A stretch of 64,000 nt of DNA from Thalia democratica (GCA_965202585.1 OZ241831.1:41850001-41914000), one strand, 5' to 3'; positions 1 through 64,000 are shown, counted from the first letter of the stretch. Numbers and translations are program-made. Notes: generated by a model from the sequence alone, not told the origin.

Positions 1-2671
1 AACTGTTTTTTGAAACTTGTCAATTACGTTTATAAGTTATGCGCTATGTGTCTTTCTATTCCGTTGATACATTGATTATCTGTTACACATTTCTGTTTGC
101 AAAATTCCTCCTGTGTTTAGTTTTGTCAGTAATAAGGCTCAAAAATAAATTTTGTTGGTTATAATTCAATTTATAAGTTACAAAACTAAACTACTTTAAA
201 TATTAATTTATAGAAATTAAATAAAATTAAGTAAAATGATAGCCAATCAGAAACGTCTTAGATCTGCAGCTGCTGACAGTGTAAATGCACAAAATGTTGA
301 CAGAGAAATAAAAAGTTTAGATAAAATCAAAACATTTAAGCAAGCAAACGCGCAGCCCACCCATGCGGATGAAGCCAGCAAGTGAAGCAACAGTAGCAGG
401 CCAAGTAGCAGCAACACGAAAACTAAAGCATGTCAGCTAGAAGTTGAAGATACAATGTTAGCGACACGAGCTAGCAAGCGCGCTTGTAGTAAGAAGTAGT
501 AGTTGAGAAGCAAGTAAATATGTAGTCTACAATCATTATATGTTAAATCAATGAGTTTTTCTTTAAAATGTTTTATGTGTAATGCACATTTTTTTAGTGT
601 TAAAAAAAGGCTTAAACTAAAAACTAAACATTGTTGGTTTTTGGTGTTATAAGTTGAAATAGTATATTTTCTATAGTTTTAAAATAAATAAACAAGTATA
701 TTCAATTAGTGTTTTATTTTACTTGTTTTTTTAGCTCTAACAAAGATGTTTGAAGCTTGTGTTTAGACAAACCGATGTGTAAAATATTTATAAACTCATT
801 TACTTTACTTATATCATTTAGATATATTTACATTTAAAGCAAACCGTTCAAAAACTAAGAGGAATGTAAAATAAAATAACAAAGAAGTCTTTTTAATTAT
901 TATTTTCAAATTAGGTGAATACTTTATATAACAAATCAATTCATATAGAGTAGAGTAGAAAATAGATTTCATTTACTTATATCGTATTTTTCTTTAAACT
1001 TAACTAGTAAGTTGCGTTTGTACAGATATTATTACAAAAAGTGTATACGTTTTTTAGCCCAGAAACTTGTGAATTACATGTTTTTAAATGAAACAATGTA
1101 AACAATAAAAGTGTGTAAGTAAATGTTGTTTTAAACAATTTTAAGTACAATACATTAATATATATTTGTGTATATTCACGTTTAGTGGTTTTAATGTTTT
1201 AAATGTTCTATAAAATATAAATTTCATTTAAGTAATAATCAAATTTAAATATATCTAACAAATTTGCACTTGCATCCTTTTAACTTTCTTATAATGCCTA
1301 GCGATAGCCTACAACACTTGTCAAAATAAATCTGTTCTAGTATGGTTTTCTTACTCTTTTTCTTAAACGAGAGCCATTTTAAATTAAGTTTAACTAAATT
1401 TAGCTGATTTAAAAGTTTTTTTTTTGACCTTAGTTTGTTTTGATTATAATCTTGCTAATTTTAACATAAGTAACTTAAGTATTAACAGCCACACGAACTT
1501 TGCTATATGTGGAAATTATATGATGCCTAATTGCCTACTTTTATTATTCTAACTCTACGTTACGCTTTACTGTTTTTAATTGCCAGTTACGGAGATAGAA
1601 AATATTTATTCCTATCAAAATTGTGCTTTATAAATTCTGTATTACTTTTAACAGTGCTTATAACAACTTCTAATTTAGTAAATATTTTAATAATATTAAT
1701 TTTGTAAATATTTTGTTTTATTCAACAAATTATGACGAACATACTCTTTTTTGTCAAAACTTTTAACATTACAAATTTTACCGAAAACTAATAATACTGA
1801 ATTGAAACCTACTATAGCTATTTAGTTTCTAGTCAAAACAAAAACCTAGCCTAAGTGTTAAATAGATTTGTTAAATACATAGGCAATTAAAAAAATATTT
1901 TAAAAAATGCTATTATGTTTTGCTTGTACGTTGAGTAAACTTTATTTATTGTTTACTTGAATCGTCGAAAAGTTTACGCTTGAATGATTTTGTTTAGTTG
2001 CTTCAAACTAGGGTATTTTGTGATGAAGAGACCTATCTACTACATTAGCCCTATAGTAAACATAAATCTAAATAATTCCTAAAGTTTAATAAATTGCACA
2101 TCTCCTATCAGCAGATAACTGTGGATTTACTTTCTTTGACATTTTATAAAGTTGTTACATAGTTTTAAAACGATGTTCATATTAATAAAAAACTTTAATT
2201 ATTATGAAGATAAGTTGGTCAAAATTTAATTTAAAAATTTTTTAAAGAAAGAAAGAAAAATGTGAACGCTCACAACTAATATCAAGGGATTGGTGTGGAG
2301 AAAAACCTTTATGTCATCAAGCTGCAAAACATTTGCTTATAACTTGTACTTAAAGCTAACTTTAAAACAATATTAAAAAATATATAACTAAAAAACAAAA
2401 AACTTAATAAGTAGTTATATAAAGATTGATAAAAATAGAATTTAGTTTAAAAATGGTTGGCATCCTTATTTAACACATTACATTACATGGAAACCATAGT
2501 CTATCATTGGCTCCACACTGTCTCCTCCTAGACTTTGATTTTCTATGTTCATTTGCATTCACATTTTTCTTGTTGCCCTTTCTACAAAAGCAAGCACAAA
2601 GTTTTTAAGACTGTTGTTATTATGTAAATAACTATTATTTAGCAATTAGATTAAGAAATAAAAATGTAACA

Positions 2672-2990
2672 ACGTAGCCAAAAATCTTAGAAACTTGGAA
2701 AAACCTGGAATTTGACAAAAGAAACTTGAAATGTTCATACAGAAATCACTTATAAACCTGATTTTTTGAAAATTTTTATAGATGGTAAATAATGAAATTT
2801 TATTTAGATACAAAAAATTTCTCATGTTAAAAAATATATCATTATTATTATTTTATCAGAAAACACATTCAAAGCAGCTTCACAATGTATTTTCGATGTT
2901 GATATACTTTTTAAGACATTTATCTGCTTTAAATTAGATTTTCCATAAAATGACCCTAAAACTATTCTTATTTTTAAAAAACATGTAAGA
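2672..2990. mobile_element. MITE family A, degenerate copy without clear TIRs
   Basis: AAAAACCTGGAATTTGACAA and AAAACACATTCAAAGCAGCTTCACAATGTATTTTC match the family A body. Confidence 0.45.
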
Positions 2991-3214
2991 AACTAAATGT
3001 AAATGTTCACAAATATGGTCCAACGGGTTTGTGCAAAGAAATAATAAATTACTTAATAATTAAGTAATAAATTTTAAGGTAATTAACTACCATAAAGTGT
3101 ACTGTAAAATTTATTTGAATATTTCTTGTAAAAGAAGTATGTGTGACTCAGTGAGGTCATAATGGAAGTATTAGAAAATAACAGTTGAGCATATTAAGGT
3201 TGAAACCCACTAGT

Positions 3215-3850
3215 TAAGGGCATAAAGAGGTAAAAAACTTTTTTTTTAAATTTAGTTTTTTTGTTACATAGTTAGATAAACAACTTCTTACTTTTTATGG
3301 CATGTTAAAATGCAAAATAACTAAAGGTGATAAAAATTAAAGTGTTCAATAGGCTTTTTATGGATGACACAAAATAAAAGGGCAAAAATAGACTATTTCA
3401 CTAAAAATATATCTCCTCCTTCAGTTTTAAAGCAATTGTTCTAAAACTTTTAAAAAGAGTATTAAATGAATTTTAAATAACTTGTATAAAACAGATTTTT
3501 AATTTTGTAAAAAAATTATAAAAATAAAAATAAACAAAGCTAAATGATTTTTTAAAATTTTGGTCATAGATTTTTTTCAAAAATAAACATTTTTTTACAA
3601 GTTGTTTGTAAAATAAAAGTACATTTCCTGAAAGTTTGAATTAAGTTACACTAAAAACGAAAGAGGAGATAAATTTTTCAAAATTTGGAGAAAATTGGAC
3701 TTCAAAGTTTTTGATTCCATACTATTTCATTGGATTTTTTTTTACAAAACTTGTTATATCTTAAAATTTAAAGAATTTTTTATTTTAAACTTTGAAATAA
3801 GAGCCAATGTTAATCTTTGTAAAAAAATTGTTTACTCCCCTATGCCCTTA
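3215..3850. mobile_element. MITE family B (termini TA-AGGGCATA...TATGCCCT-TA)
   Basis: Terminal inverted repeats and an internal inverted pair (TCACTAAAAATATATCTCCTCCTTCA / GAAAGAGGAGATAAATTTTT); homologous to 33813-34485 and 59441-60133. Confidence 0.8.
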
Positions 3851-6800
3851 GAACGTTCAAAAAAAAAGCGTTTAGTTCTATAAAATATTATAACACAAAA
3901 TTATAGTCTCCTAATGTTTTTAGTTACTATGTGGTGTTGGAGGGTTTATAATACCAATATAAAACCAAAAAGAATAGTTTATTAATAGATAGACATTATT
4001 CTAATTAGTAAATGGTTAGATACCAACTGGGTAGAAAGTTTGTTTGATAATAATGAAATTTAGTCAAAATTAGAGAATAGCTGATTAGAATTTACTTTAG
4101 TTTTTGTAAATACTTTTTTTGTAAACGTGTCAAGTTCAGGCTTTGATCAATGAACTTCTTATAAATTGACAGTTCTGGCATAACACTAGAACCTAATTTT
4201 AGCAAATTTACTGTATATATAAAGTTTTAGAACTTGTGTTTATAATTTAAGAAATCACTATTTTATATAATTTAAATTTAAATTCAATTTATAAAAAAAA
4301 GGAAAGCATTGTTCTTAATAGAGTGTACTTAAAGTAAAATTAGACTGTTGTTGAGTCATTAATACTGAACATATCAGCTTAAACTTTGGATGCTGTAAAA
4401 GTAAGGTTATCAATAGTACAAATGCAAACTTTCATACACAGTGGGCTGGCAGGTGGTCATTGACCATTTATTGACTAAAAAATTAAATCGAGAGATTTAT
4501 TTGGTTGTTTAAAGCTGGGATTCCCCTTTAAAACACTGGGTTTGTTTCGATTCTGCTTTAAATATATTATGAGTTATAAAAGCTTAACTGTAGCAAATAT
4601 TGCTGTTTTTAAGTGTGAAAATAATTTAAAAAACCTCAAACTTATGTCAAAATTAAGGTCTATCTACAGCAACTGCTAAAAAATACCTTACAGCTTTTTT
4701 ACAAAAAAAATTCTTAGGTTTTTTTCTTTCTTTGGTTTATTGTTGATTAAACAAAGTTAGAATTTAAAAAATATTATAATATAAATCTATTAATTTTCAT
4801 TTAAAACAACTGCTATTCTTTTGAAAATTTCATTAGTATTATATAGGGCATTTTTAAGAGAGAATATCTCAGTTTCTTAGTGCTGAAATATTTTTTTTTT
4901 ATGTGTCAGCAAATATAACAAGTATACTATTTACAAATTTATTAAAAAGTCTTTTATTAGGCATTAACTACTTTTTAAGTTTATACAAGTAATATTTTGA
5001 TACCTATTTAATTTTTTATAAAAAAAAGAAAACATCAGTTTTTAAAAACAAAAAAAAGTTTTTTTAATAATTTTAAATAACTTATTGTATTTTAAGATAC
5101 AAATAAGTCTCACCACATGTATTTTTCTGTAACTTTCTGTTTGCAATTTTTGACAATAACTGTTAAAGAATTTGGAGTAGTTTTTAAAATGTAAAAGGTA
5201 AACACTGGATGGATTTTAAACTTACAACGTTTGTTTAATACTTGAAGCAGAAAAAAAAAACAATTTGAAACAATGAAATCGAGTTCTGTCTGAGAATGTT
5301 TAGCACTTAGTATAATTTTCTTTTCAGCAAAATTATTTCATTTAAATCAATGGCTACTTGACCCTGTATTCAGCCCACTGTGAACTATATGCGCAGTAGC
5401 TTTTAAGATGGTTATATGTTTAGCTAAAAGCACATATTTGTCATATTAACTGTTTGTGTACTGTAATTTTTATTGCTGTAAAATCAAAACTTTTTTGAGT
5501 TATGTATATGAGTTTTTATAGTTGTCACTGTGGTAATTTGTTAATTTTTTTAATTCAGAACTCTATTTCCATCAAAAGTACATATAGAATTCTTATTGGA
5601 AAGTAGTAAGAGGAAATAAATCACTGTGTTCATTTTAACAAAATTATTTATTTTGTTTTGTTGTAATTACTGAATTGATTGACTTGAAACCAAGATATTG
5701 TAACATAATAGTTTCAAATAGTGTGTATGCAAATTTTTATAGCTACAATGTGCAGTAGGGTGCCTATTAAATGCAACCGTTGAGTTTTTAGCTGGAAGTT
5801 GTTTTACATGTGGCAACTAATTTAAAAACAAGTTGTGCTAAGTTTAAGACATCATAAATAAAGTTTCATGGGTTTTTTTCGATTTATGGTAGTTTTTATC
5901 ATTTTTAATTAGTTTTAAGTTTTTTTGAAAAAACTGAGATGTGCCTCAATAAAACTTTCCTCTTAAATTCTGCACAAATTTTTTTTTGTGATGTTTACTT
6001 TAATGTGATCTTATAAAAGACATTTAAAATCAATGTTTTATTCAGCTGCAAACACTTTAACTAAAATGTTATAAACATTTTTTTATTACAGTAGTCAAAG
6101 TAAGTTGTTTGGTTTACTTAAATAACTTGTGATGCATTACTAATTACCCAGTGATAATTTGCTTGAAATTAAGCACTTTTGGTTTGGAAAAGTTTAAAAT
6201 AAACTGATGAAATTGATTCTTTAAATTATTTGTGCTCCTATACTAGTGCTGAGAAGAAAAGTTTACTTAAAAAACCTGTGATCATATATTCATAATAAAC
6301 TTAAACTTATAAATTGTGTAATGATGATAACATTTGCTGTACTGTTGTATTGAACTTTCAATATCTTAGTATTTTATTTTCAAAACAATGTTTCACTCAG
6401 TAAAGAGATCATCAGTTAATGTTACTTGTAAACTTAGTTTGAATAAAATAGTTTTATTCTGTTAGTTTTGTCTTTACTCATCTTCTATTGGTATTTGATT
6501 TACAAAGGTGTAAAAAAAAGTAAAAGTCTTAGGTAGGTATTTTAAAACATTTTCTTGTATTCTTACTCATGCTAGTTTTTGGCCATTCATGTTGATCTTA
6601 AAAGACTCTAATTAGACTTTTTGCTTTAAATGAATTGAATTAAAAGAACTAATTGTGAATATAAAGTATCAGTATTTTGAAGTTAAAGTAGCTGTAAATT
6701 AATTTAGTTAGAAGAATTAAAATATATTAAACTAAGATTCAAAAATGCTAATTAAATTAACAAAAATAAACCATTTATTTAATAACCATGACTTATTTTA

Positions 6801-7276
6801 ACAACATTTTTTCTCCATAACTTTGTAGTGGAATTAAAAATATACGAGTGTTCTAATAAGACATGGTGTACTTATTACTTATTGAAAGTCTACAATTTAT
6901 AGGCTTTTAATTAAAATATATAGAGGTTGTGTAATCCAATTCTAGTGTTATATTTTAAAATAATTACAGTTTGATGAGTACATTATAAGGCTAGTTTTAA
7001 ATTTTCTTCTTCTAATACCTTTTAAGTTGCATTGTCCCATTGAAATGTCATTTTGCAAGCATTTTCTAAAATTCATTTGTATTTTAACAAAACTACATAC
7101 AAACTATATTAGAAACATACTTGAAATAGTTTATTAAATATTGCTAAAAGTATTATTTTCTTTCACTTATATTAAAGTTTAAATTTTATTGTATTAAAAT
7201 ATGTATATATATATCTAGAGTTGTAAAACATATTGAATGAAGGTTTACTTTTTACTTCATTGAAATACAAGAAAGA

Positions 7277-10200
7277 ATGAGCAAAGCTCGCTTTATATCA
7301 GATACTAAATTATCAAAGAAGATAAACTCAAAACTCAATATATTTCCTGATGTCTATCCGCAGGTTACCATTTATGATGTATTTAACTTATAAAACTTAC
7401 TTTTTTTGTAAAAAACTTATGGAGTTGTCTTAAGTTTTATAAATGTTTTTTTTTTATTTGTAATTTCATATTTTTTTTGATATTGAATTCTGTTCAATTT
7501 ATGTTTTTGTTTTAGTTGAAATATCTATTAGGACAAAGCATAATGTATGCTACAAAATACTTAATCATTTTATGTCAAACTTTCAAATTTATTTGCTTTA
7601 TTAAACATTACGCAGGAGTATAAGCAAAAAGAAGATGAACTAACATCAGTCAATGTCAAACAAGGTTTTTTGAACCAAACTCTCAAAGACATAAAAGATG
7701 CTCAAAAGAACAGCCAAAGCTTGCATGATAACAATTACTTGAAAAAACCAACTGTGACGGCTAATAGGGAGAAGGTTTGACATTTTATTTTGATAAATGA
7801 GCATTGAAAATAGCTGTAGTACTTTTTAATGTTGATCAATTAAGCTTAACTTTATTCTTTACTTTTTATAAAATTTAATAAAAATATTCAATGGATATGA
7901 GTAGTTTTAAGTGCCAATTTTTGTTTGATTTTAAGAGATTTAAACTTTACGTTTAAATACTTTTAAATTAATGTTTTCTAAGAATTTAATTTATTTTACA
8001 TATCCTTAAATTATAACTGTTATAAACATAGTTTTCGTTAACTAAGTCTTCAAAATATTTATTATTTTATGGTTTTGCTTGTTGCTAAAATTATATGTCC
8101 CGTAAAATATCACATTTTCTTTTAAATGTTTTAGTTAAACAACTTTTATTGTCTTAGACTACTTAATTTCTTGAAGTCTTTACAGAACCAACAAAAAAAA
8201 AGTAAAAAAAAAAATGTTTGTTTTAAAATAAAGAACAATTACTACTATCTGTATTATATCAATTAAATGAAAATTTTATATGCTTTATGTTATCTTTATT
8301 TATTTTGTGAATTGAGATATTATTGTATTAGAACTATATCCTTTAATTCTTGAACTCCTACTATAAACTGAGAAATATATTTCATAAATACTTGAAAATT
8401 GTCAAGTGTATTATTTATTGTGAAAATCTTTGAAGTTTATTTTATTAATTATTTTTACTATAATTTAAAATAGGAATTCCACAACTAATTTTTGATAGTT
8501 GCCAGTTCTTAAAAGTTAATATATATGACACTTTAGTTTTAGTTTTACAACTTAATCTTCATTTGTAGAGTTTTAATTAAGCTCTAAGTCGTTTTTACAG
8601 CTGTTGAACATTCAAACTAATTTTTGAGGTATAGGCGGCTAAAGTCAGAGTAAACAATTAGTTCCTTAAGTGAGAAAAATAAAACAATGAATAAAAAAAT
8701 CACTAAGAATATATCTTTTGTTACGTTTTTTAATTTAAAATACCTCAAGCTTTCACGACTTCTTCTTTTTAGTTTTACAAACAACTTGTAAAGAACAGAT
8801 TATTAGCAAAACGTTTAAAAAAATTCTATGATAAAGAATTAAACACTCTTTTTGTTTATTTTCCAAATAAAAATATAAATCAAAAGATCTGTTTCCTAAA
8901 AGCTTTACTAATTTTATAAGCATTATATTAGTTTAAAAGTAATATCTCAAGAACTGAAAGAGGAAACATGTTTTTAATTTTTGCCCTTTAGTTTGCACCT
9001 CCCAACAGAACATGTAGGAACTCTAGAACTATATAACTTTGATCACTTCTATCTCAAAACTACTATATACTTAAAATCTTAACAAACAGTAATAAGTAAC
9101 TGGCTGTTAAGTAATTTATGTAAAAAAAAAGACTAAAAAAGTTTACCCTTTTCCTATTCCCTTAAATAAAAAGAGCTAAAATTTAGTTAAAAAAAAACTT
9201 ATACATATTATATATTGTAATGATATTTATATGTAGCTTATTGCAGTAACATTTTATTGTAAGTTTTATGAAAAAAAAAGAAAAAGTTGTAAAACATCTT
9301 ATTTTCTAAAGTTTATGTAAATTTTATAGCCATTTTTAACACAAGATAACAGCTAGGTATACTTCAAACAAATAAAATTAAGTATGAGTTTAAATTTGTT
9401 TCAAACAAATGTTGTTACTTCTTAGAGTATTGATATAATAATTTTAAATGCATTTAGATATAGTCTGTTTATTTTTATAAATTTTGATTAAAAATGGTAA
9501 TCAATTAAGTCATAGGGTATACAAAAACCAACAATTTTTGACTGCAAAATTAAAGCTTTGATAATAAATTGTGGGGTAAGCATTTTTTTGATGATAAACA
9601 GAACACCGATGCATATTTTACTAAGTTATAACATGATTTCTTTTTGCTTTGGTTAGGCACATAAAACACAAACAACTAAATAAGTTTTATTATACACCAA
9701 CAAACTTGATTTGTCCTGATAAAACATCATTGATAACCACAATTAAGAAATTTTTTAGTGTATTTTATATTTAACAGATTAAGAAAAGTTTTGAAAAAAT
9801 ACTCAACAACAAAAAGAATAAACTTGGATATGCAACTGGTAATGGTAAAAAGCGCCCGTCTATTAACAAAGAATGTTTTTTCAACTTGAAAAACAGAAGT
9901 CAATTCGAAGCAGTATTTGTCGAGCTTGCTGGCAGTAAGCCTCTTCAAGATACTCGAAAAGTTCCAATAATGGTTAAAAAGGATGATATATTCTATGTAA
10001 GTTGTCAATGTTTCATAAAGTTTTTATTTTTTATTTATTTATTATTTAGGTTAATACTAAAAATCTAGAAGGTATGTTTTTTAAATTTACACTTTTAATT
10101 GAAACTTTTAGACTTTTTCTAAACAATTGTTAATGCTTAATAGTGAGTATGACAAAGGGAGAAAAAAAACTTTTTAAAATTATGGTACCAGAACTGCTAA

Positions 10201-13200
10201 ATTCTTAAAACTTCATAATAAAAAATGTTATGGTTTTAAAGTTATTTTTACAATTTAAAAATGTCTTGTTAAAGAATCTTGTTCTATGAAAATTGTTTAT
10301 TAAAATAAGCAAAATGATGTAATGTTTGTTATTTAAACTTATATCTTTTCATTTAAGGTTTATTTAACGTTATTATTAAGGGTGTAGAAATGTTTGTGTT
10401 CTTCAATCAATGCAACACTTACTTGTAGATTTTTGAACTTTTTTTTGTATCTTTTTGTTTAAATGTTAAAAAGTTTAACTCATACTCTCAAGGTTTTAAA
10501 AGCAAGAGAAAATATATTAAAATGTATAGAAGTTAAAATAGCACCCTACATCATCAAGTTTACAATAAAGTAAACTGATAGTTTAAAACTTATGATTTTT
10601 CTATACTAAAGTTGATAGTTTAACTTAACAAAACTGTTATATAAACTTTGTCATTTTAATTACAAAAGTAATTGTTTGAATAAAAAATGACCAAAAATTT
10701 ACCTGTCATAATTATAGATGTCCTGTTATTTTTTCTTTTCTAATTTATGTCATTTAACTGTATTTGTGTAATAAAACCGTCAGTAAATAATCACTTGTAT
10801 TTATTTAACTTCAACAGGCATTAGCCGAGTATAAAGTGCCACTGGTGAGAGCAACGTGGTTCATCAAAATGCAAGCTGCACACAATTTAGTGCAACAAGA
10901 AGTCAGCAAGCCGAAAAAGCGACCAAATTTCGATCCGTACACAGGTGATTTGACGTTAATACTAATTTTTTTTTTTTTTTTAACTCAACTATTGTAAATA
11001 AAATTTATAATGAATATCTGTATACTTGATAATAAAAAAAGGTTGTAAAAGTATTGCAAAACTCAATTATTGACAACTCACCTGAAACTAAATAAATATA
11101 TTTAATTTTATTTAAAAATATGTAAATATTTTATTTATTTAGTCATTGTCAATTCTATTTAAAATAAACAGGGTTGCCAAAAAACCTGAAATCCTAGAAA
11201 ACCTAAAATTGAGAAATTTTGAAAACCCTATAATTTTGACCAAAATTAATTAAAAAACCTGGAAAAACCAGGAGTTTTAACCAATTTTTAAATGATAAGT
11301 AGTAAAATTTTGATTTGACTCAATAAGTCTATCGTATGGATAATTTTTTTTTGTCATCATCAAGTTTTTTTAATTAAAATTACAATTAAATAATTTTTGA
11401 GATATCTATTCAATACCATTATACTATTTAGCACAGTTTTTACATTAAGCTTAATTTTAAACTGAAAATAGAACCTAAAACGTTTTAAACCTTGAAAGAA
11501 ATTTTGAAAACCTGGGGAAAAATTAGCCAAAACATTTGGCAACCCTCAATAAATAAATATATGATAATTTAGTTATCAAAAAATTGTAAACATTGTTTAA
11601 AACTTGATCAATGTGAAATAAGTGAAATTAAAACATTCATTTAACTTTAAAACAGAAAATAAATGATTTAACTAACAAAAACAAGGTATTTTAATAGAAG
11701 AAAAAAAAGTTCCCAAGAAAACGTTTCACTGACAACAATTTATTCTAACATTTTAACAAGGTATTTTAATAGAAGAAAAAAAATACAAACGTTTCACTGA
11801 CACAGCACCGTTGCTTTTATCGTCCTCGAAGTCGCAACAGCTTTTATTTTCTCCTTTACCACCGCAGAGTGGACGCAAGCGATCACGAGATTCATGAGGG
11901 AGCAGCTGCAGAACCTGAACAAGGGGAACCCCCTGCCGCACCCCAGCGCCCCCAGCGGCTGGAGCCCTCAGAGGAGCTCAGAGGCGCTCCAGCCGAGCGA
12001 CAGCGTGTGCGCGGTGGCGACGACGTTCCACCAGCAGAAGCAGCTGAGCCGGCAGAGCGTGGAGAGGATCGTCTGCTACGTGAACAAGCTCGCCTGCCAC
12101 ATGTACGTCGAAGTGAGTGGACTGTATTTCGTTGATGTGTTTGATGAATAATTTGAGGATTAAAGTAGCTTGCTGGAAATGAAAGTTTAACATGTGTGTT
12201 TGAGGGAAAACTAAATTCAATGTAGTTTTCAAAATGTTTAACTTTTTTAATACTTTTAAAATCAAAACCTTATATGTTTTAAGCACAATTTATTTCAAAC
12301 ATAATTTTAATAATAATTAGTCTATGAATATATTAGTTAGCCTTTTTAGGTTTACTATCTTTTACATTGCTCTATTTACATACAATTTGTAAGAAAAACA
12401 ATGGTTCAAAAAAAGTTTAAACAGTGTTATAGACCTCCAATTTTGTTCATTCAGTTGTTGCGTATAGAGTTAAAAAAAAGTATGAAAACGTTCAAAAAAT
12501 CATTCAAACCAGGGCTTGTTGGATCGGCACGAGTTCCTGTCGTGGGTGGTGGAGGAGATGAGCCAGATAAGGCTGTACGACGTGCACGCGCTCTCCAACT
12601 TCTCGTCTTTCGTGCTGATGTACAACAACGAGGTCCTTCAGAACCAGCTGCTGGCCAGGAAGTTCATGTTCGCCGCCTGCCACCACCTCAGGTGGATATT
12701 CGCGGAAGACAACCCGTCAGTGTTTTGTCGTTTGGTTTTAGTTTTTATTTGTTATTTTTGGATATATGTGTATATGTGGTATAAAACGTTTTTGAGCTAT
12801 CAGGTTGAGGCTATGAAACTGAAACCGTATTTTAAAACTTGAAGTATAATTAATTCTCAAATTTTTTATTATTGTTAATAAAAGCTCTTATATTGCTGAA
12901 TGGATTGTTTAGTATTATATAAAGCTACATATTTGCAATGGATTTTCGTTTAGTAGATACCGTTTTAAACTCTACTTGTGTTTTTATACCATTTGTATTG
13001 ATAATAAGCATTTAAAAAAATATTTTTTGACATATATATTAAATAATTTATTCAAAGTCACTAGAGACTTTAGTTAAACTCAGACCTTCAAACCGTCAGT
13101 TAACAAGCTCTATAACTAAGCATATATAATGTTATAAAATATGATTCTGTTATACAAATAAAGGTTTATACCAAAAACGTTTGTTCACAGAAGCAGCACT

Positions 13201-16200
13201 GGGAGGTCTCAACAGGAAACTTACAAGATCGCTCAGGCCAACGAGCCGGTTACCAAGGAAACGGAGGAGAGGGTTTCCAGGCAGCTGACCGAGAGGTGCC
13301 CCGCGCCCCTGCTCAACATCGCCCAGATCCTGTGCACCGTCGTCAAGACGACCGTGCTGTCGTGCCCGGGGGCGGCCGTCTGGTACCAGCCGTTCGAACC
13401 GGACAAGCTGCTCGGCTCGCCCCTCGACCTCCTGCCCTGCCCACCCTCCCTCCTCTTCCTCAACCTCAAGGAGTCGCAGCTGAGCAGGAAAGAGGATTAT
13501 TTAAAAAACAGGGACCTGCACAGGTTTGCGGTTGTAAATTGATGTTGAAACTAGCTTTGAATAATTTTTAACTTTTTCTTGTTTGCAAGCTCGTTCAGTG
13601 GTGAAGCTACCAAGTAAATGATAAATTGAATAAAACTATGTTGTTTTGATTAAAAATATTTTCTTTTACGAAAATCCTTTTGTTTAACGAAAGCTACAAT
13701 GTATAAAACTGTAAAAAGTTGATCAGTCTACTTGAGACAGGGTTGCCAAAAAACTAAAAAACCTGGGATTTTTAACAATTTTAACATGTTCAGTAGTAAA
13801 ATTCCGATTTGAGGCAAAAAATCATATAAATAATTTTTTTTTCATCATTAAATTTTTTTTTATTATAAAACACAATAAAAGTAGCTTTGTAACGAAATCA
13901 ACATTTAATTTTATAATTTTAAAGCGTGTGAATAAATATGGAATTTTTGTAACAATAAAATCAATGACAAGCTTTCTCAAAACAATTTACTCAATTTTCC
14001 AAAACAACATTGTTTATTCGAAAGAGTTAATTACTTTCCAATGAATACGTAAGAATAAAGTAGTTTTCTTTGCTTTTAATAAAAAATAAAAAAACATTTT
14101 GAAAGTAATAAGCATTCGGCAGTAATTTGCGAAGGCGATGTGCTCAAGTATGATGCGTTACAAAAACGTTAAATTTAAGATGCTTTCCATGAAACTTATT
14201 AGTATTCTATGATAATTTGTTTAACTGTGGTTTTAGTATAGTGTGATGTAGTTATAATGTATCTTTGTGTTTTTTTAATGCTTGTTAATAGAATATAAGC
14301 TTAGTTTCGATTGTTGTATTAATCTTTATACTTTACTATTCCCTTACACCCATAAAACCTTCTGCATTTATTATTTTACATTAGACACCACGCCGTGTTA
14401 CTGCATGGAGATAGCTTTACAGTATCTTTTAAATGTTTTCCTACTATTTTACACAGTTTCTTACCTTAAACTTAACTTTAAACAATAAAAAACATACCCA
14501 AAAACGTGTACTTTTGAAAACGTGGAGAAAATTTGCCAAAAACAACTTGGCAACCCTGTTGAGATGTATAATTCATGAACTTGTCAATGAACTTAGATTT
14601 TGTACAACAGGAAGTGTCTGCGGTGTAGGGAGCGGGAAATACAGAAGAGATCGAAAGCCGCAGAGTCCAAGTGGAACGAGTACGAGGACTCGGTAACAGG
14701 TTTGTAGCAAAAAAAAAATTTACACCTTGCTACTCAGCATTGGTAGGTTTGAAATAAAGGTCGAACGGGTGATTTTGATTAACTGCTGAAAGCATTTAAC
14801 TTATTGATTGAACTAGATCAATTGTATTTTAAGTCTTTTCTACCCAAGAAAGCATAAAGTTTTATAGTTAAAAAATTAAATTTATTATTCACACCAAATT
14901 AGTTTGTTTAGGAACTCTATCTTGGCTTTATGTGTTGGGAAGCTAAAGTACATCTAGATTTGTTGGGTTTAAATATTTATTGAACAAAACTAATGAAATT
15001 TTATCGGTTTTAAAATAATTTTATTTTTTACGATCCAAGTATTTTCTTTTGTATACAAGCAGTGATTAAGTTAATTTAAAAAGTTCTGTTCGGTAAATTA
15101 AAAAAAAATAATGGTATCAGTTTTGAATATGTAATCCGTTTTGGTTCATATAAGTTAGAAATGACTATTAGACATTACAGAAAAAAAAATTAGTAAATTA
15201 AATTGTTAAAAAGAGCATTTAGATGTCAAAAATAGCAGTAAAACATATTAAAATATTTTTTTTTTACACTAGCTTGAAAGAGAAAAAGCCGACTTTAAAT
15301 TAAATAGATTTAAAAGAAGTGAAAAAAAAAACTATTTAAAGTTATAAAACGAAGAACGCGTTATTTTTGAACGAATCATGCCAACTTTAACCTAACTGAA
15401 AATCTGTCCCAAACAATAAATAAAAATAACCACACTCAAAGTAGATGAACAATTAATTAAAAGGTGTCACAATCAAACGAGTGTTGGGCACGTTGGAAAC
15501 TTTGGACAAGTCTTACTATTACAAGGGAGAGACCGCCGACTTGCTGTACAAACAAATCTTCCTCAACAACAACTACTACGATGTTAGTTTTTCTCTTCAG
15601 ATTTAAATTCAATCAATGTTTAAGCCGTGTAAGTTAGTATATTTTTTTCAAAATGCGCTGTTCAAGATCAATCTGCTTTTGTTATTATCTGTTTTTAGAA
15701 ACAGCATTAACGGCTTGATCAAATTATATCTTCTACAGTTTTTAGTTTTGTAAATTAGTTTACGTGAATATAAGTGGTTTTATATAAAACAAAATTTAAA
15801 ATTCAATTTAATTTTAGATTGACAAGAAAAGTTGTATGTAAAACCAATGTTTAAACGTATTATATAGGTTTTTTAATAAAATCAACTTTCCAGACATCAG
15901 ACCAGTGCGACGAAGCCATAATAAGCCTGTTGTGTGAATGGGGAATCACCGAAAAAAGGAGTGGAATCCACAGGACCTTTGTCGTTGTAAACCTCCTACA
16001 AACTAGAGAGGTTTGTTTTTGATAAGTTTTGTTCAATAGTTTTTAAAGAACATTTACCCGTATGTTTTCAAAGAACTTAAATTGTTGTTTATATGTTTGA
16101 AAAAATAAAACTTTTTAAAATCTGACGAAATCATTGTAGTTATTTGAATTTATGTTTTCAATTCAAATAACTGTGACTCAAAACTAAAATATTTATATAG

Positions 16201-19200
16201 CCTTTTTACTTCAACGTTAAAAGTCAAAACTGAAATTTGTGAACAATTTTTTTTTTAGAAAAACATCAGAAACTACAAGGAGAATCTTGACAAGAGCAAA
16301 GAAAGGAGGAGTAGCCCGCTCTTCCAACAACTGCTCTACAATTTCCTCGACAAAAACGCACCGACATTAAGTTTGAAATAATATGTTTCAGTTATTACTC
16401 GTCGATGGCTATTAACAGGGTTGCCACTTTACCTGGAAAAGCCTGGAAATACCTGGAATTTGACAATTTAGGCTAAAATAACCTGAAAAAACGTGGAATT
16501 TGAGAAATTAAAAAAAAAACCTGGTAAAACCTGGAATTTCGATCAAAAAACCTGGAATTTTTAATAATTTTAACATTTTAGTAGTAAAATTTTGATTTGA
16601 TACAAAAAATCTATCATATAATTAAGATTTTTTGTCATCATCAAATTATTTTTTATTAAAAAACACATTTAAAGTAACTTTACAGTATCTTTTCAATATT
16701 TTTATACTATTTAAAACAGTTTCTTAAAAAGAAATTAACTTAAAACTAAAAATAGACCCAAAAATGTATACTTTTGAAAACCTGGAAGAAATTTGGAAAA
16801 CCTGGAAACAATTTTGAAAAAACGAGTGGCAACCCTGTATTAAGCTTATGTGGTGTTTTTTTTTCTTTTCTGAACATCCAAATAAAGCATGCTCAATCAC
16901 TTATTTAAATTTAAAACAAAATATACACAAAAGCTGAAATTTGAAAAAAGTTACGTTTTACATTCGCAGGCGATCCGAGCGACAAGGAGGAGGTGCAGGC
17001 TTTCAACAACCTGGTCTACCTGTACGGCGAGCTGATCAAGCACAACGTGTTCTCCTACGAACACTACATAAACACCCTGGTCACCAAGGGCGAACTGACC
17101 CCGGGTAATGATAAAACCAGCGTGTTCACTTTATGTTTTTTTCATTTCGGCTTGTTTGCAGGATGTTGTTGTCTCAGATTTTTATTTGTTTGCAGACAAG
17201 ATAAAACACAAGGAAAGCTTGCCCACATATGAAATTTTGAGGTGTTCCAACAAAATGTCTTCGAATAACCGCACCTCTCATCAGTACGGAACGTCCGGAT
17301 CCAGTCTTCTCCGACAAGTAAAATTGACTTACAAACCATACAAATTAAACTTGAAAAATGTTTTTTAATCTGTAAGCTTTAGTTTTAGATAGTTTTTACT
17401 TCAATAGTAAAATGTATAATGATTCTTCATGAATATAAAATAGAATTTATCAAAGTTTTAATTAAGTTGTTTTTGATGTTTACAAACTCGTTTAACGTCT
17501 GACATTAAGTTGCGTCTTTCTCGTTTTCTAACGTGTTCTCTCATTTTATCAGAGCAAGGAATCGATCCAGAAGAGTGGTCAACTGGATTCAGACATCGAC
17601 GGGGCAGGGTTGGGAATGGACACTCCAGCTCTTGATATTGACGTGTTTGCCAACGAAACTTGCGGCAGTGCCAGGTATCAGTTTATACTACATTATCAAT
17701 GAAAACATTGATTAGTTTATGTTGACATTTAGTTAAAGCGTTTATCAGTTAGTAAATAAAAATATTCGAAAAACATTGTCGCTATTTATCAGACTCTTGA
17801 TGTTTTCGGATAACAAACGAACTGCTTTATGTTTTGAATAATATTTTCAAAATATTTTATAAAACAACACAAAGTAAATACTTTGTGTTCAATTTTCAAG
17901 ACACTTCACCGACGCGCTGCCTTCAGTGAGCTCCGAATTGAAGCAGGAACCTTCGTCCGTCAACAAGAAGCCTTCGTTAGGCAGCAGTGGCGGGAAAAAA
18001 GGGCGGGAAAGCGAGTTGTGGGGGTATGGAGAAACGCGCCACGCACAATACATCATGCACTTTCCCGTCGACACCGACGTTAGTAGTTTGTTGGTTGGAA
18101 CACAAAAAAAAATTAGTAGATGAGTTGATAGTTTATTGTTTTTAAAATTAAGTTTTATTGTCGGGCGACTTTGAAACTGTTCTGTGCTTGTGTTTGATAT
18201 TTTGACGAATTCAGTTTTTTTATTGTTCTACGCTTAAATTTTTCTGAGTACTAATTTTACTAAGACTTCTTCAGTTTCTATGTGTTGTTAAAATAACACA
18301 GTTCTACAAAGTTTTAACCAAGTTGTTAGGTGCATACTTAGACTTATAAAAATTAAGTAGTTTGAAAATTGTTGTTTTAATATACTAACAAAATTGTTTC
18401 GGATCTACTATTACAAAAATTATATTATTTAGCTAGTTATAAATTCAACGTGTGTTAAAAAATTATAAATGTTAACCTAAATTCATAGATTTTTTATAGC
18501 AGTCTAATGCTTTTATCAAAAAAAAATTGTTTACATTATTATAAATCTTTATTAAATTGCAACAAAGTGAAACCAATACTTTCTACCGAAATAGAGACAT
18601 TTTTTAGCTTATTTCTAGCAAAGTTTACTTACCAAATAATTTAACATATGCCTACATACAGGTTCATTTAATTCATTTTATATTTTAAAACGGATCACTT
18701 TTTTAACACAAGTTCATATACCAGTTGGATGACGACGAGTTCTGGAACGAAAGGCTGATGATTTTGTACGGGCCCGGAAAAAGAAGGAGTGAAGTTATGC
18801 AGAATGTCAAGAGGACTTGCAAGTTCTTCACGAAATTGTTGAAAGGAAAGAGGACTTTCGATAAAAGTTCGACCAGTAAAGGTAATCTACTTTTACATAA
18901 TATAATCACGTAGTTGTTTTGTTGATTAAATTGAACAAGTCGAAAGTATACATTGTTTTCTTCATCATTGCTAAATCTTGGTAGCCTTTTATATATTGGA
19001 AATTAATTTATCCTGTTGTGAAAACCTCCAATTGGTAAAATAGTAAAAAAGGTGATAAAATTTTTTGATCCATTTTCTGTTCTCAAAATAAGAAATAAAA
19101 TGACGTTTTACAAGAAATTATATGTTTGGTTATAATTTAAGTCGAATAAAGTTGCAAATCAACAGAAGGTATGGATTGGGAAGGCAAGTGGCAACCCAGC

Positions 19201-22200
19201 AGCACAAACACGAAGAAGAAGTTCATCGGAAAGTTCATGAAAATGTCGTATTTTGACAGGAGAGTTGTCACCATGAGCGCTTCGACTTCGCTGCAAAACA
19301 TGTTTCACAGTTACATGGTTGGAAGGTGTGTTTGAATATTACAGCTGCCGATTTATAAAACTTGCTTAAGTTGATAGTTTAAAAAAAGTCATGATATTGA
19401 TTACATTTTAAGTGTGTGTTTTAGTTGTTAGAACAACTACACACATCACCATTATATTTGTTTATGTAATAAAAGATAACGCATTGAAATATCGAATTAA
19501 ATGCATTTAAAATTTATGAAAAATAATTTTAAACTAACTCTTAATTGAGTTAAACATAATTCAAAAATCATGTAATAGGTTAATAATTTATTAACTTTTA
19601 AATATGTTAATAATAAGCATTTTTTTAAACTTAGTCAAAACGACGAACAGAAAAATATTTTGATAAACTGTGTTTAGTTAACTATTTTGTATTATGAAGA
19701 TTTTTTCATAATTATCATATTGAATCTAAATAATAGCATTAAAATAACTTAATTACCTTCAAATTTACTATATTTAGTTTCAACTCTCAATAAATACTTA
19801 AAACGAATTGATATGTGTTAACTTATAGGATGTCTTTAAAAATAACCTGTTAAATACAGTTTTGTAACTCTAACGCTGACAAATAATAGTCTATAGTTTC
19901 CCATACTAGAATGCTTCAGTAATAAAACACAAATACTTAACAGCTTATTTTTTTCATATCTGATTTTCTTTCAAGATCGAGCAACCTGCCAGACATGCAG
20001 ATAGTGACGTTGTTGTTCGGCATGATGGAGGAATCGTTGGACATATGGAACTTGCTTAACACGTGCTCGGTATTGCTGGCAAAACTGGCGACCATAAGGA
20101 AGGAAAATGGCGGGAAAAACAAGTGGTACTTCGCGCAAGTCACGCAGAGCGTTGTCGCCTCCCTCAGATACTACCACTCGTCAGTTTTGATTTGATGCAG
20201 TTTGATAGTACATACGTTAAAATGTTACATTAAGCTTAAGTTATAAAAGCCTAATGATAGTTATTCTTATTTTTGTTTAATCATTATTCTATTTTATTTA
20301 TGTTTAAAACCATAAAAAACATTGATATTGATGGACCTCTCGTCAGTTTTGATTTAGTTAATTAGTTTGTTAAAATATATGTTTGAAAAGTTTTATGTGT
20401 TTTTTAGCTCAGTTAACAAAAACTTTACGATAATTTGTTTGACTTTTGTTAATTAAACATTTTATTTTAGTCGTAAATAAATCCATGAAAGCAGTAGTTT
20501 ATGCTTTTTTTTTGTTTTATATTTTTACAAGTTAAAACAGTTACTATACTAGTTTTTTTCAATATTTACAGTTGCTTGATGCTCGATTCAAACTTGGGCA
20601 AGAAAGCGTTTCAGAGTGGATATTCTGTGCTAAAGGCTGGAAATTATTTGACCACTGGAAAGTTAACAAGTTCTGCAGAAAAGTATAGTTTTTTATAACT
20701 GTACTTAGAAATGTATCTGTTATTTAGTTTTTTTGCTCAAAAGTAAAAGACATTTGAACTTATGATTAGTAATCTAACTTTGTTTAGTTTAGATGTGAAA
20801 TATTTTAAGATAACTTTCATAATGTTGTTTGTGTTCACAGAAATATACTTTTTCTGTTGTACGAGTTGTACCCAATACCGAAAGTGAAGCAAAATTACCC
20901 GGATTTCGAGCCTCAGTTTGAAAGTTTGAAGAAATTCATAACTCATTTCGGAAAGACTAAACCTTCCTCTTCTAATTGCAAGTTTGTTGTTTATGTTAAA
21001 TATCAGCAACTTGTCTTTTGAATATATTTAAAGTTATTTGATAACTAGTTGTAATTAAATTAAGTTGTGTTTTAATAACTTGGCATATTTTTAAACAATT
21101 AAATACAAACTTTAATTAAACATTTATTTAAAACTATTGATTTAAAAGCTTTATGCACAGTGCACACTAAATTGCTTCAAATAGGTATTTATCTTTTACT
21201 TTTTTTAGTAAGTTATTAAACCAAATAAAAACTGATAATGTGTTACCGATCTAAATATTATATGTATTCCTTATTTTAATAAATAGTATATTCTCTTTTG
21301 TTTGTTGCAATTAATCTGCTGTGAACCTTAAGTGATAAACTGTTTTAATAAAAAAAATAAGTGTTAAATATTTAAATATTGTATATCTTTTTGCTTTGAT
21401 ATTTTTTACGTAAACTTTGAATATCATTTTCAAAACAAAGCAAATTGAAATGTCTAACGTAACAACCTTGTACGCGCGTAGTAGAACGCAAACTCGAAAG
21501 AGAAACTCTAAAAGGTACTCCCAGGAGATCTACCAGGAGTTCATCCGGCACCCGGACCGGTACGACCCGCTGGAAGTGGTGGAGCGGCTGGAGGCGATGG
21601 CGGGCACCCGGCTGGACCTGAACAAGAACGACAACCGCTACTCGTTCGTCTGCTCCGTCATACTGGCCATCTACGAGGAGAGGCAGGACCTGGACAGGTT
21701 GGTTGACTGGAAAAAATTGAAAAAGTTTTTCTGGTTGTTTTTTATGCTTTTTGTTCAACAGAACTGCTTTTAAATATGTGTTTTAGGAAAATAGTTTATT
21801 ACTTAAAATAATATCGTTTTTTTAATATAAATATACTGAAGTTACTATAACTACTTTTATTAAAATAAATGTTGTACGTTTTCAACTTTTAGCTCCTTTA
21901 TTAGACAAAAGTGAACAAGTTCAGGGTTTTAATAGAATTTTGTACAGTATTAAAAAAAAAAACTTTAAAGTTGGCTTGATTACAATGTATACAAATTTCT
22001 TAGCCAAATGGTATGTCTGTTGAAAGCCATAGTAATTTAGGCTTAACCAAACTCTGTACTGCTGTTTATATTTAAGGTATTCAATAACAGGGTGTTGTCG
22101 TTATCCTTGTTGTGTGCTGAAATCAACACGAGGTTCCCGCAGTTCGGAGCCGAGTGGCTCGGCGTCTTCCACACGCTTTGCACGTCGAACAACACGAGCT

Positions 22201-25200
22201 ACAATGACGTCACAGTGGACATGCAAGTTTGTTTGTTAAAAGTAGTAGTTTTAGAGTTTAGCTTGTTTTTTAATTTCAAAACTTGTTCGTTTTGAAAATA
22301 TTACTTTGCAAAAGAACGGTTGAAAAGTATTAAAGGTGAAAAGTTGAAATATGGATTAACATTGCAAATTTGTAGTTTGAAGTTTCTGTATTTTAAAAAC
22401 ATTCAAAGTTTAATTGTAATATTTTATTGTGTGGTTGAGTTTGTAATTAATTATGTTGTAAGCGCAGCTGTATGTTTTTAACTAAGATCGACTATTACAA
22501 ATGTTGTTATTGAAAACATTTAATGATATAGAAAACGGTTTATGTTTTATTCTCTAATACTAGATCTTAAAGTAAGGTTTTTGTTTGTATAAAATAAATT
22601 TTTTTATTTAAAATCCAGATTTTTTATTCTGACTCCCCTTTAAAAGTTTTAAACAACATAAAAAAAAACCGTAGTAATACAATAAAAGGTACTCTTTTTA
22701 ACAATTACACTAATGATAACACATGACAATTACAACCTCCTTTTTTATAGAGTAAAAAGACAAACAATAACTTGCCTTATGATTTAGTTTCTACATTGTT
22801 TTCAAAGTTATATAAAAAAAAATTCTTTTTTTTATTTGTTTAATACTTTTTTTTTATAGAAATAAGTCTGTATATTGTTTTATGATAAATAATTTAATTT
22901 AAACTTCTATACAATTATCTATTAGCTACTTCAAAATACTTTATTTAATATTTGGAGTCATTTGAATGTATTCAAAGCAAACTTTTTTGTCTACTACCAA
23001 ATGTTAATTTGAATGTACTGTGTTTTTGATTGTGATATGCAAATTACCGTCCAATACTATATCGATCCATTATAAAAAACTATTTTTATATCTTTTTTTA
23101 CGACATACTTTGTTTGTGCGAAATGTTTTCCTTATTAATTTCTTTATTTGTGCTTGTAACTTCATGTAAGAAAAACTTTTTGATAAACTTAATGTAGTTT
23201 TAATTATTCGTATAAGACTAAATTTAAAAATAGTATTTTTTATACAAATGAACAATGTATGTTGCATTAAAAAAAAAACGAAAAAATCAAAATAATGCAA
23301 GTTTTTTAGTATTGTTTTTATAAGTTATAAAAACTTTCTATAATCAGCATTCAAATTTTAGGTCATGAATGTTTGAAATCAAAACGTTAACAAAAATAAT
23401 GTTATATAAATATACTTACTATAGTGTTTTAGAAATCAAACATACTCACAAACATTACTACTTTAAAATAGGAATAGGCAACGTTTTTAGTTGGCGGGCA
23501 AGTTGTAGAAAATTTAGTACTTGAAGGACCGGAGCATTTCAATTTCATTTACTTTACAAAAGTTACTCAATTATCCAATTCGATTTGAAAAAAACTACTA
23601 TGTGACCTTTTTTACTACATTTATTATAAGTTTCAAATCTCCCTTAAATTGTACCTAAGACTATTTTGCTTATCATTTTAGATCAAAGAATATCTAGTGC
23701 AAGTCTCAAAACTTGGCTTAGCGGTTTAGTTTACATACTTGCGGGCTGCAGTTTTACCTTTTACGATCCCACTTGACTTTTGAAACCGTCGACGGGCCGT
23801 ACGTTGGTCCATCCTTGCGCTCAAACTTTATTTTTAGCTATATTCAACTTGATTTGCTGAAACCAATTACTGTTTGTTAACCTTAACATATAAAGTTTTA
23901 AAAACCAACTGTTTTCTATCTTCAATGTAATAAACACAAAAATGTTAACTTGCAACTTTGTATTAGAACGAGCATTGCAGGCCCTCCGGAAACTTAACCT
24001 TTCCACAGATCGCGGACCCGGGCATCAGGGAGCCCCTCTCGCTGTTCCTCACCGTCCTCATCACGAGGAACTGCTTCTCGATAGACGCGTTCATCGACAA
24101 CGTGGCCATGGGCTCCATCCTCAACCAGAACAACAAGTCCAACGGCAACCAGTCCCCCGGTTCAGGTTCGGTTGAGTTATAAAAAAATGATTTTAGCTAG
24201 CTGCGATTTTTTTGTTTGATTTTTTACCAGCTGCTAAAGGCGAAGTAAATTGTTTTTGCTCAAATATTTTTATTTTCAATAACAGTTGGTTTCGCAAACT
24301 TTAATTGTTGAACTCTGTGTTATTAATGTTGTTTTAAACTTATAGGATAGAATTTTTTTTCTGATATCCAATTGTTTTCATATTTCTCAACCTATCAAAC
24401 TAAATAGCTTATTTCCTATACGTTTTTGCCATAAACGAACATTATAAAAACAAAGCAAAATTGTAGTAAAAAAAAAGCTGAAATCTCGGCTGTTAGTAAA
24501 CATGGAGATATTAGGTGCGCTGCTGACGTGCCACATGCTGGTCCGGCTGTTCAGAAGCCCCAACGTCGGCCTGCTCACCGAGGCGGAACGGGGCGCGGAC
24601 GGAGGCGAAGACGACTTCGGTCAGCTGTCGTCGGCGGACAAGCACCTGCTGGGAGCGAAGCACGCGAAACTGCCTCTCGGCGCGATCATAGCCGTGTTGA
24701 AGGGAATGGTGAATCTGGGTGAGTTTATGTATATTTAGAAAAAATACTGTACTGTAATCTTACCGTCGAGAGCGCGCATTTGGGCGCAAAGTGCGCACTC
24801 AAGATAGACATTATGGCATATTTTTATTTATTTTTGACAAAAACGTTAAAAGTTTTGCTTGGTGTACACAACCAGAACCTTAAAAGTCGTTGTGCAAAAT
24901 ACGATAGGCATGATGTTTTTTACTAGAATTGATTGGTTTAGCCAGTGTTACCATAAAAGTTGTATATTTTTGTGCTACGAAAAAAACCTTAGAAGCATTT
25001 TTATAGTTTGACGATTGTATCTAACGGCAGTTATTTAATAAAAACCGTTGTACCACGGTTGATTTGTATAAGTTTGTTTTTTAGAATAAAAAATTTTTTT
25101 TAGGTGATGTGGTCAGCACCAAAACGAGCGGCATAAATTACAACCAGTCCAAAAACTACAACAACGACTCCAAACCGATGAACACGGATTTTTGGTACGA

Positions 25201-28200
25201 TTTTTTCGACGACATTTCTGACAATTCACCGGTGAGTTGCTCATATTAAAATTAAACTAACTCGTTTTTGATTTTAAACAAACTCATTACGTTCTAGCTT
25301 TTGTTTTGGTTGAAGTCAATAAAGCAGAGTTGTTACGCATATTGAAGTTCTTATTCCTTCAAATATTGTATGAGAAAAATCGTAGCATGCATCCGTCCAT
25401 GCAATATTTATGTGTGTGATAATACTTTTAGAAACAATTAATTTACTGAACAAAATAATTCGTTGTTTTAAAACGTTCTTTAAATTCACAAGATGTAATT
25501 TAAAGGAATCTTCTCTACCTTAAGTTTTGATAAATTTCATTTGATGTTGTTTCTTTTGAAAAAACTGTTAGAAAAAATTAGATTATAATTTTGTTAGTCT
25601 GTTCATAAAATTGTTATATGGGCAGCTAGTACATCATGATAACGTGAAAAAATCACTTTTTTTTGAGTTCAGCTATCTTTATTTTGCTTATTATTTTCAC
25701 ATGTAAATTTCATTTTAAGGGGGAAAACGGTAGAAAACAAGTTCCGTCCAGCACGAATTCACCACTAAGTAACATGAAAGTTAACGTGGAAAAAGTGAAC
25801 GATTTCGCTAAGCAGTGCGTTAAAAAGCTCTGCGCTCAGAGATGGTTGTCAGAACGGTATTTATTTTTTAATATATATATATATATTTATTTATTGTTTT
25901 ATTTGGATTGAAATATCGGTATGAAGCAATAAAAGTTTAATAAAAAAGTTTAGATTAGTCTTACTTTTTTTGATATAGATATGCCATGACAAGCTTGCAA
26001 TATTATATATGATAAGAAGTTAAGTTAAGTAACTTTTGGAACGCTAAATATTGTTTTATATATGTTTATTATTATTTTTGATTGTAATATCTGTGTGAAG
26101 CAATACTTAGTAGAAAGGTGTGTATTAGTATTTCTTAATTTTTTGAACTAAGTATAAACTAACAAGTTGAAATTAAAATATATGATGAAAAAAAAAAAGG
26201 TTTTAAGTTGAGGACATAAAAAGTAAAGAAGAAAATTAATAATTTTTTAGTTATATTTGGAAAAAATGATTCACACACATTATCAATACTATTTTATATG
26301 AAATTTTATAAACTGTGTACAAAATTCAATGCAAAAGCACTTTCTTTTATATTAACTCAAGTTTCAATGTGTTAAATAGACTGTTATAAACTTTTCAATT
26401 ACAAATAACAAACTTCTGCAGCTACCTGAAGAGAAGCGTGAAAGGGAATCCGCTGTCGATACTGCAGGACAACAAGTTGAACGGCGAGCAAAGAAAGCAG
26501 TTGCTGCAGCACCTCTGCTACAACGACCAGGAACTCAAGGTTCGTTTTATAAGTTTTGTGTAATTTACGCATTTTTAAAATATTTACAGTTGCTGATAAT
26601 TTGGACAAACAAAGCCAGTATATTTGCAGTCTGCAAAAAGTTTTTATAAATTCCTTCTAAAGTTCATAACTTGATAACAAAATATTTGGGGTTTAAAGCA
26701 CTTCCTTTTGAAGTTTATTATTGTTATAAAATATATGGTTCATCAATCGTTTTCTCAGTCATTTGATTTTTAAATTTTATATTTTCGATGTCACTGCAGC
26801 CCTCTGTAGTTATTATTTGAAAAAAGTCAACATCGAGTTACTTGAGTTTTTGTAAAGAGATATTGGCATGAAAAAGTATTATACAACATATATTCAACTA
26901 ATACAACCCAATTGAAAAAAAAAAAACTTTTGTGTTCTGTTTTAGTTAACAAACACTTAATAAGTTTCAGCCAAATAATTGAAGTGAGACGCGAGGTGAA
27001 ACAAACTAATTTTTTCAAAAAGAAAACAAATAAAAACAAATAGTATTTAATCATTAGTTTTATCACTTGAAAAAAAATTCTCAATTTTCAACCAAACCAA
27101 TCGCAGGATTTGAAGAGTTACGAGAACAACCAGCTCGCGTACATAGTGAACATACTGAGCAACGTGAACAGGTGGAACATGAGAAAGAGAATACTGGAGT
27201 TGACCGTCATGCTCAAGCAGCACGATCAGAAAAACATCGCGGAAATAATCGCCAAGTCTGTTACGTAATATACTGTTTTAATTGTTAAAATTTTCAATTG
27301 TTTCTAAAGTATATGTGTTTATTGTATATGTATTTGATTAACTAAATCGTTTCTTAAAGTATATTTTTGCAACTTAAATCTTCAGGTAAATATTATTTGT
27401 TTATTTAAGGATGATATTAATTTAAATAATTATACTTTTTAACATGGTTTTACAAATATTTTTTGAAATTGAAGCACAAATAAGTCTTTTTCTTCCTAAT
27501 TAAGTTCAGTTTAACTTTTAACAAGTTCTTCTTTAAATTAAAAGCTTGCTTACAAAAAAGACGTAAACTTTAAATTTATCAACAGAGCAACGGTCGAAGT
27601 GTTCAAGAGGCACCAGCAGCAGGTGGACAGCAACCTGGCGGAAGAAACTCCCCAATTCAGCGCGATTAGCGGCAGCGATCTGGACGACAAGTGCAACCAG
27701 TGGCTCATCGCTCCGCTCATATGCAAGCTCGATTCCAATGTTTGTTTGCGTTGTGAATATTTTTCAATAAGGCCAAGTCAGCCGCACACTAAAGCTGAGA
27801 CTTTGATGCTTTGGAGAGTTGAGTGGCGTCAGCAGTTAAGTTGCAGTTTGTCTTTGTCGAAGGTTTCTTAAAATGGGTGATGCCGCTCCTTTGGGGGAAA
27901 TTTCAGCAATCAGGGCCGAAGTAAATAAGTATTTAAACAGTAAACGGGCGATATTAAAAAAAAGAAGAGTGATATTTTTTCCTAGTTTTGTTCCAAGGGG
28001 CGATTATAAATATGAGTTCATCAAACCCTGATCTACATTTATAAGCGTCTAAATCTAAAAAATATTTTACCAAGTAAATCATACAATCTGTTCTTTACAT
28101 TTAAGTGAACTTTTATAATTACAATTAAAAAAATCACAAAATCAAAAAACAATCAAAGGTGCAAGGAACGGTGTTGAACGAGGCGAGCCACTTGCTGGAG

Positions 28201-31200
28201 GCGCCGCAGAGCTGGAACGCGCACAACTCCCACCACATCCACGCCTCCCCCCACCACTCGTCCCAGTCGCAGACGAGGAGCGGGTCGCGCAGCAACACCA
28301 GCGCCATGGCAACCAGCTTCGACGACGCCAGCGTGATGGGCGGCGACGGCTTCTCGCTCCTCAACAACCACGCGTTCCTGATACTCATACTAAACTGCTT
28401 GAAAGTCGGTTTTGCTTCCAAAAATAATAATTATATACTTGGTTTTACTGAAAAAAAAAAGTTTTTTAAGTTTTGATTAGTTCTAATTCAGTCAGTTACA
28501 AATAAAATTTTGAACTAATATTTGTTTGATAAAACTAATATTTGCATTTCCGTTTTAAGTTGCTATTTAACAAATATTTAAGTTAGTAGGTAGTAATTAA
28601 TAGTGATATTATCATATTGTACTTTTTTAAAACTTATATTATATTTGTAGGGGCAAGAAGACCAACGTGACACTTTGCTGGATTCGCTCAAGTCGCAGAT
28701 AACGATGCTGATCACCGAGTGGCAGTGTTCGAGGGGCGAAGACGCGCAAATTATGACGTCACAATCACAAAACACCGCGCTTCACGACGGCTTGAAACTG
28801 AGATTGAGCTTGGTTTGTTTTACCTTCAAATACCTTTAAAGTTTGACATACTTATACTCTTTGAACGTAACTTAGAAGTCTTTGAAAGTTTTTGGTACTG
28901 TTATTAAAAATTTATGCTGTTTTATAAACAGTAAGACTTGTTTTTTACTTAAAATATCTTAAAGTAGGTAGTTATCTATATGCATCAATCTTATGCTGGG
29001 TTGCTTTTTAAGTATTTCAATTAGTTATGTTTGAACAGAAAAAAAGTAGTAAAAAGTTAAAAAGTCTTGTTTTTAACATTTTTTGATACAATTATTTTGA
29101 ACTGAAGACTAGCTATCTTTTAATATCGCGCTTGTATTAATGATTTTTAGATAAATAAAAATTTTCTAAAGTAAAAAATAAAAATAAAACTATATATTTT
29201 TATAGGTGGGAGGAATGTTTGATACTGTGGAAAATAATACAACATTTACTAGTGAAATTGTTATTCTGCTCACAAGACTCATCAGCTATGAAATGGTTGA
29301 TGTTAAGGTTTATGATAAAATTACTGTATTCTACATAAAAATCTATTGATGTATTATTTTTTTATAACTTTGTAAAATATCTAACAAAAATAACTGAAAA
29401 ATAGATTGCTTGTTTCAAAAAACACATTACTTTTGAAATAATTTGTTAGAATTTTAGTACATATATTCAAAATAAAACTTGTGTTTAAAACAATATTGCT
29501 AATAACAAGGCAAACGAAGGGACGTTGTTCAACACGGTGTTCGACATGATATCAATGTTGCTTCACCACACTTTAGGAGGCATTGACTGCAACAAGAGAG
29601 ACTACACTAACATTGTTAAAAAAATGAAGGTTTGAAAGTTTAATAGAATTTTTATTTGTAAGTGTTGATAACTAATGCATAAATTTTATGATTCTAGAGC
29701 AGAATTTTAATTAAACAATAAGAATTTCTTATAACATGAATGAAAACTGTTAAAGCAAAAACGCACTGCTATAAATTTTATTCATATCTAACTGTGCATA
29801 ACTAGGCATTGAATATTTGCACTTTGTTTAAAGTTGAACAATAAACAACCACAAAAGTTAACTTACAGGACAAGTAAGCCAGTTGAACTAGGAATAGTTA
29901 TTTACCTTGCCAATAAACTAAACAGCTAGAATAAACTTGAAACATAAAAAACCAACAGAAAGAGATGGGAGAGCGGCAGTCGGACGGGTTGAAGAAGCTG
30001 AGGAAGCTGCTTCCGTTCTCCAGGAACGACAACAACTTCGTGCTGTGCTTCGAAACCGCGGGCGGGTCGAGCTCGGGGAACCACGACTCGATAAAAACGC
30101 AGAACTTCAGCTGCCCCTCCGACCCGTCGCGCGGCTTGCAGGTTTGATTTGAAAATTCGTGTTCGGGGGGTGGCCACAAAACATACAGGACCCGGGAAAA
30201 ACCTGAAGTTTTAAACAGTAGTGAAAATTCGATTCGAATTAAAAAAATTTTCATATTAATAAAAACATTTTGCTGTCATCAATTTTTTTTTCAACCACAT
30301 TTAAGGTAGCCTTACAGTATCTTTTCAATGTTGCTATACGTTCAACACAGTTTTTAAACTTAAAATTGGTTCTAAAATAAAAGTAGACCCAAAAGCGTGT
30401 ACTTTTAAAAACCTGAATGATTTTCAGAGTAATTAGAAGAAATTTCTTGAAAACAAGCGGCCCCCCTGCATGTTAAATGTTATTATTAAAAAAAAAACTT
30501 TAGCTTCTATAACATTTTGACTTTTTCAGCATGATAAGGCTAGATAAAGAAAATCAAGTTGTTTTTAAGAACTCACTATGACTAAATTTTTTAAACTATT
30601 ATGATTATTTTTTAGACTATCTCTTGTGTTTTGATTTTAAATATTAGTACTATTATATGTGAAAGCTATTTATTTTTTTTCATTGCCAACGAAATTATAG
30701 TAAAAATTGAAAAAGCTAGCGATTGCAGTATATCAACTTCATTAAAATAAAACTTCTCAGACTGATGTTTAGAAAGTTAGCTTTTATTTTGTAGATATCT
30801 TCAAAAGTGAAAATAAATCCGTGGGACCTGATAGAGGGGATCGAATCTCCGGCGCCAATGTGCCTCAGCTGGTTTGGCGCCAAAAAGATAATGAAGGAAG
30901 TCCCCTATTATGAGAAAGAACACGTCAAGTTGATGCAGCAGGAAGAAGAAGAAATTCAGTTTGTGAAAATATTTTGAATTAAAATTGAGAGAGATTTTAA
31001 TTAGAATTAAAAGTAACTTTATAAAACGAGGCCTAATTTGTTTTTTTACTTTACAAGGTTTACTTTTTGGGTTAATAAATATGATCACATGACTGCATGT
31101 AGTGTTTTGTAACCAAGTTTCAATTTTACCCCTGCTTGTTACAAATAGTTTAAGGAAGCAAAGCCTGTCTTTTACGCAATAATGGTTTTGATCAGTTAAC

Positions 31201-34200
31201 AATTCACAGCGAACACGATTAAACGACTGCGTGCAATGTTTTCTTATTTCTTAAATTCTTAAATTATTTTCTGTATTTTTATATATAAACGTCGCACACT
31301 CACACAGCGACCTCGCCTACTTCTTGCAACCGCCCAACATCCCGGAGGAGGAGCCGGAAGAGGAGGTGGTGCAGCAGCAGCCTCCCCAGCAGAAGCAGAT
31401 GTTCTCGCCCTCCGCCAGCCACCTGCACCAGATCAAGCACCCGATGGGCAGGCAGATGGCGCACAACGACGTCATGAGCAGCCAGGTGCAGTCCATTCAG
31501 CAGCAGCAGCAGCAGTTGGGGAAGCGGAGGAACACCGCCAAGCAGCCCAAGAGGCCGAAAAAACAGAAGGTGAGTCGGTGTTGTTGAAGTTTGTGTGTAG
31601 ATTCAAGATACGTACGAGAGAGTTACTAATTGTTTGAATAGTTGTTATATCAAGGCTCAAAAATATCGTGTTTTATTTATCATTATGTATAAAAAAAATA
31701 ACTCTTTGTTTTGTACTCAAAAATTTAACACGAAGCAACATAATTGTCAGTAAAAAGAAAACGGAGTTAATTTGCGCGATGGACAATTAAAAAAGTTTGA
31801 GTAATTACTTTTTTATTCAGTTCGAGCCTCCGAAAAATGTTCTGCCAAATCGAGGGTTGGGCTTGCACAATGCGAACATCATGCAATCTAGAATGGGCCA
31901 ACCGTACATTACTGATCCGTTCATGAAACCCGGCATGATGGCCGGTAGAACTTACAACATGCCGGCGAGGTACAATTACCCGGGCGCGCAAACCGAAATC
32001 AGCAAAAAAAGTTTGCGATTTTTTTTTGTAATTTAACATAATTTAATGTACTTTAGCGTAGTCTCAAAATTTATAAAACCATACTCTGTTTAAAAACGTT
32101 CAATCTAGGTCATCTTATTTGTTGTACTAGGTATTTCTAGTTCTTAGGTGCAAAGAAAACTTTTAGCACTTGATATAAGAGGCTAACAATTAATTTTAGT
32201 AAATCAAAAGGTTTAGAAAATTTTCCCATAGTTTGTTTTAAAATTTGAATAATGTACTTTGTTTATGGTTTAAAGCCCCAAGTTTGCAGTAAAATACTAA
32301 CTATATTTCTAAATTTTATTTCTACTTAGCTATGTTTTATTTATTCATTATTTTGCTGTTTGAATGGCTATGCGTGATATTGCTTTTGACCTTACTGCGG
32401 AAGGGCACGCACATCTAAGACAACAAAACAGTTAAAAGTACCAAAACCCGCACTTTATAATGTAGTGAGGAAATACGAAGATCTCGGCAATACAACAGAT
32501 CATCCCAAAAGTTTAAACGCTTTTGAGAAGGGACCCCAAACGCTCCAGTTTAAACTCAACATGTAAAACAGAAAATTGCTCGAACCCATATGAAGTTGCT
32601 GAAGACGTGTTACAACTCATCGCCACCACAAAACTTTCCTATCTGTCATGACATGATCAGCAGTTTTAAAAGCTTGAACATATTTACTGCTTTTGTGAAA
32701 CAGAGCGCTAATTTCGACACACCTATGAAATTTTGCTCGAAAGATTACTAAAAATTAAAATTTGATTTTCTGACACCTCTTGGCGCAGAGACAATTTCCC
32801 CGCGGATGGAATCGCTGCTTCCTTCACCCAATTTAGTGTTTTTTCAAAAACTGACAGCTCTTACGACAAAAAGCTGCGGAGTCGTTGGTTGTAGTGGAAG
32901 TGGTGAACAATTGGTTGTGGTAAAAACATGGCAGAATTGGTTGCGTGGGACGGTTGAGTGTTTTTTAGAGTACGAGTTGCTGCTCAAGGAGCGTATATTT
33001 GAAAAGAATGGTGAAATGTTGGGTGCACGACGATTCAAACTCGACAATTCAAATTCCGACAACTCAAATTCGGACAACTCAAACTACTTGAATTCAAATT
33101 CGGATAATTTAAACTACGAAAGTTCAAATTCGGACAATTCAAACTACGACAACCAAACTATTTATTTTTTGATTTCGTGAGGCTTTCAAACAAAACACGA
33201 AACATGCAATTTTCGTCTTTTTTAACTGGTTTACAATTAATGTCACTTTATATTTTCTATAAACATTTTCCATACCCTCCATAGTCTAGATATACCATTT
33301 AGCCTTAAATTAAGTTGTTAGTAAGAATTAGAATAAGTTGATAATTTAATGAATTTTCAAAATATTTTTAATTGCTGTTTAACTTTTCTAGTTTTTTATT
33401 TATATTTTCATAAAAACAAAACTTTGTTAGCTATATATTTATTAAAGTTTATAAATGTTTTAAATTATTAATGTACATAGTTAAAATTTATATTAAGTTG
33501 CTAATAAGAATGAAAATAAATTGATAATTTAATGTAGTTTAAATAAAAATTTAATTATCATACAACTTATCTAGTTGTTTGTTTATATAATCACATAACT
33601 CTGTTAGATATGTTTTTAGTTAAGATTATAAATGTTATAAATTACTAATATAATTGAAACTATATTGTTAAAAAACTTAAAAGTTGGCGTTTTAATTTTT
33701 TTTTATATATTTTAAAAATAAGTAAATAATTGTAATGAGTTTAATAAAAAAATATAAAAACTAATTGTCTAGCGTTTTAGATATTCTGTTTTGCTTTATA
33801 AGAATAGTATAATAAGGGCATAGGGGAAAGTCCGACATTTTTTTTTAATCAAAAATGATATTGGATCTTATATGAAGTAAAAACTACGAGCCAGTTTTTA
33901 TAGAGTAAAATCGTCCTATTGAACTTTTGAGATTTTGTAATTTCTATAAAAAGTTTCCGATACAAACGTATGATCCGCAAAATTTTCGAGGTCTGTTTTC
34001 TCGTAAATTTAAAAAGTCACTAAAAATCTATGTTCTCCTTCATTTCTTGAGCTAGAGACCTCAAACTTTCAGGAAACGTTCCTTTTACAGTTTAAAAGAC
34101 TTTTAAAGTTGCGATTTCAAAAATATAAAATAAAATAAAAAATTTTGACAAAAAAAAAAGTGTTTTTTTTTTATAAAAATTTTGTTTTTCAAGGTTAAAA

Positions 34201-37010
34201 AGTTCTGCATTCAATCTTTTTAAAATTTAATAATATATTTTCTGTGAAAATTTAAAGAAAACTGCTTAAAAAATTTAGGAGGAGATATAATTTTAGTGAA
34301 ATGGTCTTTTTTCGCGTTTTTAGTTTGCGCCTTCTATGAGGAACCTTTTGAGGTCACCGACTTTGATCGCTCATATCTCAAAAATTACGTTGGATTTTTC
34401 AAGCGGTTAAAATTGTCTGATAGATAAAACTCTATAAAATAAGATCAACTTGTAAAAAACAAGGTGGAACCACCCTATGCCCTCAAGTAGTTAACGTACA
34501 AATTTCTTGATTAAATGTTATTTTACTTAGAAATAGGTTGAAGCGCTTATACCTAATAAATAAAGCAGAGTAATAGTATTTAAAAAAATAATGTTTAGTG
34601 CATAAAATTTTGTTTTTTACTAAATAGATTTTTTGAATAATATAAATGTTTGTAATTAACACTAGAACTTATTTAACATGACATTTTTTTTAGGTGTTGT
34701 CAATGAGAAAATACGACTTTCAATTTTGAACAACAGCAAAAACAAACGACACCAATATACAGCGAGACCGCATGGGGTAAGTTTAAAAATCAACTTAAAA
34801 ATTTTTTTTAAATGTCAAGCTGTTTTAACCTACCATTAAACGTTTTTGGTAAATTTATCTCCTCTTCCAAAAGTTCACGTCTCATATTTACTTGAATACG
34901 ATTAATTCAAACCATAACCAAAACTTTTTGTAACAACCTAACACATATTAAACAAACAACTTCTTAATAAACTCACATTATATTTAGTTTTTTTTTAATA
35001 TTAAGCTGTGTGAACTTGCCAGAAAACGTTATTTTTAATTTCTATCTCCACTTCCCAAAGTTCGCATCTCGTGTTTACTTTTAAAAACGAGGCCAATTCA
35101 AACCTTAACCAAAACTTTATTTAAAAACCTATATTAAACAGAAACAAACATCTTCATAATAAACTCATATTTACTTAAAAAACTACGCTTCATTCAAATT
35201 CTAACCGAAACTTTGTTTGACAGCCTCTATTAGACAGAAATATTAACCTTTCAAATATTTGAAACTCACTCATTGTGCAGACGGGGGGAATGAGCATGCC
35301 GTACAGGGCGCAGCAGGGGAGCTCGGGTCAGATGCACGCCAACATGCAGATGCAGCAGGGTTACTACCAATCGTCGCCACACACCAACCAGCGCATCATG
35401 CAGCACAACCCCGCCACTCAGAGAGGTTCGTTCAGTTGTTGATGTAATAGTACTGAAAAACTTGTGTGAGACACTCAATATTTGTTTTTAATTTGGTCTA
35501 AATTTTACCAAATATTTTATCTAAATATACAAAAGATAATCGTGTTATCAGTTGGGGCAGTTGATGAGATTGATGAAGCAGCTGTATATGTTGCATAACG
35601 TGTCTCAGAATTTACTCTGAATGTCACTGATTTTTTTTATATGTTTTCTCATTAAAACAATGAGTTTACCACCATCCAAGGTAGTTTTAAGTCAGGAGGA
35701 GGTATTGTTTAAAATAGTTTTAGTTTTGATATTCTAAACTAAAAAGTTGTTAAAGTTTTGTGTTGATTAAAATATTTATAAGTTTTGTAAACTAAAGTAT
35801 GTAGACTGATTCTCTAACTGGGAAAAATTGTGTAACATACTCAATATTTATTTTTAATTTAGTCTAAATGTTACCAAATATTTTATATATACATACAGAC
35901 AATAAATTATGCTATCTGAGTTGGAATCTCCAGCTATGATAAAATGTTTGCTTAGGTTTTTATTTTATTAAAAAAAAGTATCATTATTTAGCTTTTTTTA
36001 AATTTTTAGAGTTCAATAAATTATTTACAAGCTCAGAACATGTGAACTATGTACTTTTCTGTAATTTCAACTAAATTCAAAATATTATTGCAGCTTACCC
36101 AGCAGTGCAACGAGGTTATCCCCAGCAACCGGCGATGCCGAGTTACCAGGGAATGCAGAAGGGCGCTGGTTACCACGGGCAACGCATCACCCCGCAACCC
36201 GGATCGTACCAGCAACCCGGCATCAACCCAATGATGACGTCACCATACATGTCGGCCGGTCACGTGGCAACAGGACCTGGCAGGAGCAATCAGATTAGCA
36301 GGTTTTGTTATGAGAGCTTTGTGTTGAAATTTATTTTATTTGTTAGAAATAATTAATTTTTATAAACAGTGTTTTTCTAAAACCTAGAACTAATCTTTTT
36401 TGAAGTCAAAAAAAAACAAAACTTTTAGAAACTCTTTTTATTTTTAGGGTCATAAATGCAAATTTATAATTTAATATCAAATGATTAATAAGCAGGATGC
36501 AAGTTGGCGGGCAGAGCGGTTACCAGATGATGGGAGCCAATCAGCAGCAAGCTACAGTTCAGAGAACCAATCAGATGGCTTCGAATTCCCGCCAAATGCA
36601 GGTCATTCAACCGCAACAAGCCCAACAACCAGGAAGAATCATCAACACTGTTCGTTCGAATTGATTTTTTTATGGTTAAAAAATGAAATATTAAAACTTG
36701 TAGATTTTATAAAAATCCTAACTGATGTTCTATTTTTTGAATTATTTATTTTTGTATGACTTTATTAAAACTGTTCGTTTGAATTTGAAGTTATTCAATT
36801 TCTCAAACTTGTCTTACCTCATAGCATTAATGAATTTTTTTTTGATAACAATTAAAACCTATTTCGGATATCTGTTCTGTGGCTCATAGTTTATTAAAAG
36901 TTTAAACATTTAGTAAATTAAATAATAAAAAGGGCCAGCAGCAAAGTTATCCCGGGCAGCAGAATATAATGATGAGGAACACGAACAACATGCCGCCACC
37001 GTTTCAATGA
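7277..37010 (+). CDS. MED12: Mediator of RNA polymerase II transcription subunit 12 (MED12/kohtalo), 42 coding exons, about 2206 aa
   Basis: Hand-spliced exons: 7277-7363, 7616-7774, 9778-9996, 10818-10944, 11868-12112, 12513-12715, 13191-13523, 14611-14699, 15464-15582, 15894-16010, 16259-16370, 16970-17104, 17196-17317, 17553-17674, 17901-18078, 18725(or 18713)-18881, 19166-19325, 19976-20179, 20572-20682, 20841-20981, 21515-21697, 22091-22226, 24009-24165, 24497(or 24515)-24718, 25104-25231, 25720-25856, 26422-26539, 27107-27255, 27586-27739, 28159-28404, 28651-28812, 29206-29307, 29510-29629, 29959-30141, 30795-30958, 31308-31569, 31821-32010, 34694-34776, 35281-35425, 36094-36301, 36496-36649, 36933-37010 (TGA). 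Phases chain with no stop; total 6621 nt. Motifs match recalled human MED12: FPDVYPQ|EYKQKEDELTSVNVKQGF, LAGSKPL..RKVPI, EWTQAIT, LDRHEFLSWV, GSPLDLLP, LLCEWGIT..RSGIHR, NRYSFVC, AEWLGV, WLIAPLICKL, LKLRLSL|VGGMFDTV, KEMGERQSD, PWDLIEG, and a Q/P/M/G-rich C-terminus. Confidence 0.97.
11169..11547. mobile_element. MITE family A (TIR CAGGGTTGCCA), 6-bp TSD AATAAA
   Basis: CAGGGTTGCCA...TGGCAACCCTC, subterminal AAAACCTGG repeats, AATAAA on both flanks; body homologous to the other copies. Confidence 0.85.
13738..14558. mobile_element. MITE family A, 6-bp TSD TTGAGA, carrying a nested insert of about 520 bp
   Basis: Perfect TIRs CAGGGTTGCCAA / TTGGCAACCCTG with TTGAGA on both flanks; extra segment 13889-14411 between two TAGCTTT copies. 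Confidence 0.9.
16416..16837. mobile_element. MITE family A, 6-bp TSD TATTAA
   Basis: CAGGGTTGCCAC...GTGGCAACCCTG with TATTAA on both flanks; many ACCTGGAA subterminal repeats. Confidence 0.9.
23469..23817. mobile_element. Old hAT (Charlie/Tip100-like) MITE
   Basis: TAGGAATAGGCAACGTTTTT..GGCGGGCAAG at left and GCGGGCTGCAG...GACGGGCCGTACGTTGGTCCATCCTTG at right, with the GCGGGCCG subterminal pattern of hAT MITEs. Confidence 0.55.
30164..30468. mobile_element. MITE family A, older copy, TSD CGTGTT/CATGTT
   Basis: Degenerate TIRs (CGGGGGGTGGCCA / GCGGCCCCCCTG) and a shared body (AGTAGTGAAAATT, GTAGCCTTACAGTATCTTTTCAAT, AGACCCAAAA..GTACTTTT). Confidence 0.7.
32364..32840 (+). pseudogene. Decayed Tc1/mariner-superfamily transposase fragment
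   Basis: After a frameshift it reads KQLKVPKPALYNVVRKYEDLGNTTDHPKS, resembling the N-terminal HTH before the GRPR motif. A possible SPDLN-like relic (PSPNL) lies near 32825. Multiple stops and frameshifts. Confidence 0.5.
33021..33160. repeat. 15-nt minisatellite (GACAATTCAAATTCG / GACAATTCAAACTAC), about 9 units
   Basis: Direct inspection; a shorter related array with a similar 5' leader lies at 43036-43085. Confidence 0.85.
33310..33660. repeat. Diverged tandem duplication, period about 183 bp
   Basis: TTAAGTTGTTAGTAAGAAT at 33310 and TTAAGTTGCTAATAAGAAT at 33493, with colinear downstream similarity. Confidence 0.65.
33813..34485. mobile_element. MITE family B
   Basis: TAAGGGCATAGGGG...CACCCTATGCCCTCA; body is reverse-complement homologous to 59441-60133. 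Confidence 0.85.
34815..35175. repeat. Diverged tandem duplication, period about 187 bp
   Basis: TATCTCCTCTTCCAAAAGTTCAC..AATTCAAACCATAACCAAAACTTT at 34856 recurs as TATCTCCACTTCCCAAAGTTCGC..AATTCAAACCTTAACCAAAACTTT at 35043. Confidence 0.7.
35463..35925. repeat. Direct repeat pair of about 95 bp (35463-35555 and 35829-35925)
   Basis: Shared ACTCAATATTT.TTTTTAATTT.GTCTAAAT.TTACCAAATATTTTAT core. Confidence 0.65.
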
Positions 37011-40000
37011 ACACGTGAGTTGTTCTGTCAGTGATTCTGTAGTTTCCTTATCAAGCATATCTAACTTTGTGAATATGAAATTAAATTTTAAGACAAGTTA
37101 TGTTGTTATAATTAGACGTTGGTTTTTTTAGCTTGAAAATTGTTTTTTTAGCCAGTAAATTCTTATAATACAAGTGTACATAAATCATCAAAGTTAAAGT
37201 AAATAAGTGTTGAATAAACTTTGTTTATATTTTTAAAGAAGTAACTGTTATGGTGTTTTTAGAACTTGCTTATATGTAACATTTGTTTTTATTAATTTGT
37301 TTAAGGTTATTGATGACTATCTACTTTAACTATAAAAATTATTTTGATTGTTAATATATCATTTTCTAAATTCATAAATTTCAATCGCTTACTATTTCTG
37401 CTTTTTATTTTTATATGATTTCGTGTATCCTTGTACTTATAAAAAATGTCGTGTGAACACTTTATAAATTAAACTAAAAATGTCACATTAAGTTTTCAAT
37501 TAGTGTAAATTATTTAAAAACATTGTACATTACTGTAAACTACTTAGAAGTATGTGGTGACAGTGTTTTTAATAATTGTTTTGTCTGAAACAAACTAGTA
37601 TGTATTTATTTTTATTTTATTCGTCTATCATTTAATAAAAACTCAATAAAATACTTCAGATCTTCAATATTGTTAGGGTTTTGATCAATATAATACTAAT
37701 TAATTTAAAAACCGTTTTTAATGTTAGGTATATAAAAACTCAAATACTCGATAACAAAGAGTTAATGTAGTTTTCATTCTTTGTAGAGCTTATTCTTGTA
37801 TTCATAAAAAAAAATATTCAAAAAGTTACATTTTTTATTTGTAACAAGTGTATTTTGGTGGGCTAACTTATGAATATCATAACGCTTACAAATTAAACAC
37901 TAATCAAAATATATAAACTTGTTTTTTAGTTATTAAGTTTTCCCAAGCCGTTTTAAAAATTGGAAAACCTTTTAAGCATTAAACAAGTTTTCCTTTCGTA
38001 CGAGTAAAATTTAAATTAAAAGTTATATTTTTTTATGTTTTCAACATAACTAAATAAAAATTATATTGCTAATTATTTGTGGTTTTTTATTCAAATAAAT
38101 TTAAAATAGTTTATTAATTGCTTATAAAGAACTAGTAAAAATTTATACGCTTGAAGCTACACTCTTTAATTGATTATATTTGTTTTTTATTTAACATTTT
38201 TATTGCAGTTATGAATATATCTTATGACATTCAACAAAATCACATTACTTTTGCATGTTGCTATATACTTTCTGTAAAAACAAAAAAACTAATTGTTTAG
38301 ATTTATTTTGAAACAGTTATTTAGCTGTACAATTTAAATGTTTAACGATATCTATGTCCACGACTTCTTTAATTTATAGTAAAAAAGTTAGTTTTGTTTG
38401 AATAAATTATCTAATAGTAACACGAAGGTACAAAAGTCTACTAGAAAACTTGATATTACTCAGCACAAGCATATAAAAAATATTTTTTTATAAAAGTAAT
38501 GCTTGTACGTTTAATTACTTACTGTTTAAAACATAAATAATCAATAAAGTTCAAAGCTTTTACATGTTTTTTATAAATTTAATAGATTCATAAATCTAAT
38601 ACAATTCCGTTTGTTTTAGCAAAAACGAACCTAAAAAAAACCTGATAAAACATAGAATTCTGTCAGTGGTAACAACCCTTGCTACTGATCATGAGCACCA
38701 TCAGTAAGTCACTTGTTCCTTTTTCTACCGCCAGCTTTTCAGAAGTTTTGAATAAGCACGCTATGTGTGTTCAGACTGCTTGAAAGGCGTTGGGTGCCAG
38801 TAAACATAGTCAAGCATGTAATCCTGAGCTGACTTACACATATAACCGGTTTTGTCAAAAGAATTAAGTATGTCAGTGTTAAGGGCAGAGGATGATAAAA
38901 ATATGTTGCTTGTAAATTTGACTTTTAGTGGGTCATTGAACAAATCAATAAGCTGCTCAAATTTTTTTAGTTCAGAACCTGGATAAGCAAAAAGACCTCT
39001 CGGTCATCGGGTTGCATACCCAACTTGGTCAAAATTATAATAAGCTACGAATGAAAAAAAAAACTTTACGGTCAAAATTTAAATTCTAAAAACGAAAAAC
39101 TAAATAAAAAATGAAACAATTAAGCTTTACATTACAACATTATATACTTTTCTAAAAAAAAATATTTTTTATGCACATAGATATCTAATATTTTACACAT
39201 AAAATATATATTAAACTCTACGTCAAAAGAAAATCTGAAATGTGTTTTATTTTCAAATTTATCAACACTTAAGCAAATAATTTAACCTTTTATATTATAT
39301 GAGTTAAAGAGGAAAAAAAATAAAAAATATTTTTTTTATAAATAAGTTTGAAGTTTTTTTTGTAAGTATGTTTTCGAATTTAGACTTTACTATCAACTTA
39401 TTAAAAAAAATTGAATTAAAGCTATAAAATTAAAATAAAGTAACAACAAGTTTATAATATAAAGCTGCAACATTCAAAAAAATAGTAAATACAGCTATAT
39501 TCATAAGGAAAAAAAGCTTAAACTAGATAAAAAGTCTAAAACAAATATATCCTTTTAATTAAAACTGTCAGTTTTTACAAACTTGAACAAAAGTCTAAAT
39601 ATAGGAGTTTAGCTACTTTAAAATAATAATGTAAACAACCACAAAAAACACTTAGAATATTAAATAAGTCTTTTTTGAAAAATTTAAAAACTAAATAAAA
39701 AACACTAATAATCATAAAATAAGTCAACCTATTACTAGTTTCAAATTTTATCAGTGATTTCAGCTAATGATTTGAATATTTAACTTTCTTTTTTTTCTGG
39801 TAAAAATATAATTAGAGACTAATAATTTTATTTACACAGCTAAAATGTAGACTATGAAATTGTATACTAATACATTAACAAACTACAAACCGGAAAGAAA
39901 AAATATTACAACTTTCTACAAACTAGACTGGACCAATGCTATTAAAACCCAGTTAATATACTCAAAAAAATATAAATATCTACTCAGATGAAAAAAGAAT

Positions 40001-40620
40001 ACTAATCTACTATTTATAAGTAAATAAGAAAATCATGTTCATCTAATGTTAACTCTATTGAATTAGTTGATCATTTAATAAATAATCCTTTAGATCAACC
40101 TGGAACCTTTCAAGATGGCTTTGGTCTTTTAAATTAGCAGTTATGTCTGTCCAAAGTTTACTACCTTGATAAGCAATAACGTATCTAATATTTCTTATAA
40201 CAAGTTTTTCCAAAAAAGAGGCAAACGTTTTTACTACAATTATGAAATGAAATAATAAATACATGATTTTTGACATCCTGCTTTAATAAAAATAACTTTT
40301 TATTAAATTCTTATTTCTACTAGTTTGACGTATGCTAACGAAATTCAACGGCCTACCTAGAGAATTTCTTAAATATAATAATGTTGCAGAAAAGTATTTT
40401 AAGCTTTCGCTTAAAAAATGTTTTAAATGTTCTTGAAATTATAGTTTCTTTAAAAATGTTTCCACAACTTATATTAAAAGTTAAGAAAATGTTTAAGTGA
40501 GTATTCGGAACAAGTTTAAGTAGACACTTAAAAATGATTTGATTGATAACTAAATTCCTAAATAAAATTATTCAACAGATTGTTTTGTATTTTTTTATTA
40601 TAGACAAAAAAAAATCTTTT

Positions 40621-43600
40621 TCATTTCTTTTTAGTTTTCTTTTTCATTTCTTGCTGTTTTCTGTTTTAAAATCAAATGTTAAAAGCAATTAGCTACAACT
40701 TTTAAAATGTAAAGTCTAAAAACCTACTTTTTTGTATTGTGAATAAAACTTTAAAGTTTGGTAATTAAAACGTTTTCGACAAAACTAGTTTAAAGTGTTC
40801 GTGAGTTCAAATGTAAATTGAAGTTTTTTAGCAAAGTATTAGTTTTAAGACTTATTAATAGCCATTTTTATTGCAATTTATATGAATTTTAAGCGAGTAA
40901 AATGTAAATTTATTAGCGTAATAGCAGAGTAAAAGCAATAAAAAAAAAATCTTACGACAAAATTTATAAAATTACCCACTGTATACTATTTTTGACTAAA
41001 AGTCTCTTATTTGTAAATAGAACTTTATAACTTTGACATTACTTAATAGTTTTTGAGTCATATATCAAAACTTTATGCTTATTTACCAATTTTATCTCGG
41101 TTGTAATCTAATTAAGAGTATTATTGTAATTATAAAACGATTTATTTATACAATTAAAAATTGTTGAGAGTCGAATTTTACTTTTTCTAAAAATCTTACT
41201 TCTTTCTTTCATCTTCGGTTTGAGGTCTTACACCATCGGTTTCCTTAAAAGTGTTGAAGTTTTAAAATTAAAAAGTGATATAAAGCATGTAAAGTTTCAG
41301 CTGCTTTACGAAAAAGGTTTTGTTTTTGGAGCAGTGTTTATTAAGTCACTAAAAATTGTGCACCAACCTCGCAAATAGCGTCTATTTCTGCTTGGTCGAG
41401 CTTTGTTACGTCGATCAGTACAGAATCGTCGAGTGTAACTGTTTAGAGCATATTTGAGTGAGCATTAAAAGTTTTGTTTGCATAAAATTAACGTATTTAC
41501 TGTTATTTGTAAGTTTGGTTTTATTTTCGTTCTTATGAACTTGGTACACAAGAATAACGGCAGCAATTTTTTGTTTCAACAATCGAACATCTTCAGACTC
41601 GTCGTCAATTTGGTCGGGTAGTTCGAAATTGTTTTCCACGTAATGCTGAAGTAAGTGTTCAGCAAACTAAAACAAAACACTTGTTAATATAAAAGTTTGT
41701 TTAAGAACAAAAAAAAGCAAAAATGCTCAAAATAAGTTTCCGTCTAAGGACTTCGGTTTGTGAAAAGAACTCTCGGTCATCTTAATAAACAGAAAAGAAG
41801 AAAATCATTAAATAAAGTAGTTGTGGAACTAACATTTTAGAGAACAAAGTTATTTGTTAAACAGATCAAAAAACTCGACTACGACTCGATGAGTATGTTT
41901 AATTACTACAAATCCTAACAACTCACTTAGCAGATTTATTTCTAAAATAGCTGTTTCAAAATTAAAACTAAGTCATTTATGCTTTTATATAGGTTACAGT
42001 TCATAAGACAAACTTATAATGATAGCAACAAAATTCCTTTGTAATACCTTCATGCACAGAACGCCCTCCAAAGACGCTTTCGTTTGCTCGTTTATCTTAT
42101 CAATCGCATCCCATTTAATTTCACTATATCTTTTGTTTATACTTTGGCATTGTGAGTTTACCGCATCTCTTCTGTTATTGTGGTGCATGTACGGAGACCA
42201 ACACTTTACTTCGTCAGAACCAGGTGTGTCAATCTAGTTTCAAGTTTAGAATTAAGTAAACTTCTAAAGTTGTGTTAAAAATAAAGTATAGGTGATATTA
42301 AAAACTAAGAAAACTGAAACACTGTATTAGTATGTTAACTCTAAAAAAAAGAATTATAACAGCATTTTTAACAGCCTAAGTTTAAAAAAAAACTTAGAAA
42401 AAAAAAGTAATTTTTGTAGTTTTATTAATAAAACGAACATTACTTGTTTTAATCTTATACTATTGGAAATTGGAGAAAGTTTATACTTAAGCACTTGAGT
42501 AAAAGCAATTGAGTACATTTGTTAAGCTATGTTTAAGATACTTAAATTTCAGTCTAAGTATTTCTTTATATATTTAATTTTAAAATCAAAATAAAAATGC
42601 TTGTGGTTTTATAACATTTAACTTTTCTTGAAGTTGTTTACTTACTATTTAGAATTAAATTTTAAAACTTGACAAGTAAAATATTTATAACTTATTGACA
42701 AATGTAAAATAAAAACTTGTAAGAAAATATATTATAGAAAGTATTAAACTAGATTCAAATTCTCAAACTAATTGAAAAAGTTATATAGTATGCCTAGTAG
42801 ACTGAAACTACTTATAAGATCAAACTTCAATAAAGTTTTTGAATAAATAAACCTCAACAGTTCTTATTAAGAGTTTAGAATTTTAATTGAATATATATAT
42901 ATATACTAAACTATCTAGCAGTTTTTTTTTAGAAATTTGTATAAATAGATATTAAAAAACAATATATAAAGTTTTAATCAGTTGACCGTTTTAAATGCTT
43001 TAACGTATGTTTAATTTACATGCGCAAAAAATAAGGCTGCGCGACAATTCTAATTCGGACATATTAACTCTGACAATTCAAATTCTTAAAAAACTTTTAA
43101 AGGGTCACAAGTTAAAACATGTTATTATTTGAAAAAAATGCGTATTTATGTCTAACTAACACCTAGAAACTTTTTTTCTTGAATATTTTTGAATATTTTT
43201 AAAGATACACAAAAAATGTTTTAAACACAACTATTTAAAGATTAGAAATAATATTATGCTAAATGAGATCGTAGCGAAGCAAGTTCACTAGAATAAATGA
43301 TAAAATAATTTCACAGCACTCTTATTTTATTAAATTAATATATGTTTCTATGTGTTAACAAGTTACAATTTAGGACACATAAACATATGTAAGTTTAATA
43401 AAGAAAGAGTACTGTGAAAAATTGTTATTATTTTTATAACTATCTTATTCTTTTTAGTAATTTTAAAAACTCTATTTTATTTTGTTTTCAACAAAAATAA
43501 TTGTTTGTAGTTATTATTTAAACATTTATACACATACTGATTTTTTTAAAAACATACCCTTTTTCTAATATTTTTTCTTTATTTGAAATTTCTGAATTAA

Positions 43601-46600
43601 AATTGTCATGTAACCAAAAATTAGTTGTCAAAAATTAATAATCTCTACAAATTGCTAACCATCAAGACATATTCTGAATTCTTAGAGCTTTTAGTGTTGC
43701 TTTCGCTTTTCAGATCTATCAACTTGAAAGATATGTTTATGTTGTCATGATTTTCGCTGTTAAGTATACACTTCATCAGGTGTATGTAGAATTCTATCAA
43801 TTTTTTCGACGGATTGTTGTTCAAGGTTGCGAAATCTTTCTTCATCAGGTATAAGCTCTCATTTTTGTATTTTACTCCCGCTACTAAACATCTATCACCT
43901 AAGATTTCTTTGGCAGCCTTTACTTTTTCCTTGACCTATATTTTTTTGATAATTTATCTTAACTAGTATGAGATTTTTATCTAAAAATTTAAAACTAAAA
44001 ATGATAAGATGCTATCTGTTTTCAATTAAATGTTTGTAAATTGATCAATCACTATGTATATATTTTTTATAATATACAGTTTCAATTAGATAAATACGAT
44101 TAGGGATATTAGCTATGGATAGTATTTTGAGACTTATTTTTTTTGTTTACAAGTACTTATTTTTAACACAATTTAATAACTTATTTTCGTTTTCTCACTT
44201 ACTTAGATAAAATATTAATTAAACTTAAAATGAAAAAAAAGCTGTATTGAGCTTTTCTCGGTTTTTAAAAATATATTAAAGTAAAAAACATGCAATTATA
44301 ACTTTTTGAAACTCACTGTTTTAAACTTTTTTTCTTCATTTATGGTCTTTATATATCTACCTGCAAATTAAAACGATAAAATATAGGATAATAGTTTGCA
44401 ATAATAGTTTTTTTGACTTTTTGTTTAAACTTAAAAAAAATTAAAACTAAAACGTTCTGAAATTCAAATTTTAATTTCTTGTTATGCTGGAAGAGTCTGA
44501 TAACCTTTGAAAATATACTTAATTGAATTACAAAAAAGCGCTCAAAACATATAGGTTTAGGACATAGTACACGAAGAAATTTTAGGTTATCGAGCCATAC
44601 ACCACGGATACGTTTTAACGTCTTGTCCAGGACAAATTGTTAAAAAAAAGATTAATACTTACTTAATTTCATCATTTCAAGCTCATTGGCCACACTCGTA
44701 TCTTTCTTAGTGATTGCGTTTCTATCAGGATTGTTCATAAAACTTTCGTCTAAATAGTAAGAGTAAAATAGTAAGAAACTGTAAACACAGTTTATTATCT
44801 GATGCTACGTTACAAAATATTAAAATAGTAATTTCTAAGTTGAACTTATAGGTCAGTGTAGTAATAAAAATAAAATTTATTGATAAGAAATTTTTGTGTT
44901 TCAAAATTCTTAATAAAATAAATTTTAAAGCGTATAATTAAAATTAAACTTTAAATTTACTTTTTTTAGTAAAGCTCTGTCTTAAAGCACCCATTATTTT
45001 TGTTAAATCAGTTTTTTATGAATTATTTGTACAAGATTTTATCAAAAAAAAAAGAATCGAGTTTAGTAACTTTTTCTACGTATAATCTAACCTTTTGCTT
45101 TATACAAAATATTTAAATCATAAGTGTAAATAACTGTATCATTAAATTTGCAAGAAGAAACTTTTGTTCAGCGTCATTTTGCACGAGGTGTCAGTTTTGA
45201 AACTTGTGCATGAAAGGTAACTTTTGCACGACGGGTAATTATTTTACAATAAGTCAATTTTTCACAAGAGTAAATAAATAAAAATATAAGTAAAGAATGA
45301 TATAACGAAAGTTAACGATAGTAAGGGTTAGGGGTAACAGTGAAAAAAAAGTAAGAAAAAAATATATAAAACAAATAAAACACTGATAATATTTACCGAC
45401 CAAGGGTATGGTAAGATTGATAATTAATAAAAAGATAAAGTTAGAATAGTAATAAGAAAAAATTAAAAAGTTACTGACCAAGGTTAAGGTTCAGAGGTAA
45501 CAGTGATGGTAAAAATACAAAAAAGTAAAAAAATAATTTTAAAAACAGTAAAATAAGCAAGTAAGAATAACCTGTGCGAAATTGACGCTGTACAAAAGTT
45601 TCTTCTTGCATACTTGATAATACATTTTTTTACAGTAATGATTTTAAATAGTAGGTATAAAGCAAAAGTTCTTTAGGTAAGTTTAATTTTTCCGGTACAC
45701 ATGTATAAAAATCTAAATATAAAAAAAATGATTCAAGAAATGAAAAACTTTTTACTTTTATTTGTTACAAGCATAAAAAATAAATAAGCATAAACAGTGT
45801 ACAGTGTATATTTATTATTAAACTTTCTAAAGTAAAGTTAAAAAATTTTTTTTTTTTGCATATGCTCGTAGATATCTTAATAGATTGATACTCGTATTTA
45901 TATAAAGTAATCTTCCTCTTAAGAACGCATTTTGAACAGCCAACAGGTAGTATGTAGCTAAAAACTATCATTCTAAATGAAAAACTGCATTTCGAGCACA
46001 AACATTTAGTCTTAATAGCGCGAGCTCAATAGAAATAATACTTTAAAATTATTTCAATAACAAATTTTCATCGCAAAAATTATCAAGTTTTAAGATACAG
46101 TGTTTTTAGTTCTCGTATAAATTTAACCTGGATAGCTACCATTAAACAGTTTATCTTCACTTATATTCTCTGTTTTGGATGTGTGCAAAAAGGTGGTCTA
46201 AGATAAATTTTATTTCTAATACATTGATAAACACAGCACAATGAAACTGTGACTTTTGTAAAACAAGTTATTTTTGTAGCTACTTTTTTTATCGACAAAT
46301 AAATTTTCAACAAGACAAATACTTAAAGCATCAAATAACTTAATACTCTAGTTAAACCGACTTTTTTCAGTGACTGCGGGTAGTTTCATATCGTCTGCCT
46401 GTTTTTTTTTAATGTTGAACTAATTAATTTACAGGATTAAATGTATTAACACAACAGCAAAGCTTTAAAAAAACAATTTAGAGTTATCAAAATATCTTCA
46501 AAGCATTTTTAAATTTTATAATTTATATTTATTTTATCCACTTTAAAATAAACTAATATAACTCTGCTCCATTTAAAACAGTTTAAAGAGCTTCAGATAA

Positions 46601-49600
46601 AAAGTTTTTTTTTTATAATTTATATTTTAAAGTTTATTTAAACTAATATTTAAAGTTCAAGCTAACTAAAACTTCATCTGCTTTACTGTCGTCGAAATCT
46701 TTTGGTTTAACTAAGAAAGGAAACGTTTTCTTCAGTTGATTAGGACCTTTTGTAATAAAAATAAAGTTATTGTTTAATACCTATATTTCATGGTTTCATT
46801 AAAAAATACCAACTACTTTTTAACCTAAAATTTAGTGTTTTACAAAATTTTTATTTTTACTCATATCATGATTATTGCAAGTCTCGTTTTCATTCAAGAT
46901 ATATATACATAAATGTTGTTATACTTATTATATATAAAACACCATTCTTAATTCGGTGAAAACTGTTTAAACGCATAAAGACATGAGTTAAAAAAAAAAA
47001 AGATAAATTTTTGAAAAGAAAACTTTACTGTGTAACTTATTATTAAGGTCAACAAAAAAGTAAACTTATGTATAAAGATAGATAAAACCTTTATTTTTAA
47101 TTCAATAATATCCTTAATTACACAAGTTAGTAAACCACATGTATTTAAACTTAGAGTGTTATCCTAAAAATTATTAAATAGATAGTTCGGTGACATTAAA
47201 GGTAAATATCATAGTTCTTTATTACTGTACCAATTTTTTTTTATGTAGCTCGAAGTCAAAGTTATACTAGCATAAACGTTTTGCATCCTATAAATAAATA
47301 TGAAAGTAAGTTATATTTTGAGAACTTCATAGATCAGACAGGCTAAAATTTTTAGTTATAAACTTTAAATAAATTAGTTTAAAATTTAAATTCTAAAAAT
47401 TGATTTTGATAGAATAAAAACTAAATTAAAGTGTTTTTTTATATCATTAAGATGAGTTATATGGTAAATATTTATTTTAAACTTTAATTAAGAAATAAAA
47501 ACAAAACAAAATTTTTTAAATCTTTAAAAAGTATTTTATTTATTAAGAAGACACAATACAATGTTGATGGTTATGTTTTGATTGTTTCTTTTTTTGCTAA
47601 TGTTGGTTATAGTTTAACTTACATGTACTATATTTAGCTCACTTTACTTTGATAATAAGTTTTTATAACCTATTTTGCAGAAATTAATACATTTTCAATT
47701 TCTTTAAGCTCATGAATTTAAATCAAAAGTATAATTAAAGCAAAAGAAAAACTCTTAGCTAAAGTAGAAAAGGGTTTAAAGCATTTACAAAATCACTTTT
47801 TTCTCGGACAAGTAGATTGTAGGAGTTAAGTCTTTTAAATTTTTAAAGGTATTGAATTTTGTTAATTATAAACCGGCAACAAATAATTTCGAAATTCAAC
47901 CTAAAAATTGGGAAGCTTTGATTCTACAAGCAATATGAGAATGTGTTGCTTTTGGTCCATTCAGGTACACGTGTTCAAAAATATATTTCATAGAATATTC
48001 ATAATCACCAACAGGCATCAAAAGTTCTTTTAAATAATTTTCATACAACTGACCCAAAAACTGCAATGCGTTATTGTTTTATTAAGTATTCGTTTGTACT
48101 AAGCTATTATACAATGTACATCTATTTACTAGAAAGAGAATAATTAGGAGAAAAACTAGAGAACAGGGTTTCCCAAAAACAGGCAATATTTCCCCGATGT
48201 GGGTGGTTTTTGACTAACAGGCATTAATTAGAAAGGAGGTAAACATGCAAATATAAAGTTAAGTAAAAAAAGGGTCTAAATCTAACAAAGAGGGCTATAC
48301 ATTTTTTTTTACTTTGTTAAGTAAGCAATTGCAAAAATGAGTTTAGGAAACCCTGGTTTAGAATACTAGGTCTTTATTAAGTTAGCAGTAATAGTTACTG
48401 ACAATCAGAAAGTTTCTATAACCTCAGTTACTGAGGGTAAACTAAAACAAATATAGTTTCAACTGGTTTAAACACCTGAATGTACGTGAATCTTGCTGGT
48501 TCGAACTGTTTCTTGCTGAAAACGAACTCATCAAAAAAAATACGACTAGAGTGACTGACCTGAAAAAATAATAAGTGACATTGAGAAAGAAAAAAAAAAA
48601 CAGGTACCAGCAAAACCTTCATTTAAATTAGTCATTGTTATATAACTATATAAAAAGCAAACTTACTTTTATACGAAATTCGTGCAACGTTTCATCGTCT
48701 TCACCAAGCAAACTAATTTCAAAGTCTTTGTGTTCTGGGTAGCACTTCTTAAGAAATTGATGATAATAACCAACCAAAGCTAGAGTTGGATTTGTATACA
48801 AAGAATCAAAATCCTCAGTGCTTAAAATAACTCGAGTTTTATTATCCACGAACAATTGCAACTCCAGCTCGTCTGGGTGGCTAGCTTGAAACTGATAGAA
48901 AACAATGTGTTTTTTAAGCTCGCGTAAACTGTTTTCAACAAAGTAATGATATTTTTAACTTACAATTACGTTTTTCTTATGGTCAGCTAGCCATGTGAAA
49001 AATTCATCTGTAATAAAAGTGATTTGGTTGTGTTAAAGGAACTAAAACAAAAACCCATGTTTAAAACGGTTTAGTTCGACAAACATGTTCATATCTACCA
49101 CAGTTAGGCTAGTTTCTTTATGCTAAATACATATCAACAGGTTGTGTAACAAAAAGGTAAAGTAATAGTAAAGTGTTTTCACATTATGCAACTAAAATAC
49201 ATTTTAACCTGGTGTGTTGCCACTAAATACTTCAGTTTCAGGTCTTTTAGTTTCTTTAGCACGTTGTTCTGTTGTGAAAGACTTGTCAATAGGAATGAAA
49301 GTTAGGCAAATATTTTGATAACTGATAATTTAAAAACAAAAAATTTCATACAACTGCTTTTCTAGTTGTGTAGCTAATATAAAAAGCGCTTTTTTTAATT
49401 GTAAAATAAAATAGGTAAAACCTAAAACATGCATTTTTTGGACGGTAGAGGAAATAGTTTGGCTAAGATAAATTTGAACTTCTATATGTTGTTCTTTGTA
49501 GCTAAATAAGTCAAAATTTATATATATATATATTTATTTTTAGTAACAAAACTGACTTTGCTTCTTCATCCTTGACTCTCTTTTTTCTTTAATTTTATCT

Positions 49601-52600
49601 GTTAAAAGTACTTTTTTAATAGAAAGGGTTTAATTAACAAATATTCTAAACTATAAATATAAACTGTGTAACAACCTATATATTTATAAAAGTCCAAAAT
49701 TGATACTATGAAAACTTTAATTAGCAGCTATTCCTTTTCAAAACAAATAATTAGTTGTATTTATAAACACATATTTGAAATTTAGTTCACACATCACGCT
49801 CTTAAATAAAAAAAATATTCAGAATAGAGAGGTAGTTGCTATTTTTGCGAGACACTCTTTAGTAACATAAGTACATAAACTTTTTGTTTAATGTACTATA
49901 TATTTAAACGAAGGTCTCAAAAACTCATTTTCACAAACGTAACTTTGACGGAAATTTAAAAATTGTAGCCTCTTTATTAGTAAATTACCATTTATATTTT
50001 TTGCTGCCTTATAAACAACGCCCCCTTTTAACAAGAATTTTCCTAAAATGGACAATACTAATTAAAATTATTTTTTTTAAATTGAAGTTTGTAAAAAAAA
50101 ACTTATGATAACATATTTTTTTAAATATATAATACGTAAGCAAGACGTTCCCAATTTATTTTATCAAACCGACTTTAAAAAAACAACATTAATAATGATA
50201 TCTATTTTAGGGAAATTTAGTTTAAAAGGGAGCGTTATTTAGTTAGGCGGCGAAAAATACAAACGGTGATTTATTATTTAAGAGACTTTAATAATACATT
50301 ATATAAATTAAAGATTATATAGTACACAAGCAAAACATTTTAAAATAATTGAACGAAACCTTTTAAGCTATAATTCATAGAAAGCTAGTAAAAAATAATA
50401 AATTTTGCTAGAAATTAAATTCAAATTATGAGTTTTAAATATTTCAAAATTATAATTAAAAATAAAAACTGAAGATTACAAAATATCTAAACATTTTTAA
50501 TAATGTAGTCAGATTAAAAGGTACCTTTTATTGACTGCTTTAATATTTGATAGTCTTCGGTTTCGATTGAAGTACTACTGAGTTGTTTATCTAAAAAGTC
50601 ATTTATACTTACAATAAAAGTTTTAAATTTTTAAACTAGCCATATGTTTTATCGTTTTATACTAAGCAGCAACAGTATATTTATTTATTTTTTGGTAAAA
50701 AAACTAAGAATATTATAAAAACAGAGTTTTTTTTATTGATAATTAAATCTGTTATAATTTCAATGATAGGTATAAAACTATTACTAGGTACGAAATATGT
50801 AAAAAAGCAATTTTACACTTTTAAAACTGATCATTTTTTCTCAGTTGTAAACACCTACTTAACGCCTTTGTAAAAATTATACTTTGATAAACAAAATTAA
50901 TACATATACAGAAAAAATTGCTTAGATAAATTAAAAAAGGAAAATGCATTATATATTTATTAATTATAAAAAAACACTCGAACTTATATGCACTTTGCTT
51001 TGAGTCAATCATTCTGCTAAGAGTGTTGATTAAACACAAAAATTAAACTTGATTTTTAAATTTTCACATCTGTTTCTTTACAAAAGATAGACTAATCTGA
51101 TTTATAATAGTCATATACTGCTTAAGTTTTATCTAAAGTTTAATAAATTTTTGCAAATTTTAGGTAGATTACGGTTACATAAATAAAGTTTTACTTTGAT
51201 TTTCCTCTGTGTCAGTTTTTGCTTCAAATGTTTCGTTAGGAAGACTACATTTTCCATTACTTTTAGAGTCATTTGTAGTTTCTTAAAAACAATTAATCAA
51301 GATAATTTTTTTAAATATTTAATTATTTCTACTACTAATTATGAACAATGTATCTCGTAAAGCATAGTGTCTAAAAGTATTTCTTACTCTTAAGTTTTGT
51401 TTTTTTCTTCGACTTAATTGTAGGACTACTGCTTTTTTCTTGAGGTAATTTAGAGAAAACTTTTCTTGTTTCTTGGTCTTGGTTACTTGAATTTTCCTCA
51501 GTAGTTTTTATCTTTGAAACTTTCTTAGCTAATTCATTTATAAATGTTGTATTCGGGTTTTATTTAGCAAATTAATAAATGTTTCTAAACAAAACCTGTA
51601 TATTTGAAACTTTTAAAGCACTTGAATGTGCAAAAATTGTTATAATTACAGTAAATAAACATACATTTTTTCTTTAAAGTCATAAAAAAAAATTATAAAC
51701 TCGAAACTAAAACTAAACTATAAAACAACATCAAACACCAGACAAATATCATTAACGAAAATTTTTAACTTAGTTTATTTTGACTTTTTGTTTGTTCTTA
51801 CTTACATAAATCTATTAAATATAAAAATTAAGCTTCAGTTTAAAAATAATTTTTTTCACAAAAATTATCAGTAAACACGTATAAATGCCTTAACTTAAAC
51901 ATACTATAAGGGCATAGGAGATTAGACACTTTTTACGTGATGATGTAATATAATGATTTTCATTTTCGCTAACAGTTCAATAGGATCTTTATGGAGGTCT
52001 AAGTTAAAATGGTAAAAAAAATTATATTAAGTTAAAAAATATCGTCTCCTACAATTTTTATGCACTCTGTATTAAATTTTTAAAATGTAATCTTAACTTT
52101 TAATAAATAATACTAATGTAGGACTAAAAAAGCACTGGGTGAAACAATTTGCACACTAATTTTCTTTATTGTCCTCCTAGACAAGACTTAAAAGTACACA
52201 AGTGGTGTGCGACTCGATAACCGAAAGGTTTTTCGTGCACCAGGTCCCAAGACCAATTATTTAAAGCGCTTTTTTGATGTTATTACAATATTAACCTGTC
52301 ATTTGTTTTTACAGGGCTTTCTTGGACTGTTTTAAACAAGTTAACACAGTTCAGCAGAGTCCTGTAAAAAAAAAGTAAGTACTGCAAGAAAAAAAAGGAG
52401 TAAAATTAGGTGAATACGTGCGTTCACTTTAGAAAAACTAAAATTACTTTAGATTAATCGTCAGTACTAGATACAATAAATACTATGGAACTAAAAAAGT
52501 GAATCAAAAGATCAATATGATTTAGTTAATAAGTTTAGATACTAAAGTACTATAAAATGCCATACAATTATCATGAAAAACATGTTATTGTAGTTAAACA

Positions 52601-55600
52601 TGTTTAAAGTTATACAAAATAGGAGTCGAATTAAACAACATATATTGTATTGTATACTATTTTATGTTAGTTTATAATGCTTATAGATTATCTTTAGTGA
52701 AGATCTATTTTCATCTACGTTATCTTCTATTCTTTTATTGCAGTAAGTATTATTTTTTTATTTACGACTCTATGGAGCTAAGTTAACTTGTTTATCACAG
52801 AAAAAACATACGTCAGTTTAATTAAGAAAAAGTACTGTGCAAATTGTTTTTTTTACATATTCCAGCGAGATTGTTTTGATAGGGCCTTTATTAACAAACG
52901 ATTAGCTTGCAGTTTTGAATACTATAGTAAAAATATGTTTTTTCTTAATAAAAAAAAAAATATTAAGTCATTTTGTTTTTTTTAAATCGTAACAATAGAA
53001 TTTTTTTTGTATGATGGAAGAAAAATTTCTAAAAACTTAAGGTCAATAACTTAAAAAAAAATATGGTTGAATTTTAATTTTCTAGTATATTAACCATAAA
53101 AAATTTGGTCGATACGTTCATATCTGCAACTTTTTACAAGAACGACTATACATCTAAATTATGTCACATTTCTAAAAACTGACTTATAGTTGAAACTCTA
53201 TGGTTTAACATAAGAACCAATGTTAGTTTTTGTAAAACAAACCCTCATACCCTTATGCCTTTAAAAATAACTAGTAGTCAATTGATGTTTTCGTTGTTTC
53301 TAGTACAGAAACAAATTATTACGATTACTATTACGATTACTTTTTACGAATGTAAAACTTTAACATCGATCGTTTGCGACAAGATTTACAAAAGAGTACG
53401 TAAATTACTTAATACAAAAAAAAAAGCTACTAACCATCAAAACTTTTATTACAGATGTTTTGTATCATTGTTTCCATCAGACATCTCTTGCTTGATTTTG
53501 TATCTAAATGAAAACAGTAAATAGAAACAAAATATTTGGTTTTTTTCGTTTGGATATATCATAAGTGTTTACAGCCTAATAATAAATACAGGTATTAAAG
53601 ATGTTGATAAATAGGATACAAATACAACTTTTAAATACTTAAATTTTGAAATAATTTTTAGTCTATTAAAGACGAGAGTAGTTCTAGGAAGTATTTAAAT
53701 CTTTAATATGCTTACCAACTGGTAGGTTATTTTTGAATAGAGAATTATCTAAATACAATTTTACGACAAATTCTTCAAAGCAGGGTTTCCAAAGTTATGG
53801 GCCATGACAGATACTCAGCGGGCCATGAGCAGCAAAGGGGCCAAAGGGGAGCCATGTAGTTAAGGAGGCACAGGGGATCATAAGGTCATAATTTGAAACT
53901 TAGATATTCTAAAATTGTTGTTGTAAAGAAAAAAAAAGGTTTTGGGTGCTTTTAATGGTAGTTTTTTAAGTAAGTTTGTTGAAGGATGCAATAGCTTTTT
54001 TAATTTCTTTAAAGGGAGCCATTTGGAAAAAAGTTTGGGAAACCCTGCTTTAAAATTTAATATGAATTTAAACGCTTATTCTAGATATGTTGAAACTAAA
54101 TGGAACTCATCAAATTACTTAATTGCCATGCAAACTAGAATGCTTTTTTAACTTAAATGTGTTTTTAATAAATATACTATTTTATTTAGGTATCTATTAA
54201 AATACTAGAAAAAAAACTTTAGGAGAGTAAATACAAATAATTAACTTAATTATATTAATTTGTCACTATAAATAAAGAATCTTAACATTATTTTACACCT
54301 ACATAGTAGTTAAACAAATACTCCTAAAAATTATAATTTTAGCTCTTTACAGTAAGCGGCGATATATATTTCGAAATGTTTTAAGTTTTAAATATATCAG
54401 TGTTATTATGTAGTTAATGTTTTACATTTTTTTGGTAAATTATAGTTTTTAGTGTACTTATTATCTACACATATGTATTTAAATCAATAAGAGCAGTTGA
54501 TTATAATTAGTTGATTATATTTTGTTTTAAAATTTCTAATAAAACATAAACTATACTAATTAGGAATATTAGTAGATAATTTTTTTGAAGGCCAAAAAAG
54601 ACTAAATGTAAAGCTTAAAAACTGATTAAAAAAATTCTAAAAACCATAACTAATTGTAATAGCATTACTAAAAAATAAATGTTAAAACGTAAATAACTTT
54701 TACCACTTCCGTCTTTTTCATAATACTGGTCTTCAATTTCTATATTATAATCTTCAATATCACTATTATTATCTTTACTATAATTATTCTTATCTTCAAT
54801 ATCACTATTATTATCTTCAATGTCATTATTTTTAACTTCGATATCATTTTTCTTATCTTCAATATCATTATTCTTATCTTCAATATCCATTTTGTTATGT
54901 TCAGTATCACTATTATTATCTTCAAAATCATTATTCTTATCTTCAATATCCATTTCGTTATGTTCAGTATCACTATCATTATCTTTAATATCAGCATTCT
55001 TATCTTCAATATTTATAATGTTATCTTCAATATCATTATTAGTGTTTTCAATATCACTATTTTTACTTTTAACTTCATTATTTTTGGCTTTAATAGTATC
55101 ATTATGAACACCAGTATCCTTAATATGACCTTCTGTATTTTGATTTTTGTCTTCTGTTTCTTGATTCTGATCTTCATTCTTTTGGTATTGGTATTTAGTA
55201 GCTTGATTCTGTTCTTTACGGCCTTGTTCGATGAGATTTCTTAGCTCATCTTTTACTTGTTTACAAGTATCTTCCGGCAGTCGAAATTCATCATCAAGTT
55301 TTAGTTCACCTTTAAGCGCCTTCTCCGTCAGTTTAAGTGCAAGTTCTTTCAGTAGATCTGAAAATTAAATCAAGAAAGTCAGTTTTTATTTTGCATACTT
55401 TTTTAAGGCAGCAACAATAAAATATTATCTTTAATAAAACTATTGTAGAAACCTGAGATTACTTTTTTTAATTACCTATAGAATTTTTATTCTATATATG
55501 AAAACAATTATATTTCAAACAAAAAAAAACAAAGTTTTTATTTTATACTCATGTTGTTTGGATTAAAAAATAACTTTGTAGATTATTTTCTAAACATAAT

Positions 55601-58600
55601 TGTTTATATATGTAGTAACAAGGATAAGACAAAATGATCACAATAAATAGTTGACATACCTTAGAACGATTTAAAAATTTAAATATTATTTTATTCTTAC
55701 TATATAATTTTTATAAGAATGAATAATATCGCATTTTACATATACAGTTAAAAACTTTTTTAACCTTTTTTGTTATCATTGTTACTTGATATCAAAAAAG
55801 TTATAAACGAAATAAAGAAGTTTAATAAAAATATTAAATATGTAAACATTTTATTTAAGGTTTTGATAACTATGATAAGTAATTTTGTTTTCACAATTAA
55901 ACATTTTATTTTCTTAAAGCTACTTTTGAATTTACAAAACAAAAACTAAACAAAAAATAAAACACTAAAAATACTTTTTTTTTTTCTAAAAAGATAATTT
56001 AATCAACTACTTATATCTACAAAGGTAATAATTAACCTTTGTTTTCATTACTATTTTTCATTTTTACAACTATTTGATCGAGGAATTTGTGAAACTTTTC
56101 AATAACTTTTTCGCAAAAACTTTCATCAGAAATATTTTCGTTGTTGTCCAAATTAAAATTATTGTTTTGAGTTTTGCTATAAAATTCCTGAGCAATCGTT
56201 TTGGAATTGTCTAGTTAATAAATCGAATAAATATGTTAGTTTTTTAAAGTAGATTCAAACCCCCTCCTATAAAATTTTTTTGTCTAAGGTAAAAAAAAAA
56301 TAAACTACTAAGTAAAAGTAAAACTTATAACTTTATACCTAAAAGTAAAGCGATAGAAAAATGATTAATTTGTTGATTAATTACTTAACAAGCATAGTTT
56401 TACAATTTAATGAACATATTAAATAAAGTTTGAAAACAAGAATAAAGTAGATTATTTAGAGAAAAGTAATTATTGATTGTAACATTAATTTTAGCGTAGG
56501 AAAGTATAATTTACAGTTAAAAAAAAAATGTTTTGCTTACCTCTTTTAAATGATTGATCCTTTAATTCTGAAAAACAAAATAAAGCACTAATTTTTTAAA
56601 ATCCTACTTTAAATAAAAAAAGCTTTGCTTACTTTACTATAATACAAGCGTAAATATAGTTTTAAATAACTTATATATTAGATAGAGCAATATATACTTT
56701 AGAAATTTATACTAAGCTTTTGTTTTAAACTCGTTATCATTTCTTAAAGTACTTTAAAAAGCGTCGTCAGCAAGCAAGTAAATAGCAACTAAAATAACAA
56801 AAAAAATTATGCAGTAGTTTATAAAATAAAGAGTACATGTTGTATCTGTAAAAAAACTTTATTATGGTTTGTTTACTTTAATAAAATCATAAATAACGGT
56901 TAACATACAAAAGGAAGATTTAATAAACTTAAATATTATAATACTATTACAGTAAATAACTCATTTTCATCTTTAAAAAATGGCTAAAGACATAAAAAAT
57001 CAAAATAGCTTCCGAAATTTATTGGTAAAAATTTTGTCATAGATTTATTTTGGCATGGAAACGTATTAAAAACTTTTAAGGTACAATTTTATCGTTTTTC
57101 AACTAAAAAAATATTGATTTGGAAAAGTAGTTCGCTTTGATACTTAATGTAGATTGTTCCGTAAAATGCTAACACAGAACACAAAAATTACATACACCTT
57201 TATGATATTTCTAATGACCATTCTTTATTTCAATAACTAACTAGTTTATAAACGTAACATAAAATAACCAACTTAGTTTATGATAAATAGTAGCTTTACC
57301 ATTGGAAAAGATTCTTTCAAAACTTTTAGTACCAAATTTAATTCTACAAATTTTAATTATAACTAAGTTTTTCAAATGTTTGTACACAGCATTACATTAG
57401 TATTTACATGGAATAAAAATTTTGTTCTCGAGAAAAGCAATTGCTATTAAAAAGCAAAACAAAATGTACTTAAGCTTAAACTGTTTTACAGATGAATACG
57501 TTTAAATTGAAGTTTATTAAGTAATAAAATTGTCACCTCTTTCTTCTTTGCTACGTCGCTCGAGTTTGCCCAACAAGCTGTAAAAATCTTCAGTTACTTT
57601 GCTGCAAAACTCTTCGGCAAGCTTTATGGTTGCCACAGACTTGAGTTCATTGTTTTGATTTTTGCTGTAATATTGCTGAACAACTGCTTTGGCATTATCT
57701 GTTTGCATGGTAGCTTGGTAAAATTTACAAATAAACGTATCATTTCAACTGTTTTAACTTAGACTTTAAGTAACATATTTTAAAACACTTAACAACCTAA
57801 GCAAGTAGATAATTTTACTATATTTAAATAAACCATTAGTTTTTTCACACAATTTCGGATGTACAACCAACTCTTCATCTTTTCTAATTGTTTTTATTGA
57901 TTTGTAGAAAACTTTATCTCCTTCTACGTAAGCCACACAATTCGCTTTTCTATGCATTTTTACTCATTGTTTTACTTTAGTAACATTTTTTGCTACACTA
58001 TGCACTGCATTACTAAACAATTTTATAATAAGTTAGCATTTGTAGTTAGTTTATTTTTGAAAAGTTCAGTCTCGAAAGTGTACTTAGTTTTTATCATCTA
58101 AAACTAAAAATAATTTTCAAACTTATTTTTTCGAACTCTGGTAAGCCAGTTGCTAGAATAACAATACCTCCCATTTACTGTTATTGAATCACCGCTTGTG
58201 TTTTTGAACTGTTTTATTATAACAAAATAAAATATATATTTCTTAATTTAATAAAGTTAGCTTAAAGTCATTTTTTCAGAGTTAGGTCATAAAACATCTA
58301 AACAACTTTAGTAACTGAAAAGCAAACATACTGAAAATAAAAATTGTATGATCCTTAAAGTTTAAAAGTTTTATTTTACATACCAAACTAATTAAAAATA
58401 TAAAATCCATACAACAAACCAACCTTCCAGTACATGTTGTCTGTTTGTCCGACTTTTCTGCTTTCGCTTCCATTGTACGGGCCAAGCTTGGTGTGCGCGC
58501 CAACTTCTTCAAACGCGACCACGCAGTGCTCGTTGTCCGAGTTGCGCATCAGCCTGAACTCTTTCGGGCAAGTGCTGAAAATTTCCATGCCGTTCTTGCT

Positions 58601-59210
58601 TGTGCCCTGAAATTATATTTTTATTTAATGGCGTTACTAAATCACGTGAGTAAATAAATTCAAATCTTAACCTGAGCAACTACGTTTTCTATTGTTCTTT
58701 TTTCTTGCACCCAGTTCTGGCCAGCTATCATAATTTATAAAAAGTTAACGAGTATAGTTATGGTTTGCAATTTTTATATGAAATTATATATTATAGTTTG
58801 GTTAGTGAATTATTTATTCAAAACAATATTCGATTAAGAAAAAAATATGTTGCAAAAAAAAGTTTTTATTTTAAGCTTTTCGAGTTTTAGTTCATTAGAT
58901 GCTTATTTTAGCTATTTAAAAAGATTTTTAATTAACTTGGTAAGTTTCCATACTAATTAAGTTAATGTTATTTAAAAAAACTTAAAGAAACATTTTTTAA
59001 ACAACTCACAATGATTTTCGATTTTCAATTCTGAGTTCAGATTTAATTTATTCGAAGTATTGTAGTCAACAACTACCGACTCATAACAGTCTCCGTAGCT
59101 CCTGAGATTACTGTTATTTACTTTCAGTCGTTTTTCTATGTCGCATAATGAGTTCTTTAATTTATTTTCAAATTTATCCGCTGCTATTCCGCACAAATTA
59201 CATGTGTTAT
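40621..59210 (-). CDS. Multi-exon gene: PRDM-type PR/SET domain, acidic heptad repeat, two Ulp1/SENP-like (C48 fold) pseudo-protease domains, basic C-terminal tail; 5' end unresolved
   Basis: Phase-consistent GT-AG chain (minus strand): 59210-59010, 58724-58672, 58606-58424, 58208-58123, 57949-57834, 57713-57537, 56567-56541, 55357-54704, 53503-53435, 51528-51388, 51281-51195, 50590-50525, 49598-49557, 49373-49355 (tentative), 49281-49209, 48891-48667, 48559-48476, 48060-47901, 47831-47797, 46882-46861 (tentative), 46746-46673, 46398-46362, 45957-45892, 44749-44663, 44360-44317, 43935-43660, 42233-42048, 41645-41501, 41438-41368, 41243-41200, 40660-40621 (KQQEMKKKTKKK-TGA). Total 3590 nt, at least 1195 aa. 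The first exon starts in phase 1, so more exons lie upstream (candidate 61311-61270). The domain exons are well supported; the short low-complexity exons are less certain, and I assume all exons belong to one gene. Confidence 0.65.
41501..43935 (-). CDS. Second Ulp1/SENP-like (peptidase C48) domain, catalytic Cys and His replaced
   Basis: Exons 43935-43660, 42233-42048, 41645-41501. Against recalled SENP1: SLYLMKKDFATLNN..LIEFYIHLM / LTITRKDIQTLNH..IINFYMNML; EYVLMID / HWCLAVVD; INEQTKASLEGVLCMKH / IPQQMNGSDCGMFACKY (ungapped); DVRLLKQKIAAVIL / HMPYFRKRMVWEIL. Confidence 0.7.
45135..45624. mobile_element. MITE with TIRs of about 55 bp
   Basis: TGTATCATTAAATTTGCAAGAAGAAACTTTTGTTCAGCGTCATTTTGCAC matches the reverse complement of GTGCGAAATTGACGCTGTACAAAAGTTTCTTCTTGCATACTTGATAATACA; internal direct repeats (GGTAACAGTGA, GACCAAGG). 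Superfamily unresolved. Confidence 0.7.
47797..49281 (-). CDS. First (more degenerate) Ulp1/SENP-like domain
   Basis: RVILSTEDFDSLYTNPTLALVGYYHQFL is clearly homologous to LYLMKKDFATLNNNPSKKLIEFYIHLM of the second domain. It is followed by HEFRIKVSHSSRIFFD and ends SHIACRIKASQFL, in the order expected for a C48 fold. The C-terminal half aligns weakly. Confidence 0.5.
48164..48355. mobile_element. hAT-like MITE, short
   Basis: TIRs CAGGGTTTCCCA / TAGGAAACCCTG; TSD poorly conserved. Confidence 0.6.
49965..50290. mobile_element. MITE with imperfect TIRs of about 90 bp (possibly Tc1/pogo-derived)
   Basis: GCCTCTTTATTAGTAAATTACCATTTATATTTTTTGCTGCCTTATAAACAACGCCCCC matches the reverse complement of GGGAGCGTTATTTAGTTAGGCGGCGAAAAATACAAACGGTGATTTATTATTTAAGAGAC. 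Confidence 0.7.
51907..52140. mobile_element. MITE family B-related partial copy
   Basis: Starts TAAGGGCATAGGAG and contains TATCGTCTCCTAC; the second terminus was not found. Confidence 0.4.
53781..54047. mobile_element. hAT (Charlie-like) MITE
   Basis: TIRs CAGGGTTTCCAAAGTT / AAGTTTGGGAAACCCTG, degenerate 8-bp flanks CTTCAAAG / CTTTAAAA, internal GGGCCA/GGGAGCCA motifs. Confidence 0.75.
54720..55070 (-). repeat. Coding 21-nt minisatellite (consensus GATATTGAAGATAAGAATAAT, DIEDKNN) within the 654-nt exon 55357-54704
   Basis: Roughly 16-17 degenerate 7-aa units (DIEDKNN, DIEDNNS, DTEHNKM). This explains the five overlapping ORF-track entries here; only the D/E/N-rich minus frame joins the flanking splice sites in phase. 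Confidence 0.9.
57834..58606 (-). CDS. PR/SET (PRDM-family) domain, three exons
   Basis: CPKEFRLMRNSDNEHCVVAFEEVGAHTKLGPYNG...MYWK|F...VNGRYCYSSNWLTRVRKNK|KANCVAYVEGDKVFYKSIKTIRKDEELVVHP aligns with the recalled PRDM pattern LP.GL..GVW....FGPY.G...WLI...VDG...ANWMRYVNCAR..QNLVAFQ...IFYR...I.PG.ELLVWY. Confidence 0.9.
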
Positions 59211-59440
59211 CTAAGAAATAGATTATAAGCATTTATTTTTTAATGATAAAAATAGACTGTTATTATTTTCGTTAGAATGTTTTTGAAAAAATTATTAAGG
59301 TTATTAATAAATTAAAATTATTATTATTTATTATAATTGATTAAGATTATCTTTGAAAAAGCATAGTTTTGGGTATTTGATACTTTAAGATTTCTAGACT
59401 ATGAATGATAAGCTTTTTATGATTTGAAAAATCATTTTTT

Positions 59441-60133
59441 TAAGGCCATAGGGGGGGGGGTCCACTTTGTTTTTTACAACTTGATCTTATTTTGTAGAAT
59501 TTAATCTGAGCTATCAGACACTTTTAACCGCTTAAAAAAACTCAAAGTAACTTTTGAGATATAAGCGATCAAAGAAAGGGCGTTCTATAGGTTCCTTATG
59601 GAAGGCGAAAACTAAAAATGCGAAAAAAGACTATTTCACTAAAAATCTATCTCCTCCTTCATTTTTTGAGTAATCTTTCTCAAATTTTTACAGAATGTGT
59701 ATCATTAAACTTTAAAGAGAAAAATTGTAGGAATTTTTTTAATTTTGAGTAAAAAAAAAATTATTGTCAAAAAACTACCCTTTTTTTTAGTTTTTTGTGG
59801 ATAAAATTTTTATTTTTCAAAATTTCAAAAATTCCAACATTCAGATTCTTCAAAATATTAAAAGAAACATTTCCTGAAAATTTGAAGTCTCTAGGTCAAT
59901 AAATGAAGGAGGAGATAGGTTTTTAGTGAATTTTTAAATTTCCGAGAAAATTGACCCCAAAAAATTTGCGGTCCGTACGTTTGTATCGGAAACTTTTTAC
60001 AAAAAATAAAATATCTCAAAAGTTAAATTATATTTTTGAATTCTATAAAAACAGGCTTGTAGTTTGTATTTTAAGCTTTCATATAAAATCCAAAGTTATT
60101 TTTTGTAAAAAAAAAAGTCGGACCCCCCCCTAT
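59441..60133. mobile_element. MITE family B, opposite orientation, right TIR truncated
   Basis: TAAGGCCATAGGGG..TCCACTTTGTTTTTTACAACTTGATCTT matches the reverse complement of the right end of 33813-34485; it ends GTCGGACCCCCCCCTAT. Confidence 0.8.
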
Positions 60134-60228
60134 TTGAAAAATTTATTAGTTTAAGTCATACTTTAGTAATTTACTAAAAATATATAACAGAATACATTTC
60201 ATTTTCTTTAAATTTATTTAAGTACTTT

Positions 60229-60678
60229 CAAAGTAGGACTCATCAGAAATAGTTTCCTACATAATTGGAATGAATACAAATTGAAATAGAATTATACTGA
60301 AGTTTAAAGTTTTAAGATATAAAATGACGTAATAATCAAATGTTAAAAATTAAATAAGTGCTAATGCTAAACAAATTTGGTATACTAATAAAACTCGGTA
60401 GAATTAAAACAATCTAAATAAAGAAGCGATAAAAATTTTAAATTAAAACTATGCTTAAAAATAAATTTAACAAGAAACTAATTACTTTAAAATTACTAAT
60501 ATAAGGATTTAAAAAGTCTAGTTTGGTAAACGAACTTTTTCTGCTTACATAAACTGGGCCTTAAAGATTGAATACATAAGGCTTCCAGAATATGCAATTG
60601 AAAAGAGTTCTCCGCTCTCACTAAGACTGAAAAATTGTCCTTTTTATAATTTTTTACACACTCAGGATTGTCCAACAA
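60229..60678 (-). mobile_element. Penelope/Poseidon-type PLE 3' fragment (end of GIY-YIG endonuclease, 3' region, partial hammerhead core)
   Basis: LLDNPECVKNY..NFSVLVRAENSFQLHILEALCIQSLRPSLCKQKKFVY is a typical Penelope-clade endonuclease C-terminus. CTGATGAGTCC (minus strand, 60246-60236) sits at the 3' end. Confidence 0.75.
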
Positions 60679-61810
60679 AGTACTTGAATAAATTTAAAGA
60701 AAATGAAATGTATTCTGTTATATATTTTTAGTAAGTTATGCACCGGAAAAAAGCTGTTCAAACTTTAGTAATTGAAGATACTTTATCTAATCTTTTTTTT
60801 TACCAATTCTCATTTATTGAAATAAAATATTATAGAGTTAACTACTTATTTATTTTTAAACAATTAGTATATATGCATAAATACAAAGTTAAACTTTTAA
60901 GAGTAACTTCAAAAACCTGCAGCTAATTTGCATATTTTTTAAGCTTGCATTTTTCTTTTCCTGTAATTTTTTTGATTTATTTATGTTTGGGTAAGACGGG
61001 TTAGGGGTATGGATATATATAAAAAAAGCTTTATAAAAATATATCTATGCAAGCTCAGTAAATATACAAATTATTTGCAAGTTTTTAAACTACCCCTTAC
61101 GAAAATTTTCATCATAGATATCCATAGTTTTTAAAAAATTGAATGGAGTAAAGATTAGAAAAATAACTAAGTTATAGCTTTTTTGCTTTAAAAAAATAAG
61201 TTAAACTTAAAACTAACTTTTAAATATTTATATAAATCATTTTATGGTTAAGTAAAAATCGTAACTCACTGTTGTAACTGCTAGGAAAACAACAATTTTC
61301 ATTTTGCTGTCCTATAAACAAGTTTTAAAATTTATGCAAGCTTTTAATTACAATGTACACCTTTATTTTTGTGAAAATTAAAAAAAAAGTGCAATTTAGA
61401 TAGATAAACTTATTGTATAAATTACAAAAAATTTGTATCAAAAAATCAGTAAAATATAAACAGCTAATTTTTCGTATTTAAACAACTTTAATCGATTTTA
61501 CTAAGTTAAAAACAAACAAATTTGTATTGAACAACTATAGTTTTACAATAAAGGTATTTATTACCTAAAAGAGTAAATTTGTTAAAGCAAATATGTGTAT
61601 AAATAAAGCGTAATGAACATGTTTTTTATTTAACTAGTTTTTAATAAATGACAAGTATGTTTTACACAAGCTTAAACTCAGCATAAACTAAGCATAAACA
61701 CACCAACTTTAACTATTTAAACATTGATATATGCAAGGATTATTCCTTGGGCACAAGAGGTCTCGACAATTTTAGTTTTGGAGACAAAGTTAATTTTTTA
61801 AATTTATTTA

Positions 61811-61860
61811 TTTACAAAGGCTACAATGTTTCTCCCCTAAGGGATCTTCAGGCCTGTAAA
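61811..61860 (-). ncRNA. Minimal type I hammerhead ribozyme of the PLE
   Basis: Minus strand reads TTTACAGGC-CTGAAGA-TCCC(TTAG)GGGA-GAAA-C(ATT)G-TA^GCCTTTGTAAA. It has the CUGANGA and GAAA cores, a 4-bp stem II, a minimal stem III, a GUA cleavage triplet, and stem I (TTTACA-GGC with GCC-tt-TGTAAA). Confidence 0.85.
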
Positions 61861-62753
61861 ATAAAATAAACATAAACGATGGACAACCTTAAGAAAATAC
61901 AATAATGCAAAAAATTATAAATGAATTCAAATTAAAATTAAAACTAAAAATGTATAGTGCTATTACTAGAGAATTACTTAACAAAATTAAAAGTTTTATA
62001 ATAATGAAAAAGACTTTTTTAAACTTTTATATATGCTTTATACTTACAATAGATGATTTGTTTTATATAGGTTTGGATTTAGCTTAAAAACACAAAACAA
62101 AATGGCGCTTAACAAATGAGGGTACAAGTAATAACAAAAGTAGAACTAAGTGATAAAAGAATTAATACGCTAAGTTTTAAAATAAAATTTCCTAAAGTGC
62201 GGGCAGGTGTAGAAGAGCTCTTGTCTTTTGTTTAGAATTCGTTTCTTATTAGCAAGTGCTATTTCTATTTTTTCCAAATTGCAAGTCTTACAGATTTTAC
62301 CTATATTCTTCATTTCCCTGATCTTGTGCATTATGCTCCATTTTAAATCGTAGCTGGTGTTATTGTTTTTTAAACTCCAAATGTACTTGGAAAGCTCTGT
62401 TCCCTTGTTATTTTCATTCTTAATATCGCTAATGTGCGCATACCATCTCTTTTTGAATTGGTTTCCTGTTGATCCTATGTATTCTTTTGTTTCGATCTGA
62501 CTGGTTATCGTCGCCTTATAAACAACATTCTCCTGCAAACATTTGCCACTTAAGGGGCAGGAGCCTTTGTCGCGGCAGTTGCACGTTTTTTCCTCTTGGT
62601 TGTTCTTATGATTCAGTTTGTTTAGTATCTTCCTATTGTGGGTATTTATTAGTGATTTGACATTATCCATACAACAGTATGATATTTTGCAATTACTTCT
62701 GTTGAAGATCTTTTTCATGCTCTCTGTTGTGAAATGTTTGTCAATTAGGTCTA
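61811..62753 (-). mobile_element. Penelope-like element (Naiad-type), 5'-truncated inverted copy: GIY-YIG endonuclease, 3' region and hammerhead
   Basis: ORF 62170-62718 contains CNC....CPL.GKCL, VVYKA, EYIGST...FKKRW..H, TELSKYIWSLK, CKTCNLEK, LNKRQEL...CPH, the Cys-rich GIY-YIG pattern of Naiad PLEs. The element may extend to about 61730. Confidence 0.9.
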
Positions 62754-62754
62754 G

Positions 62755-64000
62755 TACCTCGCAAACAATTGCTATATGCCATATAGAAAAGAAAACTCCT
62801 CAATCAGATATATCAGTAGTGACTCCAACCACCCGAAGATAATCAAGAAAAACTTACCCAAAATGATTGAGAAAAGACTAAATAGATTGACCACAGACCT
62901 AAGAACCTTTGATAATGCAAAACATAGCTACCAAATTGCACTGCTCCAATCCAACTTCAAACACAAGCTTGAATATGAAAACAAAACCAACCCTGTCGAC
63001 AAGAAGAAACGTAAACGAACAAGAAAAATTATGTATTTTAATCCCCCATACTGCCAGTCAGTAAAAACCAACATTGGGGGGAGATTTTTAGACCTAATTG
63101 ACAAACATTTCACAACAGAGAGCATGAAAAAGATCTTCAACAGAAGTAATTGCAAAATATCATACTGTTGTATGGATAATGTCAAATCACTAATAAATAC
63201 CCACAATAGGAAGATACTACACAAACTGAATCATAAGAACAACCAAGAGGAAAAAACGTGCAACTGCCGCGACAAAGGCTCCTGCCCCTTAAGTGGCAAA
63301 TGTTTGTAGGAGAATGTTGTTTATAAGGCGACGATAACCAGTCAGATCGAAACAAAAGAATACATAGGATCAACAGGAAACCAATTCAAAAAGAGATGGT
63401 ATGCGCACATTAGCGATATTAAGAATGAAAATAACAAGGGAACAGAGCTTTCCAAGTACATTTGGAGTTTAAAAAACAATAACACCAGCTACGATTTAAA
63501 ATGGAGCATAATGCACAAGATCAGGGAAATGAAGAATATAGGTAAAATCTGTAAGACTTGCAATTTGGAAAAAATAGAAATAGCACTTGCTAATAAGAAA
63601 CGAATTCTAAACAAAAGACAAGAGCTCTTCTACACCTGCCCGCACTTTAGGAAATTTTATTTTAAAACTTAGCGTATTAATTCTTTTATCACTTAGTTCT
63701 ACTTTTGTTATTACTTGTACCCTCATTTGTTAAGCGCCATTTTGTTTTGTGTTTTTAAGCTAAATCCAAACCTATATAAAACAAATCATCTATTGTAAGT
63801 ATAAAGCATATTTAAAAGTTTAAAAAAGTCTTTTTAATTATTATAAAACTTTTAATTTTGTTAAGTAATTCTCTAGTAATAGCACTATACATTTTTAATT
63901 TTAATTTTAATTTGAATTCATTTATAATTTTTTGCATTATTGTATTTTCTTAAGTTTGTCCATCGTCTTATGTTTATTTTATTTTACAGGCCTGAAGATC
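62755..64000 (+). mobile_element. Penelope-like element (Naiad-type), 5'-truncated forward copy: RT C-terminus/thumb plus GIY-YIG, with a premature stop
   Basis: YMPYRKENSSIRYISSDSNHPKIIKKNLP (PLE thumb, SNHP motif), YFNPPY, then the same endonuclease. CAG>TAG at 63307-63309; natural stop at 63670-63672. Positions 63089-64000 are the reverse complement of 61843-62753. It runs off the window inside the ribozyme core (..AGGCCTGAAGATC). Confidence 0.9.

Follow-up and report, generated by a model that had tools for sequence, protein, structure and literature searches.

Does the minus strand of this DNA encode one protein in which a PR/SET domain, an acidic repeat and a Ulp1/SENP-like tail are joined, or do these pieces belong to neighbouring genes? 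The window, i.e. the whole 64-kb stretch of Thalia democratica DNA analysed here (GCA_965202585.1 OZ241831.1:41850001-41914000), contains a multi-exon coding region on the minus strand at 59232-41415. An open, stop-free and phase-consistent GT-AG chain on this strand leads from an ATG at 59232 to a stop codon at 41417-41415 and encodes 1066, 1094 or 1154 aa, depending on the optional exons. The locus appears to be a real, expressed, lineage-specific gene in which a PR/SET domain, an acidic repeat and a dead Ulp1/SENP-like domain are joined. To the fuller reading, i.e. one lineage-specific gene with a CDS spanning 59232-41415 from PR/SET through domain B, coding for a non-enzymatic nuclear scaffold and belonging to a family of ~6 paralogous loci, we give roughly even chances. 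The encoded protein of ~1070-1150 aa would have seven parts in a fixed order: a Cys-rich N-terminus, a finger-less divergent PR/SET domain, two helical repeats and a coiled/acidic heptad-repeat region in the N-terminal half, followed in the C-terminal half by a Lys/Ser-rich linker, a reduced module A and a full-size Ulp1/SENP-like (peptidase C48) domain B. PR/SET domain, acidic repeat and C48-like tail are known kinds of domain; their combination is new.

The N-terminal half is made up of the following features:

59010..59232, minus strand: exon E1, an open segment from the start ATG at 59232; Cys-rich, with 1 base carried over at its end.
59009, minus strand: donor of E1, GTGAGT.
58672..58724, minus strand: linking exon E1b, phase 1 to 0, which restores the frame from E1 to PR/SET exon 1.
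58424..58606, minus strand: PR/SET exon 1, phase 0-0; PRDM2_PR profile positions 9-50, 12.1 bits.
58123..58208, minus strand: PR/SET exon 2, mid-domain, with the motif NWLTRVRK; phases fit the adjoining exons.
57834..57949, minus strand: PR/SET exon 3, C-terminal strands; PRDM2_PR positions 80-113, 24.6 bits; SET 14 bits.
57537..57713, minus strand: helical repeat R1, phase 1-1; 36% identity to R2 over 59 aa; conserved in paralogues.
56037..56210, minus strand: helical repeat R2, phase 1-1; related to R1; conserved in paralogues.
54704..55357, minus strand: coiled and acidic exon; RNA contigs on 54704-54874, donor 54704 joined to 53503.

E1-like sequence is found at seven other places in the genome (31-61% conserved), five of which have an A/B array or PR exons downstream on the same strand. 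E1b is one of three candidates starting at 58724 (ends at 58684, 58681 or 58672), and the end at 58672 was picked on its donor GTTAAG; the stretch is conserved in the C5:17.67 Mb paralogue. The PR/SET domain described in the initial annotation is supported over three exons, with PRDM2_PR matched at both ends of the profile and again in a paralogue. In single-exon scans, the two matching pieces each fall below the cut-off of 27, are collinear on the profile and sum to 36.7. In a paralogue, the counterpart of PR/SET exon 1 reaches 18.0 bits, and the two paralogue pieces (18.0 and 22.6 bits) are also collinear. PR/SET exon 2, which alone has no Pfam match, shares 75% identity with the C5:17.67 Mb paralogue across 28 aa. 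For PR/SET exon 3, a whole-genome six-frame Pfam scan gave an independent match at 57856-57954, and the best solved relative is the PR domain of PRDM10 (E 0.69). Judged by these matches, the predicted PR/SET domain is very divergent.

Two further elements of the initial annotation held up in this half. Tandem Repeats Finder resolves the acidic heptad repeat at 54730-55065 into 16 copies of a 21-nt (7-aa) unit, contained in an open segment of 249 aa. C2H2 finger exons are absent: the pattern C-x2-4-C-x12-H-x3-5-H has zero matches in all six frames of the 64-kb window.

Downstream of the acidic exon, contigs of a marine metatranscriptome support a run of small exons:

53435..53503, minus strand: exon e53, phase 1-1; RNA record 3; the in-phase frame is the sole open frame.
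51388..51528, minus strand: exon e51a, Lys/Ser-rich, phase 1-1; RNA record 1; sole open frame in phase.
51195..51281, minus strand: exon e51b, phase 1-1; RNA record 1; canonical splice sites.
50525..50590, minus strand: exon e50, phase 1-1; RNA record 1.

Record 3 has 54777-54704 spliced to 53503-53440, and record 1 has the chain 51528-51388 / 51281-51195 / 50590-50525 with GT-AG sites. Throughout the RNA-supported exons, the in-phase frame is either the sole open frame or among the open ones; exons, frames and expression are established. The counterpart of e51a in one paralogue carries a 21-nt in-frame deletion, while e50 is restricted to this locus and the near copy C977, the C5 paralogues having no counterpart. 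These exons displace a junction from 54704 to 49281 that had been proposed earlier: RNA joins 54704 to 53503, three further exons lie inside the supposed intron, and the junction is out of phase, with a stop 8 codons beyond it because one base is carried over and the exon at 49281 starts in phase 0. The protein had also been described as ending in a lysine-rich, NLS-like tail, but the richest Lys stretches lie mid-protein (exons at 51528 and 49598) and not only at the C-terminal end; the Lys/Ser-rich linker is likely a nuclear localisation signal.

The distal half begins with linker exons and module A:

49540..49598, minus strand: exon L', Lys/Arg-rich; either a cassette (49598-49557, 42 nt) or a terminal exon to the TAA at 49542-49540.
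49209..49281, minus strand: linker exon X, phase 0 to 1; acceptor, donor and frame kept in three paralogous copies.
48667..48884, minus strand: exon A1 of module A, which corresponds by homology to the N-terminal part of B1; acceptor 48884 in phase with e50 and X.
48476..48559, minus strand: tentative exon A1b, phase 0-0; canonical sites; frame-optional.
47901..48060, minus strand: module A exon A2, phase 0 to 1; open frame, canonical sites.
46667..46746, minus strand: candidate linker exon L, phase 1 to 0, between A2 and B1.

The initial annotation had a single-frame chain and predicted one transcript over 58606-41501. An open, phase-consistent chain does exist, but its exon set differs, and direct RNA linkage extends only from the acidic exon to 50525, with no contig seen that bridges 50525 to exon X or A1. 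A rival reading, which we regard as rather unlikely, has two adjacent genes: a PR/SET-acidic gene ending at the 49598 exon (stop at 49542-49540) and a separate X-A-B gene with its own promoter or first exon. L' has an acceptor AG at 49600-49599, and a depth bin fits a piece starting at 49598. Read in phase, it runs into the TAA at 49542-49540 with an AATAAA just beyond, and 49699-49540 is 98-100% identical in C977, all of which would suit the end of a gene. Moreover, X has to be preceded by an exon that ends in phase 0; none of the RNA-supported exons does so, and L' in the window copy cannot. However, an in-frame Met is missing from both X and A1, no convincing first exon is found in the 260 nt that separate 49540 from 49281, and e50 joins A1 at 48884 in frame.

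The tail of RNA record 1 (207 nt; depth bins of 8, 102 and 68 nt at depth 8.36) also bears on this point. A 207-nt read-through from 49598 was rejected as its source because the depth pattern mismatched, which speaks against two genes. The bins correspond roughly to 49598-49557, 49493-49429 and X, an indecisive fit; as a phase-repairing bridge, 49493-49429 was rejected since it has only 89% identity to C977 with a 2-column gap, unlike an exon. A loose RNA end at 51183 was traced to a different chromosome of this genome and is uninformative on the gene, and three other loose ends are absent from the 64-kb window.

Two paralogues share a phase 1-to-0 exon that is homologous to L'; together with X, which follows it, this exon ties the N-terminal chain to A1 in phase, with 9-nt and 3-nt indels; among the X paralogues there is a 3-nt indel, and alternative frames carry stops. 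The same exon order on one strand recurs at C5:17.67, C5:16.19 and C5:14.65 Mb and in C977. N-terminal exons and A/B arrays have stayed collinear in four to five deep paralogues, although with two genes both would merely have been carried along together. An E1-like exon lies upstream of the array at C6:65.4 Mb, but the arrays there have no detectable PR exon nearby, as would be expected of two genes. The RNA run contains ~10% of the words of 41400-49400, and because this is close to the exon share of that interval, processed RNA of the A and B exons is taken to be present. We lean towards a single gene and infer that the PR/SET half and the C48-like half are in one mRNA.

Exon A1 occurs at 14 paralogous places genome-wide, and hhalign relates module A to the B profile (P 2-3e-4) and to the C48 subfamily F2 (P 0.033). 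A1b has 33% identity over 46 aa with a block at the equivalent place in one paralogue and a 3-nt indel relative to C977, and A2 is 99-100% identical to C977. Searches of module A, A2 included, with the B2 and B3 profiles found no counterparts, and module A (48884-47901) is best described as sharing, apparently, only the N-terminal part of B. Exon L was chosen by eye as the most coding-looking of many frame-restoring candidates, and no splice junction for it was seen in the metatranscriptome contigs. A homologous-protein search with A1 was empty, as were exact-pattern scans of JGI metagenome contigs with exon X and exon B1.

Is the distal domain truly a relative of SUMO proteases? Domain B consists of three exons:

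43660..43935, minus strand: exon B1, in which the C48-like fold begins with a strand and a helix; contains PSKKLIEFY.
42048..42233, minus strand: exon B2, ending in the invariant A-x-LEG-(V/I)-x-CMK, where Glu replaces the catalytic Cys.
41415..41666, minus strand: exon B3, the helix that follows the lost active site, then the stop codon; supported by hhalign.

Spliced (43935-41415), B is ~210 aa long, which fits C48. PF02902 gave no match to single exon pieces at E <= 1, and none of its 102 matches in a whole-genome six-frame scan lies in the window. With hhalign, five spliced copies of B aligned collinearly with F2, an in-genome C48 subfamily of six members, at a score of 39.3 (P 3.6e-5, probability 71.5%). 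Column shuffles averaged 14.1 and peaked at 28.5, and 0/100 reached 39.3. This establishes kinship with the C48 subfamily at the profile level and supports the Ulp1/SENP-like nature first assigned to the distal domain. Of the two homologous C48-like domains claimed at the outset, B has this profile support, but A shares only the N-terminal part, and neither matches Pfam C48.

Alternatively, B could be a lineage-specific alpha/beta domain not related to C48, its likeness to Ulp1/SENP being a chance short motif. This would agree with the lack of any Pfam match, with a search of PDB sequences by the B1 profile that gave no meaningful match and an ESM Atlas feature search with B1 and B2 that gave no usable one, and with the complete loss of catalytic residues. 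The hhalign result, moreover, is significant only against the one six-member subfamily, over ~49 confident columns (P 0.019 against all in-genome C48). However, the score lies more than 10 units above all 100 shuffles, a relaxed alignment keeps collinearity through 181 columns, with both flanking motifs in the expected order and spacing, and the domain length fits. Fold comparison, which covered a partial AlphaFold model of B1, an independent N-terminal piece, returned SENP1, SENP2 and SENP7 as 6 of the 21 listed structural matches, all weak. We consider a chance likeness improbable. phmmer comparison of B with in-genome C48 was uninformative.

At the columns of the catalytic triad, the B copies have Glu (S-E-Y), Ser or Phe (W-S-P) and Glu (the invariant L-E-G) for His, Asp and Cys, respectively, the His and Asp columns lying in a low-confidence region of the alignment. 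The oxyanion Gln at -6 is kept in 2/5 B copies, including that of the window. Because the aligned catalytic positions are Glu/Ser/Glu and not His/Asp/Cys, B would be unable to function as a protease. Profile and model comparisons thus support domain B as a putative Ulp1/SENP-like pseudo-protease.

Relative to the C5:17.67 and C6:65.4 Mb copies, synonymous divergence ranges from ~1.9 to saturated, and dN/dS of B among paralogues is 0.24-0.48, i.e. B is under purifying selection. Since C977 is 80-100% identical in mosaic fashion, comparing its identity in exons and introns was discarded as a way of testing for selection. Part of the family is in decay: PR exons 1-2 are missing from two paralogues, which also show a stop in the e51b-like exon or a lost acceptor. 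That the window copy is itself a transcribed, decaying member of a fast-evolving family with an untranslated downstream part is highly improbable. The damage in its sisters would fit such a fate, as would the frame-broken L'-X route in the window copy and C977; yet every A/B exon is open with intact splice sites, dN/dS of B is well below 1, the A/B exons are present in RNA and an in-frame route skipping L' and X exists.

The fusion had initially been proposed to be lineage-specific, and this stood: the B1 profile found no full-length relative among 1.84 billion representative proteins, its matches being exon-sized Tara Oceans metagenome fragments (PRJEB4352) and one spurious repeat protein. 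The family is, on this evidence, apparently confined to one lineage of marine animals. With regard to transposon cargo, B1 and A1 are found at 13-14 places each, in few collinear gene loci and always intron-split; the 13 places of B1 all lie in paralogous loci, and there is no transposase within the exon chain. Domain B may be of transposon origin, or may bind SUMO.

In the model that we favor, the protein would function as a non-enzymatic nuclear scaffold whose PR/SET surface contacts chromatin or a partner, while the dead protease fold may hold a SUMO-like or ubiquitin-like modifier, or another ligand, uncleaved. Catalytically dead Ulp1 (C580S), on which the model for B is built, sets the precedent: it binds SUMO and SUMO conjugates strongly without cleavage (PMC3216068). 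More speculatively, and in our estimate doubtfully, the locus may represent a chromatin-protein family that couples a finger-less PR/SET domain and an acidic repeat to a dead SUMO-protease fold, each gene carrying this fold once in full and one to four times in reduced form; such proteins could be readers or traps for SUMO-like modifiers that bring the PR/SET surface to modified chromatin, and the source of the fold would be a C48 family that has undergone expansion in this genome. If the fusion is genuine, a PR/SET domain and a Ulp1/SENP fold would be joined in an arrangement absent from the literature searched and from the 1.84 billion representative proteins, and animals would provide a further case in which a protease fold has been turned to non-catalytic binding. 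The family is also a case of rapid turnover, with PR exon loss, module A amplification and new cassette exons, and it carries a lesson for annotation, as the C48-like part goes wholly undetected in six-frame Pfam scans.

Among known systems, the window gene resembles PRDM proteins, with the PR domains of PRDM11 and PRDM10 as nearest references, in its predicted N-terminal PR-type SET domain, which is divided among three exons. By contrast, it has no C2H2 array, its PR pieces are below the cut-off, and it has acidic repeats and C48-like modules, none of which were found among described PRDMs. In SETMAR, a SET domain and a domesticated transposase are in one gene (PMC9062482), which sets a precedent for the proposed capture of a SET-type domain together with a domain probably derived from a mobile or expanded element. 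However, SETMAR is a primate gene, its partner is a transposase rather than a C48 fold, and its fusion is documented by transcripts, while that in the window is a proposed one. Domain B resembles Ulp1/SENP (C48) proteases in its ~210 aa, its collinearity, its strand-helix motif and the helix that normally bears the catalytic Cys, and differs from them in the replaced triad and in deletions located after the first helix and before the His strand. B is closest in profile to a compact, single-ORF C48 subfamily of the same genome (C8:23-28, C1:29-31, C6:75-81 Mb, C2, C4), the members of which have an intact His/Asp/Cys triad and score above the Pfam C48 cut-off. Members of this subfamily are intronless and numerous, whereas B is intron-split, low-copy, catalytically dead and part of a multi-domain gene.

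We built the exon chain of the gene from GT-AG sites and phases, which gives the following model from start to stop codon (positions in the window).

Exons of the proposed PR/SET and C48-like gene
59232-59010, minus strand: E1, start codon
58724-58672, minus strand: E1b
58606-58424, minus strand: PR1
58208-58123, minus strand: PR2
57949-57834, minus strand: PR3
57713-57537, minus strand: R1
56210-56037, minus strand: R2, 36% identity to R1
55357-54704, minus strand: acidic exon
53503-53435, minus strand: e53, phase 1-1
51528-51388, minus strand: e51a, phase 1-1
51281-51195, minus strand: e51b, phase 1-1
50590-50525, minus strand: e50, phase 1-1
49281-49209, minus strand: X, phase 0 to 1
48884-48667, minus strand: A1
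48559-48476, minus strand: A1b, tentative
48060-47901, minus strand: A2
46746-46667, minus strand: L
43935-43660, minus strand: B1
42233-42048, minus strand: B2
41666-41415, minus strand: B3, stop codon

The analysis supports the existence of the gene and of most parts assigned to it. The exon chain of the initial annotation required correction. In that chain, the acidic exon was joined directly to exon X across a single intron (54704 to 49281). This junction is out of phase, with one base carried over and 49281 in phase 0, and meets a stop after 8 codons; the frame of exon X is set by three paralogous copies (3-nt indel, stops in the other frames). If e50 is instead spliced straight to A1 (48884), the frame is open for 1066 aa, or for 1094 aa with A1b.

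The sequence of the window is present in the marine metatranscriptome run X1 and in three 2025 runs, and Tara Oceans metagenome contigs carry related exon fragments, which identifies the source as a marine planktonic animal. Among the X1 contigs placed on the stretch 49000-54900, record 3 contains the splice from 54777-54704 to 53503-53440, and in record 1 (536 nt) the exons 51528-51388, 51281-51195 and 50590-50525 are spliced together. In the X1 contigs, depth is 8.36 at 53439 but not at 53470, which would place the first 35 nt of record 1 at 53469-53435. All RNA-supported junctions have AG/GT sites, and in the RNA-joined exons after the acidic exon the carried-over frame is open throughout and is the sole open frame in three. 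Thus, at least four coding exons lie within 54704-49281, and the single intron is contradicted. The word content of X1 covers ~12% of 54600-58700 and ~10% of 41400-49400, near the exon share of both stretches; therefore, both gene halves occur as processed RNA in one sample. An X1 contig that lies partly on the window has a loose end at 51183, and the sequence beyond it has exact matches at C2:30636236 and C2:30883249, on another chromosome of this genome. Run X1 therefore includes RNA of this species, and other loci are the source of some X1 contigs placed here.

Genome-wide, 13-14 places were found for each of exons A1 and B1, and they are confined to a few loci. In tblastn searches with the window exons, the C5:17.67 Mb locus keeps the window's exon order along a single strand and has all three PR exons. 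The loci at C5:16.19 and C5:14.65 Mb have the same order with PR exons 1-2 lost and module A, the reduced proximal module, present 3-4 times (A1 four times in tandem at L033-L036, C5:16.195-16.235 Mb, and three times at L039-L042, C5:14.65-14.69 Mb, with a spacing of 3-7 kb), and in both arrays E1 abuts a remnant of PR exon 3. At each of the three C5 loci, an E1-like exon precedes B1 on its strand by 21-26 kb, compared with 15 kb in the window, and a weaker one precedes the array at C6:65.4 Mb by 44 kb. A second gene copy, from E1 to A2, occupies C977:1-15344 of an unplaced 32.7-kb contig; it keeps the exon order, and its mosaic identity to the window (80-100% by segment) points to either a divergent haplotype or gene conversion in patches. 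Between the window and the copies at C5:17.67 and C6:65.4 Mb, synonymous divergence is ~1.9 or saturated, and retention of exon order over such divergence favors one transcription unit. Some copies show decay, with a stop in one e51b-like exon and an acceptor lost in another. Further family members at C2:85116995-85118674 (minus strand) and C433:48265-50175 (plus strand) are known from E1-, PR- or R2-like exons alone; around the C2 copy, neither A nor B exons were found.

A candidate exon starting at 49598 bears against a single gene. Its start (acceptor 49600-49599) agrees with the 8 nt covered in the depth bin above 49590, and it is homologous, with a 9-nt indel, to a Lys/Arg-rich phase 1-to-0 exon common to two paralogues, in which this exon connects an e51b-like exon to X in frame. 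In the window copy and C977, the sole usable donor (49557) leaves phase 1; splicing 49598-49557 to X shifts X out of its frame and brings in a stop at residue 699, and read-through from 49598 reaches a TAA at 49542-49540, giving 695 aa. An extra exon at 49493-49429 would restore the phase and yield 1154 aa, and three depth bins match 49598-49557, 49493-49429 and X to within a few bases. This phase repair was not relied on, as the exon has only 89% identity to C977 and a 2-column gap. The 207-nt tail of X1 record 1 could equally be A1, beyond the placed stretch. We consider it likely that one gene spans the PR/SET and C48-like halves, as originally proposed.

The minus-strand stop-free segments include the pieces initially listed. 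In Pfam searches with single pieces, PRDM2_PR matches 58612-58391 (12.1 bits, profile 9-50) and 57963-57769 (24.6 bits, profile 80-113), and this collinear two-part match is repeated in the C5:17.7 Mb paralogue (18.0 and 22.6 bits). The middle PR exon (58208-58123) has an NW-x-x-R-V motif and 75% identity to the same paralogue, and among solved structures PR exon 3 has its best match, a weak one, in the PR domain of PRDM10. The proposed PR/SET domain is supported by these exons, although each PRDM2_PR piece scores below the Pfam cut-off of 27 bits. The acidic repeat (16 copies of a 21-nt unit at 54730-55065) and the lack of C2H2 fingers are confirmed, with no C2H2 pattern in any frame of the 64-kb window.

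Two C48-like domains had also been proposed. Pfam C48 has no match on any exon of the gene, and 0 of 102 C48 places genome-wide are in the window. For profile comparison with hhalign, domain B, the distal module, was spliced from five paralogues. Against 27 in-genome C48 domains it gave P 0.019, with the alignment centered exactly on the catalytic-Cys helix, and against F2, a compact in-genome subfamily with six members each over the Pfam C48 cut-off, it scored 39.3 (P 3.6e-5, probability 71.5%; 100 column shuffles of B, mean 14.1, SD 3.3, maximum 28.5). The relaxed alignment to F2 is collinear across 181 columns: the N-terminal L-x-x-x-D-F-x-x-L ... L-I-E-F-Y of B aligns to the Ulp1 strand-helix, S-E-Y-V-L to H-W-I-F-V, W-S-P to V-D-P, and the invariant A-x-L-E-G-V-x-C-M-K/F-A-E to the C-G-x-Y-C-I-x-Y-A-L helix. 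From these motif positions, the His/Asp/Cys triad reads Glu/Ser(Phe)/Glu in B. B is under purifying selection (dN/dS 0.24-0.48). An AlphaFold model of exon B1 alone (mean pLDDT 61; residues 21-60 at 74-86) has a hairpin and helix, and SENP1 and SENP2 have the top Foldseek probabilities in a non-significant list, which are weak hints from a separate part of the domain. For module A, alignment to B covers the N-terminal 45 columns of B (P 2-3e-4) and alignment to F2 is marginal (P 0.033, requiring A1b); the B2 and B3 profiles have no match in module A. At the profile level, then, B stands as a C48-like pseudo-protease; module A is a reduced relative of B and no demonstrated second C48 domain.

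The C48 subfamily closest to B includes large single-exon ORFs at C6:75-81 Mb (840-913 aa, among them L064, C6:80041854-80043111), which carry Pro-rich repeats and a weak C48 domain. These ORFs are intermingled with at least 16 clustered PRDM9-like PR/SET copies (C6:78.3-80.5 Mb).

The genome (800 Mb) is AT-rich, with 22-38% GC in 2-kb bins. Very high-copy repeats lie at 52152-52348, 53728-54121 and 44590-44650 (summed contig depth 47,000-570,000 in genomic runs versus ~100-1,200 nearby); the 52.2-kb repeat recurs at 44.6 kb, both in introns of the PR/SET gene. Upstream of this gene, on the opposite strand, 9775-33200 (plus strand) holds a multi-exon gene with GC-richer exons, identified as a MED12 orthologue by a Pfam Med12-LCEWAV match at 16945-17229 (E 3.7e-11). 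Two long inverted open frames, 62173-62799 (minus strand) and 62755-63669 (plus strand), share a GIY-YIG-like block (Y-I-G-S-T ... R-W-Y-A-H), have no Pfam match and are probably a mobile element; the paralogues at C5:14.65 and C6:65.4 Mb have copies with 32-43% identity in their introns.

A search with a B1 profile among 1.84 billion representatives yielded no full-length relative, and the literature searched contained no PR/SET-Ulp1 protein. Because the dead enzyme Ulp1(C580S) traps SUMO conjugates (PMC3216068), SUMO trapping would by analogy be a plausible mode of action for the gene product. The nearest precedent is SETMAR, in which a SET domain is joined to a mobile-element domain.
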